This document shows positions 1 to 64,000 of a DNA stretch of 64,000 bases, piece after piece (within the stretch, counting starts at the first letter, position 1; each line of letters opens with the position of its first letter). Under the pieces are notes generated by a model. That model saw only the letters and a program-made list of their open reading frames with translations. It did not search any database and was not told the origin of the DNA. Where the stretch lies: positions 40,888 through 104,887 of the forward strand of contig JACPAV010000007.1 of assembly GCA_016180645.1 (NCBI GenBank), in the 5' to 3' direction. A program made the position numbers and the translations under genes. This DNA is from Nitrospirota bacterium (GTDB taxonomy: Bacteria; JACPQY01).

Positions 1-76
1 GGTATCACCATGGGCTACAGATTCTTCCACTTGAGCGCAGATCTTGACAGCGAGTGAGGTCCAGACCGGACCCTAT

Positions 77-145
77 CAGCGCTTGACCTGCACCAATTCC
101 ACGGTGACCCCCGCGGCGCGGGCGGCGTCGGCTTGCCATTGGCAT
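77..145 (-). pseudogene. 3' remnant of a vapC (PIN toxin) gene; translates to ...QADAARAAGVTVELVQVKR* and ends at a stop
   Basis: Reverse-strand translation of 77..145 gives CQWQADAARAAGVTVELVQVKR*, near-identical to the C-terminus (QRQADAARAAGVSVELS*) of the intact VapC at 961..1356. A ~27-bp DNA repeat (cgcggcgcgggcggcgtcggc) is shared at 100-127 and 975-1002. The frame is closed by an upstream stop after ~23 codons. Confidence 0.4.
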
Positions 146-212
146 CACGTTATCTAGATAACTGGATATACGTCTTGACGGTAGTCTTCCGTTGCGGTAG
201 GCTGCCCGTAGG

Positions 213-452
213 ATGCAGAACAAGGTCGGAACGGTGCTGGAAGCGGGGCTGGTCGCCAAGGCGAAGGAATTGGCCGGACGCAGAGGGTTCACTTTCAGCA
301 AGGTTTTGGAATCGGCGCTTTCCGATTATCTCAGACGGGAGAGAGCGGCGTCGAAAGGTGTGTCTTCCGTTGAGGCCACGTTCGGCGCGATACGCCTGCC
401 TCCCCGCGCGGCCGTCCGGTTGGAAGCGGAGGACCCCTACGGATCTGAGTAG
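213..452 (+). CDS. ribbon-helix-helix (CopG/VapB-like) antitoxin
   Basis: 79-aa ORF lying directly upstream of a PIN-domain ORF, with its stop TAG at 450-452 where the PIN frame begins. Small basic N-terminal region typical of RHH DNA-binding antitoxins. Confidence 0.55.
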   Translation: MQNKVGTVLEAGLVAKAKELAGRRGFTFSKVLESALSDYLRRERAASKGVSSVEATFGAIRLPPRAAVRLEAEDPYGSE

Positions 453-939
453 CATTCCTTCCGGGGAAGCCGTCTTCATAGACGCAAACATCTTTCTCTA
501 TCACTTTACAGGCGTTTCAAGGGACTGCATGGAGTTTCTGAAGCGATGCGAACAAAAGGAGCTTTCAGGCTGGACGGCGGTCCCGATATTGGCCGAGGTT
601 TGCCACAAATTGATGGCGGCCGAAGCCTTGGCCAAGAAATTCGTGAAGCCGGGCCGGGCCGTCGAGCAACTTCAGCGGAAACCAGGTCTGGTGCGGAAAC
701 TATCAGACTACGCCGCGCAAATGGTGGCCCTGCACGGATGGGGCCTCTCGCTGGCGTCTGTGCCGGAGGACCTAATCCTTCGAAGCCAAGTTTTCCGTAC
801 TCGGTTCGGCCTTCTGACCAACGACTCCTTTGTTCCCGTCCTGATGCGTGAAGCAGGCGCGAGTTTTCTCGCCACCCGCGACGAGGCTTTCGACAGCTTG
901 CCATCCATCCGATCGGCGCGGCCCACGGACATCGGCTAG
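451..939 (+). CDS. vapC: PIN-domain toxin (VapC-like); start codon uncertain
   Basis: Translation begins ...AVFIDANIFLYHF (first acidic PIN motif) and continues with the conserved acidic residues of PIN nucleases (…TNDSFV…ATRDEAF). It immediately follows the antitoxin ORF. No ATG is present at the junction, so the start may be a non-ATG codon overlapping the antitoxin. Confidence 0.6.
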   Translation, partial: SIPSGEAVFIDANIFLYHFTGVSRDCMEFLKRCEQKELSGWTAVPILAEVCHKLMAAEALAKKFVKPGRAVEQLQRKPGLVRKLSDYAAQMVALHGWGLSLASVPEDLILRSQVFRTRFGLLTNDSFVPVLMREAGASFLATRDEAFDSLPSIRSARPTDIG

Positions 940-960
940 CGCCACCCCGGCCGGAGGACT

Positions 961-1356
961 CTAACTCAGCTCGACGCTGACGCCCGCGGCGCGGGCGGCG
1001 TCGGCCTGGCGCTGATCGAGAGTCCAGAGGGGAAGATTTCGCACGGAAGCGACGGCGATGAAGCAGGAATCGGTAAAGGAAGTCCCGTGTCGAACCGAGA
1101 GATCGAGGGCCGTAGGGAGCCAGGAATCCGTTGGCAACTCCAGGGCGGGAGCAGACCAAACCTCGCGCATCAGCTCAATTTGGACCTCAGCCGGCGTGCT
1201 GCGCCGCTTCCGGATGGCATTGCAAACTTCAAAGCGCAACAGCGGGCCTGGAACGACCCATCTGGCCGCGCCGATCTTGGCTGCGATGTTTTCCCACTGC
1301 TCCTCGCGGAGCATAAAGGCTGAGACCACGCTACTGTCAGGAACCAACTCAGCCAT
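961..1356 (-). CDS. vapC: VapC PIN-domain ribonuclease toxin
   Basis: 131 aa, MAELVPDSSVVSAFML...D...FIAVA... matches the PIN (VapC) architecture. It overlaps the upstream antitoxin ORF by 8 nt. Confidence 0.75.
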   Translation of the reverse strand: MAELVPDSSVVSAFMLREEQWENIAAKIGAARWVVPGPLLRFEVCNAIRKRRSTPAEVQIELMREVWSAPALELPTDSWLPTALDLSVRHGTSFTDSCFIAVASVRNLPLWTLDQRQADAARAAGVSVELS

Positions 1357-1699
1357 CGCGGTACTCCCTGATCCATTTTACAACTGTCCCCTTGGGCAGT
1401 TCGGGGAGCCCCAGCTCGTCGTTCAAACGATTCACCTCGTCCAACCATCGGCGTTGGTCGGCCAGTTGTTTATCGCGGCGGATTGCGATCTCCGGCAGAA
1501 AGCGTGCGGCTTCCTCGAAAGCCTGAGAGAGCGTCTTGTTGTATTGGGCGGCGTATTCCTTCGCGAGTCGAACGGCGTCTTCCGCGACACCGCGTAGGAA
1601 GAGATTCCGGGATAGGCGTGGTCCGGGCCACGCCGGTGCGCGTTCGGCCAATTCAGTCCTGGCAGTTTTGGCCTTTCGGTACATGCGCCGTTTTCTCAT
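1349..1699 (-). CDS. vapB: VapB-type antitoxin (start taken at the internal Met of the long ORF 1349..1834)
   Basis: The ORF ends overlapping the vapC start; product MRKRRMYRKAKTARTELAERA... is basic with an N-terminal DNA-binding-like region. Confidence 0.55.
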   Translation of the reverse strand: MRKRRMYRKAKTARTELAERAPAWPGPRLSRNLFLRGVAEDAVRLAKEYAAQYNKTLSQAFEEAARFLPEIAIRRDKQLADQRRWLDEVNRLNDELGLPELPKGTVVKWIREYRDG

Positions 1700-1803
1700 G
1701 GTCAATTCTTGATATCTAGGATATCTCACCTCCAGCAGCGCAGTCAATGGCGACTCAACGAGCAGCTTGACAAACTTGAGCAGGCGGGAAATACTTCCGG
1801 GAA

Positions 1804-1819
1804 GAACGACGCGTCGTTC
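1804..1819. promoter_or_regulatory. perfect 16-bp palindrome GAACGACGCGTCGTTC, candidate TetR operator upstream of the tetR gene
   Basis: Seen directly in sequence; an identical 16-mer recurs at 2452..2467. It lies just 5' of the TetR start at 1828. Confidence 0.55.
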
Positions 1820-1827
1820 TAAACAAG

Positions 1828-2436
1828 ATGGCACACAGGGCGATTCAGAAGCACCCCGGGAGACCGGAGACGAGGAAGGAAATCCTCGATGCGGCCCGGT
1901 CGGTCTTTTCGGAAAAGGGCTATCACGAGACCCAGATTCGCGACATCATCAAGAAATGCGGATGCGGGATCGGGACGTTCTACCAATACTTCAAAAACAA
2001 GGACGAGATCTTTCTCGAGATCGTGGGAAAGGGATCGAAACTGCTACGGGAGGTATTGCACCGCGAAGTGGAAGGGCTGCACGGCGTGGAACCGACGCTC
2101 CAACGAGGGCTCAAGGCGTTTCTCGACTTTGTAGAGCGGGAGAGAGCCTATTTTGTGGTGTTGTTCCGGGAGGGATACGTGACGAGTCCCGCTGTTCGCG
2201 CGGTAATCAATGAAGCGACGGGCGCCCTTTCGCTTCTCATGCGGGACATGATCCGGCGGGGGATCCAGTCGGGTGAAGTCCGAAAAATGTCGGAGGAGGA
2301 AATCGACGTGGTCAGTCAATGCATGATTGGAACGTGCATGTACGCGGCCACGCTCACCGTATCGGGTTACGGTGTGGCAAAGGAAAACATGATCAAGCAC
2401 ATGACGAATACCCTCGTACGGGGGATTCGATCGTGA
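1828..2436 (+). CDS. TetR/AcrR-family transcriptional regulator (FadR/AtuR-like lipid-catabolism repressor)
   Basis: N-terminal HTH signature ...TRKEILDAARSVFSEKGYHETQIRDIIKKCGCGIGTFYQYFKNKDEIF... typical of TetR. Flanked by identical palindromic operators. Confidence 0.85.
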   Translation: MAHRAIQKHPGRPETRKEILDAARSVFSEKGYHETQIRDIIKKCGCGIGTFYQYFKNKDEIFLEIVGKGSKLLREVLHREVEGLHGVEPTLQRGLKAFLDFVERERAYFVVLFREGYVTSPAVRAVINEATGALSLLMRDMIRRGIQSGEVRKMSEEEIDVVSQCMIGTCMYAATLTVSGYGVAKENMIKHMTNTLVRGIRS

Positions 2437-2451
2437 GGTCCGTGAATCCAG

Positions 2452-2467
2452 GAACGACGCGTCGTTC
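2452..2467. promoter_or_regulatory. second copy of palindrome GAACGACGCGTCGTTC, candidate operator for the acyl-CoA dehydrogenase operon
   Basis: Identical to 1804..1819; positioned ~35 nt upstream of the ATG at 2503. Confidence 0.55.
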
Positions 2468-2502
2468 GTACGGCGACGCGCCCGTTCCTGAAGGAGGAAT
2501 CC

Positions 2503-3714
2503 ATGGCGAGTTTTGAGCTGAATGAAATGCAGAAGATGGTGAAGGACGTGATGCACCAGTTCGCGGAACAAGACATCCGTCCCGTTTCCCACGAATACGA
2601 CGAGAAGGAAGAGATGCCCTGGCCGGTGATGGAGAAAGCCGCGGCCATCGGGCTGGGAACGGCGGAAACCTTCGGCCTCACCAAGAAAAGCAGCAACGGC
2701 GGCGGCGATAGCATGGCCGGGGAGGCTCTCAAGGCGGGCGGGCGGTCGTTCCTGGGCGCGATCGTGAGCGAGGAGCTGGCGTGGGGTTGCGCGGGGATCA
2801 CCAACGCAATCAACGGAAGCGGGCTGGCGGCCGTGCCGGTGGCCGGAATGGGGAACGACGAGCAGAAAGACCTCTTCATTCAATGCATGAGTGGGAAGGA
2901 TGAGAACGGCCACATGAAAATCGCCGCGATGGCGATGACGGAGCCGAAAGCGGGTTCGGACATCTCATCCATCCAGTGCTCCGCCGTGAAGGACAACGGG
3001 AATTACATTCTCAATGGAAGCAAGCAGTTCATCACAAACGGCCACTCGGCGAGTATTTTCGTCGTATGGGCAACCGTCGATCCCAAGGCCGGGCGCGCCG
3101 GGCATCGGGCTTTCGTTATTCCGCGAGGTACGAAAGGGCTTGTGCCGGGGCCGAAGGACAAGAAACTCGGAATCCGCGCAAGTGAAACTTCTCCGGTATT
3201 TCTGGAGGACTGCAAAGTTCCTGCGGGATGGATGCTGGGCGGAGATCGGGCCGGCTTCGGCGGGGCGAAGAAGATGTTCGATGCGACGCGTCCCATGGTG
3301 GCCGCGATGGCGATCGGCATTGCGCGTGCGGCGGTCGAGTACGCCGTGCAGTACGCCACGGAGCGCGAGCAGTTCGGCGCGCCCCTCGCCTCGAAGCAGG
3401 CGATCGCGTTCATGCTGGCGGATATGGCGATGTCCGTCGAATCGGCGCGGTTGCTCGTGTGGAAATCCGCGTGGATGGCGGACAAGCAAATCCCGAACGT
3501 GAAAGAGGCGTCGATGGGGAAGGCGCTTGCCGCGCAGGTGGCCATGGACGTTACGCTCAAAGCCGTGCAGATCCTCGGGGGCTACGGATTCATTCGCGAC
3601 TACCCCGTGGAAAAGTGGATGCGCGACGCGAAGATCTTCAACATCTTCGAAGGCACCGGCGAGATCCAGCGCTCGATCGTGGCGAGGGAACTCACCGGAG
3701 TGCGCTGCCTGTAG
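2503..3714 (+). CDS. acyl-CoA dehydrogenase
   Basis: 403 aa with ACAD N-, middle- and C-domain signatures (…AMTEPKAGSD…, …IFEGTGEIQRSIVARE… C-terminal motif). Confidence 0.9.
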   Translation: MASFELNEMQKMVKDVMHQFAEQDIRPVSHEYDEKEEMPWPVMEKAAAIGLGTAETFGLTKKSSNGGGDSMAGEALKAGGRSFLGAIVSEELAWGCAGITNAINGSGLAAVPVAGMGNDEQKDLFIQCMSGKDENGHMKIAAMAMTEPKAGSDISSIQCSAVKDNGNYILNGSKQFITNGHSASIFVVWATVDPKAGRAGHRAFVIPRGTKGLVPGPKDKKLGIRASETSPVFLEDCKVPAGWMLGGDRAGFGGAKKMFDATRPMVAAMAIGIARAAVEYAVQYATEREQFGAPLASKQAIAFMLADMAMSVESARLLVWKSAWMADKQIPNVKEASMGKALAAQVAMDVTLKAVQILGGYGFIRDYPVEKWMRDAKIFNIFEGTGEIQRSIVARELTGVRCL

Positions 3715-3735
3715 AGCAGACTGGAGCGAGGGATC

Positions 3736-4179
3736 ATGGCTGAAAACGTCATCCGACCCGACTTGACGCCCGAGAAGGTCAAGGAGTGTCTCAAGGCGAT
3801 TGACTTCCACGACCGGAAAGCCGTGCGCGAAGCGATCTGGGATGCGACTCCAAAACAGGTGTTCGAAATCGTGATCCCCACGGGACACGAGCAACTCAAC
3901 CGCGGGGGCGCGGAGCCTCTCGAAGAAAACACCGTCGTCCGGTTCGTGGTCGATGGCGACGGCGGCGGCTCGTGGGACATGGAAGTTCGAAAGGGGAAGC
4001 TGGTCGTGTCGCCTTCCGGGAACGCTTCCCCGAGGACCACGATCACGATGTCCGCCGAGACCTTCGCCAAGCTCATGCGCGGGCAGACGAGCGGCATGAC
4101 CGCCTTCATGATGCGGAAACTCAAGGTGGACGGCGATCTCATGCTGGCCACGAAAATCCAGCCGTTGTTGCTGGGCTGA
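3736..4179 (+). CDS. SCP2 sterol-carrier-like lipid-binding protein
   Basis: 147 aa ending ...[23 protein letters not shown], the characteristic SCP-2 C-terminal helix motif. Confidence 0.75.
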
Positions 4180-4213
4180 GCCGGCGTCGGCCCAGACGAA
4201 AGGAGAAATCAAC

Positions 4214-6210
<1,997 letters not shown>

Positions 6211-6222
<12 letters not shown>

Positions 6223-6447
6223 GCCTGCTCCTTCCTTGAGCCTCTCAGCCAGCCAGAGCTTGATGATCGATTGACGGGTTACCCCGAGCCGGCGGGCTTC
6301 CTTGTCGAGGGATTCGACCATCCAAATGGGAAAGTCGACATTCACCCGCTTCTGTTCCCTACCCGGCCTGTGGGCTTTGGACCGGTCAAGAAATCTGGTG
6401 ACGTCTTCTCCGCGATCGAATCGCTTGTCAAATATCTTCGCTTTCAT
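6211..6447 (-). CDS. brnA: BrnA-type (RHH/CopG-like) antitoxin
   Basis: 78 aa, …KRVNVDFPIWMVESLDKEARRLGVTRQSIIKLWLAERL matches the BrnA family signature. Its start overlaps the stop of the upstream BrnT-like ORF. Confidence 0.7.
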
Positions 6448-6697
6448 ACAACTCCATTTCCTCCTTTCGGGAGCGCCGCACGCAAATCAACCGGACCTTT
6501 TCCCCCCGGTAAGCGATCACGGCCGACCAGACTCTTTCCCCGATTCGGCCGATCACCATCCATCGGGATTCGTCCGACGTCTTCGCCGGGATCTCGATTC
6601 GGTCCGGGTCGAGCCACAGCTCTTGGGATTCCACGAAATCGATCCCATGTTTCCTTTCGTTCGATTCGCTCTTCTTCGGATCGAACTCGAACTCCAC
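6428..6697 (-). CDS. brnT: BrnT-type toxin (DUF497 ribonuclease)
   Basis: 89 aa, MEFEFDPKKSESNERKHGIDF…RVWSAVIAYRGEKVRLICVRRSRKEE matches the BrnT/DUF497 fold motif. An AT-rich tataaaatatata lies just upstream at ~6703-6716. Confidence 0.7.
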   Translation of the reverse strand: MEFEFDPKKSESNERKHGIDFVESQELWLDPDRIEIPAKTSDESRWMVIGRIGERVWSAVIAYRGEKVRLICVRRSRKEEMELYESEDI

Positions 6698-6787
6698 GGT
6701 ATAAAATATATACCTTTTCTATTTACCCGTCCATCCCGGTTTTGCGAAGTCGGAATCGGGGGACAGCATTCTCCCTGCTGGGCGCGC

Positions 6788-8434
6788 TCAAAGGCGGGGT
6801 ACGCCGAAACTGGTTTCTCGCGTGATTCGCTTCCCGGCCTCCAGGCACGTGTCCAGCACGAACGAGACGACCTTGCGGGTATCCCTGGGATCGATGATGC
6901 CGTCGTCCATCAGGCGGGCGCTGCAATACATGGACTCGGAGACGATCTCCAGCCCCTGTTCGATCATGGTTTGACGGGCCTTCAGTTGCTCCCGCGCGGA
7001 ATCGTCCGGCGTGAAGCCCGTGCGTTTCCATTTCTCCTCCGTGATGATGCCGATCACTTTTGCCGCCTGAGCGCCCCCCATCAGGGCCTGCCGGGCCGTC
7101 GGCCACGAAAAAACGAAGTTCGGCTTGAGCGCGCGGCTGGCCATGGCGTAATTGCCGGCCCCGTAGGAATTCCCGAGGAGGACGGTGATCTTCGGCCCCC
7201 GAATATTGGCCACCGCCTGAATGAGTTTGGCGCTGTGTTTGACCTGGCCGGACCGCTCCACGTTTTTCCCCACCCAGAAGCCGGTGGTATTTTGCAGAAA
7301 GAGCAGGGGCGACCGCGCCTGCTCACAGAGCTGGATGAATTGCGCGGCCTTCAGCGCGCCCTTGGGAGTGATGGGCCCGTTGTTTCCAATGATGCCGCAT
7401 CGTTTTCCCTCGATTCTGGCGTGTCCGCAGACGGTGTGTTGATCGATGGCCGGATTGAATTCAAACCACTCCGAGCCGTCGACAATCCGGGCGATCACTT
7501 CCTGTACTTTGTACATGGTCCGACGGTTGACGGGCGCGAGGCCGATCAGCTCTGAAGGATCGTACTTCGGAGGCTCGATCGCCTCGTCCATGTGGTCAAG
7601 CTTGGGGTCCTTTGGGAGTTGAGCGACTATTTCACGCGCGATGCGGATTCCGTCGGCGTCGTCCCCGGCCAGGTATTCACCGGTTCCCGATACGGTGGCG
7701 TGCATCTCGGCTCCCCCCAGTTCCTCATGTGTCGTTTCCTCTCCCGTGCCGGCCTTCAGAAGGGGCGGTCCTGCCAGGAAGAGCTGGGTTTTCCCCTTCA
7801 CAAGAACGATATAGTCCGAAAGCGCGACTTGGTACGCGCCTCCGGCCGTTGCGTTCCCATGGGCGACCGTGATCTGTGGTATGCCCGCTGCGCTCAATTC
7901 CGCCTGCTGGCCGTACACCCGCCCCGCGTCCGTGAAATTGGCCGCGGCCCAGGGGTCGCCGGCCGCCGATTCCTGGCCCAAATCCCCGCCGCCGCTCTCA
8001 TGCAGGGAGACCAAGGGGAGCTTGGCTTGGAAAACGATTTCCTGGATCCGCAGCATCTTCTTGACGTTGACGGAGTTGATCGTTCCTCCCTTGATCGCGA
8101 AGTTCCAGACGATGACCATGCATCGCCGGCCCGAGATGCTTCCGATGCCCGTAATGATGTTGCCGCCCGACTTGCTCCCATCGCTGTCGTCGAGCATTCC
8201 GTATCCGGCGATCGAGCACAGCTCCAGAAACGGCGCGCCGGGATCCAATAGAAGGGACAGCCTCTCGCGAGGAAGCAACTTCCCCTTTGCGCGCGCCTTC
8301 TCCCGGTATCCCGTTTCCGTTTCGAGCTGTTTCTTCTCGACGTCGCGGACTTTTCGGACATAGTCCTCCATGTGCTTCGCATTGGCCGCGAAGGATTCTC
8401 CCTTCACATTGATCTTCGATTCGATGACAGGCAT
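6788..8434 (-). CDS. acyl-CoA carboxylase carboxyltransferase (beta) subunit, MCCB/AtuC/LiuB-like
   Basis: 548 aa; strong colinear similarity to methylcrotonyl-/geranyl-CoA carboxylase beta chains (…REVIARIVDGSEWFEF…, …FIQLCEQARSPLLFLQNTTGFWVG…, …ITVLLGNSYGAGNYAM…). Confidence 0.9.
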   Translation of the reverse strand: MPVIESKINVKGESFAANAKHMEDYVRKVRDVEKKQLETETGYREKARAKGKLLPRERLSLLLDPGAPFLELCSIAGYGMLDDSDGSKSGGNIITGIGSISGRRCMVIVWNFAIKGGTINSVNVKKMLRIQEIVFQAKLPLVSLHESGGGDLGQESAAGDPWAAANFTDAGRVYGQQAELSAAGIPQITVAHGNATAGGAYQVALSDYIVLVKGKTQLFLAGPPLLKAGTGEETTHEELGGAEMHATVSGTGEYLAGDDADGIRIAREIVAQLPKDPKLDHMDEAIEPPKYDPSELIGLAPVNRRTMYKVQEVIARIVDGSEWFEFNPAIDQHTVCGHARIEGKRCGIIGNNGPITPKGALKAAQFIQLCEQARSPLLFLQNTTGFWVGKNVERSGQVKHSAKLIQAVANIRGPKITVLLGNSYGAGNYAMASRALKPNFVFSWPTARQALMGGAQAAKVIGIITEEKWKRTGFTPDDSAREQLKARQTMIEQGLEIVSESMYCSARLMDDGIIDPRDTRKVVSFVLDTCLEAGKRITRETSFGVPRL

Positions 8435-8527
8435 GAGTCTTTCTCCTTCCTACCGATTCACCACATTCCGGGCATACGTGCAAATCTTGGACCGACCGCA
8501 TCTCACGACCTAATCCTAGACGCTCCC

Positions 8528-8609
8528 GAAATCGGAAATCGGCGAAATCAGGAAATCGGGGGACACCCTACCGATTCTTCCAATCGTGAAATCTGTAGGG
8601 TGTCCCCGG
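8528..8609. promoter_or_regulatory. divergent promoter region with a 4x tandem GAAATCG heptamer array followed by a 13-bp perfect inverted repeat (ggggacaccctac ... gtagggtgtcccc)
   Basis: Read directly: gaaatcg gaaatcg gcgaaatca ggaaatcg ggggacaccctac cgattcttccaatcgtgaaatct gtagggtgtcccc. Lies between the divergent carboxyltransferase and radical-SAM genes. Confidence 0.5.
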
Positions 8610-8693
8610 ATTCACGTAGAGATGGCTGCGACTCTGAAGCCGATCCATCTCCCATGGGGGCTTGAACCCCGCCGTGAGTTAGCATACATTAGT

Positions 8694-9812
8694 ATGGTCA
8701 TGGGAATGGAGAGATCTACTGTGGCTCCGGGCATTCGGCGGGGTCGGGGGGCGGCGACGAATGAGACGGGCCGGTACGAGGCGGTTCGAGCCGAGGCTTT
8801 TGACGATGGGTGGGGTCCGGACGAGCCGGGGCCGCCGCCGCTGAAAACCAGCGTTACTGAAGATCGATCCCGCTCCGTGATCACACGCAATGATTCGCCC
8901 GATGTGCCGTTCAAACAGTCCATCAACCCTTACCGGGGATGCGAGCACGGCTGCGCCTACTGCTTCGCCCGGCCCACGCATGCCTACCTCGGATTCTCAC
9001 CCGGACTCGATTTCGAAAGCCGCTTGTTCGCCAAGGCCGATGCGCCTGAAGTTCTCCGCCGGGAACTCCGGAAACCCGGCTATCGCTGTTCCACCATCGC
9101 CATGGGAACGAATACCGATCCGTACCAACCCATCGAGCGGGAGTGGATGATTACCCGAGGCATCTTGGAGGTGCTTTCGGAATGCGGACACCCTGTCAGT
9201 ATTGTCACGAAGTCGGCATTGGTAGAGCGCGACATGGACATCCTTTCGTCCATGGCCAAGCGGCGATTGGCCGAGGTGACTCTTTCGGTGACGACGCTGA
9301 ACAAAGATCTCGCTCGCCGACTCGAACCGAGGGCGGCCGCGCCGTGGAGGCGAATTCAGACGCTGCGAGCACTGAAGGAGAACGGCGTTCCATGCGGAGT
9401 ACTCGTCGCACCCGTCATCCCCGGCCTCACGGATTCAGAAATGGAATCGATTCTCGAGGAGTGTACGAACGCGGGCGCCCGGTGGGCGGGATTCCAGCTC
9501 CTTCGTTTGCCCATGGAAGTGAAAGGTATTTTCTCCGAGTGGCTTCAGGCCAACGAGCCGGGGAAGCGGGAACACGTGCTCAACCTCATTCGGGAGACAC
9601 GCGGCGGCCGACTCACCGATTCAGATTTCGGCGTGCGTCAAACCGGGACCGGGCCCTACGCGGAAATGCTCCGGAAAAGATTCCATCTCGCCTGCACCCG
9701 TTTGCACCTGAACGAGGCGGGCGACGAGATCGACATCACCGAATTCCGACCACCCGGCAGGGCGGGTGATCAGATGGGGCTATTCCAGGTCAGTCCTTCT
9801 TCGAATACTTGA
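8694..9812 (+). CDS. radical SAM protein, PA0069/Rv2578c family (SplB-like); start chosen at an internal Met
   Basis: …RGRGAATNETGRYEAV…INPYRGCEHGCAYCFARPTHAYLGF… (CxxxCxxC radical-SAM cluster motif in the arrangement typical of this family). Confidence 0.75.
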   Translation: MVMGMERSTVAPGIRRGRGAATNETGRYEAVRAEAFDDGWGPDEPGPPPLKTSVTEDRSRSVITRNDSPDVPFKQSINPYRGCEHGCAYCFARPTHAYLGFSPGLDFESRLFAKADAPEVLRRELRKPGYRCSTIAMGTNTDPYQPIEREWMITRGILEVLSECGHPVSIVTKSALVERDMDILSSMAKRRLAEVTLSVTTLNKDLARRLEPRAAAPWRRIQTLRALKENGVPCGVLVAPVIPGLTDSEMESILEECTNAGARWAGFQLLRLPMEVKGIFSEWLQANEPGKREHVLNLIRETRGGRLTDSDFGVRQTGTGPYAEMLRKRFHLACTRLHLNEAGDEIDITEFRPPGRAGDQMGLFQVSPSSNT

Positions 9813-10005
9813 ACGAGACGTTGACGCGCGCGCGGTAGGCGTTGACCTTCCCGTTCGCCATCGTTACGTCCAGCTTGGTGACCTCGCCCACGCGAAGGTC
9901 TTTGAGCGACTTACCGGCCATTTCCAGGGCGGTCTTCACCGCATCTTCCCAGGATTTGCTGCTGGTGCCCACGAGTTCGATGATCTTGTACACGCTTGAA
10001 GACAT
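9790..10005 (-). CDS. dodecin-family flavin-binding protein
   Basis: MSSSVYKIIELVGTSSKSWEDAVKTALEMAGKSLKDLRVGEVTKLDVTMANGKVNAYRARVNVSFKY matches the dodecin signature. Confidence 0.7.
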   Translation of the reverse strand: MSSSVYKIIELVGTSSKSWEDAVKTALEMAGKSLKDLRVGEVTKLDVTMANGKVNAYRARVNVSFKYSKKD

Positions 10006-10103
10006 GGTTCCTCCTTTTGTTTGCCTACCCATTGTCCATCATTCAGATCAAGACTCAACTGAAAACGCGTGCGGTGGATCGGGCCGTTCCTGTGAAGGGC
10101 CGC

Positions 10104-11219
10104 CTACAGGACCGCTCCGCGATCCGCCGGTAGGACCACGCGGAACGTGGAGCCGACGCCCAGTTGGCTCTCTGCCTCCAGCGTTCCTCCCATGCGTTCC
10201 ACGATGCGGTAGGAGAGATAGAGGCCCAGCCCCATTCCCTTCCCCGCGGGCTTTGTGGTGAAGAAGGGTTCGAACAAATGCGGCATGTGTTCGGCGGCGA
10301 TGCCGGCTCCGGTGTCTTCGATCTCGACTCTCACCGTGCCGTTTGATTCCCGGGTTCGGAGCCGAATGGTTCCCTGCGTCGAGATCGCCTGGGCGGCGTT
10401 CAACAGAAGATTGAGAAACACTTGAGTGAGACGGCGGGGCGCGCAGGGGATTTTGGAAACGCTACCGTACTCCTTCGCGATTTCGGCTTTGTGTCGAAGT
10501 TCATTGGCCATGATTCCCAGGGCGGAGTCGAGTATGGCGTTGATGTCCGTCGGCTCGATTTCGCTTTCATCCACGTGGGCGAACTCGCGGAGGTCCGACA
10601 CGATCTTCGAGATTCGGTCGGCCCCTTCGTGCGATTCCCGAACGAGGTCCCCCAGATCCCCGGTGATCCGATCCATCTTCTCCGACTCGCGAATTCGGCG
10701 GATGTCGGCGAGCGATTCCTGGAGATCGCCCTGGGGTAACCGGCCCGCCCTGTCCTCCAGGGTTCGATACGCCCGCAACACGGTGATCAGGCTGCGAACG
10801 TATCGGGCCAGCACGGCGAGGTTGTTCTGGAGAAAGGCCATGGGATTGTTGATCTCGTGCGCGATGCCCGCCGTGAGCGTTCCGAGGGAGACCAATTTCT
10901 CCGCTTGAATGAGCTGCGATTCGTGGGAGCTCAGAAGCTCCAGCGCCGCCTGGCGTTCCTCGAGAATCCGGTTCACGGCCCGCGCGAGATCCTGAAGATG
11001 AAGCGGCGCGTCCGGGTCCAATGTCAGCCTCGCGGCGGGGCCTTTTCGGGCCAAGGTGTTCAGGGCGTCGATGAGCGACTGGATTTCCTTCGGATGCCGA
11101 GGGCCGCGGCGACGATCGGCGGGAGGGATTTCGGATGACGCGGGCGGCTTCCGACCCCGCGCCGATGCGCTCGATTTCCGCATCCCCATGCCCGCAACTA
11201 TGCCATAACCGCCTGTCAT
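10104..11219 (-). CDS. cytoplasmic sensor histidine kinase (HisKA + HATPase_c; no TM/sensor domain); start approximate
   Basis: H-box …AGIAHEINNPMAF…, then N/G1/G2 boxes (…LLNAAQAI…, …DTGAGI…, …GMGLGL…). No hydrophobic segments N-terminal. Confidence 0.8.
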   Translation of the reverse strand: MTGGYGIVAGMGMRKSSASARGRKPPASSEIPPADRRRGPRHPKEIQSLIDALNTLARKGPAARLTLDPDAPLHLQDLARAVNRILEERQAALELLSSHESQLIQAEKLVSLGTLTAGIAHEINNPMAFLQNNLAVLARYVRSLITVLRAYRTLEDRAGRLPQGDLQESLADIRRIRESEKMDRITGDLGDLVRESHEGADRISKIVSDLREFAHVDESEIEPTDINAILDSALGIMANELRHKAEIAKEYGSVSKIPCAPRRLTQVFLNLLLNAAQAISTQGTIRLRTRESNGTVRVEIEDTGAGIAAEHMPHLFEPFFTTKPAGKGMGLGLYLSYRIVERMGGTLEAESQLGVGSTFRVVLPADRGAVL

Positions 11220-11311
11220 TTTCCTCCCGCCTCGAGTGAAGGCGGCGCGTTTCCATCGGTGTTGCTCCGCCCGCTCGCGGTGTATACTCTGCGCATCGTA
11301 TGGGAGGAGCG

Positions 11312-12685
11312 ATGGAGACACTCTTGGTGATCGATGATGAGCGAAACATCTGCACCTCCCTCGCCCGTCTCTTCGAGCCGGAAGGTTACCATGTCGCCTG
11401 GGTCACCGAGGCCCGGGAAGCCCTCCCGAAGTTCCACGAAGTCCATCCTCACGGTGTGTTATTGGACCTCAAAATGCCGGAACTGGACGGCCTGCAGGTG
11501 CTCGAAGCGCTGAAGGCCTCGGACGCCGGCGTTCCCGTGGTGATCATGACCGCCTACGGTACGGTGAAATCGGCGGTGGACGCCATGAAGAAGGGGGCCT
11601 ACGACTACATTCTCAAACCGTTTTCCGAGGATGAGATCCGGCTGGTGGTGGCCCGGGCGCTCGAGACGCATCGGCTCCGAAGAGAAGTGGGCGAACTGAA
11701 GGCGAAGTGGTCGAAGCAGTTCGAGCTTGAGGCGCGGATGGGATCGAGTTCCGCCGTGCAGGCCGTGATCCGTCAGGTGAATGCCGTGGCCGCCACGGAC
11801 ACCACCGTGCTGCTGATGGGGGAGAGCGGCACGGGAAAGGAACTGGTGGCGCAGGCGATCCACGAGCGCTCGGCAAGACGGGAAAAGCCGTTCGTTCCGG
11901 TGGACTGCGCGGCGCTCCCGGAAAATCTCGTGGAGGCGGAACTCTTCGGGCACGAAAAGGGCGCGTATACCGGCGCCGTCACCTCCGAAATAGGGAAGGT
12001 GGAGATGGCCGATGGCGGGACGTTGTTCTTCGACGAGATCGGGGATCTCACCGCCAAGTTGCAGCCGAAACTGCTGCGATTCCTCGAGACGCGGAGGTTC
12101 ATGCGACTGGGCGGGCGGAAGCAGGAAACGGCAAACGTTCGTATCGTCGCCGCCACCAACGCGCCGCTGGACAAGCTCGTTCGGGAGAAGACGTTTCGGG
12201 CCGATCTTTTCCATCGATTGAATGAGTTCCCCATTCTCCTTCCGCCCCTGCGCCATCGGAAGGAAGATTTGGCCGCCATCGCGCGCGGCTTTCTGCCGGA
12301 CGTGGCTTCCCAATGCGGGAAGAAACGGCTGGAGATTTCGGCGGACGCGTTGAAGAAGCTGAAGTCGCATGCGTGGCCTGGGAATGCGAGAGAGCTGCGA
12401 AACGTCCTCAAACGGGCGGGTGTGACCTCGGCGGAGCGGATCGAGGCGGCGGACATTGTCCTCGACGGAACCGGCGAAATGGCGGAGGAAAGTTCTCGGT
12501 CCGTACGAATTCAGATTGAGGCCGGCCGGCCTCTGAAGGAAATCACGGACACGGCACTCCGGGACGTGGAGCGCGAGGCGATCCGGGAGGCAATGGAGCA
12601 GTCCGGGGGGCATCGCGGGAAAGCGGCGTTCCTCCTCGGGATCGACGCAAAAACGCTCTACAACAAACTCCGCGGCATCGGCTGA
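11312..12685 (+). CDS. sigma-54-dependent response regulator (NtrC family: REC + AAA + Fis HTH)
   Basis: REC domain …LLVIDDE…LLDLKMPELDG…; Walker A GESGTGKE; GAFTGA-like …GHEKGAYTGA…; C-terminal HTH. Divergent from the kinase gene. Confidence 0.9.
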   Translation: METLLVIDDERNICTSLARLFEPEGYHVAWVTEAREALPKFHEVHPHGVLLDLKMPELDGLQVLEALKASDAGVPVVIMTAYGTVKSAVDAMKKGAYDYILKPFSEDEIRLVVARALETHRLRREVGELKAKWSKQFELEARMGSSSAVQAVIRQVNAVAATDTTVLLMGESGTGKELVAQAIHERSARREKPFVPVDCAALPENLVEAELFGHEKGAYTGAVTSEIGKVEMADGGTLFFDEIGDLTAKLQPKLLRFLETRRFMRLGGRKQETANVRIVAATNAPLDKLVREKTFRADLFHRLNEFPILLPPLRHRKEDLAAIARGFLPDVASQCGKKRLEISADALKKLKSHAWPGNARELRNVLKRAGVTSAERIEAADIVLDGTGEMAEESSRSVRIQIEAGRPLKEITDTALRDVEREAIREAMEQSGGHRGKAAFLLGIDAKTLYNKLRGIG

Positions 12686-13363
12686 ACCGGTCCGGTCGGG
12701 CGGCACCTCCCGAATTCAGGTCCGGATTCCCGTGCTTTCGGTCACTCCATCGTCCGTTCGGAGCCGGAGGATTGTTCGGCGGCCCGGCCGAACGGACGGG
12801 ACGTCCATCCGACAACGGTGAGCACCCGGATTTCTCCGTCTTCTCGGGTGGATTCCAGCGCTCGGAAAAACACACCCCTTGCGCCCATCACTGGCACGGT
12901 TTCTGCGTATCCACTCAACATGAGATTCACCATCATGATTCGAAACCTGCTCGGTGCGTCGGAACCTCTCGGGAGCGCAGGGTTTCCCATCCTTCATCAT
13001 CCGTTACTCTACCGGAGCGAACAGGCGCTGGCGGCCAACGAATACTCCGGCCCCAGACGATCGGGCTGGCGTCGACTGGTCCGTGAGATACGCCGATACC
13101 CGCGATTCTATTTCATGTCCGGCGTGCTCACCGGGCTGATCAGCTTCTTCGTGGTGAGCTGGTGGGTGGGCCAGGGACCGGCGGAGATTCGATCGGCGTC
13201 CGCTCAGAGTCTGGTGGCGTCTGCCACTGAAGTGGACGTGGATGCGCTCATCCAAGCCCAGCTCGTGATCAATCAGGCGTTGGCTCAGATGTACACGCGG
13301 CAGCAGATGGGAACCGGAAGACTCCCCCCGCGTTAGGTCCGATCCGGCCGACGCGGCGGGAAC

Positions 13364-14014
13364 CTACCTCGGACCGGGCGCGACGCGAACCCCGCCTCGA
13401 ACCCCGCCTCGAACGCCAAGCGAAACCTGGATCGACGATCCGGCGGGCGGAAATGTGGCCCCCTTGGCACTGAAGCTGTGGGTATCTGACGCGGCATTGG
13501 GCAACGAGGCATTTGTGACCACCCCGAACGGGCAGGAGGTTGCGCACATCCGGTGTCCCGGGGATTGTCCGGCCTGCTGCTTGTTGTTGCCGGTAAATCG
13601 GAGGTCGACCGTGCCGCTGCTCGGAGCCGAGCCGGAGGAGATGGCGAGAAGCTCCGCAACGGAGATGGTTTGAACTTTTCCCTGGGCGTCGGTCCAGCTC
13701 ACTACGGCGTCCATCTCGGTGCCCTGATCCATCAGGGCACTTCTCCAAGCATCGCCATTCAGATCGGACTCATCATATCCGGGCCGGGCGCCGATCGATT
13801 GAACTCCATCGTACATGGCCTGCCAGTCCATGTCGGTGGCGAACAAGGCACTCTTCGCCGCCTCGCCGGAAGCAACGATGAAATGAGGAGACTCCGAAAC
13901 TTCACCCATCCTCGCTTCAAATTGGAGAGTCTGCGGTTTCTCGTCGTCGCTGCATGTTGAAAGGAGCGGCAGCAGCATCACCGCTGCCGTCATTCGCCAA
14001 TTTCTCATTCCCAT
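13364..14014 (-). CDS. lipoprotein with C-terminal (GVRGG)n repeat, function unknown
   Basis: Signal peptide plus lipobox …AAVMLLPLLSTCSDD…; ends …GVRGGVRGGVRVAPGPR. Confidence 0.5.
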   Translation of the reverse strand: MGMRNWRMTAAVMLLPLLSTCSDDEKPQTLQFEARMGEVSESPHFIVASGEAAKSALFATDMDWQAMYDGVQSIGARPGYDESDLNGDAWRSALMDQGTEMDAVVSWTDAQGKVQTISVAELLAISSGSAPSSGTVDLRFTGNNKQQAGQSPGHRMCATSCPFGVVTNASLPNAASDTHSFSAKGATFPPAGSSIQVSLGVRGGVRGGVRVAPGPR

Positions 14015-14193
14015 CGTAACCCCCAATCTCAGTTCCACTTGTTCCGCCCGATCCGCCAAGTCACCGTCCTTCCGTCACCCCATGTGGATCTGGGTAGCCC
14101 CATCATACCTTGACTACGGCGGTCGTCAAATGCCCGTTTGATTTGCAATGGGGAGTCCGAATAGGCAAACTTCAAACCATGGCAGATCGGTGG

Positions 14194-14835
14194 ATGAAAT
14201 CCGTATCGTTATACGTGCTCTTGGCCATCTTCGTCTCGTGCGGGGGCGAGGGAGATGCCCCATCGGGAGCCGCGAAGAACACGAGCGAGATTACCTTTCA
14301 CGCGCCGCTCGACGCCACTCAGGCGTCCGTGGCTTCCCTGGTTGAGAGCAAAGGCCAGAACCTGGCGGCGGATTTTCAAGTCGATGGAAACACCCTCAAC
14401 AGCGGCGTGCGCGGGGGTGTGCGTGGCGGAGTTCGCGGCGGCATACGGGCGGCCGCTCCGAGGGGCCAGTCCGCCGCGGCGGACTACGCGTGGGAAGTTT
14501 CATTTCCTCTTTCACAGCAAGCCACCGTCGAGAAGGGCTCGCATACCGTGGGCATCCTGGTATTTGCGGAAGACAAGCCGCACATCCGGTTGCTCAAGTC
14601 GGAGACCACCACGAGTCTGAGCATCCGAAGCGGATCAGCCGAAGTGGAAGAGACCGAGTCGGCAACGGTGGCACTGATCACGGACTCGGGCCGGAAGGTG
14701 CCGAACATCATCAACCTGGCCGCCGGAATCGATCCCACGTCTTCCGCGCCGGACGCGACCCAAGCCCAGATCGAAAAAATCCTCGCCGACGGCTCCCTCG
14801 TCCTTCCGACCGTTCCCGCCGGAAAGAAACCATAG
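14194..14835 (+). CDS. lipoprotein with internal (GVRGG)n repeat, function unknown (divergent paralogue-like neighbour)
   Basis: MKSVSLYVLLAIFVSCGGEG (lipobox); contains …SGVRGGVRGGVRGGIRAAAP…. Confidence 0.5.
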   Translation: MKSVSLYVLLAIFVSCGGEGDAPSGAAKNTSEITFHAPLDATQASVASLVESKGQNLAADFQVDGNTLNSGVRGGVRGGVRGGIRAAAPRGQSAAADYAWEVSFPLSQQATVEKGSHTVGILVFAEDKPHIRLLKSETTTSLSIRSGSAEVEETESATVALITDSGRKVPNIINLAAGIDPTSSAPDATQAQIEKILADGSLVLPTVPAGKKP

Positions 14836-14919
14836 TCCGATTCCGAACCTGGATCGTGAGGTGGCGGCGGCCGTGCGGTTCGGGTTCAATCACCGCCTCT
14901 CTTCCAAATCGGCCGAGGA

Positions 14920-16377
14920 GTGCTAAGATTTCCCGCGATGTTCAGGCCCAAGAAAGCTGCGTGTGTGATTGCCCTCGTTTTTGCGGACCTCTTCGTCCTC
15001 TGGGCCATCTGGTATTTCAACTACTGGGTCCGCAGAGAGATCCTTCCGCAAGCCTTCTTTCGAATCGGCCTGTCGCTGCCGCAAAACACCCCTGAGTGGT
15101 CACACTACTGGCGATACTACTACTTCATCTTCCTCTGGCCTCTGATCTTCATGTACCTCGGCATCTACACCAAACGGTACCTCTTCTGGGACGAGGTCAA
15201 GCAGGTCCTGAAAGGGACGACCGCGGTTTTCCTCACCCTGATCGCGCTCCTGTTCATGACGAAGCAGTCGAGGGAATACTCCCGATCCATTCTCGTATAC
15301 TCCTATTTCATGAGCTTGATCGCGCTGCCCGCCGTTCGATTCGGGCTGAAATCGTATTTTGTGAAGATCCGCTGGTGGACCAAGAACGTGGTGATCCTTG
15401 GCGCGGCGAAAACCGGCGAACTGGTCGCGCAGGGATTGGCGCGACATGCCTATCTGGGCTACATGCCCGTGGGCTTTTTGGATGACGATCCGGCGAAACA
15501 AGGCAAAACGATCGCCGGTCTCACGGTGATCGGCCCGCTGGAACGACTCCCCGCGGTGCTGGAGGAAAGGCGCATCAAGGACATCGTCATCGCCATTCCG
15601 ACGCTTAATCGAAACCGGCTCACCCAGCTGATCTCGTGGAGCGAGGACCGGCTGGACAGCATCAAGGTTGTCCCGGATTTTTTCGGGCTGGCCACGTCCG
15701 GCGCGGAAACGCAGGCGCTCGACAGCGCGCTCATGATCAACATGAAGAACAACTTGAACAAGCGGCTGAATCAGGGATTGAAGCGCGCGTTCGACCTTCT
15801 GCTGGGTTATGTGATGCTGCTGGTGTTGATCCCGGTGCTGGCCCTCGTAGCCCTCCTCATCCGCCTCGATTCGCCGGGGCCGATTATTTACGGCCATCGC
15901 CGGATGGGTCAAAACGGCCGGAAATTCTGGTGCCTCAAGTTCCGCACGATGGTCGAGCGGGCGGATCAGATGCTGCAGGATCATTTGGCCCAAAATCCCC
16001 AGGCCCAACGCGAGTGGGATGCAAACTTCAAACTGCGCGAAGACCCGCGCGTAACGCGTCTCGGCGGTTTTCTCCGGAAGTACAGCATCGATGAGCTGCC
16101 GCAACTTCTGAACGTGCTCCGTGGCGACATGAGCCTCATCGGCCCCCGCCCCATCGTGGAAGGGGAGATTCCGAAGTATCAAGCGGACATCGACATGTAC
16201 TACAAGGTTCGTCCCGGCATCACGGGAATTTGGCAGGTAAGCGGGCGGAACGACGTGGACTACGGGGAGAGGATCAAGCTGGACTCCTGGTATGTGCGAA
16301 ACTGGAGCCTCTGGCTGGACACGGTCATCCTGCTCCGCACGATCCGGACGGTGCTCGGCCGTGAGGGGGCGTATTGA
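14920..16377 (+). CDS. exopolysaccharide priming polyprenyl-phosphate hexose-1-phosphate transferase (WbaP/EpsB-type bacterial sugar transferase)
   Basis: N-terminal TM segments, then C-terminal sugar-transferase domain (…[14 protein letters not shown]…[27 protein letters not shown]…[21 protein letters not shown]…). Confidence 0.85.
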
Positions 16378-16470
16378 GAAGAGGCGGTCAGCATTCAGCG
16401 GTCAGCTCCCAGCGGGAGTTTCCGAGAATTCTTCTTTTCCGGAAGCTGATGGCTGAACGCTGACTGCTCT

Positions 16471-16986
16471 CTACCCACACCGATACGGTTTGATCTTTCC
16501 CTCTCGGTAGAGGTTTTCGATCCCCTCGATGGTCTGATCGGAGAGGGCCGACTCGGGCCGTTCGGCCACGATCTCACCGCCCTTTCCGGCGTGGGCGTCC
16601 TTTTTCTTCATCAAGAGCCAGTTCTTCTCCTGGTTCTTGAGTCTGAAGAGCCCGAACGCGCCCTTGAGCTTCTTGCCGTCCAACTCAAACTCCAATCGTC
16701 CCTTCTTCAAATCCGATCTCAAATCTGAAATCTGAGATTTGAAATTGACGATGCCCGTGTCCCACACGATCACCGGCCCGGCGCCGTACTGCCCTTCCTC
16801 GATCACGCCCTCGAATGTGGCGTAGTCCAGGTCATGATCGTCCACCTGCACGGCGAGCCGCTTCACGGCAGGATCGATCGAGGGCCCCTTGGGAATCGCC
16901 CACGACTTGAGGACGCCGTCGATTTCAAGCCGGAAGTCGTAGTGGAGAGTGGTGGCTTTATGCTTCTGAACGGTGAAGAGGGGCAA
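16471..16986 (-). CDS. stand-alone LigD 3'-phosphoesterase (PE) domain protein
   Basis: …FTVQKHKATTLHYDFRLEIDGVLKSWAIPKGPSIDP…VDDHDLDYATFEGVIEEGQYGAGPVIVWDTG… matches the LigD-PE signature. Confidence 0.8.
   Translation of the reverse strand: MPLFTVQKHKATTLHYDFRLEIDGVLKSWAIPKGPSIDPAVKRLAVQVDDHDLDYATFEGVIEEGQYGAGPVIVWDTGIVNFKSQISDLRSDLKKGRLEFELDGKKLKGAFGLFRLKNQEKNWLLMKKKDAHAGKGGEIVAERPESALSDQTIEGIENLYREGKIKPYRCG
16707..16748. repeat. heptamer-array repeat embedded in frame in the LigD-PE coding sequence (encodes …FKSQISDLRSDLK…)
   Basis: atttcaaatctcagatttcagatttgagatcgg on the coding strand matches the aaatctcaaatctcaaatctgaaatc core of the 4HB-associated repeats. It translates to the same KSQISxLxS peptide as in the 4HB gene. 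Confidence 0.6.
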
Positions 16987-16995
16987 GGAAAGGGA

Positions 16996-17673
16996 TCAGG
17001 CCTCCGCTCTCCGGGTCCCCCGACCGTTGAGCAGGTGCCGCTTGACCATGGCAACGGCCTCCGCGGGAGACTGCGCCAGATTCACCAGCCGGTAGTCGCC
17101 GTCCCGAATGAGGAGTTCTTCGCCGAAGACGGCAAAAACGCGGTTCCAGAAATCGCCGAGGAGGATGATGGGTTTCTTGACGATCCCTGCCTGGCGGAGC
17201 GACCAGATGAGTGTCAATTCCGTGAGCGTCCCTACGCCGCCACGAAGCACGACAAAGGCGTCCGCCATCGAAATGAATCGCTTGAGCCTCTTGTAGATCT
17301 CGGGATGGTGGAAGACCCTGTCCAGATAGCGGTTGGGCTTGTAGTCCTTGAACTCCTCTGTGGTGAGGCCGGCGGTGGGACCCCCGGCTTCCCTCGCGCC
17401 GCGCGAAACGGCTTCCATGCTGCCCTGGTAGCCTCCCGTGATGACTTGGAATCCGGCTTCAGCGAGCATCCGGCCCAGCGAGCGCGCATCGCGGTAGTTG
17501 GGATCGCCGTCGGACGTCAGAGAGCCGCAGAAAACAGCCACCGTCTTGATCTGACCTCCACGATGGGGGAAATGTCGCGGGAGGGCAGGAGCCCGGAGCG
17601 ACCGACCTCCACGATGGGGGAAATGTCGCGGGAGGGCAGGAGCCCGGAGCGACCGACCTCCATTTCGTTTCAT
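16996..17673 (-). CDS. LOG-family protein (cytokinin riboside 5'-monophosphate phosphoribohydrolase-like); N-terminus carries a tandem 17-aa duplication, true start uncertain
   Basis: …IKTVAVFCGS…; …PGGYGTLEE-like GGVGTLTELT…; …KPIILLG…. The N-terminal extension GGRSLRAPALPRHFPHR occurs twice. Confidence 0.75.
   Translation of the reverse strand: MKRNGGRSLRAPALPRHFPHRGGRSLRAPALPRHFPHRGGQIKTVAVFCGSLTSDGDPNYRDARSLGRMLAEAGFQVITGGYQGSMEAVSRGAREAGGPTAGLTTEEFKDYKPNRYLDRVFHHPEIYKRLKRFISMADAFVVLRGGVGTLTELTLIWSLRQAGIVKKPIILLGDFWNRVFAVFGEELLIRDGDYRLVNLAQSPAEAVAMVKRHLLNGRGTRRAEA
17555..17662. repeat. 51-bp perfect tandem duplication (2.1 copies), in frame at the 5' end of the LOG gene
   Basis: Unit cctccacgatgggggaaatgtcgcgggagggcaggagcccggagcgaccga repeats at 17555-17605 and 17606-17656, with a partial third start. 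Confidence 0.9.
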
Positions 17674-17884
17674 GAATGACCTCCTTGGAGATGGGGATGA
17701 AGCATGGTCTTTCGGGAGGGGAAAAAGCGACCTTTCAGCCCAAGTACCATTTTCAGAAATTACCCCTTAGAGGATTATTGTAGCCCGGAATGGCGGCAGG
17801 GTAAAGCGGCGCGGGTCACCATGAAAGTTCCATTCGCCGTCCTTGGAGCCTTCGCGGAAAGGGCGGCGCGGGCGAGCGATGGAT

Positions 17885-18799
17885 CTATAGCTTGAAAACG
17901 TCCCGCGCGGTCTTCCACAAGAGGGCGTCGCATGCCTCCGGCTTGAGATCGAGCTTCTCGACCTGATCGAGGGTCTCCGTGTGGAGGAGAATGGGGTAGT
18001 CCGTTCCCCACATTACCTTGCCGATTCCTCGGGAATTCATGAATTGTACAAGCTTGGGGTCCCAATACTTCGGCGCGTGCGCCGCGCAGCCAATGAAGAC
18101 GTTTTTATGCTTCCAGGAGACGGCCACCAATTCTTCCACCCACGGCCAGCCCGTGTGCGAGGCGACGAATTTCAGTTCAGGGAAGTAGAGGGCGATGTCG
18201 TCGATGTAGATTGGCCGCCCCATCTCGGAGGGCATCCGCTCCGCCGAGTGGCCCACCTGCGCCACCACCGGAACGCCCAGTTCTTCGCATTTGGCGTAGA
18301 ACGGCCACACGTCCCGTCCATTCAGCGGTACGTTGAAACCGAAGGGGTGAAAAAAGACGCCCTTGAAATTGTAATTGCGCACGAGGCTCTCGATTTCCTT
18401 CACGCCCCTCATGCGCTGGTACGGGTTCAGGCGGGCGATGCCGTAGAAACGGTCCGGGTACTTCTCCGTGAGCGGAATCACGTCCTCGGGATCCACGGTA
18501 TGAACCGAACCGGGAAAATCGTACGATCCCAGTGCGGAAATCGGGATCAGCACCTTGTCGATTCCGGCGGCGTCCAGGACATCGATGAACGCCTCGGGAG
18601 AATGGCCCTTGATCCGATCCTCGATGTTCCACCATTTGAGTACGGAGCCGACTTCGGGATTGTCGAGGAAGATCTTCTTCAACCCCTGCGGTGTGAAGAC
18701 GTTGCAGAAGTAATCGATGACTTTCGCGGTCACGATGGGGAAGCTACCACACGGCCGAGCCCGTCGCCAAGGCGCTCGTTCGCCGTCAGGACCTTGCAT
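17885..18799 (-). CDS. amidohydrolase-2 family (TIM-barrel metal-dependent hydrolase/decarboxylase-like); start approximate
   Basis: …NVFTPQG…; …FHPFGFNVPLNG…; …HTGWPWVEE…; …MWGTDYP… are characteristic of the ACMSD/amidohydrolase_2 fold. Confidence 0.65.
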   Translation of the reverse strand: MQGPDGERAPWRRARPCGSFPIVTAKVIDYFCNVFTPQGLKKIFLDNPEVGSVLKWWNIEDRIKGHSPEAFIDVLDAAGIDKVLIPISALGSYDFPGSVHTVDPEDVIPLTEKYPDRFYGIARLNPYQRMRGVKEIESLVRNYNFKGVFFHPFGFNVPLNGRDVWPFYAKCEELGVPVVAQVGHSAERMPSEMGRPIYIDDIALYFPELKFVASHTGWPWVEELVAVSWKHKNVFIGCAAHAPKYWDPKLVQFMNSRGIGKVMWGTDYPILLHTETLDQVEKLDLKPEACDALLWKTARDVFKL

Positions 18800-18836
18800 G
18801 GGCGCCGATCCGTTGACATTGCACGTCGGCCGAGCG

Positions 18837-18864
18837 GTAGGGGCGAGGCATGCCTCGCCCCTAC
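18837..18864. repeat. 28-nt perfect palindrome gtaggggcgaggcatgcctcgcccctac (REP-like); second copy at 37722..37745
   Basis: Read directly; the two sites share 24 identical nt. The first is in a divergent intergenic region, the second immediately after the dnaK stop. Confidence 0.7.
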
Positions 18865-18902
18865 ACCTTCACGCCGGGTTATGATAGGGGATTTGGAAGG
18901 CG

Positions 18903-19973
18903 ATGGAATCAACATCGGAACGGAAACTGCTTCAGGAATCGCTCGCGCGTTTGCTGAAGGAGCGATGCGGCATCGAGAAGGTGCGGGGGTTCATCAAGAG
19001 CGGTGAACCGGACGGCGGCCTCTGGAAGGAGTTGGGTGAAATGGGCTTCCTGGGCCTGCTGGCGCCCTCGGAGTTGGGCGGCATGGCGGGCTCGCCGGCG
19101 GACCTTCTCGCCGTACAGTCCGAGATGGGGCGGCGACTCGTTCCACTTCCGTACCTTCAGCACGTTGCTGCGATCTACCTTTTGTCTCAAACCGGCGCGA
19201 AGGCGTCCTCGGACATTCTCAGGAAGGCGATTTCCGGCGAGGTGAGACTTTCCCTACCCCTCGGAGCCGATTCGCTCCGATGGTGCGCGAAGGGCACGGG
19301 AAAGTCTCCGGAGAAACATCTGCTGCCCTTTGGTCCGGCCGTGGACCACGTCGTCGGGGCTGCGGCCGAACGCGGGAAGGTCGAGGTCCGGTTGATTCCA
19401 TCGGCCGGCAAGGGGATCGTGCTCAAGAGAGTGGACTCGATCGACCTGACGCATCCCCTTTACACATTCAAGTCGTCGTCGAAAACATCGACGGATCTGC
19501 GGTTCCAGGTTCCAAAGGACAGATGGGCAAAGGTCCTGGCCGAAACGGATCTCCTTACGACGGCCGCCGTATGCGCCGAAATCCTGGGGGGCGCGGAGGA
19601 AGCGCTTCGACTCACCATCGAGTACACCAAGGCGCGCACGCAGTTCGATCGCCCTATTGGGACATTTCAAGCGGTACAGCACAAAGCCGCCAACGCCGGT
19701 GTCCTGCTTGAAGGGATTCGATCCTACGTGGCGCAGGCCTCGGTCTTGGTTTCCTCGAACAGTCCCGGCCGCAAGAGAGCCGTTCAGATGGCCAAGGCGT
19801 ACGCGTCGGACGCCTATCTCAGGATCGCGGAGACCGGTCTCCAACTCCACGGCGGCATCGGCTATACGTGGGAGCACGACATCCACCTGTACCTCCGCCA
19901 CGCGAAACGGTGCGGGCAGTCGCACGGCGATCCATCCAGCCTCCGCGAACTCCACGTGCAGGCCATCCGGTAA
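18903..19973 (+). CDS. acyl-CoA dehydrogenase-family protein (shorter, possibly a non-catalytic partner subunit)
   Basis: …LGLLAPSELGGMAG…; C-terminal …IAETGLQLHGGIGYTWEHDIHLYLRHAK… is an ACAD C-terminal helical-domain motif. No obvious catalytic Glu context. Confidence 0.7.
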   Translation: MESTSERKLLQESLARLLKERCGIEKVRGFIKSGEPDGGLWKELGEMGFLGLLAPSELGGMAGSPADLLAVQSEMGRRLVPLPYLQHVAAIYLLSQTGAKASSDILRKAISGEVRLSLPLGADSLRWCAKGTGKSPEKHLLPFGPAVDHVVGAAAERGKVEVRLIPSAGKGIVLKRVDSIDLTHPLYTFKSSSKTSTDLRFQVPKDRWAKVLAETDLLTTAAVCAEILGGAEEALRLTIEYTKARTQFDRPIGTFQAVQHKAANAGVLLEGIRSYVAQASVLVSSNSPGRKRAVQMAKAYASDAYLRIAETGLQLHGGIGYTWEHDIHLYLRHAKRCGQSHGDPSSLRELHVQAIR

Positions 19974-19987
19974 GTCCACCGGGGCGG

Positions 19988-21199
19988 ATGGTCTCCGACG
20001 ATCTCCTCGCGCGTGAAGTCGTCAGCGATCCCTACCCCTACTTCGCGTGCCTCCGTTCGGAAGACCCCGTCCATTGGAACGAGCAATGGGGCGGATGGAT
20101 CCTGACGAAATACGACGACATCTTTTCGATGCTTCAAAGCGCGCCGCTGTCATCCGACCGCTACACGCCGTTCAAGAAACTGAAGGGCTCATCGGCAGAC
20201 TCGGAGGCCGTCTACAAGGTGCTGGCGCTCTGGCTCGGTTCACAAGACCCGCCTCTCCATTCACGCCTCCGCAACGCCGTTCAGAAGGCTTTTACGCCGA
20301 TGACCATCGAAGCGCTGGTTCCGGAGATTCAAGCGACGGCCGATCAGCTCCTGCTCGGAATGCGCGGGCGGGACCGGATGGAACTCCTCCAGGATTTCAC
20401 TTATCCGTTGGCCGCCACGGTGATCGCGCGGATGCTCGGAATGCCGCTCCGCGATCTGAATCTCATCAAATTGTGGGCCGACCGCGTCGCCCCCATCATG
20501 TTCATGATGCTGGGCGAGAAAGGGCGATACGGACGGGCGCGGCAGGCCCTCGATGAAATGACAGAGTACTTCAAAGCTCTCGTACACGAACGACAGGCTC
20601 ATCCTACGAGCGATCTCACCTCCGCGCTCGTGGGCGTGATGGAAAAGGGCGAGCTCGCCGAAGAGGAAGTCATCGCGACGTGCATGGTCGTGGTCTTCGG
20701 CGGCCACGAAACGACGATGAACCTGATGGCCAACGGCCTCCTGGCCCTGCTTCGGAATCCGGCCGAAAGCGAGCGGCTGCTGCGGAATCCGGAGATCATC
20801 GATACGGCGGTGGAAGAATTCCTCCGGTTCGACGGGCCCGCCAAATCAACCGTCCGCTGGGCCAAAGAAGATTTCAAACTGGACGGAAAAACGATCCAAG
20901 AGGGCCAGCGCGTCCTCGTCGTGTGGGCCGCGGCCAACCGGGACCCGGCCCGTTTTTCCGAGCCGGACCGTCTCGATCTCGGCCGGCATCCCAACCCCCA
21001 TTTCGCCTTCGGTCAGGGCATCCACTACTGCCTCGGCGCCCCCCTGGCGAGGCGGGAGGCGAAGGTCGGATTGACCACACTCGTGCGCCGATTGCAGGAA
21101 ATTCGACTGGCCGTTCCCGAGACCGATCTCGAGTGGCATCCGACGATCATCATACGGGGATTGAAATCTCTCCCTATCCGATTTACGGCGATTCAGTAG
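19988..21199 (+). CDS. cytochrome P450 monooxygenase
   Basis: Heme-binding loop …FGQGIHYCLGAPLARRE… (FxxGxHxCxG); I-helix …VVVFGGHETT…; ExxR …EEFLRFD…. Confidence 0.9.
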   Translation: MVSDDLLAREVVSDPYPYFACLRSEDPVHWNEQWGGWILTKYDDIFSMLQSAPLSSDRYTPFKKLKGSSADSEAVYKVLALWLGSQDPPLHSRLRNAVQKAFTPMTIEALVPEIQATADQLLLGMRGRDRMELLQDFTYPLAATVIARMLGMPLRDLNLIKLWADRVAPIMFMMLGEKGRYGRARQALDEMTEYFKALVHERQAHPTSDLTSALVGVMEKGELAEEEVIATCMVVVFGGHETTMNLMANGLLALLRNPAESERLLRNPEIIDTAVEEFLRFDGPAKSTVRWAKEDFKLDGKTIQEGQRVLVVWAAANRDPARFSEPDRLDLGRHPNPHFAFGQGIHYCLGAPLARREAKVGLTTLVRRLQEIRLAVPETDLEWHPTIIIRGLKSLPIRFTAIQ

Positions 21200-21217
21200 A
21201 ACGAAGAGAGGGTATCC

Positions 21218-22414
21218 ATGACTACAGGCATCGAAACAGAAAGCGCGGCGAATCTGAGATCCGAGGCGCGGTCTTGGATCCGAAAAAACCTTCCCAAAGA
21301 GTGGCGAGCGGCTTCCGCTGAAACCATCGGAGAGGAAAACTACATGGAGATCCGCCGTGCCTGGGCGAAGAAACTCTACGAGGCCGGCTGGGTCGGCCTC
21401 TCCTGGGCGAAGGAGTACGGCGGAAAAGGATTGTCGCTCGTGGAGGAGGTCGTTTTCGCCGAGGAGGAAGCGCTGGCGCAGGCGCCGGACTTCATCAGCC
21501 GGAACAGCGTGTACTACATTGGTCCGACGATCATTGCGCATGGGAACGAAGAGCAGAAGCGGCGATACCTCCCGAAGATGTTGTCCGCCGAGGAAGTCTG
21601 GTGCCAGGGGTATTCGGAGCCGAATGCGGGATCGGACCTGGCCTCCCTGCGGACGGCGGCGATGAAACGGGACGGACGCTGGATCGTGAACGGGCAGAAA
21701 ACGTGGACCACCATCGGGAACCACGCCACGTGGTGCTATTTCCTGGCACGCACGGATCCGTCGGCGCCGAAACACAAAGGCATCACGGCGTTTGTGGTCG
21801 ATATGAAAACGAAGGGCATCACCGTTCGTCCGATCACCACGATCACGGGCTCCACCGAATTCTCGGAAATGTTTTTCGACGACGTGGAAGTGCCGGAGGA
21901 GAATGTGCTCGGCGCGCTGAATCAGGGATGGAAAGTGACGATGACGACGCTTGGGTTCGAGCGGAGCATGAACAATTTCGCCCGCGCGGTGCTCCTCCGC
22001 TCCGAAGTGGAGGAAGTGGCCCGACTGGCCCGGCGAACGAGGCGGCACGGCCGGCCGGCGATCGAAGACGGCTGGATCGCGCAGCGCCTCGCCCAGTGCG
22101 CGGAAGAGGCCGAAGCGCTCAGGCTCACGATTCATCGCTACCTGCCCAAATGGGCGGAGACGCATCAGCCGGGGCCGGAATCGTCGGTCATCAAGATCAT
22201 GTGGTCCGAGGCTCATCAAAGGCTGATGGAATTGGCGCTCGAGGTCCTGGGACCGGGCGCTCAGCTTCGGACGGGTCCCGATGCCGAAGCCAAGGGCCGT
22301 TGGCCGATGATGTATTTGTTCACGCGCGCCGAGACCATTTACGCGGGGACGTCCGAGATTCAGCGGAACGTGGTAGCCGAGCGAATGCTGGGGATGCCGA
22401 GGGCGAAAGAGTGA
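21218..22414 (+). CDS. acyl-CoA dehydrogenase
   Basis: …CQGYSEPNAGSDLASL…; …GQKTWTT…; C-terminal …YAGTSEIQRNVVAERMLG…. Confidence 0.9.
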   Translation: MTTGIETESAANLRSEARSWIRKNLPKEWRAASAETIGEENYMEIRRAWAKKLYEAGWVGLSWAKEYGGKGLSLVEEVVFAEEEALAQAPDFISRNSVYYIGPTIIAHGNEEQKRRYLPKMLSAEEVWCQGYSEPNAGSDLASLRTAAMKRDGRWIVNGQKTWTTIGNHATWCYFLARTDPSAPKHKGITAFVVDMKTKGITVRPITTITGSTEFSEMFFDDVEVPEENVLGALNQGWKVTMTTLGFERSMNNFARAVLLRSEVEEVARLARRTRRHGRPAIEDGWIAQRLAQCAEEAEALRLTIHRYLPKWAETHQPGPESSVIKIMWSEAHQRLMELALEVLGPGAQLRTGPDAEAKGRWPMMYLFTRAETIYAGTSEIQRNVVAERMLGMPRAKE

Positions 22415-22450
22415 TTTGACATTTGAGATTTCAGATTTGAGATTCGGGAA
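22415..22450. repeat. heptamer-array repeat (atttgagatttcagatttgagatt), inverted copy flanking the 4HB gene on the left
   Basis: Its reverse complement aatctcaaatctgaaatctcaaat matches the arrays at 22722-22763, 22946-22977, 24705-24740 and 16707-16748. Confidence 0.8.
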
Positions 22451-22948
22451 ATGACGTACGAACGTTTTGAAGACTTGCCCGTGTGGAAGGCGGGGATGGA
22501 GCTCGCCGAGAAAGTGTATGCGCTCACGAAATCGCGGGAGTTTCGGCCCCAGCGATCGCTCCGAGACCAGATCGAACGGGCGGCCGTGTCGGTCTCCAAC
22601 AACATCGCCGAGGGCTTCGAGCGCGGAACAACCAACGAACTGCTCGCATTCCTCTACATTGCTCGCGGCTCAGCCGGCGAAGTCCGCTCCATGCTTCTTC
22701 TCCTGGACCGCCTTCCCGATTTCTTCAATTTGAAATCTCAAATCTCAAATCTGAAATCCCTGGCCGAATCCATCTCCTGCCAGCTTCGCGCTTGGGCCGA
22801 CTCCCTCCAGAATTCCCCCATCCAAGGCCAGCGCCACCTGACGGACAAAGTTCGGAAGCTTGAAGCTGAAAAGAAAGCCCGTAACGAGTTCATCCTCGAA
22901 ATCCACCGCATTTCCGGAAAGAAAATCCTGCGCGTGGACGAATCATGA
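22451..22948 (+). CDS. four-helix-bundle protein (23S rRNA intervening-sequence protein family, TIGR02436-like)
   Basis: …LPVWKAGMELAEKVYALTKS…QIERAAVSVSNNIAEGFERGTTNELLAFLYIARGSAGEVRSML… is the signature of this family. Confidence 0.8.
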   Translation: MTYERFEDLPVWKAGMELAEKVYALTKSREFRPQRSLRDQIERAAVSVSNNIAEGFERGTTNELLAFLYIARGSAGEVRSMLLLLDRLPDFFNLKSQISNLKSLAESISCQLRAWADSLQNSPIQGQRHLTDKVRKLEAEKKARNEFILEIHRISGKKILRVDES

Positions 22949-22977
22949 AATCTCCAATCTCAAATCTGAAATCGAAG
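22946..22977. repeat. heptamer-array repeat (gaaatctccaatctcaaatctgaaatc), right flank of the 4HB gene
   Basis: Direct-orientation copy; together with 22415-22450 it forms imperfect terminal inverted repeats around the 4HB ORF. Confidence 0.8.
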
Positions 22978-23006
22978 AAGTTAGAAGCAATGAAGGAGGA
23001 ATTGCG

Positions 23007-23912
23007 ATGGAAGTGAATTCAAAAGTGCGTTTGGACGGAAAGGTGTGCATCGTGACCGGATCGGGGAGGGGGATCGGGTTCGGGATCGCGAGGACGATGG
23101 CCGCCATCGGAGCGAGGGTCGTGGTGAACGATATCGACCAGGAGCCGCTGGACGCCGCGGTGAAGGAGATCCAGAGGGCGGGCGGCGAAGCGATCGGCGT
23201 GAAAGCTTCCGTCGGCTCCGTGGAAGACGGCCAGAAGCTGACGAAGTCGGCGCTGGACAAGTGGGGAGGTGTGGACGTGTTGGTGAACAATGCCGGGATC
23301 ACGCGCGACTCGCTCTTCCACAAAATGAGCGAGCAGCAGTGGGACGAAATCATGAACGTTCATGTGAAGGCCCTTTTCTGCTGCACGCAGCCGGTGATCC
23401 AGCATCTCGTCGAACGCCAGAAGAGCGGAGGGGCGGGCGGCAGCATCGTCAGCATGTCCTCCACGGCGGGGCTCAAGGGCAATGTGGGGCAGGCGAACTA
23501 TTCCGCCGCGAAGGCCGGCGTCCTCGGCTTCACCCTCGCGCTTGCCAAGGAAATGGAACGGTTCAAAGTCCGCGTGAATGCCGTGGCGCCCTCGGCATGG
23601 ACGCGGTTGACCTCGGCCATACCCGAAGAGGTTCTCGTCAAGAGCGTGGGGCAGGAAGGTGTGGATCGCATGAAATCGCGCAGGCCGGAGGATCTTGCGT
23701 CGATCATCTGCTTCCTCGCGTCCGATGCCGCCGACGGCGTGACCGGCCAATTCGTCCGTGCCGCGGGCAACATGATCGGCCTTTGGAACCATCCCGATGC
23801 GAAGGTGACGATCTACACCGAAGACGGTTGGACTCCCGATACCGTGGCCGCCGCCTTTGAGGACAAGCTCCGCCCCCGGATGGAGAAACTGGTGGGTATT
23901 TTCAATCAATAG
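23007..23912 (+). CDS. short-chain dehydrogenase/reductase with C-terminal extension (MFE-2/Hsd4A-like)
   Basis: RBS aaggagg then ATG; …CIVTGSGRGIGFGIA…; …NNAGI…; catalytic …YSAAKAG…. Roughly 60 extra C-terminal residues. Confidence 0.85.
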   Translation: MEVNSKVRLDGKVCIVTGSGRGIGFGIARTMAAIGARVVVNDIDQEPLDAAVKEIQRAGGEAIGVKASVGSVEDGQKLTKSALDKWGGVDVLVNNAGITRDSLFHKMSEQQWDEIMNVHVKALFCCTQPVIQHLVERQKSGGAGGSIVSMSSTAGLKGNVGQANYSAAKAGVLGFTLALAKEMERFKVRVNAVAPSAWTRLTSAIPEEVLVKSVGQEGVDRMKSRRPEDLASIICFLASDAADGVTGQFVRAAGNMIGLWNHPDAKVTIYTEDGWTPDTVAAAFEDKLRPRMEKLVGIFNQ

Positions 23913-23936
23913 CTGACGGCTGAACGCTGATTATCG

Positions 23937-24695
23937 ATGGCTAGTATCTTGAAAGGCAAAGTCGCCCTAGTCACCGCTGCCGCCGGCGCGGGGATCGGCC
24001 ACGCCACCGTGCGCGCTTTTGCGGAATTGGGCGCCGATGTGGTGGTGACCGACATCCACGAGGGGCGAACGAAGCAATTTTGCACCGACTTGGAGAAAGA
24101 ATTCGGAAGGCCCTTCCTGGGTTTGGCTGTGGACGTGACCAAAGAGGACCAGGTGAATCTTGCCGTTTCCGAAACGCACGAACGGTACGGCCGGATTGAC
24201 ATTCTGGTGAACAATGCCGCAAGAAATGTCCCCAAACCGGTTTGGGAAATGCCCACCGAAACCTGGCGATTCATTCTGGAGGTCTGCCTCACGAGCCAAT
24301 TCTTCTTCATTCGCGCGGCCCTTCCGAACATGATCGAGCGGAAATCCGGCTGCATCATCAACGTCTCGTCGGGCGCCGCGTGGGTGCCGTTCAAGTGGGG
24401 CGATTCGGCGTACTCGGCGGCCAAGGCGGGCGTGCTTGCGCTCACCCGCGCCGTGGCCGCGGAAGTCGGACCCTACAATATCCGCGTGAATGCCATTGCG
24501 CCCGATCTCATCTGGAACGATCACCTGGCCAAAATTTACCCGCCCGAATATTTCGACGACCTGAAGAAAATGTCGGTTACCGGCAAGACGGGACGCCCCG
24601 AAGACATGGCCCGCATCGCGCTTTTCCTTGCCACGGATACCTATCTTACGGGTCAAGTCATCAACGGCTCCGGCGGTATCTACATGCACCCTTGA
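23937..24695 (+). CDS. short-chain dehydrogenase/reductase
   Basis: …VALVTAAAGAGIGHA…; …NNAAR…; …YSAAKAG… Rossmann/SDR motifs. Confidence 0.85.
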   Translation: MASILKGKVALVTAAAGAGIGHATVRAFAELGADVVVTDIHEGRTKQFCTDLEKEFGRPFLGLAVDVTKEDQVNLAVSETHERYGRIDILVNNAARNVPKPVWEMPTETWRFILEVCLTSQFFFIRAALPNMIERKSGCIINVSSGAAWVPFKWGDSAYSAAKAGVLALTRAVAAEVGPYNIRVNAIAPDLIWNDHLAKIYPPEYFDDLKKMSVTGKTGRPEDMARIALFLATDTYLTGQVINGSGGIYMHP

Positions 24696-24704
24696 AACGC
24701 GGAC

Positions 24705-24740
24705 GATTTCACATTTGAAATCTCAAATCTCAAATTGCCG
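24705..24740. repeat. solo heptamer-array repeat (gatttcacatttgaaatctcaaatctcaaattg) between the SDR and AtuA-like genes
   Basis: Same aaatctcaaatct core as the 4HB-flanking repeats. Confidence 0.75.
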
Positions 24741-26096
24741 ATGAAAACCGTCCGCCTTGGCGCGGGCTCGGCCTTTTGGGGCGATGCGCTCGGCCCGGCC
24801 GTCGAACTCGTGAAGAAGGGAAACCTTCAGTACATCGGATTCGATCACTTGGCCGAACTTACGATGGCGATCCTCCAGCGCCAGAAGCGCCGCGATCCGA
24901 AGACCGGGTTCATCCCGGATCTCATCCCCTGGATGGAAACGATCGTGCCCCTCGCGGCTCCCAATGGAGTAAAGGTGATCACAAACGGCGGCGGCGCGAA
25001 TCCCGAACAAGCGGTTGAGCAGATCCTGAAACTGCCCGCCGTGGCGAAATCGGGCTGGAAGGTCGGCATGGTTCTGGGCGACGACGTGACCGATCTCGTC
25101 CGCACAATGCACGAGCAGGGTCACTCCTTCCCAAATCTCGAAACCGGCGAGCGTGACATCGATGGGATTCTTCCCCGCATGGTCGCCGCGAACGCCTATC
25201 TGGGCTCGGACGGCATCGTTGATCTGCTTGCGCAGGGTGCGGACTTGGTTGTTACGGGACGCAACACGGACAATTCGCTCTTCCTCGCGCCCCTCATGTA
25301 CGAATTCGGGTGGGGCCACGGCCGCGATACGGACCGGATTGCGGCGGGCATCGTCGTCGGTCACGTCATCGAATGCACCTGTATGTGCATGGGCGGGGCG
25401 TCGAATTTCTGGGGCGACGTTCCCCAAGCTTGGAATATCGGATTCCCCATAGCGGAGGTAACAAGCGACGGCGAGGCCGTGATCACGAAACTCCACGATG
25501 CCGGAGGAATGGTGAACGAATGGACCGTGAAAGAACACCTCGTCTACGAAATCCACGATCCGCGGGCATATGTCATGGCAGACGGAGTGGCCGATCTGAC
25601 GACCGTGAGACTGAGCAACGACGGCAAAGATCGCGTGCGTATCAGCCAAGTCAGGGGCAGGCCGCGACCGGAAGCGTACAAAGTGTTGGTTGCGTACGAA
25701 GACGGCTTTATGGGTGAAGCGGCCGTTTACTTCCCGTGGCCCGATGCTCTTGCAAAAGCGAAGCGGGCCGAAGAGGTCTTGAGAAAACGATTCGAACCGT
25801 GGGCCGACCGCATCCTGGATCTGCGCATCGACCGACTCGGTGTGAACGGCCTCTTGGGGGAAACTTCGCCCGAACCCGTGGATCCCAACGAGATCGGCGT
25901 GCGCGTGGCCCTCCGAACGAGGACTCAGCAGGACATTGAGAAAATCAAGCGGGAGATCGTCCACCTCTGGACGGCCGGCGGCGTCGGCGCGGCCATTCAA
26001 GCGCCCACCCCGTCGAAACCGGTCGTCTCACTCTGGCCCACGCTCGTCCCAAGGGAAAACGTGCCGGTGAGAACGGTGTTGAAGCGAGCCTCATGA
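24735..26096 (+). CDS. AtuA-like protein (acyclic terpene utilisation family, DUF1446)
   Basis: N-terminus …VRLGAGSAFWGDALGPAVELVKKGNLQYIGFDHLAELTMA… and overall ~450-aa length match the AtuA family. Confidence 0.7.
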   Translation: MPMKTVRLGAGSAFWGDALGPAVELVKKGNLQYIGFDHLAELTMAILQRQKRRDPKTGFIPDLIPWMETIVPLAAPNGVKVITNGGGANPEQAVEQILKLPAVAKSGWKVGMVLGDDVTDLVRTMHEQGHSFPNLETGERDIDGILPRMVAANAYLGSDGIVDLLAQGADLVVTGRNTDNSLFLAPLMYEFGWGHGRDTDRIAAGIVVGHVIECTCMCMGGASNFWGDVPQAWNIGFPIAEVTSDGEAVITKLHDAGGMVNEWTVKEHLVYEIHDPRAYVMADGVADLTTVRLSNDGKDRVRISQVRGRPRPEAYKVLVAYEDGFMGEAAVYFPWPDALAKAKRAEEVLRKRFEPWADRILDLRIDRLGVNGLLGETSPEPVDPNEIGVRVALRTRTQQDIEKIKREIVHLWTAGGVGAAIQAPTPSKPVVSLWPTLVPRENVPVRTVLKRAS

Positions 26097-26410
26097 GAAA
26101 GGTTCAGCTCCGCGATCTCTGCTATGCCCGCTCCGGCGACAAAGGCGACACGGTTAACGTGGGCCTCCTCGCGAAGGATGCCACGGCGTATGATCTCCTC
26201 CGCCGTCATCTCACCCCCGAAAAAATCAAGTCTCACTTCGGAGCGATGGTCCGAGGCCCCGTCGAAATCTACGAAATGCCCAACATCCAAGCCCTCAACG
26301 TCGTCCTCCGCCAAGCCCTGGACGGCGGCGCCTCCCGAACTCTGCGCTTGGACCAAACCGGCAAGGCCATGGGCAGCGCCCTGTTGCGGATGGAGATCGA
26401 ATTGGACTGA
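26093..26410 (+). CDS. small conserved protein of the kind found downstream of AtuA-like genes (DUF4387-like); hypothetical
   Basis: 105 aa, …CYARSGDKGDTVNVGL…; 4-nt overlap with the AtuA-like gene suggests translational coupling. Confidence 0.45.
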   Translation: MRKVQLRDLCYARSGDKGDTVNVGLLAKDATAYDLLRRHLTPEKIKSHFGAMVRGPVEIYEMPNIQALNVVLRQALDGGASRTLRLDQTGKAMGSALLRMEIELD

Positions 26411-26527
26411 GTTCGGAAGGTACGGTCGAGGGCGACTGGATCGCTTTGCTCTGCCTCAGTTCCTTGGTGCCCCATCAGGGGGAACTGGATGCACCTCGTC
26501 GAGTCTGGCACCTGAAGATGCGGAAAT

Positions 26528-27427
26528 CTAATCCACCACATTTCGTTTGGCTGAAGAGGAGATGGCCTGGACGGCGGGATGGGAGATTCTCCTCTCGACG
26601 GAAACGGCATAGAACCGCTCGCGAACTCCGGGAATTCGGCCCACGGCGATGGCGCCGTGCTGGGCGCGCACGTCCCTCTCGATGATGACCGGCGCCGGGA
26701 AAAGGCCATGCCCGGTCTGTCCGAACACCTTCAAGAGGGCGCTGTCTTCAAATTCGCCCACGGTCTTGGGCCGGATTCCCTCTTCGTGGAACCACTGTTC
26801 CAGCGAACGTCTCAAGGATGTGTTCTCGGTCGGCAATAGCATGGGAGCGGCTTCGAGCGACTGGGGGAAGCGCCGCCGGTATCGGGCAGCGACAGCGGGT
26901 GCGCCGAAGATCGAAACCATGCTCTCTGCCAGGAGGTGGTTGAACGCCCGGACCTTGATCATGGGTGGGACGGGCGCGTCGGTCAGAACCATGTCCAATT
27001 CATGAATGGCCAGGTCCGCCAAAAGCCGGTCCGGTTTCCCTTCGCGACACACCAGTTGTACGGCCTCTGGGAGATGTAGGATGGGCGCCAGCAAGCGATA
27101 GGCCACCCATTTGGGCACCACATCCGCAATACCCACGACGAAACGTAGCGGTCGGTCCGGTGGCCGTCCCCTGACCGTTTCCATGAACTCCCTCCCCGTC
27201 GAAAAAATCGTTTCCGCATAGCGAGACGCAAGTTGCCCGAAATCGGTCAGAATCAGTCCCCGGCCTATCTTCCGGAAGAGTTTTTCTCCCAACGCTTTCT
27301 CCAAAGCGCGGATCTGGCCGCTGATCGTGGGTGGAGACAGATGGATCTCTTCGCTCGCGCGGGCAATCGACCCCAGGCGTGCCACCGTCCAGAAATAGAG
27401 CAGGTGGTGGTAGTTGAGCCATTCCAT
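26528..27427 (-). CDS. LysR-family transcriptional regulator (NhaR-like N-terminus)
   Basis: MEWLNYHHLLYFWTVARLGSIARASEEIHLSPPTISGQIRALEKALG… HTH plus LysR substrate-binding domain. Confidence 0.85.
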   Translation of the reverse strand: MEWLNYHHLLYFWTVARLGSIARASEEIHLSPPTISGQIRALEKALGEKLFRKIGRGLILTDFGQLASRYAETIFSTGREFMETVRGRPPDRPLRFVVGIADVVPKWVAYRLLAPILHLPEAVQLVCREGKPDRLLADLAIHELDMVLTDAPVPPMIKVRAFNHLLAESMVSIFGAPAVAARYRRRFPQSLEAAPMLLPTENTSLRRSLEQWFHEEGIRPKTVGEFEDSALLKVFGQTGHGLFPAPVIIERDVRAQHGAIAVGRIPGVRERFYAVSVERRISHPAVQAISSSAKRNVVD

Positions 27428-27516
27428 CGGTTGATCATACATCGAAATAACCGAATGATTAAGTCATAACTATCTTATTTTCATATCGTTCAGATCGGGC
27501 TATCCAGTCAGGCACC

Positions 27517-27870
27517 ATGCGCCTGAAGGTAGTCGGCAAAGGTTTCAAGGTGACGGACAAGCTCCGGTCGCACATCAATCTCCGTCTTCGCTTCGCTCTA
27601 GGCCGCTACGGCCCGCAGATCAATACGGTGACGGTCGATGTCTCAAGATCGGTCAAGCCGCGCGAACAGTGCCCGGTCCGATGTCGCATCAGAATCCGGG
27701 AGACGCAGGATAGAGTCCTTTTCGCGGAGGGCTCCGAAAAGGATCTTTACACCGCGGTTGCGGTGGCCGCGGAAAAGGCGGCTTGGCAGGTGGAGCAGAG
27801 CGCGCTGCGGGAGCGGGAACCCCTTGCGTTGAACGGGCGCGGGCCCCGCGTCGGCTTCAGAAACCGATGA
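27517..27870 (+). CDS. possible ribosome hibernation factor / sigma-54 modulation protein (RaiA/HPF-like); weak
   Basis: MRLKVVGKGFKVTDKLRSHINLRLRFAL… resembles the HPF N-terminal beta-alpha-beta pattern. Similarity is modest. Confidence 0.4.
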   Translation: MRLKVVGKGFKVTDKLRSHINLRLRFALGRYGPQINTVTVDVSRSVKPREQCPVRCRIRIRETQDRVLFAEGSEKDLYTAVAVAAEKAAWQVEQSALREREPLALNGRGPRVGFRNR

Positions 27871-28448
27871 ACAGGATGAAAGAAAGGTCCGGTGATCCTA
27901 TCCCCGTGAGAGGGCGAGACGACGTTCTGACCGATTATCGGGATACACCGGTCGGTGACCTCCTCCGCCATCACAACCTCTGCCTGCATCCGAAATACTC
28001 GGACCGTCCGCGGCTTTTCATTGCGGCCTGCATGGACTATCGGATCTCGCTCCGGGTTCCGGATCGCTTCGCTTTTTTCATGCGCGTCCCGGGGGCCAAC
28101 CTGCGGGGGCATGAGTTCGGTCTCTCCAGTGCCGTGGCCCTGTTCGGAATTCGCGCGGTCTGCCTTATTGGGCACGACGACTGCGCCATGGAGAATGTGT
28201 CGGCCTCGCGTGAGGCGTTCGTATCCGGTCTCGTCAAGAACGGGGGCTGGAACGAAGAGGAAGCAGCCCGGCAATTCAACCGGTTCCGCGCCTTGAATCA
28301 GACCGGCGGCGTAACGGTGTTTCTCCGAAGCGAAACAGCGCGCCTGCAAGCGCTCTATCCGAAAGTCTTCTTTGCCGCCCTGCTTTATCGGGTGCGTGAG
28401 GACCGGCTCTACCAGATTCCTCCCGAGTCCCACAAGGCATCCGCTTGA
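27867..28448 (+). CDS. beta-carbonic-anhydrase-like protein (variant motifs); tentative
   Basis: …ACMDYRISLR… (CxDxR) and …LIGHDDCAM… (GHxxC) resemble the beta-CA zinc ligands with non-canonical spacing. Confidence 0.4.
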   Translation: MNRMKERSGDPIPVRGRDDVLTDYRDTPVGDLLRHHNLCLHPKYSDRPRLFIAACMDYRISLRVPDRFAFFMRVPGANLRGHEFGLSSAVALFGIRAVCLIGHDDCAMENVSASREAFVSGLVKNGGWNEEEAARQFNRFRALNQTGGVTVFLRSETARLQALYPKVFFAALLYRVREDRLYQIPPESHKASA

Positions 28449-29560
28449 GCATGGAATCGATTGGAACACCCGTCTTTTGGGTCGGATTCACAATCTCTGT
28501 TCTGGTCCTGTTGATTCTGGACCTCGGCGTCTTTCATCGAAAGGCCCACGCGGTCGGTTTTCGCGAGGCCCTGGTGTGGAGCGTCGCCTGGATTTCTCTC
28601 GCCCTGCTTTTTAACGGATGGGTCTATCACGGGTTCGGATCGGAGAAGGGGCTGGAGTTTCTCACGGGTTATCTCATCGAACTCTCGCTCTCCGTGGACA
28701 ATCTTTTCGTTTTTCTCGTGATCTTCTCGTACTTTTCCGTTCCGGTCTCGTTGCAGCACCGGGTCCTCTTCTGGGGCATCCTGGGGGCGGTGGTGACGCG
28801 GGCGACGTTTATCTTCGCCGGAACGGCCCTCATCCAGTCCTTCCACGCGGTGATCTACGTGTTCGGGGCCTTGCTTATGTTTACGGGCGTCAAGCTATTG
28901 GCACAACAGGAGCACGAGGTTCACCCGGAACGCAATCCGGTCCTGCGCCTTTTTCGCCGATGGGTTCCGTTCGTCGAAAACTACCACGGGGCGAAGTTCG
29001 TCGTGTCGGAATCGGGCCGCCGCTTCGCCACCCCTCTCCTGGCGGTCCTCGTCGTCGTGGAGGCGACGGACGTGTTCTTCGCGGTGGACTCGATTCCCGC
29101 GATCTTCGCCATCACGACGGACCCGTTCATCGTGTATACGTCCAACATCTTCGCCATCCTCGGCCTTCGGTCCCTCTTTTTCCTCTTGGCGGGCATGATG
29201 GGAAAATTCAGATACCTCCGGGTGGGGCTGGCCCTTGTCCTCACGTTTGTCGGATGCAAAATGGTGCTTCAGGAAGTTTACAAACTCCCCATCACGATCT
29301 CCCTTGCCGTTGTCGCAACGCTCCTGGCGGGTTCGGTCGCGGCCTCCCTTCTCCGTCCTCCCCCCGTTCCCGTCCGGGAGCCGTTGCGAGACCGTTCTCG
29401 CGAAGATTCTCTCTCGGCGTCGCCGGATTCCAAGGAGCGATCGGAGGCGACGCAACAACCCCATGACAAAACCTTTCGTCGTCCCGGTGCCGATCCTCAT
29501 ACCCTCCCGACCACCGTCCCCGGAGGGGGCCGAAGCGGAGCGAAGGGGGCGGCTCCATGA
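28445..29560 (+). CDS. TerC/Alx-family integral membrane protein with disordered P/R/S-rich C-terminal tail
   Basis: Multiple TM helices; …YLIELSLSVDNLFVFLVIFSYF… and …FAVDSIPAIFAIT… TerC motifs. Confidence 0.8.
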   Translation: MSMESIGTPVFWVGFTISVLVLLILDLGVFHRKAHAVGFREALVWSVAWISLALLFNGWVYHGFGSEKGLEFLTGYLIELSLSVDNLFVFLVIFSYFSVPVSLQHRVLFWGILGAVVTRATFIFAGTALIQSFHAVIYVFGALLMFTGVKLLAQQEHEVHPERNPVLRLFRRWVPFVENYHGAKFVVSESGRRFATPLLAVLVVVEATDVFFAVDSIPAIFAITTDPFIVYTSNIFAILGLRSLFFLLAGMMGKFRYLRVGLALVLTFVGCKMVLQEVYKLPITISLAVVATLLAGSVAASLLRPPPVPVREPLRDRSREDSLSASPDSKERSEATQQPHDKTFRRPGADPHTLPTTVPGGGRSGAKGAAP

Positions 29561-29811
29561 GTTCCCCGCCGTTGCAAAACCGTTCGACGGGGCTTGGGGG
29601 CCGGGTTCTGCGTTCGACGGCAGTTGCGGGCGGGTTCATTTTGACCGCTATGGGTTTGGTGTTTCTTTTCCTACCGGGACCCGGTCTGCTGCTCCTGTTC
29701 CTCGGACTGACCCTGCTCGGCACGGAGTTTATCTGGGCGAGGCGGATCCTTGAAAAGGTGAAAGGTCAGGGGAAACGCCTGGGTTCTATTTGGGAAAACA
29801 GGAGGAGGTAA
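29557..29811 (+). CDS. small PGPGW-motif transmembrane protein
   Basis: …LFLPGPGLLLLFLGLTLLGTEFIWARR… contains the PGPG(L/W) hallmark. Confidence 0.5.
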   Translation: MSSPPLQNRSTGLGGRVLRSTAVAGGFILTAMGLVFLFLPGPGLLLLFLGLTLLGTEFIWARRILEKVKGQGKRLGSIWENRRR

Positions 29812-29845
29812 ACCAACCATGAACCAATCACGGGGCAAAAACTGA

Positions 29846-29929
29846 TGAGCCTCTTCAGCACCCACCCGCCGATGGCGGAACGGGTCCGCAGGCTCGAGAA
29901 CATGAGCGCCGCGAAGGCGGCCGGATAAG
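29846..29929 (+). pseudogene. isolated htpX 3' fragment (27 codons)
   Basis: [27 protein letters not shown] parallels the C-terminus of the intact HtpX at 38944-39804 (…LLSTHPPIEERIARLRSMTF*). Confidence 0.45.
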
Positions 29930-29947
29930 GGCGCAACACGACCGAAG

Positions 29948-30874
29948 ATGAACGCTCATTCACTCGCGATAGACCTCCCCGATCCGGCCGGTGCACTCCT
30001 CTCAACGGATTTCCAGAACATCAAGCCCCTTCGCCGGGGCAAGGTGAGGGACATCTATGGGGCGGGGAGAAACTTGCTCATCGTGGCAACGGACCGGATC
30101 TCGGCCTTCGACGTGGTCCTGCCGACCGGCATTCCCGACAAGGGGGCGATCCTGACTCAAATATCGGCCTTCTGGTTCCGCGAGCTCGCGCGGATCGTGC
30201 CGAACCATCTCATCAGCACGGAGGTGGCCGATTTTCCCAGGCCCTTTCATCCGCACGAAGACGCGCTGGGGAAACGCAGCATGCTCGTGCGCCGCGCGAA
30301 GCCGCTGCCGATCGAGTGCATCGCTCGGGGGTATCTGTCGGGGTCGGGGTGGACGGAGTACCGGGAGTGTGGCACCGTGTGCGGGATGCGACTTCCGAAG
30401 GGCCTACGCGAGTCGGACAGACTTCCCGATCCCATTTTCACGCCGTCGACCAAGGCCGAGAAGGGGCACGACGTGAACATCTCCTTTGAAGAAGCCTGCC
30501 GGATCTTGAAGGACAAGGGCGTGGCTCGTCGCGTGCGCCGAATCAGCCTCGACCTGTATGCGGCGGCCTCAGAGCACGCGGCCCGCCGAGGGATCATCAT
30601 CGCCGATACGAAGTTCGAATTCGGCTGGTGCGGAGATGAATTGACCCTGATCGATGAGGTTCTCACGCCCGACTCCTCCCGTTTCTGGCCGTGGGACGGG
30701 TACGAGCCGGGTCAACCCCAGGAAAGCTTCGACAAGCAGTTCGTCCGGGATTACTTGGTCGGTCTCCGGTGGGACAAAACGCATCCCGGCCCGGACCTTA
30801 CCCAGGAAATCGTTGAAAAGACTCGGCAGAGATATGGGGAGGCTTTGAGGAAACTCACTTCGAAGGGCCGCTAA
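29948..30874 (+). CDS. purC: phosphoribosylaminoimidazole-succinocarboxamide synthase
   Basis: …[28 protein letters not shown]… and overall SAICAR-synthetase colinearity. Confidence 0.9.
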
Positions 30875-30889
30875 AGAAGGAGGTAGGTT

Positions 30890-31243
30890 GTGCCCGTGAA
30901 ACCCAGCGAAGCGGAAAACGAATACTTCACGCGGATCGAGCTCGAGCGGTTGAGACGCGCGGAAGAGGAAAAGCAGAAGACCCTCTCCGAAGAGGAGCGA
31001 CACAAACTGAAAGAAATCCACTTCATGTGCTGCCCGAAATGCGGGATGAAATTGGTGGAGATCCGTTACAAGGGTGTCGAGATCGACGAATGCTCGCACT
31101 GCGAGGGAGTGTGGCTTGACGCCGGAGAACTGGTGAAAATGTTGGCAGAGGAGAAAAAGCGAAAGATCCCCCTGTTGTCTCTCTTTACGGCGAAAGCCCA
31201 CCCGCACAAGGAATCAGCCCGGAAGTCGGGATCGAAACACTAA
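30890..31243 (+). CDS. zinc-ribbon (zf-TFIIB-like) domain protein with N-terminal coiled coil
   Basis: …CPKCGMKLVEIRYKGVEIDECSHCEGVWLDAGEL… (CxxC…CxxC). Confidence 0.5.
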   Translation: MPVKPSEAENEYFTRIELERLRRAEEEKQKTLSEEERHKLKEIHFMCCPKCGMKLVEIRYKGVEIDECSHCEGVWLDAGELVKMLAEEKKRKIPLLSLFTAKAHPHKESARKSGSKH

Positions 31244-31571
31244 GCTCGACTTTTGCCATTTTTCCATGCTGTGTGAACATCACTTCACGAGGGAAGGCCA
31301 TTTCCACGCCGTGAATTTTGAGACAGGAGCCGTTTTCCGCAAAAGTCGAGCTAAGGATGGCGCAGCATGGAACTCGGCCTCGGCACGGGGGGGGAGTGAA
31401 AAAGGCCATCGCTTCATGCGGAATTTCGTCCGGAGGCCATCAGGCCCCAGGTGGACAGAATCCGGAAAGTCTGCGAAGGTGAAAAACGAATCGGCGATGC
31501 CCTCAATCTCGACGATCACAGGGACGACCGCAAAAGCAACGTGAAATAAGCGATCACTAAAGGAGGACGCA

Positions 31572-32429
31572 ATGGACGATAGTGATATCGACGCGGCCAA
31601 AGATGCCGTGCGGTCTGCCATGAAGAAAGGCCCTTTGAGGTCGGCTCTGATTGTTGGAGCCATACTGGTGGGTTTCCTGTTTTTTGCGCCATGGGTTCAG
31701 GTGGGTCCGGGTGAAAGAGGGATTGTCCTCAATTTTGGCGCCGTTCAGGATACGGTGTTGAGTGAAGGACTCCATTTCAGGGTGCCTGTCATGCAGAGGG
31801 TGGCCATGATGGATGTCAAGGTGCAGAAGGCCGTGACGGATTCCGCATCGGCCTCGGCTGATCTTCAGGATGTGACGATGTCGGTTGCGCTCAACTATCA
31901 TGTCCTGCCTGACAAGGCCAATGTGGTCTACCAAACCATCGGGGTGCAATTCAAGGAGCGTATCATAGACCCTGCCATACAAGAGGTGATGAAAGCCGTG
32001 TCGGCCAGATACTCGGCGGAAGAACTTATTGCCAAGAGGCCGGCCGTAAGCGAGGCCATGAGAGGGGCCCTTTCTGAAAGACTCCTGGCGTACAATATAG
32101 CCGTGGATGCGTTTTCCATCGTCTCGTTCAGTTTCTCGCGGATATTTACGGAGGCTATTGAGTCCAAGCAGACGGCGGAACAGCTTGCGTTAAAGGCAAA
32201 AAGAGACTTGGAAAGGATAAAGATTGAGGCGGAGCAGAAGATTACGGCGGCAAGGGCAGAGGCGGAGTCGTTGAGATTGCAGAGGGCGAATATTTCGGAA
32301 GACCTGATCGAGCTGAGAAAGATTGAGGCCAATCTCAAGGCCATAGAGAAATGGAACGGAATTCTCCCGCAGGTCACAGGCGGCGGCGCGGTGCCGTTTA
32401 TCGGCGTGGGTGATGTGCCGAAAAGGTAG
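31572..32429 (+). CDS. SPFH/band-7 (prohibitin-like) membrane protein
   Basis: N-terminal TM, then …GERGIVLNFGAVQDTVLSEGLHFRVP…; C-terminal coiled coil. Confidence 0.8.
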   Translation: MDDSDIDAAKDAVRSAMKKGPLRSALIVGAILVGFLFFAPWVQVGPGERGIVLNFGAVQDTVLSEGLHFRVPVMQRVAMMDVKVQKAVTDSASASADLQDVTMSVALNYHVLPDKANVVYQTIGVQFKERIIDPAIQEVMKAVSARYSAEELIAKRPAVSEAMRGALSERLLAYNIAVDAFSIVSFSFSRIFTEAIESKQTAEQLALKAKRDLERIKIEAEQKITAARAEAESLRLQRANISEDLIELRKIEANLKAIEKWNGILPQVTGGGAVPFIGVGDVPKR

Positions 32430-32513
32430 ACTCGGAAACGCTGGCTCCGCCCTTTACAGCTCTTGCGACACCGGCTACAATGCGCGCCCATGTTTAGCAA
32501 AGGAGAAACAAGA

Positions 32514-33254
32514 ATGAGCAAACATTTGGCGGCCCTTTTCGCGGCGGCGGCGGTCGTAGCCTGCACGTCCGCCGGGAACAAGGGTCTCGAAGAACGCGTC
32601 AAGAAGCTTGAAGACCAGGTCAAAGACCTCCGCGTGGACGTGAACAACGTCAAGACCGCGCGCCCCAGCGGCGGCGGTGAAGAGGAACCGGCCAAGGAGG
32701 TCACCGTCAAGATCGGGGAGTACTATCAGGGAGACGAGGATGCCAAAGTCGGCATCGTCGAATTCTCTGACTTCCAATGACCGTTCTGCGGTCGTTGGTA
32801 CAACGACACATTGAGCAAGCTCAGAGCGGACTACATCAACAAGGGCAAAGTGGTTTTCTCGTATCGTCAATATCCTCTTCCCTTCCATCCCCACGCTCAG
32901 AAAGCGGCGGAAGCCAGCGTCTGCGCGGGCGACCAGGGCAAGTTCTGGGAAATGCACGACGCGATCTTCCAGGACATCCAGAAGATTGAAGTGCCCGCCC
33001 TGAAGGAAAGGGCCAAGAAGATCGGACTGAAGCAATCCAAGTTCGATTCCTGCGTGGATTCCGGAAAACTCAAGGAGGCGGTGGAGAAGGATGCGAGCGA
33101 TGGCGCTGCCGTGGGCATCCGTGGTACGCCCGGGTTCGTCGTCGGCAAAGTGGATCACAAGAACAAGACCGTCACCGGGAAGATCATCTCCGGCGCGTAT
33201 CCCTATCAGACCTTCAAGGACCAGATCGAGGAGAGCCTCAAAGCGATTGACTGA
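32514..33254 (+). CDS. DsbA-like thiol:disulfide oxidoreductase lipoprotein with in-frame TGA at 32778-32780 replacing the first Cys of the CxxC motif (candidate selenoprotein, UPFC)
   Basis: RBS aaggag, then ATG at 32514. Lipobox …AAVVACTS…. The ORFs 32463..32780 and 32811..33254 are in the same frame and read …VGIVEFSDFQ-TGA-PFCGRWYND…YINKGKVVFSY…. This aligns with the DsbA/BdbD pattern EFxDxxCPxC with TGA exactly at the first Cys. A 7-bp stem hairpin starts 10 nt downstream. Confidence 0.6.
32791..32807 (+). promoter_or_regulatory. candidate bacterial SECIS-like hairpin (gtcgttg-gta-caacgac) 10 nt downstream of the in-frame UGA
   Basis: Perfect 7-bp stem read directly. Position relative to UGA is compatible with bacterial SECIS spacing. 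Confidence 0.35.
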
Positions 33255-33399
33255 TTTCGGGCGGGGCGCACACTGGGTTAGACGCATTCTCACCCTTCGA
33301 CGGCGCTCAGGGCGAGCGGCATGTGCTGATGGGAGCGAAAGCTCCGTTCGTGGTGAGCCCCTCGATAAACTCGGGACCTTATGGGGTCCTGAGCGAGTC

Positions 33400-35673
33400 A
33401 AAGGGCCTGTCGAACCACGGGCCGATGCCTGCTTCATCTCTCTGGGACTACTTGCCGCTCTCCTTCTTTCCGCCTGCTACACGGACAAACCCCAGTACGT
33501 GGGTGGGTTCCGGGTGCAGCAATCGGGAAACCGTTTCACTCTATCCGGACCGGACGGCCGGAAACTCCTGGTGGATGCCTCGGCCCAAGTAGGCCAATTC
33601 ACCTTCCAACCCTGCTATCCGGACCCTCTCGGCCTGTCGTGCGGGAGTGGACAGGACATTCTCGGATGGGTGAGGATCGCTCGGGACTGGTCCGATTGGG
33701 CCGGTGAAGGAAGCGGCGGCGCAAGTTCTGATGACGGTACGGATCGCCGTCCCCGGAGCGGAGCGGAGCGGGGGGCCAAAGTCGATTTCATCGAGGAAGG
33801 GAAAGGCGTGATCCGAATCCACATCGAGAGCGCGGACGGGCGGGACAATGGAGGATTTCTCTCGTTCGACTGCGACTCCCGCGATGCCTTTCTGGGCTTG
33901 GGCGAACGGTTCGACGGCGTCAACCAACGCGGGCGGATCGTTCCGACCATCGTGGAAGAGGGTGGCGTCATCTACTCCGGAAACGACCGGCCCAAACCGC
34001 ATCTGGCCACGTACTATCCCGTGCCGTTCTATCTGAGCCCCCGCGGCTATGGGCTTTGGGTGGACGTCTCCGAGCCGACGTACTTCGATCTCTGCTCTTC
34101 CGATCCCAAACGCGTCTCCATCGAGGTTCTAAAACAACCTTTCGACGTGTGGATCTTTTCGGACAAAGACCCTCTGAAGATCATTTCCCTCTTCACCGAG
34201 CGCACGGGACGCCCAAAACTCTCGCCGCCGTGGGCCTTCGCGCCGTGGAACGATTCCGTGGCGTGCAGTTTCATCTCCTCCGAGACCAACTACGGCGAAA
34301 CCTGCGATATCGCCAAGGAGCCAGGCCTCGGTGAACGAAAAGTCCGCGCGTTGGCAAAAGAGCTCAAGGAGAAAGAGGTCCCCACGTCCGTCATCTTCTC
34401 CGAAGATTGGATCGGCGCCGAGCCGGCAAGCCCCTTCGGCTACACGATTGTCGCCGACGCCACGATCGATCGCGGGCTCTACCCGAACATCGAGTCGCTG
34501 GCCCAAGATCTCCACGCGCAGGGGATACGGTTCCTAGTGTACTACTTCCCCTACCTGATCGAAGAATTGGACGAGAACGGCGAACCCCGCAAGGGCAGCG
34601 ACTACGCCGAGGCACTCTCGAAGGGATACGCCCTCAAGGATGCCGCTGGGAAGCCCTACAATTTTCTCATGATCACGCGCCGTGTCGCTCAGGTCGATTT
34701 CACGAATCCGGCCGCACGGAAGTGGTACAAGGGCATCCTGCGCCGCGCGATCGACCTCGGCGCGGACGGCTGGATGGCCGATTTCGGTGAATACACGCCG
34801 CTGGACGCGGTGGCGTACGACGGCACCAGCGGCCTCGCCCTCCGAAACGCGTTCCCCGTCCAGTGGCACAAGATCAATCGCGAAGTGTGGGACGAAGCGA
34901 GACCCAACGGCGACTACGTCTTCTTCACCCGCTCCGGATACACCGGCACCCAGCAGTACTCGCCCGTTTCCTGGCCGGGAGACCAGAACACCGATTGGAG
35001 CCTGCTGGACGGCCTTCCCTCCATTCTTCCCTCCGCGCTCGCCCTGGGCATTTCGGGTCAACCCATTTTTGGGCACGACATCGCGGGCTACACCACCATT
35101 CCCGGCGCGAAGAACACCGACAAGGAATTGTTCATGCGGTGGACGGAACTGGGCGCCTTCTCGCCCATCATGAAAACCCACCACGGAAACGAGGCCGGCC
35201 AGAATTGGACGTTCGATCGGGACGACGAAACGCTGGCCCATTTCAAGCTCCATGCCGAGGTCCACACCGCGCTCTTCCCGTATCTCTACGGCCTGGCCCA
35301 GGAGGCATCGGACACGGGCCATCCCCTCATGCGTCATCTCTACCTCCAATACCCGGAGGATGCCGAAGCGTCCTCCATCGAAGATGAGTATCTCCTGGGC
35401 CCGGATCTCCTGGTCGCGCCGGTAGTGACACCAAGTACGTCATCACGCACAGTCTACTTTCCGAAAGGGCGATGGATCGATTTCTGGAGACTCTACTTTG
35501 GCAATCCGGAGCCGGAGGCGTACGGGGGTCCCGGCCGCCATGATGTTCGCGCATCGCGTATCCCGGTCTTCGTGCGCGCCGGGGCCTCGATCCCTGTGCT
35601 CGACCCGGTGCCCCTGACTCTCGACGGCATAGATCTGGACAATCTCAGCTTGAGAACCATCGAGGCCCAGTAG
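33400..35673 (+). CDS. glycoside hydrolase family 31 (alpha-glucosidase-like) lipoprotein; start unresolved (no canonical start before the signal peptide)
   Basis: …ISLGLLAALLLSACYTD… lipobox; GH31 catalytic-region motifs …WMADFGEY… and …GHDIAGY…. Confidence 0.75.
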   Translation, partial: KGPVEPRADACFISLGLLAALLLSACYTDKPQYVGGFRVQQSGNRFTLSGPDGRKLLVDASAQVGQFTFQPCYPDPLGLSCGSGQDILGWVRIARDWSDWAGEGSGGASSDDGTDRRPRSGAERGAKVDFIEEGKGVIRIHIESADGRDNGGFLSFDCDSRDAFLGLGERFDGVNQRGRIVPTIVEEGGVIYSGNDRPKPHLATYYPVPFYLSPRGYGLWVDVSEPTYFDLCSSDPKRVSIEVLKQPFDVWIFSDKDPLKIISLFTERTGRPKLSPPWAFAPWNDSVACSFISSETNYGETCDIAKEPGLGERKVRALAKELKEKEVPTSVIFSEDWIGAEPASPFGYTIVADATIDRGLYPNIESLAQDLHAQGIRFLVYYFPYLIEELDENGEPRKGSDYAEALSKGYALKDAAGKPYNFLMITRRVAQVDFTNPAARKWYKGILRRAIDLGADGWMADFGEYTPLDAVAYDGTSGLALRNAFPVQWHKINREVWDEARPNGDYVFFTRSGYTGTQQYSPVSWPGDQNTDWSLLDGLPSILPSALALGISGQPIFGHDIAGYTTIPGAKNTDKELFMRWTELGAFSPIMKTHHGNEAGQNWTFDRDDETLAHFKLHAEVHTALFPYLYGLAQEASDTGHPLMRHLYLQYPEDAEASSIEDEYLLGPDLLVAPVVTPSTSSRTVYFPKGRWIDFWRLYFGNPEPEAYGGPGRHDVRASRIPVFVRAGASIPVLDPVPLTLDGIDLDNLSLRTIEAQ

Positions 35674-35820
35674 GCCCTCGCCTTGCGTCAATTTGACGTG
35701 CCGATTTTCCAGTTCTCGCCGCGGGCGCATGAGAAATGACCTCCTATCAATACAATCTTGAATTTCCCATGGCATCGGAATTGCCCATCTATACCCGACA
35801 TCGAATGAAGGAGGTTTGAA

Positions 35821-37725
35821 ATGGCGCAGGCACAAGCGAAAATTATCGGCATCGATTTGGGCACCACCAACAGCGTGGTGGCCATCATGGAGGGCGGCGA
35901 ACCCCTGGTGATTGCCAACGAAGAGGGAAGCCGGCTGACTCCCTCCGTTGTCGGATTCGGCAAAGACGGAGAAGTCATGGTGGGCCAGATCGCCAAGCGC
36001 CAGTCCGTGACCAATCCCGAGAATACCGTCTACTCGATCAAACGCTTCATGGGTCGGCGATACGAGGAAGTCAATGAAGAGATGAAGATGGTTCCGTATC
36101 GCGTGCTCAAGGAAGGGGACATCGTGAAAGTGGACGTCAGCGGCAAGAAATACTCGCCGCCGGAAATCTCGGCGCACGTTCTGATGAAGCTCAAGCGGGC
36201 GGCGGAGAACCATCTCGGCCATCCGGTGACCGATGCCGTTGTCACCGTCCCCGCTTATTTCAACGATGCGCAGCGAAAGGCGACGCAGGACGCGGGCAAG
36301 ATCGCGGGACTGAATGTGCGCCGGATCATCAACGAGCCGACGGCCGCTGCGCTGGCCTATGGCCTGGACAAGAAGAAGGATCAACTCATTGCGGTGTACG
36401 ATTTCGGCGGCGGCACGTTCGACATCTCGATCCTCGAAGTGGGCGACAACGTGGTGGAAGTGAAGGCCACCAACGGCGATACCCACCTGGGTGGCGACAA
36501 CATCGACCAGCGGATCATTGAGTGGCAAATCGCGGAGTTCAAGAAAGAATCCGGGATCGACCTTTCAAAGGATCGCATGGCGCTCCAGCGGCTGCGCGAA
36601 GCCGCCGAGAAGGCCAAGATCGAGCTCTCCAGCGTCAAGGAAACGGAAATCAATCTCCCCTTCGTCACGGCGGACGCGAACGGGCCGAAACATCTCTTCT
36701 TGAAACTGACGAGGGCCAAGCTTGAAAGCCTCGTCGGCGACCTCGTCGAGCGAAGCCTCGGCCCCCTCAAGCAGGCGCTCAAGGATGCCGGCGTGAAACC
36801 GTCCGACGTTCACGAGGTCGTCATGGTGGGCGGCCAGACCCGCATGCCGAAAATCCAGGAGGTGGTGAAGGAGTTCTTCGGGCGCGAACCTCACAAGGGC
36901 GTGAACCCGGATGAAGTCGTGGCCGTGGGCGCGGCGGTTCAGGGCGGCGTTCTCCGCGGCGAGGTGAAGGATATCCTCCTGCTGGACGTGACTCCGCTCT
37001 CGCTCGGTGTCGAAACGCTCGGCGGCGTGATGACCACGCTGATCCAACGGAACACGACCATCCCGACGCGAAAGAGCGAAGTCTTCACCACGGCGGCCGA
37101 CAGCCAGACGTCCGTTGAGGTCCACGTCCTCCAGGGCGAACGCCCGATGGCGAAGGACAACCGGACGCTCGGCCGGTTCCATCTCGTGGGCCTGCCTCCC
37201 GCACCCCGCGGCGTTCCGCAAGTGGAGGTGACGTTCGACATCGATGCCAATGGCGTCATCAACGCCTCCGCCATCGACAAGGCCACGGGCAAGGAGCAAA
37301 AAATCACCATCACGTCATCGAGCGGTCTCAGCGAAAAGGATGTGGAGAAGATGGTGAAGGAGGCGGAATCGTTCCGCGAAGAGGACGCCCAGCGGCGCGA
37401 GGTGGTGGATGCGCGGAATCAGCTCGATTCCCTCGTCTACTCCACCGAGAAGCTCCTGAACGACAACAAGGACAAGATTCCCGAAAAGGAAGCCAAGGCT
37501 ATCGAGGAGGCCCTCAAGGAAGCAAGGGAAGCGTCGACCGGCGAAGACTTGAAAGCGGTCAAGAAGGCCACGGAGCAACTGACTCAGGCCACACACAAGC
37601 TCTCCGAAGTCCTGTACAAGCAGGCGTCCGGCCCCACCGGCGCGCCGGAGGCGGAAAAAGGCAACGGCGCCGGCAAGGCCGAGGAGGCGGAGGTCGTGGA
37701 CGCGGAAGTCGAGGATTCGAAGTAG
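35821..37725 (+). CDS. dnaK: molecular chaperone DnaK (Hsp70)
   Basis: …[14 protein letters not shown]…; …DLGGGTFD…; full-length Hsp70 colinearity. Confidence 0.97.
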
Positions 37726-37809
37726 GGGCGAGGCATGCCTCGCCCGAGCCAAGGCGGCGGCTAGTGCGGTCGTCTTTACACGGGCCGCCTCCGTCTCTAC
37801 ATTAGGAGC

Positions 37810-38760
37810 ATGGGCAAGGACTACTACAAGACCCTGGGCGTCTCGCACAACGCGTCGACGGACGATCTGAAGAAAGCCTACAAGCGGCTGGCGAAGAAGT
37901 ATCACCCCGACTTGAATCCGGGCGATAGATCGGCCGAATCGAAGTTCAAGGACATCAGTGAGGCGTACGCCGTTCTGGGGAACGCGGAGAAACGCCGCCA
38001 GTACGATCACGTCGGCCCGTCCGGCTTTCATTTCGATCCGCGCGAGTACCGGACAACGGGGGGCGGCGTTCAATTCGATCTCGGCGGGTTCGATCTCGGC
38101 GACTTGTTCGACGGTATCTTCGGCGGGCGCGGCGGGCGGGGTCGCGGCGGCAGCGCGGATCCCCGTGACGGATCCTTCCGCCGTCCGCGGAGCGGAGCGG
38201 AGTGGGGCGGGTTTGGTCAGCAACAGATGCCGCACGGCGGCGATCTGGAATATACGCTGGAGCTTGAATTCGATCAGGCCATCGAAGGCTACACCGCGGG
38301 CATCAACGTGAACGGTGAGATCATCAAGGTCAAGATCCCTGCAGGAGTGGACAACGGGTCCAGGGTCCGGGTTCGTCAAAAGGGAGCCGTCAGCCCGTTC
38401 GGCGGGCCTCGGGGCGATCTCTATATCCGGGTGCTGGTCCGCCCTCACCCCCTGTTCGAGCGAAAAGGAAAAGATTTGCACGTGGAATTGCCCGTGACGT
38501 TTCCGGAGGCTGCCCTGGGCGCCACGGTGGAGGTGCCTTCATTGCACGACCGGACGAAAATCAAGATTCCGCCCGGCACGTCGAGCGGCAAGGTCTTCCG
38601 GATCTCCGGGAAGGGCGTGCGGGTGACCAATGGTGACGGTCCGGGCGACCTGTATGTCAAAGTGAAAATCGTGGTTCCGAAGGATCTGAAAGGCCGGGCG
38701 AAAGACCTCGTGGAGCAGCTCGGAGAGGAGCTTTCCGAAAATCCCAGATCGAGTTTCTAA
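37810..38760 (+). CDS. DnaJ-class co-chaperone lacking the zinc-finger domain (CbpA-like)
   Basis: J-domain …YYKTLGVSHNASTDDLKKAYKRLAKKYHPDLNPGD…; G-rich linker; C-terminal substrate-binding domains; no CxxCxGxG repeats. Confidence 0.85.
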   Translation: MGKDYYKTLGVSHNASTDDLKKAYKRLAKKYHPDLNPGDRSAESKFKDISEAYAVLGNAEKRRQYDHVGPSGFHFDPREYRTTGGGVQFDLGGFDLGDLFDGIFGGRGGRGRGGSADPRDGSFRRPRSGAEWGGFGQQQMPHGGDLEYTLELEFDQAIEGYTAGINVNGEIIKVKIPAGVDNGSRVRVRQKGAVSPFGGPRGDLYIRVLVRPHPLFERKGKDLHVELPVTFPEAALGATVEVPSLHDRTKIKIPPGTSSGKVFRISGKGVRVTNGDGPGDLYVKVKIVVPKDLKGRAKDLVEQLGEELSENPRSSF

Positions 38761-38858
38761 GTGCGTCTAACAGAATGCGTAGGGGAGGGTCTTCAGACCC
38801 TCCCGACAAGAGGGAGCATCTGAAGATGCTCCCCTACGAATCGGCATTCTGTTAGAGG
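38761..38858. repeat. nested-hairpin repeat element, copy 1 (shares the gtgcgtctaacagaatgcgtaggggag … ctcccctacgaatcggcattctgtta architecture)
   Basis: Contains inner palindromes gggtcttcagaccc and gggagcatctgaagatgctccc inside an outer ~19-bp stem; near-identical copy at 39859-39952. Confidence 0.85.
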
Positions 38859-38943
38859 TCTGTTAGAGGCTCTAAGAATGATAATCTGGTGCAGAGCCTT
38901 CAGGCTCTGCCAGTAAAGTGCGCAAGGACTCTTGCGAGCATAG

Positions 38944-39804
38944 TTGGATGGAGGTGATGACATGAACAATCTTCGAACCGTTTTCCTGCTCGGAACACTC
39001 ACCGCGCTCCTGCTCTTCGCGGGCGGCATGATGGGTGGTCAGCAAGGACTCACCATGGCCCTCTTCATGGCGGGCCTAATGAACTTCATCGCGTACTTCT
39101 GGTCTCACAAGATCGTCCTGGCCATGTATGGGGCAAAGGAAGTGTCGGAAGCCGAAGCGCCCGATCTGCACCGAATCGTCAACGAGCTCGCGATGCGCGC
39201 GGGAATTCCGAAACCGCGCGTGTTCATCATGCCGTCCGAGGCCCCCAACGCGTTCGCCACGGGACGCAATCCTCAGCACGGCGTCGTCGCGGTCACCCAA
39301 GGCACCCTCAAGCTCCTCAGCCGGAACGAACTCGAAGGGGTTCTGGCCCATGAAATGGGACACATCAAGAACCGCGACATCCTTATTGCGACGATGGCGG
39401 CCACGATTGCGGGCGCTATCGGTTACCTCGCGCACATGGCGCAGTTCGCGGCCATCTTCGGCGGCGGGCGGAGCGACGACGACGATCGAGGCGGAGCCGG
39501 TTCACTGATCTTCATGGCCATTCTCATTCCAATCATCGCGATGCTGATTCAGATGGCCGTTTCGCGCTCGCGCGAATACGTGGCGGACGAAACGGGAGCG
39601 CGCCTGGCCGGAAATCCCTTCGGATTGGCCGATGCCCTTCAGAAATTGCAGGCCTACTCTCAGAGAATCCCGATGGGCGCGAATCCCGGCACGGCGCACC
39701 TGTTCATTGTGAGCCCCCTGAGCGGCCGGGGCGTCATCCAACTCCTCAGCACCCACCCGCCCATCGAAGAACGCATCGCCCGCCTCCGCTCGATGACGTT
39801 CTGA
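38944..39804 (+). CDS. htpX: zinc metalloprotease HtpX
   Basis: TM helices, …HEMGHIKNRD… (HExxH), …LLSTHPPIEERIARL… C-terminus. Confidence 0.9.
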   Translation: MDGGDDMNNLRTVFLLGTLTALLLFAGGMMGGQQGLTMALFMAGLMNFIAYFWSHKIVLAMYGAKEVSEAEAPDLHRIVNELAMRAGIPKPRVFIMPSEAPNAFATGRNPQHGVVAVTQGTLKLLSRNELEGVLAHEMGHIKNRDILIATMAATIAGAIGYLAHMAQFAAIFGGGRSDDDDRGGAGSLIFMAILIPIIAMLIQMAVSRSREYVADETGARLAGNPFGLADALQKLQAYSQRIPMGANPGTAHLFIVSPLSGRGVIQLLSTHPPIEERIARLRSMTF

Positions 39805-39818
39805 AAGTACCGAATTGT

Positions 39819-39848
39819 CACACAGAGGCTAAACCTCGACAGTTACTA
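39819..39848 (+). terminator. hairpin aaacctcga-cagttacta-tcgaggttt after htpX (terminator-like)
   Basis: 9-bp perfect stem read directly, followed by a short T-containing tract. Confidence 0.35.
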
Positions 39849-39858
39849 TCGAGGTTTA

Positions 39859-39952
39859 GTGCGTCTAACAGAATGCGTAAGGGAGGGTCTTCAGACCCTC
39901 CCGACTAGAGGGAGCATCTGAAGATGCTCCCCTACGAATCGGCATTCTGTAA
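39859..39952. repeat. nested-hairpin repeat element, copy 2
   Basis: gtgcgtctaacagaatgcgtaagggagggtcttcagaccctcccgactagagggagcatctgaagatgctcccctacgaatcggcattctgtaatgg; ~95% identical to copy 1. Confidence 0.85.
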
Positions 39953-39973
39953 TGGGCCCTTAGCCTCGAAGTC

Positions 39974-41284
39974 TTGGAGGTGAAGATGCTGCGGCTTGGA
40001 GTCACTTCGCTGAGTGTCCTGCTTCTGTTCTCCTGCGATCAATCCAAACCGAAGCAGTCGTACCCCACTCCCATCGAGCACGTTATTTTCATCAGCAAGG
40101 AGAATCGGACGTTCGACACATATTTCGGGGCCTATTCGTCTCCCTCCGGTGATCACGTGGAAGGAACCACAAAAGGAAAGCTGGGATCCACCGTAATCGA
40201 CCTTCCGAGAGGGCAGGACGTCGGGCCCTACGTCATGCACGAGCACTCGAACGCCCTTCTTTCATGGAACGGCGGCGCGATGGATGGGTTCTACCTGACT
40301 CCCCGTTTGTACGGACCCCCCACCCAAGAGGAGAAATTGGAATCCTACGTGCAGTACCTGAGGGACGATATCCCGAACTATTGGGCGCTCGCCGACCGCT
40401 TCGCGCTGGCCGATCATTACTTTACGTCCGTCATGACCTCGACCTTCCCGAATCGGCTCCATTCCGTGGCCGCGCAGGCGGCCGGGATGTATCAACTGCC
40501 GATCTCCAAGCCGTGGAGTTGCCAAATCAAATACGCCGCCGCGCCGGTCTTTAAGGAAGACTGCTCCACAGACATGGTTGTCCCCTGTTTCGACATCCCG
40601 ACCATTTTCGACCTCGTGGAGGCGAAGGGGCTGACCTGGAAGATGTACATTTCGCCCAGGGATGGAGGCGGCAATTTCAATGCGCTCTACTCCATCCGCC
40701 GCTACTATGAAAAAGTTCAATCGGACCCCGCCTATGCCGACAAGTTCTTTCCACCTGTCAGCCAATTGGCGGAAGACGCGAGGCGGGACCGGCTGCCCAA
40801 CGTGGCCTTCGTGATCTACCCGATGGAACTCAGCGAGCACGCTCCGGAAGGACCGGTCTGTTGCGGCGAAGAGGCCACCACAAGAGACATCTGGGCCCTC
40901 ATGGAGAGCCCGGCGTGGAAACGGAGCCTCATCATCCTGACGTGGAACGACTACGGCGGCTACCACGACCACGTGCCGCCGCCCGAGCCGCACGCGTGCC
41001 CTTCGGGCGAGGGGCACTACGAGCCCGGCTTCAGAGTGCCCGCAATCTTTGTTTCCCCATACGTCAGGCGAGGGTCGGTCGTTTCAACGGTGCTTCAACA
41101 CGGATCGGTCCTGCGTGGAATCGAGGACATCTTCTCGCTCGGAATGACGCTCCACGACCTGGACCCGCGGGCCAACGATCACACGATGAATTCCATCGCC
41201 GAAGTTCTGAATTTCGCCTCCCCCGATTTCACCGTCCCCCCTCGCACCGCCCGCTCCTGCCCAAACGCCTGCCTCGCAGATTAG
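39974..41284 (+). CDS. phosphoesterase-family lipoprotein (phospholipase C / AcpA acid-phosphatase-like)
   Basis: Lipobox …VLLLFSCDQ…; …IEHVIFISKENRTFDTYFG… phosphoesterase family signature. Confidence 0.75.
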   Translation: MEVKMLRLGVTSLSVLLLFSCDQSKPKQSYPTPIEHVIFISKENRTFDTYFGAYSSPSGDHVEGTTKGKLGSTVIDLPRGQDVGPYVMHEHSNALLSWNGGAMDGFYLTPRLYGPPTQEEKLESYVQYLRDDIPNYWALADRFALADHYFTSVMTSTFPNRLHSVAAQAAGMYQLPISKPWSCQIKYAAAPVFKEDCSTDMVVPCFDIPTIFDLVEAKGLTWKMYISPRDGGGNFNALYSIRRYYEKVQSDPAYADKFFPPVSQLAEDARRDRLPNVAFVIYPMELSEHAPEGPVCCGEEATTRDIWALMESPAWKRSLIILTWNDYGGYHDHVPPPEPHACPSGEGHYEPGFRVPAIFVSPYVRRGSVVSTVLQHGSVLRGIEDIFSLGMTLHDLDPRANDHTMNSIAEVLNFASPDFTVPPRTARSCPNACLAD

Positions 41285-41511
41285 GGATTGCGAGAAAACA
41301 AAGTTCACATGTTGGGCCGGCATCCGGCCTTCCCAGCCGCCTGGGCGGAGCGGGCAGCCGCCCCCTACGAAGGATCTCCTATCTTGGTAGGGGAGCAGCT
41401 TTAGCTGCTCCCTTTTCTCTTGGGAGGACCCAAAGGTCCTCCCCTACGCGATCGGCCTTGGCCGCGCTCTTCGCGCGATTGAGCAGCTAGTTTCCTCGCA
41501 ATCCCCTAGCT
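41281..41511. mobile_element. MITE-like element bounded by 11/12-bp inverted repeats (agggattgcgag … ctcgcaatccc) containing a third, diverged nested-hairpin repeat (41345-41470)
   Basis: Terminal inverted repeats read directly. Inner hairpins gggagcagctttagctgctccc and gaggacccaaaggtcctc show compensatory changes relative to copies 1 and 2. Confidence 0.5.
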
Positions 41512-41920
41512 GCATTTGGCCACGCCCCGCCTGCGCCGGACGACCTACACCGATCCGCATTGACCCTTCCCGGCAGTGGGTGATAAAGTGGGGGCTGTGG
41601 GAAAGTCGCTTTCGGCCGGGCGTGATGCCGGCCGCACTCTCGGCCTTCCTGGCGGACAGGATGTCAGCGATGGTGGGGAGAGTGCGTTATCGAATCGATA
41701 TCTAAAGCACGCGGAGCAACTGCATGCGAACTTCTATGAAGATTTCTTGAAAGTCCGGGAGCTCCGGCTACAGGCCGAAGACCTCAAGACGCTCGTACTG
41801 AAACTCCGATCCCTTTTGAATCAGAACGGCGCCCGTTAGCTCCCTTCAACGAAAAACATCCGAACCGATAGGACCCTGAAATGTCGGCAACGACGCATCA
41901 GAGGCCAACGCGACGGAAGC

Positions 41921-42254
41921 CAATTGACACGGAATCAGCCACCGGTAGAATTCGACGCATGGCTCCCATGACGATTCATTTCGCGGCGCAAAGGCCGAAC
42001 CACTGTTCTACTCGCCGTCCCCGAAGCCTGGCGAAGGGGGTCGCCCCCGGAGCGAAGCGAATGGGGTCGTTTGTCAGGCATGGACACCGCAACGGGGGCA
42101 AAACGGGGAATCAAATCGAAAATATCGGCTGAGATCGCTGACATGATAGTAGGCATCCGGCCTGCCCGCGCCCTTGGCAGGCGGGCAAAACCGCCCGAAC
42201 ACAATCCCGATACAAGAATATCAGGGCAAAATGCCAAGCTAATCAATGGTTAGG
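41921..42254. repeat. direct repeat A (~334 bp): consensus sigma70 promoter TTGACA-16-TAGAAT at 41924..41951 followed by a long conserved leader; partner copy at 45572..45846
   Basis: Two long blocks nearly identical between copies; copy A carries a ~60-bp internal insertion. Ends ~8 nt before the ATG at 42262. Confidence 0.85.
41924..41951 (+). promoter_or_regulatory. consensus sigma70-type promoter (TTGACA, 16-nt spacer, TAGAAT)
   Basis: Both hexamers match consensus, 6/6 and 5/6. Confidence 0.6.
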
Positions 42255-42261
42255 TTGTTCA

Positions 42262-42774
42262 ATGACACCTAGGAAACGTCTTCGTCGAGTGGCAATTCTT
42301 TGCTGCCATTGCCTCCGCAATCTGGCGTTTTACAGGGCCGGTTGGAGAGGAAGGACGCCTATCTTTGGGGGGCAGTTCTGGAGAAGTGTGAACGGAAACT
42401 TCCTAGACGTTTGTGTGTTGGAGTGGTGCAAGCTGTTTGGAGATGAACGCGGGAAACACTATTGGAGGAAAGTCATTTCCCACCCAGACGCATTCTTCCA
42501 AGAGTTGTTAGGCGAAATCGGCGTAGCCGAGTCCAAACTCGACGAACACATCAAAGAAATGCGGACATACAGGGATAAATTTGTGGCTCATCTCGACGAT
42601 GAAGAGGTAATGCAGATTCCAACTCTCACAATCACATTGAAGAGTGTGTCATGCCTTTATGACTATCTGCTCGCCAATGAAGGTGAGCCGGAGTTTTTTT
42701 CTGACGCCATAAAATATGCATCAACCTTCTATAGACGATTTCTTGTAGAAGGCGAAAAGGCATACAAAGCATGA
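42262..42774 (+). CDS. hypothetical protein in lower-GC DNA with an Rx5H (RDKFVAH) HEPN-like motif
   Basis: Compositionally distinct from flanking DNA (visibly more A/T). Motif …TYRDKFVAHLDD…. Confidence 0.4.
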   Translation: MTPRKRLRRVAILCCHCLRNLAFYRAGWRGRTPIFGGQFWRSVNGNFLDVCVLEWCKLFGDERGKHYWRKVISHPDAFFQELLGEIGVAESKLDEHIKEMRTYRDKFVAHLDDEEVMQIPTLTITLKSVSCLYDYLLANEGEPEFFSDAIKYASTFYRRFLVEGEKAYKA

Positions 42775-42911
42775 AAGAGCAACATGACCACGCGTTCAAC
42801 TCGACCTCGGCGACGCTGCGCACCCCCTCGGCTGGCTAGCTCGAAGGTGAGGCGCCCGAGGAGGGTGACCGTGACACGGGAATACCCAGCGCTCATGAAC
42901 GACTGGATCTC

Positions 42912-43870
42912 ATGAAGATTCGACGGATCAACGCTGACAAGCCGCACCTCTGGAAGGCCGACATCGCGGCCTCCGTTGACCAATTCAACCAGTGGTTCAT
43001 GCGCTTCGCGCCCGAGGCGTTCCGATCCACGCGGGTGGAGACGACCGAGCACGTCAAAGCGGCGCTTGTGGCAACCCAGAACCTGCGCGCCCTGAACGCT
43101 GCCACGTTGAAGGCCAACCCGGGCGCACTCCCGACTCTCCGCATGTGCACCGCCCCGCCGCTCGCCGTGGACCGCCTGATCGGCTTGGCCGACGCGAGCA
43201 AGAATCTCGTCGGCCGGATGGAGAAGGGTAAGCTGCCGACCAAGATTCAGGCTGCGGACCTTGACGCGGAGTTGACCAAGCTCTGCCGCATTCTGTCGCG
43301 GCTCTTGGACCGGGACATATTTCCCTGGCTCGACAACCGGACGGCCCCGACCGACCATGAGCGCGACCGGGCCTCAACGATCGTTGCCGATCGGCTGTGC
43401 AGCGCGGTGGCGAACCCGATCGTCCGCAACGCTCAGGAGCAACGACAACTCGCATTGATCGGCGACCATCTCGACGGCCGGGGCTATCGCAAGCAAGCCC
43501 ACCCGCCGGGCAAGCCGCTCACGCAGATGGAACCCGGCACGTATGCCTTCCGCATGAATCTGGCCGTCGGAAAGGCTCTCAAAGTCAACATCCCGGTCGA
43601 CGTCGTGATCTAGCCCAAGAGTCTCCGCAAAGACCGGCTGCCAATTCTGATCGAAGCCAAATCCGCGGGTGATTTCACGAACACCAACAAGCGCCGCAAG
43701 GAGGAGGCAACCAAGATCCACCAGTTGCAGGCAGCCTACGGCGCGACCGTGGTGTTCGTGCTCTTCCTCTGTGGATACTTTGGCAGCGACTATCTGGGCT
43801 ACGAAGCTGCCGAGGGGATCGACTGGGTGTGGGAGCACCGAATCGAGGACCTCGCGAAGCTGGGGCTGTA
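42912..43870 (+). pseudogene. type II restriction endonuclease (PD-(D/E)xK) interrupted by an in-frame TAG at 43611..43613
   Basis: The frame continues through the TAG for 85 more codons to a TAA at 43868, which abuts the MTase ATG. The amber falls between …NIPVDVVI (PD-like) and …[11 protein letters not shown]… (ExK). Confidence 0.55.
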
Positions 43871-43875
43871 ACACC

Positions 43876-45472
43876 AATGATCACGCCACGCGAGAACCCG
43901 ATTGAAGCTCGACGACAGGCCATTCAGGCGGCGCTCGACGCAAGGAAGTCGGCCGCCGAGAGGAACCGCCTCGGTCAATTCGCGACTCCCAACGCCCTCG
44001 CGATCGAGATTGCCCGCTACGTTCGGTCCATTGCGGGCCGCCGTCTCCACGCGGTCCATTTCGCCGACCCCTCCGTCGGCACGGGCAGCTTCTACAGCGC
44101 CGTGCTCGCCGTTTTCGGCTCCGAGCAAATCGAGAACGCCGTCGGCGTCGAACTCGACCCCGGCTTCTGCGATGCCGCCCGCGACCTGTGGGCGGAAGCG
44201 GGCCTTGATGTGATGCAGGGCGACTTTACCCGCATTGTCGCAAGTGCCGGTTGCCCGGTCGCACCTAACCTGATCCTCGCCAACCCGCCCTACGTCCGGC
44301 ATCATCACTTGGAGCGCAAGGACAAGGAACGCCTGCAAGCCCTCACGCACCGGATGGCGGGTGTCGAGGTCAATGGCCTCGCGGGTCTATACGTTTACTT
44401 CCTTCTTCTCGCCACGGCGTGGATGGAGGAAGGCGGCTATGCCGCGTGGCTTATCCCCTCCGAGTTCATGGACGTCAACTACGGCGCGGTGGTCAAGCGC
44501 TTCCTGACGGACCGCGTGGAGCTTCTCCGCGTTCATCGTTTTGACGCCGAAGATGTGCAGTTCGGCGACGCCTTGGTCTCATCCGTCGTCTTGGTGTTCC
44601 ACAAGGCGCCACCGCCACGCGATCATGCCGTGGAGTTTACCTTCGGTGGCACGATCGCTGAGCCGCATGCCCGCGAATCCGTCACGCTGGACCGGCTGCG
44701 CGACTCACGCAAGTGGACCGCGTACCCCGAGCACGATCGGAATGACCGTCGCTCGTCCACGAACGGCGAAGGGCCAACGCTTGGTGACTTGTTTCGAATC
44801 CAGCGCGGTATCGCCACCGGTAACAACAAGTTCTTCGTCCTTGACCGGTCCGACGCGGCCAAACGCGGCCTACCGAAGAAGTTTCTACGCCCGATCCTCC
44901 CCAGCCCGCGCCACCTCAAGGCGACGATCATCGATGCCGGCGAAGATGGCTACCCGCTGATTGACCCACAGTTCTGCGTTGTCGACTGCGAGCTGCCGGA
45001 GCATGTTGTTGCGGCCAAGTACCCGGCCCTTTGGGCATACCTGCAAACCGCCGAGGCGCTGGGGATCAAAGATGGCTATCTCGTCGGTAAGCGTTCGCCG
45101 TGGTACAGGCAGGAGCAACGGTTGCCTGCACCCTTCCTTTGCACCTACATGGGTCGGGGCGCCGAAGAAAAGCAACCATTTCGCTTCATCTGGAACCGCT
45201 CGGCTGCCATCGGGACAAACCTCTACCTCATGCTGTATCCACAGCGCACCCTCGCTGCGAAACTGCGGGCACAACCAGAGTGCGGCGCAGCGATCCACGA
45301 TCTCTTGCGATGTGTCACCGGGCACGAGCTGCGCGGAGAGGGACGTGTCTACGGCGGTGGGCTCAACAAGATAGAGCCGAGTGAGTTGGGCCGCATTTCG
45401 GCGGCACCGTTCATCGCGCGTTGGCCAGAGCTGAAGTCCGCTGTGCAGCGCCAGGTAGGGCTCTTCGGGTGA
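43876..45472 (+). CDS. N6-adenine DNA methyltransferase (gamma-class, NPPY; TaqI/Eco57I-like with C-terminal target-recognition domain)
   Basis: Motif I …[11 protein letters not shown]…; motif IV …[14 protein letters not shown]…. Confidence 0.85.
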
Positions 45473-45571
45473 CTCGCAGCAGAATCGGAGTGGGCACCCC
45501 CGGGGTGCCTAGCAACCGGTTGCGCGGATGGTCCGCTGCGCGGCCCGCCGGGTAGAGGAACCTCAGAGAGT

Positions 45572-45846
45572 CAATTGACACGGAATCAGCCTCCGGTAGA
45601 ATCCGACGCATGGCTCCCATGACGATTCATTTCGTCGTCCCCGGAGCGAAGCGAATGGGGCGCTTGTCAGGCATGGACACCGCAACGGGGGCAATACGGG
45701 AATCAAATCGAAAATATCGGTCGAGATCGCTGACATGATAATAGGCATCCGGCCTGCCCGCGCCCTTGGCAGGCGGGCAAAACTGCCCGAAAGCAGTCCC
45801 GATATCGCCTTGTCAGGGCAAAATGGCAAGTTAATCAATGGTTAGG
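45572..45846. repeat. direct repeat B (~275 bp) with consensus sigma70 promoter at 45575..45602
   Basis: Matches 41921..42254 apart from the insertion in copy A. Confidence 0.85.
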
Positions 45847-45862
45847 GGGCGAGACATACTCT

Positions 45863-46234
45863 ATGGATTACGTTGCCTTCCATAACAAGCAAGGCCGGCC
45901 TGTCGCATGGATTGGCGATAACCAGGACTACCCGTCAATCTTTCTGTTCAACGGTAAGCCTGTTGCGTGGATAGCCGATGACTGCGTCTATAGCTATTCC
46001 GGAAAGTACTTGGGTTGGCTCCAGGACGGATGGATACGGGACAGAAACGGTCACGCCGTGTTCTACACCGGCGAGGCTTCTGACGGTCCTGCCAAACCTG
46101 CTAGACAGGCTCGACCTGCTCGCGGGGCTCGTGGTGCGCGACCCGCGCGTGGCGCGCCCGAGGCTCGACCAGCAAGACCTGCGCGCTCAACATCTTGGTC
46201 ACCACTCAGCGATGAGTCGTTCTTTGAGCAATAG
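45863..46234 (+). CDS. hypothetical protein with three internal G(K/R)PVAWI…Y…GK(Y)LGW repeats and a PAR-rich tail
   Basis: Repeats visible in MDYVAFHNKQGRPVAWIGDNQDYPSIFLFNGKPVAWIADDCVYSYSGKYLGWLQDGWIRD…. Driven by the repeat-B promoter. Confidence 0.4.
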   Translation: MDYVAFHNKQGRPVAWIGDNQDYPSIFLFNGKPVAWIADDCVYSYSGKYLGWLQDGWIRDRNGHAVFYTGEASDGPAKPARQARPARGARGARPARGAPEARPARPARSTSWSPLSDESFFEQ

Positions 46235-46322
46235 CGGCGCGCCCCCTAACAATTCATTCAAGCCGACGCCGCTTCGTGCCGCGGCTGATGCCGGACCTTT
46301 CCCCTGAAAGACGCAAAGCGCC

Positions 46323-46946
46323 ATGTCGTTCTATAAGGCCAGCGACACGAGCAATTTCGTAATCTCCTTTACACGTGACCCGAAAGGAGATTTCAGCGCG
46401 TTCGCGAAGGGCTACACACGCGCGGCAAATCGTTTGGCGGCGGCACTGCTCGGGGGTCCGAGGTTCCCTGACTATGAAGCGTACCCCGTTGTTTTCTTGT
46501 ATAGGCACGCGCTCGAACTGTCGCTAAAGCACATTATCTACGGTGGAGCCGAACTCGCAGCGTACCGGTGCATGGATGAAATAAACGAACAGTTGCAGAT
46601 CAACCATAACCTTGCTGAGCTTTCGCGGGTAGCCGGCAAGGTGCTTTCGCTCCTCTTTCCGAATGACGAGATGCTCAACCGTGTCAATGCAACTGTGGCA
46701 GCGATTTGCGCCGACTGGTCCAAGATAGACCCCGGCTCCTTTGCGTACCGATATCCCATAGTCACGAAGGGCCTACCCACTACAGAACGAAATCAAACTG
46801 TGAGCCTGCGCGCGCTCTCAACCCATATGGCAGCTGTCCTGGAAGATCTCGACACTGTTCAGTTTGGTCTTGATATGGAAACTTACAAGGCGCAGGAACT
46901 GTACGGAATTCTTGAGCAGTTCGTTCCATCCGGCCGTGCACATTGA
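46323..46946 (+). CDS. hypothetical protein (first gene of a three-gene candidate defence module)
   Basis: 207-aa ORF in lower-GC DNA, same strand and tight spacing with the next two ORFs. Confidence 0.4.
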   Translation: MSFYKASDTSNFVISFTRDPKGDFSAFAKGYTRAANRLAAALLGGPRFPDYEAYPVVFLYRHALELSLKHIIYGGAELAAYRCMDEINEQLQINHNLAELSRVAGKVLSLLFPNDEMLNRVNATVAAICADWSKIDPGSFAYRYPIVTKGLPTTERNQTVSLRALSTHMAAVLEDLDTVQFGLDMETYKAQELYGILEQFVPSGRAH

Positions 46947-47062
46947 CAGCTTGTAGGCCAACAACGCACTTCAGCCGACGTCGCGCTCGCTGCGCTCGCG
47001 CACCGCGGCTGAGCGCGGGCATTGGGCGGACATGAACAACACCAACTGGGATTGAGGCGGCT

Positions 47063-47623
47063 GTGATCCAACTCTACCAAGCCGGCGGCGCGGGCGACTT
47101 CGCCATCCTCCAAGATGCCTGGACTCATGAACAGTGTCGACTTCTCTTCGAGAACGCGGGGCGTCTTCTTAATGAACGCGTGCACTCGCGAGCCGCCGAG
47201 CTCCTACGAGCCGTACCGTTTCGAGTCGCTGATGCAACGAACCATTTCAATGATGAGTTCTCGCTACTGCACGCTGTCGTACCGCTTGCGGAATATGAGC
47301 AGCTTCGCCGTGGGCAGGACGACCCGGTTAATCGGCAGGCGGTACGACAGATCGCCGCCGTATTGTCCGAACTCGGAACGCCGATCCGGTTCATAGCAAT
47401 CGAACTAGCCTTGGAAGCGCCAGTGCATCCGGCCACGCGGGCCGGTGGCGGTCTGAAGCAATCGGAGGTCAACAAGCTCGTATCGAGGTACATCGGCGTC
47501 TCGGGGGGCTACCTGGGTGATTTCTCGTATCGAAGCCACCATGAGTTCTACATCGAGCTGGATCTCGATATTGACCCCTACAACTACGATGGGACCACCC
47601 GCGAACGATTCACCAGGTTCTGA
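47063..47623 (+). CDS. hypothetical protein (second gene of the module)
   Basis: 186-aa ORF; ends 15 nt before the next ORF. Confidence 0.4.
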   Translation: MIQLYQAGGAGDFAILQDAWTHEQCRLLFENAGRLLNERVHSRAAELLRAVPFRVADATNHFNDEFSLLHAVVPLAEYEQLRRGQDDPVNRQAVRQIAAVLSELGTPIRFIAIELALEAPVHPATRAGGGLKQSEVNKLVSRYIGVSGGYLGDFSYRSHHEFYIELDLDIDPYNYDGTTRERFTRF

Positions 47624-47637
47624 GCGAGAGCTCGCCC

Positions 47638-48207
47638 GTGGTACAGGCCAAGATCCTCGAAGGCGTCTTGGCTCGCTTCCCAGTTAGCAGCTCCGAATTT
47701 CGTACATCGGACAGGGCTGCGGAGATTCGACGCTGGATCGCGCGTCTCCGCTCTGGCCCCGAGGTCGAACAGCCGACCCTGCGGATCACCAGCGAGGTGG
47801 TGGAACGCGCTTTGTTGGATGCCCAACAGCTCGTTCGCGCCACCGGAGCTACTAGTGGGGTGGATAGGCTCCACACCGCGCTTCACGGCTATCTCCGCGT
47901 AGTCTGCGGTGACGCGAATATCAAGGTCGACGGTGATGCGTCGCTGACCGACCTCTTCAAGCAGCTACGGGAGAGACATCCAGCCTTTCGCGATCTTGGC
48001 CCCCGGAGCGGCGACATCCTTCGAGTTCTCAGGGCGCTGGGGAGCATTCTTGACACACTGAATCCCTTACGAAACAAGGCCAGCCTCGCGCACCCAAATC
48101 CAGTGCTCCTTCCCGGGCCCGAGGCGATGCTGGCCATCAACGCGGCCCTCTCAATCCTGCACTACGTTGATGAAAAGGTGCACCGTAATGCAACTGGAAG
48201 CAGCTAG
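47638..48207 (+). CDS. Abi_C/HEPN-like protein (RNKxxxxH motif), candidate abortive-infection effector
   Basis: …LDTLNPLRNKASLAHPNPV… fits the Rx4-6H HEPN motif with the R-N dipeptide typical of the Abi C-terminal family. Confidence 0.45.
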   Translation: MVQAKILEGVLARFPVSSSEFRTSDRAAEIRRWIARLRSGPEVEQPTLRITSEVVERALLDAQQLVRATGATSGVDRLHTALHGYLRVVCGDANIKVDGDASLTDLFKQLRERHPAFRDLGPRSGDILRVLRALGSILDTLNPLRNKASLAHPNPVLLPGPEAMLAINAALSILHYVDEKVHRNATGSS

Positions 48208-48369
48208 CTCTTGGTGCCACGGTCTTGGTGCCTGGCATGACTTATTGACTTATTTGAACGCGTGAGACCGTCCCTCGTGCTGGTGGGCAGATTAAAGCCA
48301 AGCATCAATGCAGTCTTGACCATGTAGTCCGGCTACGGCCGGAGTTGACCTGGTTTCGGGGACGCTGCT

Positions 48370-49341
48370 CTACACCATGTGGCAGGCGGCCCAGTGGCTC
48401 GGGCGGACCTCGCGCCAGGCGGGCATCTCGCGGGAACATATCTCCTTCTTGATCGGACAACGCGGTTCAAAGGGGCAGCCCTTCGGTAGGTTGTAGGGAC
48501 TGGGCACGTCGCCCTTGATCGGCTCCGCGCCGTCGTGAAGACTCAGCGTCAGCCCCGGAACGGAATTGAGAAGCGCCTGCGTGTAGGGATGCTGGGGATT
48601 GTTGTAGAGCTCCATTGAGGGCGCCAGCTCGATCATGAAACCGAGATACATCACGGCCACGCGATGGCTGACGTACGTGACCACGCGCAAATCGTGTGAG
48701 ATGAAGAGGTACGAAAGTTTCAGCTTCTCTTGGAGCTCGATGAACAGGTTGATGATCTGGGCTTGAATGGAAAGATCGAGTGCCGAGACCGGTTCGTCCG
48801 CGATGACGAGCCGGGGCGACACCGAGAGCGCCCTCGCGATGCACACGCGCTGCCGTTGACCGCCGCTCATCTCGTGCGGGTAGGCCCTGAGCAGGGCCTC
48901 CGAGAGGCCCGCCATTCGCATGAGCTCGACCGTCCGCTCCCGGACCTCTTTCCCCTTGGCGAGATGGTGAACCTTTATTCCTTCCGAAATGGTCCCCTCA
49001 ACATTGATACGGGGGTTGAGCGATGCGAAGGGATCCTGGAAGATGACCTGCACGCTCCGGCGGTAGGCCTTGAGGTCATGGGCCGACATGTGGATGCTCA
49101 CCGGCTTGCCGTCGAATCGAATGGTTCCGCCATCGTGGGCGAGTAGAAGAAGAACGGTGCGGGCGAGGGTTGTCTTCCCGCAACCGCTTTCGCCGACGAG
49201 TCCGAGTGTCTCGCCGGGGAAGATTTCAAAGGTGACTCCGTTCAAGGCAAAAACCTTGCGCTTGGAGACGCTAAAGAACCCCTTCCTGGACTCGTACCCC
49301 TTGCGGAGTTCATCAATTTTCAGGAGGGCGGAATCACTCAT
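48370..49341 (-). CDS. oligopeptide/dipeptide ABC transporter ATP-binding protein (OppF-like)
   Basis: Walker A …GESGCGKTT…; signature …LSGGQRQRV…; Walker B …LVIADEP…; C-terminal oligopeptide-ABC extension. Confidence 0.85.
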   Translation of the reverse strand: MSDSALLKIDELRKGYESRKGFFSVSKRKVFALNGVTFEIFPGETLGLVGESGCGKTTLARTVLLLLAHDGGTIRFDGKPVSIHMSAHDLKAYRRSVQVIFQDPFASLNPRINVEGTISEGIKVHHLAKGKEVRERTVELMRMAGLSEALLRAYPHEMSGGQRQRVCIARALSVSPRLVIADEPVSALDLSIQAQIINLFIELQEKLKLSYLFISHDLRVVTYVSHRVAVMYLGFMIELAPSMELYNNPQHPYTQALLNSVPGLTLSLHDGAEPIKGDVPSPYNLPKGCPFEPRCPIKKEICSREMPAWREVRPSHWAACHMV

Positions 49342-50389
49342 AGAGGTAACACTTTACAACGCGTCCGTCGGCCTGCCGGACATCGTGCGGCTCCGATTGG
49401 CGGCAGATATCCATGACGCGTGAGCACCGGTCGGCGAATCGGCAGCGGTTCCCGCCTTCCCAACGCAACGGGACCGATCCGGGAATCGGATTGAGCTTCT
49501 TCTTGTGCCCGTCCTTGAAAATCTGCGGTTCTGAGGCCAGGAGTCCCATGGTGTAGGGGTGAAGGGGATTCGAAAAGATCTCCTGGACGTTGCCTTGCTC
49601 CACGATTTGTCCGAGGTACATCACGGCAAGCCGATCGCAGGTTTCCTCGACTATGCCCATGTTGTGCGTGATGAGCAGCATGGCCATGCCCGTCTCTTTC
49701 TGGAGCCGGTTCAGGAGCTGGAGAATCTGCGCCTGTATTGTCACATCGAGCGCCGTGGTAGGTTCGTCGGCGATCAGGAGCTTGGGATTGAGGGCGAGCG
49801 CCATTGCAATCATGGCCCTTTGTCGCATTCCCCCGGATAGCTGGTGCGGATATTCGTCGAATCGATCATCCGGTGCCGGGATGCCGACTTTCTTGAGAAG
49901 CTCGATGCCCATCTTCCGCGCTTCGCGCTTGGAAATCGATTGATGGGCCAGGATGCCTTCGGCGATCTGGTAGCCGATGGTGAGGACGGGGTTCAGGGCG
50001 GTCATCGGCTCCTGGAAAATCATGGCGATTTCTTTGCCCCGAATGGTTCGAATCTCTCTCCGGCCGAACGACAGGAGGTCGCGCCCTTCAAAGTAGATCC
50101 CTTTCGCGCGCACTTCGGCGGGCGGTTCCTGAAGGAGGCGCAACGTCGAAAGGGCCGTAACCGTCTTGCCGCATCCGCTCTCGCCCACCAGGCCCAGCGT
50201 CTCGCCTTTGCGGAGGGTGAGGTTCAGATTGAAGACGGCGTTGTGGACGCCCCCGCCGGGCGATCGGAAGGAAATATGGAGGCCTCGGATTTCGAGAAGA
50301 TCACCGGAAGCGCCCGGTGATGGGGTGGGGTGTTGGCTCGGATCAGGAGCGATCGCCAATGGCATCGGATTTCGAATGTCTTGCGCCAA
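49334..50389 (-). CDS. oligopeptide/dipeptide ABC transporter ATP-binding protein (OppD-like)
   Basis: …GESGCGKTVT…; …LSGGMRQR…; …LLIADEPT…. Confidence 0.85.
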   Translation of the reverse strand: MAQDIRNPMPLAIAPDPSQHPTPSPGASGDLLEIRGLHISFRSPGGGVHNAVFNLNLTLRKGETLGLVGESGCGKTVTALSTLRLLQEPPAEVRAKGIYFEGRDLLSFGRREIRTIRGKEIAMIFQEPMTALNPVLTIGYQIAEGILAHQSISKREARKMGIELLKKVGIPAPDDRFDEYPHQLSGGMRQRAMIAMALALNPKLLIADEPTTALDVTIQAQILQLLNRLQKETGMAMLLITHNMGIVEETCDRLAVMYLGQIVEQGNVQEIFSNPLHPYTMGLLASEPQIFKDGHKKKLNPIPGSVPLRWEGGNRCRFADRCSRVMDICRQSEPHDVRQADGRVVKCYLYE

Positions 50390-50470
50390 TAGAGGCCGAG
50401 CTTCGATAGCCGCTATCGAGGTTCGGCCTCGGAGACCAAGCAGGAGATGAGAACATTTGTGTCGATTGCC

Positions 50471-52615
50471 CTAGTCATAGGATACGACGGGCGGCTCATC
50501 CTTGTACAGCCACGAATAGACTTGGTAAGAGGAGAGCACTTTCTTCACGTAGTCGTGCGTCTCCCGATAGGGAATGAACTCTGCAAATTCGGCGTCGTCC
50601 CGGTAGGTCCGTTCGGCCATCCATCGTTTGACGTTGCCCGGACCCGCATTGTACGCGGCCAGCGCCAGAATCACGCTCCCGTCGTATTGATCGAGCAAAT
50701 CCTTGAAGTGCGTCACCCCGAGCTTCACGTTGAAGTACGGATCGAACAGGTCCTCCTTGTTCATGAACGTCATTCCGGTTTGATTCTGAACGATCCGGGC
50801 GGTGGAGGGAATGAGCTGCATGAGTCCGCGTGCGTTGGCGGAGGAGGTGATTTTCGGGTTGAACGTGCTCTCCTGGCGGATGAGGGCATAGAGCAGGTTG
50901 GGATCGACCTTCTCCTTTTCGGCCATGTAGGAGACGAACTGCCGGTACCCCCGCGGATACAGGAGCGGCCAAATTTCATCGCAGGGGAGCATGCTGGGCT
51001 GGAGCGGGACAGAGAATCGCCGCCGTCCGTCGCTGATCACTGTCGCGTACTGCTTGATGCCCACGAGTTCCTGATAGGCAAGGTAGACGGCGCTGGGATC
51101 GTTCTTGCTCTCTAAGAGGCCTTGAAGCTCCATGCGGGCCAGCTCTTCGAGGCCGATTCGGGCCATGCGGCTGGCGCGATCCAAATAGCGCGTAGCGGCG
51201 GGCGACTTGTTCAGGTAGCAGGAGTCCTCGGCGGAGGCGCCGCGCATCGCCGATCGGGCGAAGGAAGGTCGTTCCGGGCCCGACACCTTGGCGATCCGGG
51301 AGTCGCCCACGACCTGCTCGATGAGATACGCGTAGTAGCTGAGGGGATAGTTTTGCAGGACTTCCTGGTAAAAGTAGTGAGCCATGTTGCGGTCGCCCAT
51401 CCATTCGGACAAGCGCCCGAGCCAGTAGACCGCCGCCGGGGCCTGCCACCAATTCTCTCCCGGCGTCTTGATTTGAAGCAGCAGCTCCCTCGCCGGGTAG
51501 TACTCGCCGCCGTTCAGTTGTTCGAGAGCGGCGCGCCAGCGGTATTCGGTTCTCCGGTTGCTCACGTCCGGATCCTGCGCCAGGCGGAGATACATCGGCC
51601 CAAGTTCATCCGAAGCATCGGGCCGCTTCTTGAGGCTCTGGACGAGCGCTTCCGCCGCGCGGGCCTTCAACTCGCCGGTGGCCGGATGCTCCAAGAGTTC
51701 GCGCAGAAGGCCGTGTGCCCGTTCATACCATTTTTTCTGGATGTAGGCGCGGGCCAGACCGAGTTGAGCCTCCGCTTCGAGGAAGTCGACCGAGACCAGC
51801 CTCTGGAACGCCTGAATCGCCGCGTCGGATTTTTCCTGGGCGAGATAGATCTGGCCGAGTTTCAGATCGAGGTACTTTTTCTGGCTGGGGTCCAGCCCGC
51901 CCCGCTGGTTGAGCGTGCGGATCTCAGAGAGGGCTTTCGAGTACTGTTCCTCCCGAACGAGCACGTCCACACGGGCGATCGAATCGCGAAGCGTCCACCG
52001 GGAACGGAATTCCTTGAGCAGCGGCTTGTTGCGCTGAACTTCCGACCACGCTTGGTCGGCCTCGGAGCGATGGGGGAATCCCCGATACAGGTCGAGAAAA
52101 ATCGGCAGGGCGCTTTCATGGCCCGCGGAAAGGTGGATGCGAAAGAGCCGATAGAAATAGAGAGGCTTCTGCTCGTTGTCGTCCCCGAGGAGGCTGTGGT
52201 AGATCGGATCGGCTTGCTTGTAGTTTCCCGACTGATAATACGCGTTGGCCATGGCCGCGCGATGGGCGCGGGCCAGGGGAAAATCCGGGTATTCGTCCAG
52301 GAGTTCCTTGTAGGTTTCCACGGCCTCCTGCCATTGGCCGAGCCGTTCCCGCGAGCGCGCCGCGAGGTGGAGCGTGTAGTCCCGGAGCCAGTAGGACCGG
52401 TCTTCAAGCAGAAATTGAAGCGAGCGGAGGGTCTCCGAATAGCGGCCCCGTTTGTACGCCTGGTAGGCACGGACAAAAGTGAGGTCTTGATCGGGGAGCG
52501 TTCGCTCCCATCCGGGAATAGACCGGCTAGAGGAGTAGGCTGCTGCTCCAGTCCGTTGGAGCGGCGAGGCCAGAATCAGAACACCGGCCAGAACGGCCTC
52601 GATAGTCATCCACAT
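50471..52615 (-). CDS. soluble lytic murein transglycosylase (Slt70-like: superhelical N-domain + SLT domain)
   Basis: C-terminal …ALIRQESTFNPKITSSANARGLMQLIPSTA… (SLT catalytic ES motif and the LMQ…); long TPR-like N-terminus; signal peptide. Confidence 0.85.
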   Translation of the reverse strand: MWMTIEAVLAGVLILASPLQRTGAAAYSSSRSIPGWERTLPDQDLTFVRAYQAYKRGRYSETLRSLQFLLEDRSYWLRDYTLHLAARSRERLGQWQEAVETYKELLDEYPDFPLARAHRAAMANAYYQSGNYKQADPIYHSLLGDDNEQKPLYFYRLFRIHLSAGHESALPIFLDLYRGFPHRSEADQAWSEVQRNKPLLKEFRSRWTLRDSIARVDVLVREEQYSKALSEIRTLNQRGGLDPSQKKYLDLKLGQIYLAQEKSDAAIQAFQRLVSVDFLEAEAQLGLARAYIQKKWYERAHGLLRELLEHPATGELKARAAEALVQSLKKRPDASDELGPMYLRLAQDPDVSNRRTEYRWRAALEQLNGGEYYPARELLLQIKTPGENWWQAPAAVYWLGRLSEWMGDRNMAHYFYQEVLQNYPLSYYAYLIEQVVGDSRIAKVSGPERPSFARSAMRGASAEDSCYLNKSPAATRYLDRASRMARIGLEELARMELQGLLESKNDPSAVYLAYQELVGIKQYATVISDGRRRFSVPLQPSMLPCDEIWPLLYPRGYRQFVSYMAEKEKVDPNLLYALIRQESTFNPKITSSANARGLMQLIPSTARIVQNQTGMTFMNKEDLFDPYFNVKLGVTHFKDLLDQYDGSVILALAAYNAGPGNVKRWMAERTYRDDAEFAEFIPYRETHDYVKKVLSSYQVYSWLYKDEPPVVSYD

Positions 52616-52676
52616 CCGTAGTCAAGATAGTCTAGCAGGATGAGCCGGGTTTTTCAACTGGAAATGGGGGGGGGGC

Positions 52677-52913
52677 TTACTCGATGAGGGCGACGACCTG
52701 GCCCTCGATCACGTTCTGGGTTTCCTTGACCTTGATTTCCTTCAGCGTGCCGGAGGCGGGCGCCTCGATGGGAATTTCCATCTTCATGGATTCCAAAATG
52801 ATGAGCACGTCGCCTTCAGAGACGGCGTCCCCGGTCTTCTTCTCGATCTTCCAGACGTTGCCCGTGATGTGGGCGGTGACTTCAGTTGCCATGATTGAGG
52901 GGCTAGTTAGCAC
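52677..52913 (-). CDS. biotin/lipoyl-attachment (biotin carboxyl carrier-like) protein
   Basis: …GDVLIILESMKMEIPIEAP… with the (A/S)MKM biotinylation motif. Confidence 0.7.
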   Translation of the reverse strand: MLTSPSIMATEVTAHITGNVWKIEKKTGDAVSEGDVLIILESMKMEIPIEAPASGTLKEIKVKETQNVIEGQVVALIE

Positions 52914-52928
52914 ACGGCCGGTGGGGGG

Positions 52929-53342
52929 TCAAACAGATTCTCTCATCAGGAACTTGTGCGAGGCCATGATGCAGGTGTCCATCACCACGATCAGACCGGC
53001 CTTCTCGGCCTTGGCCGCATCATGACGGATGCCGAGCTGCATCCAGACGATCTTGGCGCGTTTGGCGATCGCGTCGTCCACGGCCGATTCGACGGCTTCA
53101 GGCCGAAGAAACAGGTCTGCAATATCGACGGGCTCCGGGATGTCACGCAAACTGGCATAGCTGTCCGGCCAGACCGACCGGAGCTTCGGATTCGGACTTA
53201 CGCCGAAGACCCGATACCCTTTCGATTTCAGATACTCGGCCGCCCTGAAGCTGTCCTTCGTCTTGTCCGTGGAAAGACCGACAATCGCAATCGTGCGGGC
53301 CTCCCTCAGTATTTTGATCAACTTCTCCGCCGGTTCGGGCAT
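52929..53342 (-). CDS. CoA-binding domain protein
   Basis: …ARTIAIVGLSTDKTKDSF…GYRVFGVSPN… CoA-binding Rossmann-like signature. Confidence 0.65.
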   Translation of the reverse strand: MPEPAEKLIKILREARTIAIVGLSTDKTKDSFRAAEYLKSKGYRVFGVSPNPKLRSVWPDSYASLRDIPEPVDIADLFLRPEAVESAVDDAIAKRAKIVWMQLGIRHDAAKAEKAGLIVVMDTCIMASHKFLMRESV

Positions 53343-53490
53343 CGGCGAAGGATAGTCGCCCGGCAGCCTCTTGGCAAATATTGCAAGACTTGACGGCTCG
53401 GCCCTCCTGCTCCATAGTGACCCCGGGAAAAGGGACCTTCTCTACAGATGGTAGGCAACGAGTCCCGGGAACTCAGAAAAGGGGGAACGA

Positions 53491-54642
<1,152 letters not shown>

Positions 54643-54801
54643 CCGCCATTCCCGCCGGGAAATGAGTGAATGAGCGTGTCCACGGGCGCTCAGCCGTACC
54701 GGATTAGAGCAAATGGCCGGCATCTCGGCCAGGCCATGGTGTCGGAAAACGTTTTCAACAACCGGCGCCTTGTGCCCCGCGCCAAGGAGCGGCGTGAAAA
54801 G

Positions 54802-55698
54802 ATGATCGCCTTCGGCTACTACGGCGGCAAGTTTTCACACTTGGATTTCCTTCTCCCCCTCTTGCCCACCCATCTTACGCACTTCTGCGAACCCTTCGGA
54901 GGTTCAGCCGCCATCATCATCAATCGCCCTCCAGCACCGGTGGAAACGTACAACGACTTGGACTCAGAAGTGGTGAATTTTTTTCGCTGTCTTCGCGATC
55001 ACGGCGCAGAACTTGTGAAGCTGATCGGCTTGACGCCGTTTTCTCGTGAGGAGCTTGTGAAGGCATGCACCCCGCAGCCTGGACTCGCTCCTCTGGAACG
55101 AGCACGGCGATTCTTCGTTCGCGCCCGACAGACCCGAACCGGCTTGGCCCAAACAAGCTCGGAAGGCAGATGGGCACATTGTGTACTGACCTCGCGGGCG
55201 GCGATGGCCGGCGCCGTCTCCCGCTGGCTGGGAAGCGTTGAGGGCCTCCCGGAAATAGTCCAGCGTTTCCAGCGGGTCCAAATCGAAAACGCGCCGGCGG
55301 TTGAAGTCATTCGACGCTTCGATTCTCCTGACACCCTGTTCTACTGCGATCCGCCATATCCGCACGAAGCAAGGGGCGATAGCAAGGCATACGGATTCGA
55401 AATGACGGACCGGGAGCACGCTGACCTTGCCGAGGCGTTGCGTTCATGCCGCGGGGCAGTGGCCGTGTCGGGATACGATTGTCCTTTGATGGAACGCCTC
55501 TATCGAGGATGGCGCCGAGTGGACGCGGATCTTCGTCTCTGCAATTCCTCAAAGGGTCAACGCAGGGAATCTGTGTGGATGAACTATGATCCGGCTCATT
55601 TCGCGGCACGGAGTGATGGAGGGCGTGTCGAGGAGACTTTGACCCTGCTTGAGCGATCCCGACCCTATGGAAGAAAGAGGCGTGGCAAAAAGAGCTAA
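54802..55698 (+). CDS. Dam-family (D12-class) N6-adenine DNA methyltransferase; start set at an internal Met
   Basis: …FGYYGGKFSHL… (motif I region) and …FYCDPPY… (motif IV). Confidence 0.8.
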   Translation: MIAFGYYGGKFSHLDFLLPLLPTHLTHFCEPFGGSAAIIINRPPAPVETYNDLDSEVVNFFRCLRDHGAELVKLIGLTPFSREELVKACTPQPGLAPLERARRFFVRARQTRTGLAQTSSEGRWAHCVLTSRAAMAGAVSRWLGSVEGLPEIVQRFQRVQIENAPAVEVIRRFDSPDTLFYCDPPYPHEARGDSKAYGFEMTDREHADLAEALRSCRGAVAVSGYDCPLMERLYRGWRRVDADLRLCNSSKGQRRESVWMNYDPAHFAARSDGGRVEETLTLLERSRPYGRKRRGKKS

Positions 55699-56809
55699 AC
55701 CGCCATTCACGCTCGATCACTCCAAGGCGCAATTGATCCTTGAAGACCATTGGAAGACAATCGGGCAGGAGGCAGCGGCGAACCCAAATCTCGCTTATCT
55801 GAGCGACCCCGCGCTCTTGGAGGCAATTCGATCTTCTCTGAATCACAAGCAGGTTGCGTACAGATTCTGCCTTCCCATCCAATTGCTCGGTAAGCTCGCG
55901 GATCCGGCTATCGACTGTCTTCGACTTCAGAGGAAGAAAGGGAGCAAACGCGATGTAGGAGGATGGGATGCGCGCAGTCTCGGAAGCAAGGTCGTCGCGC
56001 CCTTCAATCAACGACAAGAAGGCGTGTTGGGATCCTCCGCCGACCCCTATGTCGGCAACCCCATGCGAATTCCACGAATGCGCAGAGACGACCCGAGCAA
56101 GAAAGACATAGCCGGTTGGAACGTACTCGTTGGTGTCCTTGAAGAGGTAGAATCGAAAAATGATCCGGAGCTTACGGTCAAGGTCTTTCGGCAGGTTCTG
56201 CTGGAAGTGTTCAGATGCCAGCAGGCTTTGCGATTCGCTTTTCCCCTGCCTCCCCGAATCAGTCTCGAGGATACTCTGGTACTTGCGGATCAATTCCTTC
56301 GCGAGAAATCCGGTGGAGACCGGGCGTTGGCTCTTTGCGGCGCCCTTTTCGATACAATCGGACTTCATTTCGGCCTGTTCAAGTCCGTGAATCGTGCCCG
56401 CATCAACGCGAGCGATGAGGCCATCGGACAGGCTGCCGACTTGGAATGTATGGACGAGAACGGGAATGTTGCCTTGGCGGTCGAAGTCAAGGACAGGTTT
56501 CTTTCTTTGACGGATGTGGAAGGTACAATCCGAAAGTCTCGCCGCCGCGAGATAAGAGAGGTGTTTTTCGCCACCCCGTCCGTTTTACTTGCGGACCAGG
56601 ACGCCGTGAAAGAACGGGTCCAAAAAACATTCGCGGCCGGTCAGAACCTCTACGTTTTCGACTTTTTCCAGCTCGCAAGGAGTGTGCTGGCTTTGGGCGG
56701 AGAAGCTGCCAGGATAACATTCATCAAGTGCGTCGGTGAGCACTTGAATCGCTGGAATACCCAGCCGGCGCACCGGCAGTCTTGGAAGAAGCTCTTGGAT
56801 TCGGTGTAG
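55667..56809 (+). CDS. putative cognate restriction endonuclease (PD-(D/E)xK-like: D…EVK); tentative
   Basis: Overlaps the MTase 3' end; …ECMDENGNVALAVEVKDRF… fits the D-x(n)-E-x-K pattern. Confidence 0.4.
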   Translation: MEERGVAKRAKPPFTLDHSKAQLILEDHWKTIGQEAAANPNLAYLSDPALLEAIRSSLNHKQVAYRFCLPIQLLGKLADPAIDCLRLQRKKGSKRDVGGWDARSLGSKVVAPFNQRQEGVLGSSADPYVGNPMRIPRMRRDDPSKKDIAGWNVLVGVLEEVESKNDPELTVKVFRQVLLEVFRCQQALRFAFPLPPRISLEDTLVLADQFLREKSGGDRALALCGALFDTIGLHFGLFKSVNRARINASDEAIGQAADLECMDENGNVALAVEVKDRFLSLTDVEGTIRKSRRREIREVFFATPSVLLADQDAVKERVQKTFAAGQNLYVFDFFQLARSVLALGGEAARITFIKCVGEHLNRWNTQPAHRQSWKKLLDSV

Positions 56810-56926
56810 CAACGGAGAATTTGGCCCGCCACCTCCTGCATGTTGGCAACAATCTTCATCAGGTCAGGCCTTTGCACGCCCTGATCGCGCGTGTACTCAC
56901 ACCTTTCCGCAGTGTAGAATGACGCC

Positions 56927-58078
56927 GTGATATTAGAGCCCTATCTCCGATTTGCGATTCAGGTGGGGGCTTCGGACCTCCACATCAAGGTCGGCAGCCA
57001 GCCCATTCTGCGCATCAACGGCAAGCTCGTGCCGGTGAAGAACGGCAAGCGGATGAACAACGAAGAATTGACCCGCGCTGCGTACGAGGTTCTCAATGAT
57101 GAACAGAAGGTTCGGCTGGAGCGGCTGCATGAGGTCGATCTTGCGCTCAGCGTAGCCGGGCTGGGGCGGTTCCGGGCCAACGTCTTCCACCAGCGTGGCT
57201 CCATCGAGATGGCCCTCCGCGTGGTGCCGTTTGGCGTCGGCACGATCGAATCGCTGAACCTGCCCAAGGTCATCGAGAAACTGGCTGATGCCCAGCGGGG
57301 AATGATTCTCGTGACCGGAACGACGGGGAGCGGGAAATCCACCACGCTTGCCACGATGGTCGAACGGATCAATACGCGGCGAACCTGCCACATCGTCACC
57401 ATCGAGGATCCCATCGAATTTCTGCTCAAGGACAACAAAAGCATCGTGACGCAACGGGAGATCGGACAGGACACCACCTCATTCGCGTCCGGACTCCGAA
57501 GCGCGCTTCGGCAGGATCCGGACGTCATCATGGTGGGCGAAATGCGCGATGTGGAAACGGTGGAGGTCGCCTTGCAGGCGGCCGAAACGGGACACTTGGT
57601 GTTGTCTACCGTCCACACGCTTGATGCGACCGAAACGATCAACCGCGTCATCTCCTTTTTTCCGTTGCACCAACATCAGCAGGTCAGATTTCAGTTGGCC
57701 GCCGTACTGAGGGGGATCGTTTCCCAGCGTCTCCTGCCGAAGACCGATGGGAAAGGGCGAATTCCGGCGGCAGAGGTGCTGGTGGTCAACGGCGCCGTGC
57801 GGGAATGCATCCTCAACCAGGATCGCACGAAGGAAATCCCACAGTTCCTGGCGAAGGGCTACTCGACCTATGGGATGCAGACCTTCGATCAATCCCTGAT
57901 GCAGTTGTACTCCAAACAGCTCATCACCTATGAGGAAGCCCTGAGAAGCTGCACGAATCCCGACGACTTTGCCCTCCGCGTCAAAGGCGTCCACGTCACC
58001 GGCGAAGACCTCCAGTGGAAGGACTTCGAGCAGAAACAGGAAAAGGACTCCGAACCCGAATTCAACATCGATATCTGA
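56927..58078 (+). CDS. pilT: type IV pilus retraction ATPase PilT
   Basis: …GASDLHIKVGSQPILRINGKL…; Walker A …GTTGSGKSTT…; …IVTIEDPIEF…. Confidence 0.9.
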   Translation: MILEPYLRFAIQVGASDLHIKVGSQPILRINGKLVPVKNGKRMNNEELTRAAYEVLNDEQKVRLERLHEVDLALSVAGLGRFRANVFHQRGSIEMALRVVPFGVGTIESLNLPKVIEKLADAQRGMILVTGTTGSGKSTTLATMVERINTRRTCHIVTIEDPIEFLLKDNKSIVTQREIGQDTTSFASGLRSALRQDPDVIMVGEMRDVETVEVALQAAETGHLVLSTVHTLDATETINRVISFFPLHQHQQVRFQLAAVLRGIVSQRLLPKTDGKGRIPAAEVLVVNGAVRECILNQDRTKEIPQFLAKGYSTYGMQTFDQSLMQLYSKQLITYEEALRSCTNPDDFALRVKGVHVTGEDLQWKDFEQKQEKDSEPEFNIDI

Positions 58079-58129
58079 TCCATCCTGCCGGCGCTTGCCG
58101 GTTTTGGGCATACCGATACAATAGACTCC

Positions 58130-60808
58130 ATGGCTCAACATTCGGCGCAGTCCGCCGAGAAAGTGCGGCAGGAGTTCATCGACTTCTTCACGAAGGACAA
58201 GGGGCACACGTATGCCCACAGCATCCCGCTCGTGCCGGCGGGCGATCCGACGCTCCTCTTCACCAACTCGGGCATGGTCCAGTTCAAGGGGATCTTCCTC
58301 GGAATGGAGCAGCGACCCTACACGCGCGCCGCCAACTCCCAACGCTGCCTCCGCGTGAGCGGGAAGCACAACGATCTGGAGGACGTCGGGAAGGACACCT
58401 ACCACCACACTTTTTTCGAGATGCTCGGCAACTGGTCCTTCGGCGATTACTACAAGCCCGAGGCCATCGAATGGGCGTGGGAACTTCTGACGAAACGCTA
58501 CGGAATCGATGGGTCCCGGCTCTGGGCGTCGGTGTACAAGAACGACCCGGAATCGAAAGGTCTCTGGCCGAGAATCGTGGGGATGCCTTCCGAACGGGTC
58601 TGGGAATTCGGCGAGAAGCATAATTTCTGGGAGATGGGGGAGACCGGCCCATGCGGTCCCTGCTCGGAAATCCACTATGACCGGGGCGAGAAGTATGGCT
58701 GTAGCAAGCCCTCATGCGGGCCGAACTGCGATTGCGGCCGATACATCGAACTGTGGAACCTTGTCTTCATCCAGTACAACCGGGAGGCGGATGGGAAACT
58801 GACGAACCTGCCCAAGACGCACGTGGACACAGGGATGGGGTTTGAACGGCTCGTGGCCGTACTTCAGGGGAAGGATTCCAACTACGACACGGATCTTTTC
58901 GCCCCGCTCCTCAGCGCCGTGGCGGATCGCACGGGATTGGAATACGGGCAGGATGGGCGGAACGACATGTCCTTCCGGGTGCTGGCCGACCACATCCGGG
59001 GCGTCACTTTCTTGATTGCGGACGGTGTCGTCCCCACCAACGAAGGTCGGGGGTATGTGCTCCGCCGAATCATGCGTCGCGCGATTCGTCACGGAAAGAA
59101 ACTGGGACTGCACGAACCCTTCCTGTTCGAACTGTCCGGACGCGTCATCGATGCGATGCGACAGGTGTTCCCCGAAATTGTTCCTCAAGCGAGGCTGATC
59201 GCGGATGTCATCAAGAACGAAGAAGAACGGTTCATGGAGACGCTCGACATGGGACTCCAACTGGTGGGCGAGGAGGTTGAGCACCTCAAGTCGGCGGGTA
59301 AGACGATCCTTCCGGGAGACGTGGTCTTCAAGCTCTACGATACCTACGGATTTCCGGCGGATCTCACGCGGACGATCGCGGACGAAGAAGGACTCCACGT
59401 GGATGAGGACGGTTTCCACGCCGCCATGGAGAAGCAGCGCGAAATGGGCCAGAACGCCCGCAAGTCGAAGGAAGCGGGGGTGATTGCACCCGAGATTCTC
59501 GATCGAGTGAAGGCCCTCAAATCCACATTTTCCGGTTATGAACGGTTGGAGGACGATGGGCGCATCACGGCGCTTTTCAGCGGCTCGCGGGAAGTCCGCG
59601 AAGCGAGAGAAGGTGAGACGGTGGATCTCGTCGCCGATGCCACGCCCCTCTACCCCATGGGGGGGGGGCAGATCGGCGACCGAGGAAGAGTGTCGTGCGC
59701 CGCCGGAGAGGGCGAAGTCGTCGATACCGTGCCCATCGGAACGGGAGACAGCAGGGTAATTCTCCACAAAGTCAAAGTGCTCCGGGGTCGGCTGGCGGTG
59801 GGGGAGGACGTGAAGTTGAAAGTGGATGCAAGGCGGCGCGAGGCGACACGCCTAAACCACAGCGCCACACATCTTATGCACGCGGCGCTTCGCGAAGTGC
59901 TGGGGAAACACGTCCGGCAGTACGGCTCGCTCGTAGAACCGGAGAGACTCCGGTTCGACTTCACGCACTTCGCCCCGTTGACGCCCGTCGAGATCAAGAA
60001 GATCAACGGCCGCGTTCAGGAAGCCATTCGCGCGAACCTCAAGATCGAAACGCTGATCGCCGGAATGGACGAGGCCAAGAAAATGGGCGCGCTCATGTTC
60101 TTTGGGGACAAATACGGCGATTCGGTCCGAGTGCTCCGGATGGGGAATTTCAGCATCGAACTGTGCGGCGGTACGCATGTGTCGACCACCGGAGAAATCG
60201 GGATCTTCAAGCTCATCCAAGCCGGCGGCGTGGGGGCGGGAATCCGGAGAGTCCAGGCCGTCACGGGCGAAGGCGCGGTGCAAGAGTTGGATCGCATGGT
60301 GGAGTGGCTTGAACGGTCCGCGGGAACACTCCAGCTCCAGGATGCGTCACAACTTCCGCGAAGGATCGAGGAGCTTATTGAGGAAAATCGTAAGCTGAAA
60401 TCGGAGTTGGAATCCGCCCGCAAGCGCGCCATGGCCGGCGAGGCCGAGGAGGTTGCCGGAAAGGCCGAAGTCGTCGCAGGCGTCAAGGCCGTCTACTATT
60501 GGTGCCCGGAAGAAAAGAGTGCGGGGGAGCTTCGCGTGATTACCGACCGAATCCGGAGCAACATCAAGTCCGGCGTGGTGTTCGCGGGAAGCATCACCGC
60601 AGGGACTGTCGCACCCATTGTCGTTGGAATCACGCCGGACCTCACCGGCCGATACCACGCTGGAACGATTCTGAAGCAGGTGGCTCCTGCCCTCGAGGGA
60701 AAAGGCGGAGGGAAGGCGGACTTCGCTCAAGGTATAGGCAGGCCAGAGTTAAGGGAAAAGGGAAGGGAAAGGTTCATATTCACGCTCAAGTCTTCGGAGG
60801 CCAAGTGA
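58130..60808 (+). CDS. alaS: alanine--tRNA ligase
   Basis: …FTNSGMVQFKG…; …HHTFFEMLGNWSFGDYYK…; editing and C-Ala domains; 892 aa. Confidence 0.97.
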   Translation: MAQHSAQSAEKVRQEFIDFFTKDKGHTYAHSIPLVPAGDPTLLFTNSGMVQFKGIFLGMEQRPYTRAANSQRCLRVSGKHNDLEDVGKDTYHHTFFEMLGNWSFGDYYKPEAIEWAWELLTKRYGIDGSRLWASVYKNDPESKGLWPRIVGMPSERVWEFGEKHNFWEMGETGPCGPCSEIHYDRGEKYGCSKPSCGPNCDCGRYIELWNLVFIQYNREADGKLTNLPKTHVDTGMGFERLVAVLQGKDSNYDTDLFAPLLSAVADRTGLEYGQDGRNDMSFRVLADHIRGVTFLIADGVVPTNEGRGYVLRRIMRRAIRHGKKLGLHEPFLFELSGRVIDAMRQVFPEIVPQARLIADVIKNEEERFMETLDMGLQLVGEEVEHLKSAGKTILPGDVVFKLYDTYGFPADLTRTIADEEGLHVDEDGFHAAMEKQREMGQNARKSKEAGVIAPEILDRVKALKSTFSGYERLEDDGRITALFSGSREVREAREGETVDLVADATPLYPMGGGQIGDRGRVSCAAGEGEVVDTVPIGTGDSRVILHKVKVLRGRLAVGEDVKLKVDARRREATRLNHSATHLMHAALREVLGKHVRQYGSLVEPERLRFDFTHFAPLTPVEIKKINGRVQEAIRANLKIETLIAGMDEAKKMGALMFFGDKYGDSVRVLRMGNFSIELCGGTHVSTTGEIGIFKLIQAGGVGAGIRRVQAVTGEGAVQELDRMVEWLERSAGTLQLQDASQLPRRIEELIEENRKLKSELESARKRAMAGEAEEVAGKAEVVAGVKAVYYWCPEEKSAGELRVITDRIRSNIKSGVVFAGSITAGTVAPIVVGITPDLTGRYHAGTILKQVAPALEGKGGGKADFAQGIGRPELREKGRERFIFTLKSSEAK

Positions 60809-61827
60809 ACCCACTCTCCCCTGAAGTTGAACGCCAATACCGTGCAGCCCGCTCCAATGCCGTGGTCTTCGAGTGGCCGCAGGCCGGGGTACTTCGCGTG
60901 ACCGGACTCGACGCCCGCGATTTCCTGCACAACATCGTGACCAACGATGTGAAGTCGGTCCGCCCCGGCTCGGGCTGCTACTCGGCTTTTCTGACCAGCA
61001 AAGGCAAGGTCATTGGGGATTTCCTCCTGCTGGCGAAGGAGGAGGAGTTTATGATCGTCAGTTACTTCGCGCCGGCGGAAGCGCTGGCCGAGGCGATCGG
61101 GCGTTTTGTCATCTCAGAAGATGTGACGATTGAGAACGAAAGCCGCCAATATTCGATCATCTCCGCGCAGGGGCCGGAGGCCGAGCGATACCGGAGCGGC
61201 AAGGGCGATGGGGCGCCGGGCGCATTTCAGCACGCCAGTGAAAATATCGACGGCCTCGAAGTCTTGGCCTGCCACGTGGATCATTTCGGCGACGGGGGAG
61301 TGGATTTTCTGGTGAATCGGGAGGCGGCCCGGGGTCTCACGGAGAGTTTGAGAGCGAAGCTCACCGGTTCCGAGTCACTGGACGAGGATGCCCGTGAAGT
61401 CCTCCGGGTGGAGGCAGGATGGCCCCGGTACGGATTGGACATGGACGAGAGCAGTTTGCTTGTGGAGACCGGCCTTGAACAGTTTGCCGTCAGCTTCACG
61501 AAGGGTTGTTACGTGGGCCAGGAGTTCGTCACGCGAATCACGCAGCGCGGTCAGGCCGCGCGGCACCTTCGGGGCCTTGTCATTCAGAATCCCGATCTTC
61601 CCGATCGAGGAAGTTCAATTCTGCTGGCGCCGTCCGATCCCAAACCGATCGGTGAAGTGCGGAGCGTCGCTTTTTCACCGGCCATTAACAAACCGGCCGC
61701 GCTGGCCTACATCTCGACCCGACCCGAGGGCCTCAAGCACGTCTTCGTTCAGACCTCCGCGGGCACCGCGCCCGCCGAAATCATCGACCTCCCCTTCTAC
61801 CACCCCGTCCACCGCCTGAACTCCTGA
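60805..61827 (+). CDS. YgfZ/CAF17-type folate-binding protein (GcvT-like fold)
   Basis: GTG start overlaps the alaS stop (GTGA). C-terminal …TKGCYVGQEFVTRITQRGQ… is the YgfZ signature (K-G-C-Y-x-G-Q-E). Confidence 0.75.
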   Translation: MNPLSPEVERQYRAARSNAVVFEWPQAGVLRVTGLDARDFLHNIVTNDVKSVRPGSGCYSAFLTSKGKVIGDFLLLAKEEEFMIVSYFAPAEALAEAIGRFVISEDVTIENESRQYSIISAQGPEAERYRSGKGDGAPGAFQHASENIDGLEVLACHVDHFGDGGVDFLVNREAARGLTESLRAKLTGSESLDEDAREVLRVEAGWPRYGLDMDESSLLVETGLEQFAVSFTKGCYVGQEFVTRITQRGQAARHLRGLVIQNPDLPDRGSSILLAPSDPKPIGEVRSVAFSPAINKPAALAYISTRPEGLKHVFVQTSAGTAPAEIIDLPFYHPVHRLNS

Positions 61828-61951
61828 AGCCGGCTTCAGCTTGCCTCTTCCTGCCAGAGCGGGGATTGTAACTTCCCTCTTCTTGAAACGGAGAAGACCG
61901 GGAGTCCTGCGAGACAGCCGGGAGATTGGAAGGGAAGGGGGGGGTGGAGTC

Positions 61952-62194
61952 TCAGCCGCGCAGAAGTGCGGCAACGGACAGATCCTCGTCCAACGCCTCC
62001 CAGTGGATGCCCACACCGTTGCCGATCAGCCTCCACTCCTTCCGTTGGGAGGGAGTCGCGTCACGGAGTTTCGGAAACCATTCGAGTGGGACACTCACCT
62101 GACGGCCATCCAGCAGTCGGATGTGAATGAAGTCGGGATCGAAGGACACTCCCGAAGCCAGCGCCGTCGATGTATCAGATCTTAGAGTGCTCAT
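61952..62194 (-). CDS. DUF2442-domain protein
   Basis: 80 aa; tightly coupled downstream of a DUF4160-like ORF, a recurrent two-gene arrangement. Confidence 0.45.
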   Translation of the reverse strand: MSTLRSDTSTALASGVSFDPDFIHIRLLDGRQVSVPLEWFPKLRDATPSQRKEWRLIGNGVGIHWEALDEDLSVAALLRG

Positions 62195-62504
62195 TCCATT
62201 TATCCTTGAAGAGCTGTGCGTTCCCCGAAACCACCGTTCTCAAGCGGCCGATCTCGTAAGCCGGAAATCCGACCGACCGGGCAAGCGCCACGGGCTCCAG
62301 CCAAAACTTGGCATATTTCTCCCCTGCTTCCACGTGCACGTGAGGAGGCTCATGCCCTTCATTGCTGAAGAAAAAGAACCTGACCCCCTCGATCCTCGCA
62401 ACCGTTGGCACCTCGGCATCGAAGCACGATTCTTCGCCATCTGCATTTGGATATTGTACTACGAACCACAGCCCGGAGGCAGCGGGCCCTTCGTTGGCGC
62501 CCAT
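62175..62504 (-). CDS. DUF4160-domain protein
   Basis: 109 aa, …FFFFSNEGHEPPHVHVEAGEKYAKFWL… motif. Confidence 0.45.
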   Translation of the reverse strand: MGANEGPAASGLWFVVQYPNADGEESCFDAEVPTVARIEGVRFFFFSNEGHEPPHVHVEAGEKYAKFWLEPVALARSVGFPAYEIGRLRTVVSGNAQLFKDKWNEHSKI

Positions 62505-62574
62505 TAGTTCCTGATCTCCCGCCTGAATTCCAGGAGGGCGCGGATCGTAGGGGAGCCCTTTATCGGCTCCCGAT

Positions 62575-62700
62575 CACGGGCCATGTTCTTAGCGGCCCAT
62601 CTTGGGCCGCAACCTTGCATGGCCCCGTGCCGTCCTGGGCACGGGGAGGGGATGAACCCCTCCCCTACGGGCGAACCCCAATCAGGGAAACAGGGCGGGA
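62575..62700. repeat. nested-hairpin repeat element, diverged copy 4 (contains ggggaggggatgaacccctcccctacgggcgaa, then gggaaacag x3)
   Basis: Shares the …ctcccctacg(N6)… motif of copies 1-3 plus several additional perfect hairpins (gggccatg…catggccc; ccgtgcc…ggcacgg). Confidence 0.5.
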
Positions 62701-62879
62701 AACAGGAAACAGGCTCAACTCTAGACACTGGACAAACTGGCTGCGTCGGAAAAACCTCCCGGCATGGAGGCGGATGGCCGCCCGCGGGCTCTCGATCCCG
62801 TCGAGTAGCGTTCCGCCTCGGCCTCTTCTACCGATTCGGCGGGAGAGGGAATCAGGGCTGAAGGCCCGGCGGTCGGGAA

Positions 62880-63092
62880 TTAGTGCTTGCGCCCGCGGCG
62901 GGTGCGGGCGCCGTTTCCGCCGAACCGGCCATTCGAAACAATCCGGCGGAGGAGACGATTGCTTTCCTCTTGAAGCCACACCCGCCTTCGCAGCAGGGCC
63001 ACGATCAAATTGCCCTTCCGATTGATGGATTTCGCCATTCCGCGCAACACTCTCTGGTCCTTGTCAATTATTCCACGACCCGTGGGACTCAT
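62880..63092 (-). CDS. small basic hypothetical protein (downstream member of an overlapping two-ORF pair; TA-like organisation)
   Basis: 70-aa ORF, overlapped at its 5' end by an unlisted 59-codon ORF (63064..63243, minus strand). Confidence 0.3.
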   Translation of the reverse strand: MSPTGRGIIDKDQRVLRGMAKSINRKGNLIVALLRRRVWLQEESNRLLRRIVSNGRFGGNGARTRRGRKH

Positions 63093-63319
63093 TCAACGAG
63101 CCTGTCTCCACCGCCTGGAGCCGATCCTTCTCCGCTTGGATCCGAAACGCACGGCCTTCCTGGACGAATGTTGCCGTCGTTGCCTCTATACTGCGGAGGA
63201 TGTCTCGGATGGAATCCTGCTGACCCCGCTCCTCACCATTCATGTCATCAAGCTACCCCTCCAAGTCCCGTGGTGTCAATAATCAGCGGTGGGAGGTGGA
63301 GAGGGGAAGAACCAGCCGG

Positions 63320-63826
63320 CTACAACCGGATGGTGGTCGAGACGGCGAGGAGGAAGATGCCGTGTTCGTATCGGCCGTTGCCGACGGGTTTGGGCTTCAG
63401 CCTGAAAAGGTCTTTCACCGTGGAGTCGCCGATGAGGGTCGTTTCCAGACCGTTGATTTCGAGGACCTGGCTGTCCATGACCTCCCGGTCCTCGTAGAAC
63501 AGGTAGCCTGAAGCCAGATCAAACGAAACACGATTCCAAGTGAAGGTCGCCCCGCCGGCGAGCGCCTTCTTGGTCGCGTCTTGGAGCGAGGGGGTCTGCG
63601 TCTGCGGCGGAATGGCCGCGGATTCGTAGAGGCCGCCGGTACGAAGCGTCAGGAAGGGCGTCGCTTCCCATTCGATGCCGAGTCGCAGATCGTAGGAGTC
63701 CTTGAATTCCAGCGGAACGACCACGTCGCTGATTTCGATGGCTTCGATCGGGGGGTCGCCAAGACTCGTGATGGGCTGGGACAGGTTGAAGGTGTTGCTG
63801 TCGAGATCGCCGACCAACTGTTTCAA
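63320..63826 (-). CDS. 3' portion of an outer-membrane beta-barrel protein gene (FadL/OmpP1-like?); may extend beyond the window
   Basis: Alternating hydrophobic beta-strand pattern (…ATFTWNRVSFDLASGYLFYED…). Confidence 0.3.
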   Translation of the reverse strand: MKQLVGDLDSNTFNLSQPITSLGDPPIEAIEISDVVVPLEFKDSYDLRLGIEWEATPFLTLRTGGLYESAAIPPQTQTPSLQDATKKALAGGATFTWNRVSFDLASGYLFYEDREVMDSQVLEINGLETTLIGDSTVKDLFRLKPKPVGNGRYEHGIFLLAVSTTIRL

Positions 63827-64000
63827 AGTTCCCCACTGGGTGTAGGTGAAACCTGCCTCGGCGTAGATGCTTCGCAGAATGTCGTATCCGACCCCGACCC
63901 GGTACTGGGAGGGAAGCTTGAGGGGGACGGTGATTCCCTTTGAATCATGGATCTGGACGGGAATGCCGGGTGTCTCTTCCGGATTGTTCGGATCACGGCC

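Follow-up and report, generated by a model that had tools for sequence, protein, structure and literature searches.

Why does a gene for a small four-helix-bundle protein (4HB), bracketed by arrays of a seven-nucleotide repeat and carrying a further array in its own coding sequence, lie in the middle of a catabolic operon of a Nitrospirota bacterium? The function of S23p proteins (PF05635) and the origin of the 23S rRNA intervening sequences (IVS) that carry their genes have been in question since the early 1990s, and PF05635 genes recur inside operons, cas operons included. We analysed a window of 64,000 nucleotides (contig JACPAV010000007.1, positions 40,888 to 104,887; all coordinates below are those of the window) together with a comparison set of 80 4HB loci from about ten phylum-level groups, covering 1.25 Mb around the cassettes. 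The reading that we favour, and hold to be moderately probable, is that the 4HB gene and its three arrays form an accessory cassette, kin to the S23p-encoding 23S IVS, in which the arrays would be cis-acting elements in both RNA and DNA. The analysis shows that a very widespread 4HB subfamily travels with a defined 7-nt repeat (the internal array is present at the DNA level in 77 of the 80 loci), that one copy of this repeat is embedded in the ORF and is under nucleotide-level selection, and that close relatives differ by gain, inversion or replacement of the 4HB-array unit.

The repeat unit is AAATYTS, and arrays of the form (AAATYTS)n, of about five units each, occupy five sites in the window (Table 1). 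The sequence-only reading of this DNA had reported heptamer arrays at five places; all five were recovered, with boundaries that differ by a few bases. The array coordinates in Table 1 are those of a unit-based scan, and TRF returned a period-7 array at each of the same sites. The degenerate 18-mer AATCTSAAATCTSAAATC, allowing up to three mismatches, gave 15 overlapping matches, which fall on exactly these five sites, compared with 0.17 in shuffled sequences (chance expectation about 0.2), and a 26-nt core had three matches in the window where none was expected. By the same criterion, 80 unrelated metagenomic loci (597,211 nt) contained no array at all; these loci came from a metagenome scan with the acyl-CoA dehydrogenase (ACAD) and, being mostly distant paralogues, serve as a negative control only. 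The 18-mer AATCTCAAATCTGAAATC is identical in the upstream (reverse strand), internal and downstream arrays of the 4HB gene, and positions 22427-22444 form a perfect 18-nt inverted repeat with 22956-22973 and also with 22741-22758. The 5′ array opens at the stop codon of ACAD (TGA, 22412-22414), and 5 nt separate its end from the 4HB start codon. A scan for sigma-70 promoters and terminators found nothing within the arrays, with one promoter-like site elsewhere at chance level, so a role of the inverted arrays as -35/-10 promoters is without support; an Rfam scan of 22000-25000 at E ≤ 1 returned no family and no rRNA match.

Table 1. Features at and around the 4HB insertion, in window coordinates, with the period-7 intervals reported by TRF.
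Feature	Position	Strand	TRF interval	Remarks
LigD-PE array	16713-16748	-	16716-16745	In frame in a stand-alone LigD 3′-phosphoesterase gene (16471-16986, minus)
Acyl-CoA dehydrogenase (ACAD) gene	21218-22414	+		Pfam; left neighbour of the insertion
5′ flanking array	22411-22445	-	22413-22444	About 5 units; top strand GATTTGACATTTGAGATTTCAGATTTGAGATTC; inverted relative to the internal and 3′ arrays
Four-helix-bundle gene (4HB)	22451-22948	+		165 aa; S23p / 23S-IVS-protein / Avd-like family
Internal array	22726-22760	+	22733-22758	About 5 units, direct; encodes N93-S103 (NLKSQISNLKS), start of helix 4
3′ flanking array	22948-22975	+	22948-22973	About 4 units, direct; runs from the 4HB stop codon, 31 nt before the SDR ATG (23007)
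Short-chain dehydrogenase (SDR) gene	23007-23912	+		Pfam; right neighbour of the insertion
Solo array	24704-24738	+	24718-24735	About 5 units; between the second SDR stop (24695) and the AtuA ATG (24744)

Pfam and NCBIfam searches confirm the assignments of PF05635/TIGR02436, ACAD, two SDRs, AtuA and LigD_N. In orthologous operons with the order P450, ACAD, SDR, SDR (L166-L169 and one JGI contig), ACAD abuts SDR, with an ATGA overlap or an 8-nt gap, and neither 4HB nor arrays lie between the two genes. Relative to these operons, the 4HB gene and its arrays are an insertion; this comparison had been proposed as a check on the idea that 4HB interrupts an otherwise contiguous catabolic operon, and it bears the idea out. 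The insertion is an old one. In the syntenic relative L001, 4HB occupies the same place, and the alignment continues through ACAD, array and 4HB at about 74-75% DNA identity; the cassette at the window locus has been vertically inherited and stable since before the 74%-identity divergence. The description of 4HB as a mobile cassette holds across genomes, with 44 contexts and turnover at a site in Terriglobia (see below), but not here, where the cassette is old and vertically inherited. An array-mediated inversion behind the gene order of the window was also considered and rejected: the second breakpoint (18799-18905) has no array and consists mostly of a further ACAD-like gene.

The 4HB protein scores 93.4 bits against PF05635 (cut-off 33.8) and 88.3 bits against TIGR02436 (cut-off 24). 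It carries the conserved family motif GxxRxxxSxxxNxxE (Zhang & Ye, 2013) as R43-x3-S47-x3-N51-x2-E54, with Q40 at the leading G position, and S47, N51 and E54 are invariant in the homologue alignment. An AF2 model of the monomer (pLDDT 86) places helices at residues 10-26, 35-58, 61-87 and 89-120, followed by an extra fifth, C-terminal helix (127-155) that is a trait of the subfamily. The predicted fold is a four-helix bundle like those of Xcc0516 (2GSC) and BT_0352 (2RLD), which Foldseek matched to the model with target-normalised TM scores of 0.87 and 0.85, respectively; Foldseek also matched the Avd protein of diversity-generating retroelements (8UB7), to which identity is 12-13%. A protein from a Nitrospirae MAG is 100% identical to 4HB, PF05635 relatives number at least 8000, and members of the array-bearing subfamily from different phyla share 60-77% amino-acid identity.

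Arrays accompany this 4HB subfamily and are missing both from the orthologous loci that lack 4HB and from an empty insertion site. The 4HB-array cassettes are solitary and spread over 44 unrelated contexts from about ten phylum-level groups, co-oriented with the upstream neighbour in 67 of 79 cases. By the criterion of the unit-based scan, 58 of the 80 loci have a flanking array and 22 have none; an array lies at most 350 nt upstream of 4HB in 48/80, and the 4HB stop codon falls within or abuts an array in 13/80. Up to 100 nt upstream and 50 nt downstream of 4HB, the repeat hexamer is 20-30 times as dense as in the background. Within the 1.25 Mb around the 80 cassettes, nearly all arrays are no more than about 350 nt from the 4HB gene, and about eight solo sites lie farther away, some in frame in other ORFs and some intergenic. 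The inverted upstream and direct downstream orientation, claimed earlier for the window, emerges as a statistical rule: in 84 loci, upstream regions contain AGATTT 88 times and AAATCT 39 times, and downstream regions contain AAATCT 44 times and AGATTT 15 times. Two further ideas found little in their favour. The subfamily is present on just one of 2.9 million viral contigs, which argues against carriage by phages, and stops in all frames occur in only 25 of 72 upstream arrays, which argues against three-frame stop-codon insulators.

The internal array was initially taken for an extra copy of the repeat. It is instead a conserved segment of the subfamily, the start of helix 4 (LKSEISNLKS), and the peptide, NLKSQISNLKS in the window, is preserved in 22/22 aligned homologues. 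Codon choice in this segment points to constraint beyond the peptide. The third position of the ten array codons is A or T at a frequency of 0.67, versus 0.34 over the remainder of these genes; lysine is encoded by AAA in 124 of 126 cases (98%, versus 52% elsewhere in these genes) and asparagine by AAT in 38 of 40 (95% versus 37%), and none of the 197 serine codons in the array is AGY (24% elsewhere). The internal array is thus under selection at the nucleotide level, with its synonymous sites constrained. Programmed -1 frameshifting on A AAT TTG, assessed on sequence alone, was rejected for poor re-pairing and the lack of a conserved ORF in the alternative frame.

Among known elements, the S23p-encoding 23S IVS comes closest. 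Such elements have been described in Leptospira, Coxiella burnetii, Brucella and Xanthomonas; their distribution is sporadic, horizontal acquisition is considered likely and mobility has been suggested (PMC4990558). In Coxiella, two or three strain-variable tandem heptamers (GACAGAT) precede the S23p ORF directly, and RNase III cuts at the first repeat (PMC4990558); on the repeat sequence itself or a link between 4HB and heptamers, our literature search returned nothing besides this paper. Like the 23S IVS, the window element holds a member of the same protein family in the loop of an inverted-repeat-bounded element, brackets the ORF with inverted repeats able to form a stem (18 nt) and places tandem heptamers upstream of the ORF, here five units at 5 nt from the ATG. 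Unlike the 23S IVS, it lies between ACAD and SDR genes rather than in helix 25 or 45 of 23S rRNA, uses the unit AAATYTS rather than GACAGAT, has a third array in the coding sequence and encodes a protein with an extra C-terminal helix.

Building on this kinship, we propose that the arrays act in cis, as nucleic acid, in two ways. The 5′ array, rich in A+U, would pair in the transcript with the internal or the 3′ array (18 perfect base pairs here), and the resulting stem would bracket the ORF and be of the type cut by RNase III in 23S IVS elements; by analogy, its cutting could release the cassette from the mRNA of the host operon and hold down translation of 4HB. At the level of DNA, the quasi-palindromic, slippage-prone arrays may supply the short homology or inverted repeats by which cassettes could be inverted, exchanged or gain neighbours. 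In both the minimum-energy and the centroid fold, the partner of the 5′ array is the internal array rather than the 3′ array. When the window is compared with L001 by eye, a G-to-A change in the 5′ array has its counterpart in the internal array, where CTG becomes TTG without altering the amino acid. In ungapped comparisons, the 5′ array matches the internal array of its own locus slightly better than those of other loci (score 12.84 versus 12.17, p = 0.013), which is a small effect, and a duplex-energy test of locus-specific pairing with the internal and 3′ arrays over 49 independent clusters detected none (p = 0.28 and 0.39); locus-specific covariation was therefore set aside. Taken as a whole, the region folds with no exceptional stability (z = -1.25). 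The heptamer array offers a concrete cis element on which recombination, binding of proteins and processing by RNase III can be studied.

It is conceivable, though we judge it unlikely, that the arrays are binding sites of the 4HB protein, with one 7-nt unit per subunit of a pentamer (cf. TRAP on triplet repeats). Their clustering would then reflect autoregulation, mobility would be incidental, and the solo arrays before AtuA and in LigD-PE would be further targets. Such a stoichiometry would fit the median length of about five units shared by upstream, internal and downstream arrays, the homopentameric toroid formed by Xcc0516 (PMC4990558), which the 4HB model matches, and the presence of the homologous Avd in a ribonucleoprotein with RNA (8UB7); the nucleotide-level conservation of the internal array would demand some cis function, and the solo array stands right before the AtuA start codon. 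Array lengths, however, span 3-15 units overall. On single-stranded RNA, moreover, the inverted SAGAUUU differs from the direct AAAUCUS, so that one RNA-binding surface would not read both, yet the upstream position prefers the inverted form. Duplications of host sequence, allele replacement and arrays at exchange junctions would also be left unexplained.

That the arrays are functionless microsatellites, in which a 7-nt repeat encoding an amphipathic heptad was born in 4HB and spread by slippage and local recombination to the flanks and now and then to other places, strikes us as quite improbable. Among long simple repeats of bacteria, heptanucleotides are the most frequent, and they are prone to slippage (PMC4679880); array length differs between close relatives, and the encoded peptide makes a plausible helix, with L, I and L at heptad positions. 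Against this, the heptamer is kept at synonymous positions over about ten phylum-level groups, array orientation is non-random, arrays are kept beside genes diverged by 25-40%, and the units, imperfect and alternating at the Y and S positions, make poor substrates for slippage.

Heptanucleotide direct-repeat arrays also occur in cyanobacteria as STRR sequences. Arrays of TAACTGA are found in marine Beggiatoaceae, cyanobacteria and Bacteroidetes (MacGregor, 2015; PMC4679880), with 169 sets over many genes in a single genome; they often replace the Shine-Dalgarno sequence, and a role in regulation or mobility is suspected, though not proven (PMC4679880). Similar to both, the arrays described here consist of tandem 7-nt units, sit in short intergenic stretches just before start codons, have occasional copies in ORFs and are scattered over phyla. 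The TAACTGA and STRR repeats are dispersed over many genes, whereas window-type arrays centre on one 4HB subfamily.

A bolder idea, to which we attach only a small probability, would make the 4HB pentamer the specificity factor of a new minimal mobile element in which each subunit would recognise one heptamer on single-stranded DNA or RNA and the pentamer, with host polymerase, reverse transcriptase or repair machinery, would have its own transcript or gene copied into new sites. Modelled on the role of Avd in diversity-generating retroelements, it would turn the internal array into an indispensable recognition site, and long variable host duplications would follow; if true, the entry of S23p-encoding intervening sequences into 23S rRNA genes would also be explained. 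Avd resembles 4HB as a homologous, pentameric four-helix bundle that acts in a nucleic-acid complex. The neighbours of 4HB, in contrast, are ACAD and SDR, with no adjacent reverse transcriptase or template/variable repeat pair, and the 25 families most often found beside the cassettes do not include reverse transcriptase.

The proposal of an accessory cassette with cis-acting arrays is further supported by the turnover of the unit: between close relatives the cassette may be absent, inverted or replaced by a divergent allele. A site between CoA-binding and RarA genes in Terriglobia exists in four states, among them empty, 4HB forward and 4HB reverse, and thereby provides a natural system with every state at hand. 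In close hosts at this site, RarA is 95-96% identical, yet 4HB is 77-78% identical and reversed; because the opposite-orientation alleles of the closest hosts are 22% divergent, the change is a replacement and not a reversible switch. In L120, the cassette is reversed and its divergence about equals that of the host (85%), as expected of inversion in place. The segment exchanged at the Terriglobia site has arrays at its junctions. Genes have also been inserted beside arrays: L001 carries Mrr there, and L178 an ORF of 175 aa.

The sequence-only reading had interpreted the arrays as terminal inverted repeats of a small mobile cassette and the solo arrays as its footprints. A classical DNA transposon or MITE-like cassette of this kind, served by a transposase in trans and leaving solo arrays upon excision, would account for the inverted upstream and direct downstream arrays, here and as a trend across loci, for the many unrelated insertion contexts and for the duplications that flank some copies. 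These duplications of host sequence, however, which occur in L133, L159, L149, L103 and L144, have lengths (in ascending order) of 24, 25, 57, 91 and 102 nt, a variable series with no fixed short target-site duplication and unlike any known transposase signature; the one in L133 is 99% identical; arrays lie off the duplication boundary in L133, L149 and L103, and the duplication in L103 contains no flanking array. Furthermore, flanking arrays are lacking in 22/80 loci, the best-conserved array is the third, internal one, and the sole empty site found, the one in Terriglobia, retains no array as a footprint. No transposase or recombinase linked to arrays was seen among the flanking genes of the 44 contexts, and of the 125 Pfam families to which 80 flanking proteins could be assigned, the 25 most frequent include no transposase; L002 has two Y1_Tnp genes, which are array-free and lie 5-7 kb upstream of the cassette. 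Neither interpretation is supported, and we regard a transposon as very improbable. Least credible is a phase-variation switch in which heptamer copy number or cassette inversion toggles 4HB or downstream genes within populations: one site does show both orientations with arrays at the junctions, copy number is variable and 7 is not a multiple of 3, but a search for within-species polymorphism found a single arrangement in all 23 contigs with an identical neighbour protein, the opposite alleles of the closest hosts reflect replacement, and the internal array is held in frame at 3-7 units.

Two other kinds of element invite comparison with the cassette and its solo copies. Integron gene cassettes are defined by an integrase, attI and attC sites and cassette arrays, and Rickettsia palindromic elements insert in frame into genes. 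Like an integron cassette, the 4HB unit is a promoter-less single ORF bordered by an imperfect inverted-repeat element; unlike it, the unit has no attI/attC structure, forms no cassette array and is solitary in its 44 contexts, and no integrase is among the listed neighbour families. With the Rickettsia palindromic elements it shares the tolerance of repeat copies in frame within unrelated proteins. The LigD-PE copy had been described as encoding a 4HB-like peptide in frame, and it does: the peptide is NFKSQISDLRSDLKK, to be compared with NLKSQISNLKS in 4HB. It lies in a surface loop and aligns with the W-TPLDDPREGLEKG loop of the Pseudomonas aeruginosa LigD-PE, from which it differs in length by only three residues; the syntenic locus L001 lacks the entire LigD-PE gene. 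The solo array of the window ends 5 nt upstream of the AtuA ATG, at the point where gene order departs from the orthologous operons, in which the second SDR is followed by Amidohydro_2. For annotation, the repeat accounts for the many spurious mini-ORFs of the "ISNLKSEI" type and for in-frame repeat patches in the genomes of soil bacteria.

Five tandem arrays of a 7-nt unit, AAATYTS (complement SAGATTT), are present in the window: two flank the four-helix-bundle (4HB) gene, one lies within it, one stands alone upstream of AtuA, and one is in frame in the LigD-PE gene (see table). Tandem Repeats Finder, a unit-based scan (three or more units, averaging no more than one mismatch each) and a degenerate 18-mer agree on these sites, confirming the arrays described in the sequence-only reading, whose gene identities also all hold. 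Every one of the 15 matches to the 18-mer (at most 3 mismatches) falls within the five sites, compared with 0.17 in dinucleotide shuffles, and a 26-nt core has three matches in the window against 0 expected. With the unit criterion unchanged, no array was detected in 597 kb of unrelated metagenomic loci. The LigD-PE array encodes NFKSQISDLRSDLKK and the internal 4HB copy NLKSQISNLKS.

Table. Heptamer arrays and associated features in the window and in compared loci (spans by the unit criterion for the five arrays; TRF, Tandem Repeats Finder period-7 span)
Feature	Locus	Coordinates	TRF	Remarks
LigD-PE array	window	16713-16748	16716-16745
5' array	window	22411-22445	22413-22444	reverse orientation; begins at ACAD stop codon, stops 5 nt short of 4HB ATG
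Internal array	window	22726-22760	22733-22758
3' array	window	22948-22975	22948-22973	first bases inside 4HB stop codon
Solo array	window	24704-24738	24718-24735	ends 5 nt before AtuA ATG
LigD-PE gene	window	16471-16986, minus
51-nt tandem repeat	window	17553-17662		perfect, 2.2 copies; duplicates peptide GGRSLRAPALPRHFPHR at 5' end of LOG / lysine-decarboxylase-family ORF (16996-17673, minus)
(GAAATCG)x4 array	window	8527-8559		divergent intergenic region
Inverted repeat	window	8554-8612		directly after (GAAATCG)x4; 23-nt arms, 91% complementary, 13 nt apart
(AAATCGG)x4 array	L111	938-965		similar to (GAAATCG)x4 of window
Mrr-family restriction endonuclease gene	L001	5186-5980		between degenerate 3' array and SDR; absent from window
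Two subfamily members	L005	10001-10504, 13107-13604		same strand, 2.6 kb apart, RraA-like and enolase-superfamily genes between; both with internal array and degenerate flanking arrays
175-aa ORF	L178	3840-4367		no Pfam match; between CoA-binding gene and 4HB cassette; heptamer array provides stop codon (...CACATTTGAGATTTC)
5' leader of 4HB allele	L127	~7134 minus 260 to 7134		~3 tandem copies of ~90-nt unit (ggttggccaacaagcaatccgacc...)
Cassette in type II CRISPR-Cas operon	L133	9792-10912		Cas9/4HB/Cas1; also L093, L089
72-nt tandem repeat	L089; L093	8172-9057; 39-204		~13 copies, motif CAAATTTGAGATTGGAAATTG
Cassette between two EutN/CcmL microcompartment vertex genes	L002; L103	8665-10858; 9548-10787		flank contexts differ
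Host duplication	L133			102 nt, 99% identity; cas1 5' end copied upstream of cassette, downstream copy intact
Host duplication	L159			91 nt; 3' end of upstream gene, second copy directly after 4HB stop codon
Host duplication	L149			57 nt
Host duplication	L103			25 nt; downstream EutN ribosome-binding site and first codons, copied upstream of cassette
Host duplication	L144			24 nt

The arrays are a property of this 4HB subfamily. Relatives of the protein number in the thousands, and those that match best are 64-91% identical and share the peptide LKSEISNLKS. Scanning a single genome per species gave at least 589 confirmed relatives, the best 80 of which (60-77% identity, 1.25 Mb) were analysed; they come from Acidobacteriota, Nitrospirota, Verrucomicrobiota, Planctomycetota (including Brocadia), Desulfobacterota-type lineages, Omnitrophota, Anaerolineales and a Heliomicrobium MAG. 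Among these best 80 of at least 589 loci, 77 have the internal array at the DNA level, 58 a flanking array on at least one side and 19 on both, with a median array length of 5 units (range 3-15). Repeat hexamers reach 20-30 times background density up to 100 nt upstream and 50 nt downstream of 4HB. Their orientation is not random: AGATTT outnumbers AAATCT upstream (88 vs 39), and the direct form is in the majority inside the gene (107 vs 56) and downstream (44 vs 15). The proposed "inverted before, direct after" layout is therefore a general trend across loci. We found no paper describing the AAATYTS repeat or its link to the subfamily; nearest are the heptamers of the Coxiella intervening sequence (IVS) (PMC4990558) and dispersed TAACTGA heptanucleotide repeats in Beggiatoaceae and cyanobacteria (PMC4679880).

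Within the 4HB gene, the internal array is both conserved and dual-coded, its synonymous sites kept to the heptamer. In an AlphaFold model (pLDDT 86), the residues it encodes begin helix 4, with L, I and L at heptad spacing. Across 69 genes, the ten array codons differ in usage from the rest of the same genes: lysine is encoded by AAA 124 times out of 126 (52% elsewhere), asparagine by AAT in 95% (37% elsewhere) and serine never by AGY (0/197; 24% elsewhere), and third positions are A/T at 0.67 versus 0.34. Such synonymous-site constraint points to a cis function in DNA or RNA.

At the window locus, which belongs to a Nitrospirae MAG, 4HB is an insertion, but an old one. As had been claimed, it interrupts an otherwise contiguous operon: in orthologous P450/ACAD/SDR/SDR/amidohydrolase/ACADs operons of a Kofleriaceae MAG and two other assemblies (ACAD 63-66% identical), ACAD stop and SDR start either overlap as ATGA or lie 8 nt apart, and 4HB and arrays are both absent. 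The closest relative found, the syntenic locus L001 (DNA identity ~74%), carries 4HB at the same position, with a single unbroken alignment spanning ACAD, array and 4HB; protein identity is 88% for 4HB and 77% for ACAD. The flanking arrays of L001 are degenerate.

Elsewhere, the best 80 of at least 589 relatives occupy 44 unrelated flanking contexts, and 67 of 79 upstream neighbours have the same orientation as 4HB. Pfam matches of the 80 flanking proteins span 125 families; most are metabolic or housekeeping, and Cas1, Cas4, Csd1, Cas9 and Type ISP make up a visible share (across the 44 contexts, Cas1 3, Cas4 2, Csd1 1), in agreement with published notes of the 4HB family inside cas loci. In L089 and L093, the 72-nt repeat precedes a seemingly fragmented Cas9 gene, after which come a 105-nt heptamer array and 4HB; the repeat is a true tandem repeat, and we rejected it as a CRISPR array. 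In five loci, stretches of host sequence are directly duplicated around the cassette. Turnover is clearest at a site in Terriglobia, with a CoA-binding-protein gene on one side and convergent rarA on the other. Four arrangements occur at this site: an empty one (a 124-nt spacer lacking arrays), 4HB in forward orientation, 4HB in reverse orientation, and 4HB together with an extra 175-aa ORF. In hosts with rarA 95-96% identical to that of L100, reverse-oriented 4HB alleles are only 77-78% identical to the L100 4HB. The reverse cassette of L120 shows about the same divergence as its host (85%), consistent with an in-place inversion. Between L100 and L127, three of four junctions have an array where flank homology stops.

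The 4HB protein clearly belongs to the S23p / Xcc0516 / BT_0352 family, defined from ORFs within 23S rRNA intervening sequences, and is distantly related to DGR Avd. Intervening sequences have inverted-repeat borders and are excised by RNase III; that of Coxiella carries 2-3 tandem heptamers, strain-variable in number, just upstream of its ORF, the first being the site of RNase III cleavage (PMC4990558). The window element has the same layout but lies inside an mRNA. Its 5' array is perfectly complementary over 18 nt to the internal array and to the 3' array, and predicted minimum-energy and centroid structures pair it with the internal array. This layout, complementarity and predicted pairing lead us to favour an IVS-type cassette. 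The predicted fold of the whole region has unremarkable stability (z = -1.25), covariation of the 5' array with the other arrays of its own locus is weak or absent, and no Rfam family matches the element region. In the transcript, the arrays might form a stem for processing or translational control; in DNA, they could offer short quasi-palindromic homology for inversion and exchange.

The main rival casts the arrays as candidate binding sites for the 4HB protein, a putative pentamer, matching the roughly five units per array; the upstream preference for inverted arrays speaks against a single RNA-binding surface that reads them all. A terminal-inverted-repeat transposon leaving solo footprints, as the sequence-only reading had it, is not supported: the host duplications are long and variable (24-102 nt), unlike those of a classical transposon, arrays are not always at their boundary (L103 has none), 22 of the best 80 of at least 589 loci lack a flanking array by the unit criterion, no transposase or integrase is linked to arrays in the neighbourhoods examined, the empty Terriglobia site bears no footprint, and solo arrays are rare (~8 in 1.16 Mb). 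The cassette itself is supported in substance, by insertion, 44 contexts and turnover. L002 has two array-free Y1_Tnp genes 5-7 kb upstream.

Several solo arrays lie in frame within other ORFs (for example a restriction-type helicase, a methylase-like protein and a cas1-like gene), not at vacated sites. The LigD-PE array takes the place of a surface loop, altering its net length by only 3 residues. This stand-alone LigD 3'-phosphoesterase gene is absent from syntenic L001, which has only about 150 nt between Bac_transf and the LOG-family gene, and is therefore itself accessory. Gene order also differs from that of two orthologous operons, L166 and L168, in which AtuA/AtuA_ferredoxin lies divergently upstream of P450 and Amidohydro_2 after the second SDR; in the window, AtuA comes after the second SDR and Amidohydro is encoded upstream on the opposite strand, an order that an inverted P450-to-SDR2 block would give. 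The solo array sits at one junction of the differing order (24696-24743); the other (18799-18905) is array-free.

Follow-up and report, generated by a model that had tools for sequence, protein, structure and literature searches.

The gene at positions 32514-33254 of the window (the 64-kb stretch of DNA analysed here, which derives from a 204,950-nt contig of an NCBI metagenome-assembled genome labelled Nitrospirae/Nitrospirota bacterium) is, on the strength of sequence comparisons, very probably a single and genuine selenocysteine (Sec)-encoding gene, specifying a DsbA/BdbD-like oxidoreductase with a U89-P-F-C92 redox motif. An initial annotation, made from the letters of the DNA, had already read this gene as a candidate selenoprotein, and that reading is now supported by the cysteine found in the equivalent column of homologues, by an orthologue with TGC at the site and devoid of the hairpin, by the conservation of the TGA in relatives and by a SECIS-like hairpin immediately downstream.

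Gene structure and protein family

The locus comprises two open reading frames, 32463-32780 and 32811-33254, which share one frame, and the sole break between them is the in-frame TGA at 32778-32780. In GenBank the gene is accordingly split into MBI2059322.1 (88 aa, hypothetical, locus tag HYT87_06065) and MBI2059323.1 (147 aa, thioredoxin domain-containing). With ATG 32514 as the likely start codon, the joined translation runs ...VEFSDFQ-*-PFCGRWYNDT... around the stop. The following features are distinguished, all on the forward (+) strand:

32500..32505, +, Shine-Dalgarno-like AAGGAG, read from the sequence, 8 nt 5' of the ATG
32514..33254, +, complete gene, predicted to encode, on read-through of the UGA, a (seleno)lipoprotein of 246 aa and of DsbA/Thioredoxin_4 type
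32514..32564, +, putative signal peptide, by inspection, whose lipobox is V-V-A-C; Cys17 codon at 32562-32564
32774..32798, +, alternative 11-bp hairpin CCAAUGACCGU/GCGGUCGUUGG, which buries the UGA and is mutually exclusive with the SECIS core
32778..32780, +, UGA, predicted to specify selenocysteine as residue 89, with which the U-P-F-C redox motif (32778-32789) opens
32781..32829, +, possible lower stem, CCGUUCUG (32781-32788) paired with CAGAGCGG (32822-32829), 8 bp, enclosing the core hairpin
32791..32807, +, predicted SECIS core, in which GUCGUUG pairs with CAACGAC over 7 bp around the apical loop GUA (32798-32800)
33126..33131, +, Thr205-Pro206 of the G-T-P loop, both columns invariant in the alignment

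Profile searches with the joined translation, in which a cysteine was put in for the stop, recovered the Pfam families Thioredoxin_4 (PF13462; E 2e-29, 103.4 bits against a cut-off of 23.2) and DSBA (PF01323; E 1e-17, 65 bits against a cut-off of 25.6), and the nearest solved structures are those of DsbA (4PWP/4PWO, E 4e-20), 7UNN and BdbD (3EU3). The column of the UGA is occupied by cysteine in 14 of 14 aligned homologues, where it opens a C-P-[FY]-C/S motif in the context E-F-S-D-F-[QE]-C-P-[FY]-C. The G-T-P loop nearer the C-terminus corresponds to the cis-proline loop of thioredoxin-fold oxidoreductases. The 246-aa product consists of a putative lipoprotein-type signal, a short coiled-coil-like linker and the thioredoxin-fold domain. 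By inspection its N-terminus reads MSKHLAALFAAAAVVAC|TSAG, with the lipobox at residues 14-17 (VVAC), and the orthologue P0002 displays a similar AAFAAC at the lipobox site. The two same-frame frames interrupted by nothing other than a TGA, as described in the initial annotation, are thus borne out by sequence and translation, and the complete DsbA-type protein that they were proposed to form is recovered in the matches of the joined 246 aa to Thioredoxin_4 and DSBA. Likewise, the proposed alignment against homologues returned a cysteine at the site in every one of the 14, and the assignment as a lipoprotein agrees with the VVAC lipobox seen by inspection and with a best NCBIfam match that is itself a (seleno)lipoprotein family.

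A homologue with 54% identity, of the cysteine type and located elsewhere, adjoins a gene for VKOR, the usual re-oxidation partner of such oxidases, and this adjacency is consistent with an oxidase ancestry. Neither VKOR nor DsbB was found among the annotated genes of the window.

The GenBank records embody a different reading, in which the UGA is a true stop and the locus yields two products, a lipoprotein of 88 aa and a protein of 147 aa with its own start at TTG 32811. The annotation pipeline did call both frames, and the TTG sits 31 nt past the stop; however, the ten codons from the TGA to the TTG (PFCGRWYNDT) hold the rest of the active site and are conserved in the relatives as well as in the Cys orthologue, the TTG has no Shine-Dalgarno-like sequence before it, and the 147-aa fragment would retain neither signal peptide nor redox motif and would miss the first beta-strand of the thioredoxin fold. 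Moreover, both parts form one polypeptide in all listed full-length Cys homologues, and two separate products are thus very improbable. Reading the locus as one gene would correct the split MBI2059322.1 and MBI2059323.1 annotation to a single 246-aa selenoprotein.

Conservation of the TGA and selection on both halves of the gene

Read-level support for the TGA had been named as a check in the initial annotation. At the level of assemblies the TGA recurs: three independent Logan assemblies, each from a different sequencing run (SRR12113431, SRR12113385 and SRR12113425), carry it and the gene with zero mismatches. Loci identical to the window at the TGA are denoted L125-L127. It is also kept in at least five diverged relatives (L001 and L140-L143, about 85% nucleotide identity) that stem from other runs and projects. 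In comparisons with the TGA-keeping relatives dN/dS is 0.06 over the 88 codons upstream of the TGA and 0.10-0.11 downstream of it; against L001, dN is 0.03 and dS 0.54. Such low ratios on both sides, with the TGA present, imply that both halves are translated in frame and are under selection, and this in turn excludes a sequencing error and strongly disfavours a pseudogene. The in-frame UGA that was initially placed at the catalytic cysteine is thereby found to be conserved in diverged relatives, with purifying selection on the parts to either side.

L001, a contig of 725 nt, may be mosaic or chimeric, as its first 38 codons look like those of another subfamily; L140-L143 are free of this problem.

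These observations bear directly on the possibility that a TGC or TGT codon changed to TGA and inactivated a Cys-type DsbA, or that the A was miscalled in sequencing or assembly. A single base change separates TGC from TGA, two fragments are annotated in GenBank, and the Sec machinery of the source genome is still putative, all of which would sit well with a pseudogene or an error. Nevertheless, an identical TGA in three assemblies of different runs, its retention in at least five relatives that are diverged and come from other projects and the dN/dS of 0.06-0.11 on both sides of the stop all speak against it, as do the exact coincidence of the stop with the redox Cys column and the conserved SECIS-like hairpin that comes after it and is missing from the Cys orthologue. 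This explanation is already largely refuted and its remaining probability is negligible.

A reassigned genetic code was also considered and ruled out: many genes of the window end in TGA as an ordinary stop, and no other plausible in-frame-TGA candidate was found in the window. Under the standard code, with TGA as a normal stop, the UGA at 32778-32780 needs a dedicated recoding mechanism.

A candidate SECIS downstream of the UGA

The perfect 7-bp stem that the initial annotation had located 10 nt after the UGA, and had considered compatible with a bacterial SECIS, is present as described (arms gtcgttg, 32791-32797, and caacgac, 32801-32807) and fits the published bacterial consensus. The bSECIS model of Zhang and Gladyshev, in the summary of PMC13188914, specifies a loop of 3-9 nt, a stem of 4-16 bp, a UGA-to-loop spacing of 16-37 nt, a minimum free energy of at most -7.5 kcal/mol, and a G in the first two loop positions that is usually followed by G or U. 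The candidate hairpin lies within all of these bounds, with a loop of 3 nt that begins with GU, a stem of 7 bp and a spacing of 17 nt, and its energy of -8.2 kcal/mol (z -2.76) is likewise inside the limit. All 14 nucleotides of the stem, five third-codon positions included, are invariant across the five diverged Sec-type relatives, and the sole loop change among them, GUA to GUU, retains the GU.

The hairpin requires the codons GGT and CGT, both of them rare among the genes of the window (9.9% of Gly codons and 7.3% of Arg codons, respectively; joint frequency 0.7%), and its local stability was matched by synonymous recoding in 2.7% of 5000 trials (p = 0.027). Being small, the hairpin is of modest significance when taken alone (p about 0.03-0.05). 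A synonymous shuffle of the whole region gave z = -1.9 and p = 0.055 for the window, and a mean z of -1.08 with p <= 0.05 in 27% when applied to 108 genes; this whole-region shuffle is only moderately informative, and a position-specific test for GU-loop hairpins was used instead (see below). Folding of 55 nt gave -18.2 kcal/mol for the window and -19.2 kcal/mol for L001, as against -11.6 kcal/mol (z +1.15) for the Cys orthologue.

Two further structures were noted around the core. The possible lower stem is kept in L001, where a U.G pair becomes U-A, and has two mismatches in L140; as L140 breaks it, the lower stem is probably not essential, and it was rejected as a necessary functional part. 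The alternative 11-bp hairpin forms part of the minimum-free-energy fold of 32770-32840 and is about equal in stability in free RNA; it would have to be melted by the ribosome that decodes the UGA. Searches of Rfam recovered nothing relevant, either with the whole window at gathering thresholds or with 32740-32860 at permissive thresholds, and no SECIS-family match was among the results.

A wider family of Sec-type relatives

A scan of one genome per species (596 Gb, both strands) with a degenerate 30-nt pattern, E-F-S-D-[FY]-[QE]-TGA-P-[FY]-C, recovered this UGA motif in at least 120 species genomes, the number of chance matches being estimated at about 0.07 (44 bits, uniform base frequencies). 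The matches listed are distributed over Chloroflexota, Acidobacteriota, Rokubacteria, Myxococcota, Nitrospirota, Planctomycetota, Binatia and others, and in nearly all of those listed the open frame extends over about 100-300 codons on the 5' side of the TGA and about 145-160 codons on its 3' side. Among the matches listed, each subfamily possesses its own strong hairpin, 13-35 nt past the UGA and with a small GU-containing loop, as exemplified by AGGGUCG-GUC-CGACCCU, GUCCAGC-GGUC-GCUGGAC and ACGUC-CGUGA-GACGU. When a perfect stem, a GU loop and an energy of <= -6 kcal/mol were demanded, 61% of 119 true UGA sites (matches listed) had a hairpin, versus 3.9% of 32,148 control codon sites, the latter being other in-frame positions of the same genes; GU-loop hairpins are hence about 16-fold enriched after the UGA among these matches. 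None of seven Cys-type homologues had one. A viral-contig scan for Cys-type controls gave only two loci; the seven Cys controls came from other look-ups.

A metagenome scan with the Sec-type pattern of the window's own subfamily, D-F-[QE]-U-P-F-C-G-R-W, gave zero matches. The sole match of the metagenome pattern that admitted either Sec or Cys (L128) is an unrelated zinc-ribbon-like ORF and was discarded.

Given that Sec-type Thioredoxin_4 proteins occur in at least 120 species from soil and groundwater phyla, and that those scored fall below the NCBIfam cut-off (see below), Sec-dependent extracytoplasmic disulfide chemistry may be much commoner than annotation shows.

Downstream hairpins can in principle stimulate stop-codon read-through, and the hairpin described here could therefore promote decoding of the UGA by a near-cognate Trp or Cys tRNA, giving a full-length protein that is no selenoprotein; that the Sec machinery of the source genome is still putative would leave room for this. 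On the other side, a UGA in place of a redox cysteine is the signature of Sec/Cys pairs, the position, size and GU loop of the hairpin match the SelB-dependent bSECIS model, and at least 120 species share this design. Furthermore, a tryptophan at this position would abolish catalysis in a CxxC oxidoreductase, and a gene that misincorporates cysteine would be expected to revert to TGC. Read-through of this kind is accordingly quite improbable, and decoding of the UGA as Sec is the reading adopted in what follows.

The Cys orthologue and a possible origin of the Sec form

The closest full-length homologue, P0002 (locus L002), is 61% identical to the window protein, has TGC at the site and is encoded in the same gene order as in the window, SPFH/Band_7 - DsbA - GH31 glycosidase. 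It lacks the hairpin, three stem positions being different (GGC, CGG and GAC), so that three nucleotide differences (GGC to GGU, CGG to CGU and GAC to AAC) separate it from the complete structure. Two of these are synonymous and one converts D to N, in the coding context G-R-W-Y-D-D. Cys forms make up all of the nearest relatives of the window protein (identities of 61%, 54% and lower), and none of the other Sec-type proteins recovered exceeds 45% identity with it.

As the closest relatives are Cys forms and only three nucleotides stand between the orthologue and a complete hairpin, parsimony suggests, from the sequences in hand, that the Sec form arose from a Cys ancestor within a small clade, which appears to have acquired Sec independently. 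A working SECIS may have been assembled from existing coding sequence by three point changes, together with the change of TGC to TGA. The combined proposition, that an independent and fairly recent Cys-to-Sec conversion took place here and that Sec-dependent extracytoplasmic disulfide chemistry is perhaps commoner than annotated, is one to which we give an even chance. If true, the conversion would constitute a minimal natural example of the birth of a selenoprotein. A Sec/Cys orthologue pair that differs by a few nucleotides in the SECIS region would also be convenient both for testing the value of Sec in a DsbA-type site and for testing how little RNA recoding needs.

Sec machinery and proposed mechanism

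No tRNA gene, tRNA-Sec included, was found in the 64-kb window, and selA, selB and selD are absent from its approximately 55 annotated genes; sel genes were also not found on the short Logan contigs returned in look-ups of the flanks. The Sec reading implies that the Nitrospirota-labelled groundwater organism decodes UGA as Sec. A 2026 review (PMC13188914) counts Nitrospirae among the lineages with selB/selC, i.e. among the Sec users, which is compatible with Sec decoding here and is no proof for the source genome.

The following sequence of events is proposed. During translation SelB-GTP-Sec-tRNA(Sec) would bind the 17-nt hairpin with its GUA loop and deliver Sec to the A site at the UGA of 32778-32780, upon which 157 further codons would be translated. 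The resulting prolipoprotein would be exported and lipidated at Cys17, leaving it membrane-anchored and extracytoplasmic. There, the U89-x-x-C92 site, with Sec as the nucleophile on its N-terminal side, might cycle between the selenenylsulfide and the selenolate/thiol states while exchanging disulfides with secreted proteins. Sec insertion, the presence of selABCD, export, lipidation and the role as oxidase, isomerase or reductase are all parts that we infer.

In comparison with cysteine, Sec has a lower pKa and a higher nucleophilicity, and a selenenylsulfide resists reduction more than a disulfide does. Based on this chemistry, disulfide exchange by the enzyme may be faster, and its activity possibly closer to that of an isomerase or reductase than to that of a strong oxidant.

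Comparison with known systems

The minimal E. coli SECIS is a 17-nt stem-loop situated about 11 nt after the UGA. The hairpin of the window resembles bacterial SECIS elements of the E. coli fdhF type in being located within the coding sequence just 3' of the UGA and in its GU loop and 7-bp upper stem; it differs from described elements in having no sequence similarity to them and no bulged U, and the binding of SelB is here a prediction. The window protein shares with the Cys-type DsbA/MdbA/BdbD oxidases (4PWP/4PWO, 7UNN, 3EU3) the fold family, the E-F-S-D-F-x-C-P-F-C context and the G-T-P loop, whereas these enzymes have Cys at the site where the window gene has UGA.

Its best NCBIfam match is NF041057, the 'Rcas_1661 family thioredoxin-like (seleno)lipoprotein' (E 6e-31), with 107.9 bits versus a cut-off of 190, which makes the window protein a relative of this equivalog that lies outside it. 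Five other Sec-type relatives and the Cys orthologue score 96-178 bits, all below 190, and such scores under the cut-off are probably the reason why pipelines split genes of this kind. The likeness to this DsbG-like family, which figures in the lists of Zhang and Gladyshev, extends to the UxxC motif, the thioredoxin-like and putative lipoprotein character and the existence of Sec/Cys pairs within the family; on the other hand, the SECIS sequence of the window is unrelated to those of the other Sec-type subfamilies.

With the DsbA-like selenoproteins of form 1, of which NIP15863.1 is the published representative, the window protein has in common the DSBA domain, Sec as the first residue of UxxC and widespread Cys homologues, and the genes share a small-loop hairpin with a G, directly after the UGA. 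In contrast, form 1 is assigned to COG2761, whereas the window protein, a predicted lipoprotein, is best described by Thioredoxin_4 (PF13462).

DsbA-like selenoproteins with a UxxC motif were described in the Sargasso Sea selenoproteome, with nine sequences (PMC1088965), and later in Anaeromyxobacter, Desulfovibrio and Desulfotomaculum (PMC1794560), and the 2026 review names both a 'DsbA-like protein form 1' (PF01323, UxxC) and a 'DsbG-like protein' (NF041057, UxxC) (PMC13188914). For selenoproteins the first of these studies used the criterion that the in-frame TGA should align with Cys in two or more homologues (PMC1088965); for the window gene the aligned residue is Cys in all 14 homologues, and the syntenic orthologue has TGC. 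Thus, in a class of UxxC DsbA-like and DsbG-like selenoproteins known since 2005, the window gene adds one more member and no new system.

Distribution of Sec-type DsbA genes

Thioredoxin_4-type genes with a UxxC site were recovered in at least 120 species genomes in the genome scan (L005-L124), and all five Sec-type genes tested, i.e. those with UGA at this site, missed the cut-off of NF041057, the NCBIfam model for Rcas_1661 family thioredoxin-like (seleno)lipoproteins. Therefore, annotation probably misses many members of this group of selenoproteins. Paralogous copies are seen within single loci: L105 combines a Sec-type gene (1502) with a Cys-type gene (2692) about 1.2 kb apart, and L045 carries a tandem pair, both Sec-type (1336 and 2014). 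In other Sec-type loci the frame around the UGA is unusually long, being open for 1491 codons upstream in L055 (6621) and for 360-407 codons downstream in L018 (827) and L120 (6255), which suggests that these genes are fused to other domains. Three further Sec-type genes (L022, L037 and L051) lie on contigs of metagenome-assembled genomes labelled Klebsiella or Enterobacteriaceae; as their sequences are, despite these labels, similar to those from Binatia or Chloroflexota MAGs, the contigs are probably binning contaminants.

An alternative hairpin and a diverged relative

The predicted SECIS core of the window gene competes with an 11-bp alternative hairpin in which the UGA is itself paired:

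32774-32798 (+), alternative hairpin, arms CCAAUGACCGU/GCGGUCGUUGG

A sequence comparison with L001, a 725-nt contig of a diverged relative that keeps the TGA, revealed no differences in the block from -9 to +36 around the UGA. A regulatory or kinetic role of the alternative hairpin is possible. The 38 codons 5' of the E-F-S-D-F-Q motif in L001 (1-95) differ from those of the window and resemble Acidobacteriota-type Sec-DsbA proteins (DPNKVY...), and hence either the gene in L001 is a mosaic or the contig is a misassembled chimera, with the junction at the conserved motif.

Genomic neighborhood and re-oxidation partner

Two groups of defence-type genes occur in the window (42912-48207 and 54670-56809), the first a cluster of three and the second a pair adjoined by recA:

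42912-43613, XamI-type restriction endonuclease
43829-45472, Eco57I-like methylase
47638-48207, Abi_C protein
54670-55698, D12 methyltransferase
55649-56809, SacI-like endonuclease

Elsewhere, a perfect tandem repeat is internal to a LOG/Lysine_decarbox-family gene:

16996-17673 (-), LOG/Lysine_decarbox-family gene
17553-17662, tandem repeat, 51-bp unit, 2.2 copies, 100% matches

Among the annotated window genes no VKOR/DsbB gene was seen near the predicted selenoprotein gene. A VKOR gene lies directly 3' of P0105, a Cys homologue 54% identical to the window protein (L138/L139, 501-1681); VKOR is the usual re-oxidation partner of DsbA.

Follow-up and report, generated by a model that had tools for sequence, protein, structure and literature searches.

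The repeats flanking htpX in a Nitrospirae genome are probably GTAG-type REPs, mostly arranged as inverted doublets

An operational definition of REPs calls for GTAG or GTGG at a distance of 0-2 nt on the 5' side of a basal stem of 7-20 nt, fully paired and closed by a loop of 2-5 nt (PMC6006769). The closest described systems to the repeats considered here are the GTAG REPs surveyed by Di Nocera, De Gregorio & Rocco (2013; PMC3733652), which include the SMAG repeats of Stenotrophomonas maltophilia. Heterodimers and sub-families differing by complementary changes have already been described for GTAG REPs, as has their insertion into, or nesting within, longer palindromes (PMC3733652). The E. 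coli TnpA-REP protein (RayT, b0228) is reported to recognize the GTAG head and hairpin as single-stranded DNA (PMC3479197, PMC8266576), and the known secondary roles of E. coli REPs include mRNA stabilization and protein binding. Clostridia and Caldilineae are among the 17-21 bacterial classes for which RAYT groups have been reported (PMC5581495).

We have analyzed a family of repeats in a 64-kb stretch of Nitrospirae DNA, referred to here as the window. Our data indicate that these repeats are most likely GTAG-type REPs, mostly present as inverted doublets ('HH heterodimers' or REPINs), that are non-autonomous and mobilized by a RAYT, a reading to which we assign a probability of roughly three in four. 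The repeats beside htpX are ordinary members of an already known class of small bacterial repeats.

Each unit of the family is composed of GTAG followed immediately by a perfect 7-9 bp G-rich hairpin (Table 1). The stem has a GGGAG...CTCCC base and 3-4 variable yet paired positions, and is closed by a short loop, which is 4 nt in the window units except in copy 4 (5 and 7 nt). In a doublet, two such units are inverted with their GTAG heads outermost, and the two arms are distinguished by compensated stem changes. There are 10 GTAG-headed units with a perfect 7-9 bp hairpin in the window, and an eleventh has GTAA. Four doublets are present, with spacers of 7, 7, 9 and 72 nt, and each is an inverted REP pair of the kind expected of a REPIN. 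The initial annotation had suggested that the repeats are REP-like, and 9 of the 11 units indeed fit the published operational definition, the exceptions being unit 4a (7-nt loop) and unit 2a (GTAA head). In total the window holds about 5-6 loci and 11-12 units, all of them intergenic or at stop codons.

Table 1. Positions of the repeat elements and units in the window.
Feature	Position	Strand	Support or remark
Single hairpin, GTAG head on both strands (GTAG...CTAC)	18837-18864		stem same as that of 37722
Single REP unit, GTAG GGGCGAGG catg CCTCGCCC	37722-37745	+	13.4 bits, E 0.015
Copy 1, ~103-nt REPIN-like element	38756-38858		fold -69.8 kcal/mol, z -9.7; alignment with L095
Copy 1 outer inverted repeat, left arm CTAACAGAATGC	38767-38778	+	right arm 38844-38855
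REP unit 1a, GTAG GGGAGGGTC ttca GACCCTCCC	38779-38804	+	covariance model, 36.2 bits, E 5e-11
REP unit 1b, GTAG GGGAGCATC ttca GATGCTCCC, read on - strand	38812-38837	-	32.7 bits, E 1e-9
Copy 2, element as copy 1 (98% identity)	39858-39950		fold z -6.2
REP unit 2a, head mutated, GTAA GGGAGGGTC ttca GACCCTCCC	39877-39902	+	27.4 bits
REP unit 2b, sequence of unit 1b	39910-39935	-	covariance model
Composite region with copy 3	41276-41513		inverted repeat; fold z -6.0
Degenerate third unit, GTAG GGGGCGG ctgc CCGCTCC, 7 bp including one G:T	41347-41368	-	weak, 10.9 bits, E 0.12
REP unit 3a, GTAG GGGAGCAGC ttta GCTGCTCCC, then TTTTCTCTT	41387-41412	+	34.2 bits
REP unit 3b, GTAG GGGAGGACC tttg GGTCCTCCC	41422-41447	-	38.7 bits
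REP unit 4a, GTAG GGGAGCC ctttatc GGCTCCC	62547-62571	+	23 bits
Doublet 4 spacer, 72 nt	62572-62643		fold -86 kcal/mol, z -6.2
REP unit 4b, GTAG GGGAGGGG ttcat CCCCTCCC	62644-62668	-	31 bits

Seven distinct stem sequences occur in the window and every one is perfectly paired, consistent with the proposal that this is a single repeat family whose architecture is kept through compensated stem changes. A unit covariance model recovers all 8 doublet arms (E = 6e-12 to 4e-6) and finds single units at E = 0.015. Scored against dinucleotide shuffles, the RNA folds reach z values of -6.0 to -9.7. The exact 9-mer GTAGGGGAG is found 7 times, always within doublets, where ~0.5 occurrences would be expected in 128 kb over both strands; a search tolerating one mismatch gives 23 matches, where shuffles give 10.6 +/- 3.3. 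A permissive scan for GTAG followed by any hairpin gave 17 matches, not above the shuffle background of 6-20; only the GTAG+GGG...CCC class is informative.

The repeats reported on either side of htpX (38962-39804, PF01435) are confirmed. Copies 1 and 2, aligned over 38760-38852 and 39858-39950, are near-identical as described, although the measured identity is 98% (93 nt, 2 mismatches) and not the ~95% originally given. Both hairpins, which read GTAG-GGGAGGGTC-ttca-GACCCTCCC, a 7-nt spacer, then GGGAGCATC-tgaa-GATGCTCCC-CTAC, are surrounded by an outer inverted repeat CTAACAGAATGC/GCATTCTGTTAG, and around copy 1 this has a weaker extension (38744-38774 / 38859-38889). The left edge of copy 1 overlaps the stop codon of a dnaJ-like gene (38758-38760). 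Copy 2 lies 54 nt beyond the htpX stop codon, with the start codon of a phosphoesterase gene 36 nt further on. The ends of a 1-kb Logan contig fall within copies 1 and 2.

The doublet of copy 3 (41387-41447) has the stems GGGAGCAGC/GCTGCTCCC and GGGAGGACC/GGTCCTCCC and is set within a 24-nt inverted repeat (41276-41299 / 41490-41513), which is 83% complementary with 190 nt between its arms. The TAGGGATTGCGAG arm begins with the phosphoesterase stop codon (41282-41284). The 18-nt core of this terminal repeat, TAGGGATTGCGAGRAAAC, occurs twice, against 0.13 occurrences expected by chance, and the repeat is not seen again, either elsewhere in the window or among the 203 loci searched. This distribution does not bear out the earlier description of 41281-41511 as a MITE: the feature is a unique long palindrome, of unproven MITE status, and could equally be a long palindrome that received REP insertions.

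A fourth member of the family exists, as had been proposed, but it occupies 62546-62669 and not 62575-62700. The spacer separating its two units is structured, with hairpins GGGCCAUG...CAUGGCCC around GCGGCCCA..UGGGCCGC, followed by GUGCC..GGCAC. The GTAGGGG head is, as originally noted, common to the two single elements at 18837 and 37722. The first of these lies within the 104 nt that separate an amidohydrolase gene from a divergent acyl-CoA dehydrogenase gene, and in the second the TAG within the head is the dnaK stop codon (37723-37725). A further candidate at 34522-34554 on the - strand, within a GH31 gene (E 0.012), forms a poor hairpin and was rejected as a chance match.

The similarity extends beyond these loci. 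We searched with the degenerate doublet pattern GTAGGGGAG-N12-CTCCC-N5..30-GGGAG-N12-CTCCCCTAC, for which essentially no chance matches are expected because 28 of its bases are fixed. It matches at least 120 loci, spread over at least 6 phyla and often several per genome, the hosts including Clostridia, Bacteroidetes, Acidobacteria, Armatimonadetes, Chloroflexi-type MAGs and a Nitrospirae MAG. The copy-1 core had 0 exact matches in JGI metagenomes, and viral contigs contained no doublets and only 3 RAYT relatives. Among the matches listed, the three stem pairs left free by the pattern are Watson-Crick in 91.5% of cases, compared with 51.5% in shuffles (maximum 64%). The covariation anticipated from the window copies is likewise present in these matches, with 63 cells changed on both sides of the stem; shuffles gave 14.4 +/- 3.0 such cells, 0 of 500 shuffles reaching 63, and slid controls at most 23. 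Many of the cells are inherited and not independent events. These formal pair counts were made on an equal-length family set because MAFFT alignment of the unequal-length window units placed gaps wrongly. Heterodimers account for 91 of the 104 distinct doublets among the matches listed. In the same set, stop-to-stop ORFs of at least 120 aa contain 34% of the doublets yet cover 89% of the loci, and the genes beside doublets are mostly convergent or co-directional.

Comparison with relatives argues that the elements are mobile. A different Nitrospirae MAG (L095) carries, at an unrelated locus, a ~100-nt element nearly identical to copy 1, and the portion in common defines the copy 1 block in Table 1. 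A 13-nt outer repeat accompanies the element there, with uncompensated changes in the outer stem. In a relative with a 74% identical HtpX (L123), the dnaK-dnaJ-htpX genes are present without any unit and the dnaJ-htpX gap is 20 nt. The elements are thus found at different loci and are present or absent between relatives; the copy in the second MAG could reflect close relatedness or transfer.

Looking for a RAYT/IS200-like transposase, as the initial annotation advised, was the right lead, and it yielded no such gene across the window and ~0.8 Mb of related loci. A phmmer search with E. coli RayT detected no RAYT in the window or the 120 doublet-bearing loci listed, and a regular expression for the HUH...Y motif gave nothing in the window and related loci. 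An HMM of 109 diverse RayT relatives (--max, E <= 100), built from sequences sharing 41% identity or more with E. coli RayT and possibly blind to distant RAYT groups, also found nothing in the window or related loci. Overall, neither a RAYT nor any HUH/Y1 ORF is found in the 64-kb window or in the about 0.8-0.86 Mb around the 120 doublet loci listed, and we can therefore only infer the mobilizing enzyme. The matches listed for a homologue search with E. coli RayT were all from Enterobacteriaceae. As a positive control we used 80 metagenome loci chosen only for RAYT; about half have flanking GTAG-headed hairpins of 7-10 bp (for example GTAG.GGTGCGC, GTAG.GGCGGGAT and mixed GGTGCGC/GGTGGGC arrays), and 0 of the 80 have a GGGAG-type stem beside the RAYT. 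All-against-all ORF clustering of the 120 loci listed identified only housekeeping genes as recurrent neighbors (ABC transporters, epimerase, DegV, SpoVT and similar). A repeat-bounded contig (L050) contains HAD hydrolase, ABC transporter and sigma-factor genes and no transposase.

The repeats could instead be structured RNA elements, acting as 3'-end stabilizers, attenuators, heat-shock-gene terminators or small RNAs, which are selected at the transcript level and spread by duplication or recombination. Their location, intergenic or at the 3' ends of genes running in the same direction, and their very stable folds are in keeping with such a role, and many REPs have been argued to be transcribed and to act as RNA (PMC3733652). 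Among the matches listed, T:G pairs exceed A:C pairs at pair 8 on the GTAG strand (9 vs 0), which implies only that folding matters on that strand. RNA-level selection had also been suggested from the compensated stem changes, but this does not follow, since recognition of single-stranded DNA hairpins by a RAYT explains compensation equally well. A terminator or stabilizer hairpin has no use for an invariant unpaired GTAG head or for its mirror CTAC, the symmetric doublets do not distinguish one strand from the other with respect to transcription, and one unit lies between divergent genes. The proposed terminator function is difficult to reconcile with the absence of T-tracts from copies 1, 2 and 4: the only T-rich run follows the first copy-3 hairpin, and in a terminator scan only unit 3a (41389-41414) passes, with 4 sites in the region against a shuffle expectation of 4.2. 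The units are not canonical intrinsic terminators. Rfam 15 gave 0 matches at gathering thresholds over the whole window and 0 at E <= 1 over 37600-41700. It also counts against this explanation that another genome has the element at an unrelated locus and that the orthologous operon of a relative lacks it. An RNA role is plausible as a secondary, exapted function and weak as the sole explanation, and as the latter we consider it unlikely. The stem base reads as a Shine-Dalgarno sequence (GGAGG) paired to an anti-Shine-Dalgarno sequence (CCUCC). We give little weight to the speculation that the GTAG-GGGAG...CTCCC doublets may be one cross-phylum lineage whose partner is perhaps not RayT-like, or whose stem base perhaps serves host RNA or translation.

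It is improbable that the repeats are TIR-bounded MITEs, that is, deletion derivatives of DDE insertion sequences moved by cut-and-paste, with CTAACAGAATGC in copies 1/2 and TAGGGATTGCGAG in copy 3 as the transposase sites and the hairpins as passengers. Outer inverted repeats are present, one of 13 nt accompanies the element in L095, and element sizes of 100-240 nt are MITE-like. These repeats are, however, wholly unlike among copies 1/2, 3 and 4, whereas the GTAG hairpin grammar is common to all; no outer repeat surrounds the single units at 18837 and 37722, and that of copy 3 is unique in the window and the loci searched. The terminal repeats common to many copies that mark a TIR-MITE are thus not seen here, and nor is any direct target-site duplication evident at the element edges. 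The uncompensated outer-stem changes in L095 weigh in the same direction, as do the failure to find a parent IS and the lack of any kind of transposase recurring near the 120 loci listed. The placement of 4 of the 6 window loci within the 4 kb from dnaK to the gene following htpX would suit operator palindromes for a heat-shock regulator, but the distribution of the units effectively refutes this and leaves it highly improbable. The units follow genes and are not at promoters; other copies lie by the amidohydrolase/acyl-CoA dehydrogenase pair and downstream of a glycine-cleavage T-like gene region; the L095 context is unrelated and the heat-shock cluster of L123 has no units; and in other phyla the same grammar is found near ABC transporters, epimerases, DegV and other genes.

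Under the preferred reading of mobile GTAG-type REPs, the units would be copied by a single-copy HUH/Y1 RAYT/TnpA-REP, inferred to be encoded elsewhere in the genome, which would recognize the GTAG head and hairpin on single-stranded DNA. This requirement would keep the units foldable as the mid-stem drifts, and would thus produce compensated changes. Unlike arms may also avoid the formation of one long perfect palindrome. Transcripts of dnaK, dnaJ, htpX and the phosphoesterase gene would carry the hairpins at their 3' ends, where these could act secondarily as barriers or attenuators.

Identification of the repeats explains the inflated, highly structured intergenic regions of dnaK-dnaJ-htpX and the breaks in short-read contigs there, and extends GTAG-REP/REPIN-type elements to a groundwater Nitrospirae lineage. 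The htpX repeats on their own open no new question. The GGGAG-stem family recurs in at least 6 phyla, mostly as heterodimers, and were a cognate RAYT to be found it would provide a convenient case for how a variable mid-stem is tolerated or used and unlike arms are favored.

Like TIR-type MITEs, the window elements are small, non-coding, highly structured and intergenic, with terminal inverted repeats, but those MITEs conserve their termini whereas here it is the internal GTAG hairpin that is conserved. They share with the REP/BIME elements of E. coli the GTAG head and hairpin and the alternating orientation of REPs; in sequence they are not similar to E. coli REPs, and E. coli REP dimers differ in loop length (PMC3733652) whereas the window doublets differ in their stems. 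The resemblance to REPINs (Bertels & Rainey 2011, PMC3116915; RAREFAN preprint, 10.1101/2022.05.22.493013) is close, both consisting of an inverted REP pair with a short spacer, ~60-100 nt long and able to form a hairpin, and both being chromosomal, extragenic and multi-copy, with none in viral contigs; to count formally as REPINs, elements need a cognate RAYT, usually single-copy, with the same REPs on its flanks, and none was found in the window or the related loci. A literature search for the literal sequence returned only unrelated primer and oligonucleotide matches. The GTAG-REP survey (PMC3733652) numbers 24 families; the GGGAG...CTCCC stem base was not found in its text or in the supplements searched, and its main text mentions neither Nitrospirae nor Firmicutes. 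Loops are 2-3 bp in many of the families surveyed, as against the longer loops here. In other respects the surveyed GTAG REPs and the window units agree: an unpaired 5' GTAG stands directly before a stem (6-13 bp in the survey) with a short loop; singletons and dimers both occur, HH dimers with GTAG outside being preferred; there are heterodimers of unlike stems, complementary-change sub-families and occasional G:T pairs; the elements lie mainly downstream of genes, where the neighboring ORFs are co-directional or convergent; and dimers are nested in longer palindromes.

The family of repeats around htpX described in the initial annotation is borne out, with small corrections, by our reading of nucleotides 38600-41700 and by repeat finders run across the whole window. 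The informative unit is a module of 24-26 nt, rather than the ~100-nt block, in which a GTAG head is followed immediately by a perfect hairpin with a GGG...CCC stem. Copy 1 is formed by two such modules, inverted relative to each other so that their GTAG heads lie outermost, and a 12-nt outer inverted repeat around them, and copy 2 is 98% identical to it across 93 nt. Copies 3 and 4 retain this layout with different stems. The fourth member is real, but its boundaries move from 62575-62700 to 62547-62668, and its 72-nt spacer folds independently. The exact 9-mer GTAGGGGAG occurs seven times in the window, always within doublets, the fold z-scores of the repeats are -6 to -9.7, and a covariance model of the module finds exactly the tabulated modules and no other convincing match in the window. 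Further hairpins without a GTAG head adjoin the doublets. A headless hairpin GCAGAGCC ttca GGCTCTGC has its TTCA loop in common with units 1a and 1b (the arms of copy 1) and could be a base-compensated relative of the modules; a hairpin CTAAACCTCGA-9-TCGAGGTTTAG lies directly 5' of copy 2.

Repeats and genes in the window (genes all on the + strand, Pfam assignments)
Feature	Position	Details
GH31 hydrolase gene		
dnaK	35821-37725	stop codon 37723-37725
Single module	37722	stem GGGCGAGG/CCTCGCCC; TAG of head doubles as dnaK stop codon
dnaJ/cbpA-like gene	37810-38760	stop codon 38758-38760, left edge of copy 1
Copy 1	38760-38852	CTAACAGAATGC / GTAG GGGAGGGTC ttca GACCCTCCC / gacaaga / GGGAGCATC tgaa GATGCTCCC CTAC / gaatcg GCATTCTGTTAG
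Headless hairpins	38893-38912; 39828-39858	
htpX	38962-39804	between copies 1 and 2
Copy 2	39858-39950	
PF04185 phosphoesterase gene	39986-41284	stop codon 41282-41284, first 3 nt of copy-3 inverted repeat
Degenerate third module of copy-3 region	41347-41368	
Copy 3	41387-41447	stems CAGC/GCTG with GACC/GGTC
Copy 4	62547-62668	stems CC/GG with GGG/CCC
Single module	18837	stem GGGCGAGG/CCTCGCCC; head on both strands, between divergent genes
Inverted repeat	8554-8612	AATCGGGGGACACCCTACCGATT / AATCTGTAGGGTGTCCCCGGATT, 23 nt
(GAAATCT/CAAATCT)n	16712-16739; 22417-22444; 22717-22758; 22946-22973; 24709-24736	A/T-rich, 7-nt periodicity
Perfect tandem duplication	17553-17654	2 x 51 nt, 100% identical
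~340-nt repeat	41918-42254; 45569-45846	87-95% identical

The gene neighbourhood points to mobility of the doublets. L123, a Logan contig from the closest relative compared (HtpX 74% identical), has the gene order dnaK-dnaJ-htpX as in the window, with a dnaJ-htpX gap of only 20 nt and no modules found after dnaK, dnaJ or htpX. This compact, module-free arrangement indicates that the 201-nt and 181-nt gaps of the window arose by insertion into a cluster that was compact ancestrally, and that htpX is not carried in between the repeats. In L095, a locus from a different Nitrospirae MAG, a ~100-nt element near-identical to copy 1 and including the outer repeat lies inverted in an unrelated gene neighbourhood. 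The dnaK, dnaJ-like and phosphoesterase stop codons each fall at or inside a repeat edge. Since the final residues of DnaK and DnaJ are unlike those of L123, insertion may have altered the very C-terminal ends of the proteins; the Pfam domains are complete. The htpX product is 100% identical to a protein of an NCBI 'Nitrospirae bacterium' MAG. A 1052-nt Logan contig with identical htpX (L001, SRR12113425) matches window 38859-39898 at 100% identity, beginning immediately to the right of copy 1 and stopping inside copy 2; its ends are an assembly break at the repeats.

Related doublets are widespread. A degenerate pattern fixing only the heads and five basal pairs (28 bases, for which essentially zero chance matches are expected) found at least 120 loci in GTDB species genomes. 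Hosts among the matches listed include many Ruminococcus, Acutalibacteraceae or other Clostridia, as well as Bacteroidetes, Blastocatellia/Acidobacteria, a complete Armatimonadetes chromosome (OY970325.1), Thermomicrobiales, Anaerolineae and Chloroflexia MAGs, and one Nitrospirae groundwater MAG (L095), and many of the listed loci hold extra units or clusters. Copies are numerous in isolates of Ruminococcus flavefaciens (FD-1, YAD2003, MA2007 and Y1). Among the same listed matches, doublets are depleted from ORFs (stop-to-stop ORFs cover 89% of the DNA but contain 34% of the doublets), their neighbours are mostly convergent or co-directional genes, and the two arms differ in 91 of 104 distinct doublets. 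No doublets were found in IMG/VR viral contigs. In the Clostridia MAG DOME_MAG_3300 (L002, L006, L016, L021, L050, L051, L054, L058 and L089) the doublet is embedded in a longer repeat, which has identical flanks to either side of the doublet and often lies at a contig end, so that there too it travels inside a larger non-coding repeat; one 3.8-kb contig of this MAG has two direct copies at its bounds and housekeeping genes only.

Compensated stem changes had been taken as a sign of selection at the RNA level. Pairing is indeed maintained among the matches listed: the three stem pairs left free by the pattern are Watson-Crick in 91.5% of cells, against 51.5% when shuffled, and double-sided changes number 63, against 14.4 ± 3.0 (0/500 shuffles; slid controls at most 23). 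Pair 8 in these matches shows nine T:G and no A:C on the GTAG strand, several cases being related sequences rather than independent events. This asymmetry implies that folding matters on the GTAG strand, a constraint compatible with ssDNA or RNA alike. Because complementary stem changes are known in GTAG REPs (PMC3733652), they are expected here and alone provide no argument for an RNA function, so RNA-level selection is not required. As to the suggested terminator role, unit 3a (an arm of copy 3) is the sole module resembling an intrinsic terminator, and such sites in the region are at shuffle expectation; the repeats have no Rfam match. Judging by known REPs, the repeats could reasonably be supposed to serve secondarily as 3'-end barriers or attenuators within the dnaK-dnaJ-htpX-phosphoesterase transcript(s). 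The 238-nt copy-3 region, initially considered MITE-like, folds as a single long stem enclosing the modules, and its bounding 24-nt inverted repeat is genuine, but these termini recur neither elsewhere in the window nor in the loci compared, and we therefore cannot class the region as mobile. An equally good fit would be a long palindrome that REPs have invaded, a situation reported for other families of GTAG REPs (PMC3733652).

We favour, with a probability of roughly three in four, the reading that the repeats are GTAG-type, REPIN-like REP doublets mobilised in trans by a RAYT (REP-associated tyrosine transposase) not seen in the DNA searched. A REPIN-RAYT system requires a RAYT, and one located elsewhere would mobilise such doublets in trans. 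Neither the window nor ~0.8 Mb of the doublet-bearing loci listed yielded one, which is unsurprising as the gene is usually single-copy. In about half of 80 control metagenome loci, chosen solely for encoding a RayT relative, GTAG-headed 7-10 bp hairpins flank the RAYT gene, some in alternating variants (e.g. GGTGCGC/GGTGGGC), and the geometry of the window modules is thus that of genuine RAYT substrates; a GGGAG stem was found in none of the 80. Clostridia and Caldilineae are among the many classes from which RAYT groups have been reported (PMC5581495), making a RAYT partner in these phyla plausible.

The window contains other repeats. The inverted repeat at 8554-8612, with arms 13 nt apart and GTAG within the stem, is preceded by a GAAATCG heptad run. 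Its GGGGACAC matches the GGGGWSAS motif, which PMC3733652 places in terminal repeats flanking 'TIRYT' tyrosine-transposase genes; no transposase ORF was found near it. The (GAAATCT/CAAATCT)n repeats, partly palindromic in arrangement and apparently intergenic, could be a protein-binding array, and similar sequence lies 3' of htpX in L123 (2290-2337). The ~340-nt repeat opens with the region's best sigma-70-like site, TTGACA-16-TAGAAT (41924), and contains the motif CCCCGGAGCGAAGCGAATGGGG, of which weaker copies occur at 29498, 33731 and 38165, the latter two inside coding sequence and possibly due to chance. This repeat resembles a promoter and leader region that has been duplicated in paralogous genes.

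The proposed REP-derived nature of the family is upheld by its module anatomy. A TnpA-REP survey operationally defines the REP as a 5' GTAG directly against a fully paired stem of 7-20 bp with a short loop (PMC6006769), and most of the window modules likewise have GTAG abutting a paired stem with a short loop. The GTAG-REP survey (PMC3733652) describes dimers with GTAG outside (termed 'HH'), 'heterodimers' of two units having different stems, sub-families distinguished by complementary stem changes, G:T pairs, longer palindromes with REP dimers nested inside, and siting downstream of genes. Every feature that had seemed striking is already described there for GTAG REPs; only two points are mildly unexpected, namely that a single GGGAG stem base recurs across at least six phyla and that unlike arms are strongly preferred.

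Follow-up and report, generated by a model that had tools for sequence, protein, structure and literature searches.

What does an in-frame amber codon signify when it falls between the two halves of the catalytic motif of a restriction endonuclease gene: has the gene been lost, or is the supply of a toxic enzyme being throttled at its stop codon? The question is raised by a locus in a 64-kb stretch of a Nitrospirota metagenome-assembled genome (MAG), hereafter the window, where two direct repeats bracket three genes, for an AbiU2-like HEPN protein, an endonuclease frame of the XamI family and an N6-adenine methyltransferase. The surroundings form a small defence islet, with a phosphoesterase gene on one side and oligopeptide-transporter ATPase genes on the other. 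The three genes and the codon at issue are the following.

42262..42774, + strand: AbiU2-like HEPN gene, 170 aa, low GC; weak PF18734 match, R104-x5-H110
42912..43871, + strand: pseudogene of a XamI-family (PF09572) Type II restriction endonuclease, 319 codons interrupted by a single stop
43611..43613, + strand: premature amber codon, codon 234; CAG (Gln) in the closest intact copy
43877..45472, + strand: intact N6-adenine DNA methyltransferase, 531 aa, with an Eco57I-type MTase domain, FxGxG as motif I and NPPY as motif IV

The frame belongs to a single endonuclease on both sides of the amber codon. Its N-terminal 233 aa match positions 1-182 of the PF09572 (RE_XamI) profile (E 1.8e-62, 211.5 bits), and the 85 codons past the TAG match positions 188-256 of 256 (E 2.1e-32, 113 bits), the cut-off of the profile being 25 bits; since these 85 codons match the end of the same profile, reading past the TAG is not fortuitous. 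Homologues exist in the thousands, and the top 120, which are 83-96% identical, are all full length (318-392 aa) rather than ending near residue 233. The three residues of a conserved PD...(D/E)xK site, D230, E248 and K250, are all encoded in the window; E248 and K250 occur in 120/120 of the closest homologues and D230 in 119/120, and the XamI family is placed in the PD-(D/E)XK superfamily in the literature. The 319-codon PD-(D/E)xK frame that had been proposed from the letters alone is thereby borne out. In a predicted structure of an intact homologue, of low confidence (mean pLDDT only 60) because the underlying alignment is shallow, strand 229-233 contains D230 and strand 245-251 contains E248/K250, after which come a helix and another strand, and the strand order of this model would be that of the canonical core; a sequence search of the PDB returned no solved relative. 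The prototype of the family, XamI, is an isoschizomer of SalI (GTCGAC) in REBASE. This hexamer is mildly under-represented in the window, with 13 occurrences observed and 19.5 expected.

At codon 234, Gln is found in 119 of the 120 closest homologues, Lys in one and a stop in none. The TAG, the only one in the frame, lies between D230 and E248-x-K250, just where the earlier note had seen it, and at the same codon CAG is read in L002, the intact DNA copy closest to the window (93.5% identical over 42847-45550). Because Gln is near-universal at this position and CAG stands in the nearest intact copy, the TAG is attributed to a single CAG-to-TAG transition; the window allele has no uninterrupted frame of ~319 codons and, since the nonsense codon occupies a near-invariant Gln position, the frame is classed as a pseudogene. 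Elsewhere it departs from columns that are at least 95% conserved among the 120 homologues only at N57. Downstream of the stop, 11 synonymous and 3 non-synonymous changes separate it from L002, a comparison in which constraint does not appear to have relaxed. As the rest of the endonuclease frame is undecayed, the nonsense mutation would be recent.

Translation would end after the beta-strand bearing Asp230, and the truncated endonuclease should be unable to cleave DNA because Glu248-x-Lys250 and the remainder of the PD-(D/E)xK core would be missing from it. A C-terminal fragment re-initiated downstream and complementing the truncated product was considered and rejected, since no potential start codon (ATG, GTG or TTG) occurs from the stop up to the ExK codons; the first in-frame start downstream, a TTG at 43725, is already beyond E248/K250.

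The methyltransferase (MBI2059331.1), on the other hand, is full length, with no gap in its alignment to an intact 531-aa homologue (74% identity). It matches the PADLOC MTase_II profile at E 3e-155 and carries an 11-residue motif segment together with NPPY, which agrees with its first description as an NPPY N6-adenine methyltransferase. Of the two components of a Type II restriction-modification (R-M) system, an intact cognate methyltransferase adjoining the endonuclease gene is thus present, whereas an intact endonuclease is not. The methyltransferase ATG had been said to abut the endonuclease stop directly, but it follows the TAA (43869-43871) after a spacer of 5 nt. Both this spacer and the R-then-M order are those of the intact copies L023 and L002, and the locus further resembles the XamI family of Type IIP R-M systems (PF09572 plus an Eco57I-type gamma N6-adenine methyltransferase) in that the joined frame matches the full profile and keeps D230, E248 and K250; it is unlike them in carrying a nonsense codon at Gln234 (119/120).

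These observations very probably describe a recent nonsense knock-out of the XamI-type restriction gene of an acquired R-M pair, leaving an orphan methylase between repeats that may derive from target duplication. A Type II XamI-family operon, R then M, has been gained horizontally by a Nitrospirota genome, and one C-to-T transition has turned Gln234 (CAG) into TAG. The intact methyltransferase would presumably go on modifying the genome as an orphan methylase. A sister copy (L027, from SRR22387837) argues in the same direction: it carries an independent 1-nt deletion at codon 220, 14 codons upstream of 234, and keeps CAG234 as well as an intact M gene. Recent inactivation, one of the two readings first offered for this codon, therefore gains support from the single transition at a conserved Gln, the scarcity of other decay, the intact M gene and the independently broken sister copy.

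Loss of the restriction enzyme with retention of the methylase is a common, ordinary fate of R-M systems. The locus is like other orphan methyltransferases that arose by decay of R (R- M+) in that M is intact and R broken by a point mutation, and in that the R gene has been disrupted once more, independently, in another sample; it is unlike them in standing at the earliest stage, with one mutation and no further erosion. As such it is one more Type II system at the first step of decay toward an orphan methylase, which matters little beyond annotation. A second independent knock-out of this highly mobile XamI-family module nonetheless supports loss of R as a recurrent escape route and, should the methylase be active, m6A would be present at the cognate site in the absence of restriction, a point of relevance to the methylomes of uncultured Nitrospirota.

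The TAG might instead not be the sequence of the dominant organism but an error of consensus calling or assembly, or the variant of a minority strain. The source is indeed a MAG, the difference amounts to one base, and a single read set seems to lie behind both available assemblies. However, the TAG recurs unchanged in an independent Logan assembly of run SRR12113431, so that two different assemblers agree over an identical 3,472-nt sequence that includes it. Substitution errors at the consensus level are rare with short reads. A gap in the locus-tag numbering suggests, in addition, that GenBank may also call the endonuclease a pseudogene. Taken with the agreement of the assemblers, this makes an erroneous or minority TAG quite improbable.

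Programmed read-through or suppression of the amber codon, the other reading first proposed, would provide a throttled and possibly condition-dependent supply of a toxic endonuclease. The locus has in common with such systems an in-frame UAG and a perfectly preserved frame beyond it, although an intact downstream frame is equally expected of a very recent mutation. The residue lost, Gln, is also the one that near-cognate read-through of UAG would insert, and the base after the TAG is C. In E. coli work, termination at UAG is comparatively weak when a C follows, and a near-cognate tRNA-Gln reading UAG would restore the wild-type residue. A trace of active endonuclease may thus conceivably still be made via tRNA-Gln. 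The comparison with programmed systems breaks down elsewhere: the stop is not conserved, being absent at 234 from all 120 closest homologues, and the allele is found on one contig of one sample only. TAG is moreover an ordinary terminator nearby, since it ends at least five well-supported genes of the window (dnaK, recA, GH31, phosphoesterase and SLT), among which the dnaK product matches the HSP70 profile to position 598 of 599. No tRNA, and with it no suppressor tRNA, was found within the 64 kb, and the frameshift that killed the L027 sister copy speaks for repeated loss of function, not for a conserved recoding signal. The idea of a programmed amber switch accordingly finds no support in these comparisons, and it is very improbable that the codon serves as one. 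Just as far-fetched is an amber that is leaky by design or selection, with UAG-C read at low frequency by a near-cognate tRNA-Gln, or by a suppressor encoded elsewhere, and the exact wild-type enzyme remade; if true, it would act as a stop-codon rheostat on a toxic gene, the attenuated restriction still protecting against phage while doing the cell less self-damage. Reassignment of TAG in the genetic code was considered separately and rejected, as many high-confidence genes in the window terminate with it.

If the endonuclease gene is a recent nonsense pseudogene, the question becomes how its operon came to lie between two repeats, in company with a HEPN gene. The HEPN ORF corresponds to MBI2059330.1/HYT87_06105, whose annotation begins at an internal GTG. 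Membership of HEPN_AbiU2 was judged by a profile match together with an R-x4-6-H motif. The ORF itself matches PF18734 (HEPN_AbiU2) weakly (E 0.001, 19.1 bits, under the cut-off of 26.8), 15 of the 33 scanned members of its family match it at E<0.01, and R104 and H110 are invariant in the family, giving an R-x5-H motif; a HEPN-like ORF between the repeats, as the earlier note had it, is consistent with these results. GC content is low over this gene (~45-49% over 42200-42800), whereas the R-M genes, at 60-67%, do not fall below the window mean of 59.8%. The lower GC once ascribed to the whole segment therefore holds for the HEPN gene only, and the repeat-bounded segment combines two parts of unlike base composition, the low-GC HEPN gene and the high-GC R-M pair. 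The repeats, their promoters and the gene that follows them are laid out as follows.

41918..42254, + strand: left direct repeat, 337 nt, with an insertion of 57 nt, part of which is a diverged tandem copy of a 27-nt hairpin unit
41924..41951, + strand: sigma-70-like promoter TTGACA-16-TAGAAT (11/12) at the 5' end of the left repeat
45569..45846, + strand: right direct repeat, 278 nt
45575..45602, + strand: sigma-70-like promoter TTGACA-16-TAGAAT (11/12) at the 5' end of the right repeat
45863..46234, + strand: 4-fold beta-flower protein gene (PF21784, E 1e-36), directly downstream of the right repeat

The two ~300-bp direct repeats first noticed in the letters are real: apart from the 57-nt left insertion the copies are 90-95% identical, and a 215-nt block aligns at a BLAST E of 1e-79. 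The window contains these two copies only. They do not belong to the R-M module, since L002 shares with the window only the interval given above and L023 only 42908-45488, L023 being devoid of flanking repeats. The description of the locus as a direct-repeat-bounded R-M islet hence stands as anatomy, with the reservation that the repeats lie outside the module, the homology of other copies ending before they are reached. Nor does either strand look protein-coding: plus-strand ORFs lose their frame after two 1-nt indels, while minus-strand ORFs have 47 codons in common, among them 9 amino-acid changes, before the frame is lost, and the repeat was treated as non-coding. On inspection it is also far too long for an integron attC site and has no paired core sites.

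Direct repeats of up to ~420 bp have been documented on either side of R-M systems, with R and M inside an insert of <20 kb, repeats of >30 bp and no other mobile-element genes among the defining features (Furuta et al., 2010; PMC2853133). The present locus agrees with these features, with 3.3 kb separating its repeats (278 and 337 nt) and, by profile search, no integrase or transposase domain in the three ORFs between them. By analogy with the "insertion with long target duplication" of R-M systems (Nobusato/Furuta/Kobayashi; PMC2853133), which it resembles in its short insert, long direct repeats and want of mobility genes, the repeats would be two copies of a promoter-bearing intergenic segment foreign to the R-M module, and the HEPN-R-M block would have inserted upstream of the beta-flower gene, duplicating the target region. 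Such an insertion is the likeliest of the origins considered, though it is put forward tentatively. The repeats are more diverged (~90% identity, hence ~10% divergence, with three indels) than most published cases, and the insert, to which a HEPN gene of different GC also belongs, is not obviously a single insertion. The published criteria further call for a repeat otherwise unique in the genome and for a related genome whose empty site aligns with one copy of it; searches with repeat-block queries of representative genomes and JGI metagenomes gave chance matches only and found no close relative of the locus and no empty site.

The same divergence and indels fit two homologous, non-identical parents better than a fresh duplication. 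The block may thus have arrived by Campbell-type integration of a circular HEPN-R-M-repeat molecule, or have inserted by chance between genome-specific dispersed repeats, which is a separate class in the survey of Furuta et al. (PMC2853133); in either event no target would have been duplicated. The repeat was, however, found nowhere else in the collections searched, which leaves both routes with no known donor or family, and it occurs only twice in the 64 kb. An origin of this kind is rather unlikely, if a closer contender to target duplication than the proposal that follows.

A function has to be weighed alongside an origin, since the repeats could be a portable promoter followed by a structured 5' leader RNA of ~230-290 nt that heads defence cassettes, which recombination between copies would swap or excise. 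An 11/12 sigma-70 promoter opens each copy, and the left one could drive HEPN-R-M. Each copy ends 8-16 nt ahead of the ATG of an unrelated defence-type gene, and homology to relatives begins, for the HEPN gene, 5 nt before the left repeat ends and, for the beta-flower gene, 14-17 nt past the end of the right one. In a two-sequence RNAalifold analysis all six substitutions located in predicted stems keep pairing, and most of the divergence between the copies falls in one hairpin loop. However, these are two copies only, with no compensatory double changes, and single-sequence folds are no better in energy than shuffled sequences (z -1.7 and -0.3). No Rfam family matches the repeats at gathering or at permissive thresholds (E up to 5), and a known RNA was rejected on these grounds. 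A conserved leader was likewise rejected, as nothing related occurs upstream of the homologues examined, at 8 HEPN and 4 beta-flower loci. Relatives of the repeat are also missing from the databases searched: a 22-mer gave two chance matches in representative genomes, one of them inside an ABC-ATPase motif; a 20-mer gave six chance matches in JGI metagenome contigs; none of three blocks matched a viral contig; and distant blastn returned nothing from plasmids and phages. A portable leader is therefore improbable. The 280-nt promoter-bearing repeat, which has no relatives in the databases searched, would lend the locus added interest only in the event that it turned out to recur as a leader or as a junction between cassettes.

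As for the gene downstream of the right repeat, its 3' partner is not conserved between the loci compared, and its PF21784 beta-flower domain is that of the "Cernunnos" anti-phage cassette.

Three plus-strand genes sit between two direct repeats, an arrangement proposed in the earlier note and borne out once the repeats were aligned and the ORFs located; a 4-fold beta-flower gene follows directly 3' of the right repeat.

41918-42254, left direct repeat, 337 nt
42262-42774, plus strand, HEPN-like ORF, 170 codons
42912-43871, plus strand, XamI-family endonuclease frame, 319 positions, single TAG at 43611-43613
43877-45472, plus strand, N6-adenine methyltransferase ORF, 531 codons
45569-45846, right direct repeat, 278 nt
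45863-46234, 4-fold beta-flower ORF (PF21784, E 1e-36)

The lower GC ascribed to the whole segment holds for the HEPN-like ORF (45-49%) but not for the R-M genes (60-67%, no lower than the 59.8% average of the window). Likewise, the methyltransferase is close to the endonuclease stop, as claimed, but does not directly abut it, since its start is 5 nt past the TAA of that frame. The source is a Nitrospirota MAG (204,950-bp contig, with neighbour proteins MBI2059328.1, MBI2059330.1, MBI2059331.1, MBI2059332.1 and MBI2059333.1), in which the HEPN-like, R-M and beta-flower genes and two small terminal genes form a compact defence islet (~41.9-48.2 kb), bounded by a phosphoesterase gene and opp-type (oligopeptide-transporter) ATPase genes. 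The two small genes adjoin each other at the islet end (47063-48207) and encode 186 aa with no family and 189 aa with an Abi_C/AbiJ-like C-terminus.

Sequence comparison identifies the split frame as a XamI-family Type II restriction endonuclease, a family catalogued as PD-(D/E)XK (PMC3045609, PMC3424549). The 233 codons 5' of the TAG match PF09572 positions 1-182 (Pfam, E 1.8e-62) and the 85 codons 3' of it positions 188-256 (E 2.1e-32), so that the frame continues as a nuclease beyond the stop, which separates the catalytic residue D230 from E248 and K250, as had been proposed. No solved structural relative was found by sequence search; modelling the closest intact homologue with AlphaFold, at low confidence (pLDDT 60, strand-strand-strand-helix-strand order), would put these residues at the places expected of the canonical core. 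The downstream gene is a full-length gamma-class N6-adenine methyltransferase (E 3e-155 against PADLOC MTase_II), with an Eco57I-type domain, an 11-residue motif and NPPY, and 74% gap-free identity to the 531-aa partner in an intact system. The family of the HEPN-like ORF consists of proteins of ~170 aa in which R104 and H110 (R-x5-H) do not vary; 15 of the 33 members scanned match HEPN_AbiU2.

Searching with the joined endonuclease translation gave thousands of homologues, of which the top 120 were compared. These are 83-96% identical, all full length (318-392 aa), and their sources include MAGs of Methylococcales, Terriglobia, Gemmataceae, Phycisphaerales and Deltaproteobacteria; such identity across unrelated phyla points to one R-M pair having spread horizontally, widely and very recently. 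Of these 120, 119 have Gln at codon 234 and the remaining one has Lys; none departs from E248 or K250, and 119 keep D230. Besides the stop, N57 is the only deviation of the window from columns conserved to at least 95%. The nearest intact DNA copy (L002, 93.5% identity over 42847-45550) has CAG opposite the TAG, and the change is thus a single transition. Downstream of the stop, 11 codon differences from L002 are synonymous and three non-synonymous, the latter at variable columns, leaving no trace of relaxed constraint. A fragment bearing the second catalytic half could not arise by re-initiation, since the stretch from the stop to the ExK codons has no ATG, GTG or TTG. Together with the full-length methyltransferase, these data support well the proposal that the restriction gene was recently inactivated, leaving a solitary methylase; the locus would be a further instance of a well-known kind, in which the restriction gene is lost and the methylase kept.

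A Logan contig of SRR12113431 is identical to window 42162-45633, TAG included, so the stop is reproduced by a second assembler. The 90% cluster of the truncated product also holds a 231-aa product from SRR22387837, encoded by a sister copy of the endonuclease (L027, 87-1045). Compared with L002 and with window 43510-43630, this copy has lost one nucleotide at codon 220 (GGA to GA), while CAG234 and the methyltransferase are intact. The deletion is independent of the TAG, and that this mobile endonuclease was knocked out in two different ways favours recurrent loss of function over a conserved recoding device. Near-cognate read-through of UAG inserts Gln, which here would be the wild-type residue; decoding of the amber in this way at a low level, or by a suppressor tRNA encoded elsewhere in the genome, is nonetheless very improbable. 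TAG is an ordinary terminator in the window, where it ends dnaK, recA and the GH31 hydrolase, phosphoesterase and SLT transglycosylase genes, all with full-length domain matches; the 64-kb window holds no tRNA gene; the truncated product with TAG was found on a single contig of one run (SRR12113431); and L027 lost its endonuclease by a deletion instead. The programmed amber switch also entertained earlier is, on the same grounds, not supported.

Identity between the repeat copies is 90-95%, leaving aside 57 nt inserted in the left one, two indels of a single base each and a hairpin loop that is strongly diverged; no third copy occurs in the 64-kb window. Within 41984-42066, the insertion holds a diverged (74%) tandem copy of a 27-nt CCCC...GGGG hairpin unit whose other copy comes after the insertion. 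Homology to L002 spans 42847-45550, and that to L023, a more distant intact copy without flanking repeats, only 42908-45488, which rules the repeats out as part of the R-M module. Loci with HEPN homologues align with the window from 42249 onward, 5 nt inside the left-repeat end, and those with beta-flower homologues from 45860-45863, 14-17 nt past the right-repeat end.

A functional leader element is one alternative for the repeats, both of which start with the same predicted near-consensus sigma-70 promoter (TTGACA-16-TAGAAT, 11/12); none of the 12 HEPN and beta-flower homologue loci carries the repeat, which excludes a conserved leader of the following genes. Folding energies are unremarkable, and the alignment shows no compensatory and six one-sided pairing-preserving changes, two copies being too few to judge covariation. 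The predicted transcription start coincides in both copies with the ATG of a short ORF (MAPMTIHF..., 41959-42132 and 45610-45738), whose transcript would be a leaderless message; its frames part after two 1-nt indels, and it is therefore probably not a conserved peptide. No Rfam family matches the repeats, and searches of 185,579 representative genomes, JGI metagenomes, IMG/VR, PLSDB and INPHARED yielded no true match. R-M systems with long direct repeats (up to ~420 bp) and without mobility genes make up the class of 'insertion with long target duplication' (PMC2853133), the structure of which is found here. However, the present repeats are more diverged than usual, the insert is GC-composite and no relative with an empty site was found, so this origin is put at somewhat below an even chance, with a Campbell-type or repeat-family origin as a further alternative. 

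The 4-fold beta-flower is the domain known from the anti-phage cassette 'Cernunnos' (bioRxiv 10.1101/2024.07.02.601686). The gene 3' of it shows no similarity to the partners in two homologue loci (L013, L016) and differs between loci. The beta-flower ORF is missing from the protein collection while both its GenBank MAG neighbours are present, and it thus seems unannotated in the deposited record.

After the phosphoesterase gene, two back-to-back GC-rich hairpins (41387-41447), the first with a T-run and terminator-like, stand between the arms of a 24-nt inverted repeat (41276-41299/41490-41513); a weak, sub-threshold Rfam match to a Burkholderia sRNA at these hairpins (E 0.96) is probably due to chance. 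Two palindromes are strongly under-represented in the window, CAGCTG (2 observed against 12 expected) and CTGCAG (3 against 11.9). For GTCGAC, the site of XamI and SalI, the deficit is only mild (13 against 19.5), and one such site lies 10 nt ahead of the amber codon.
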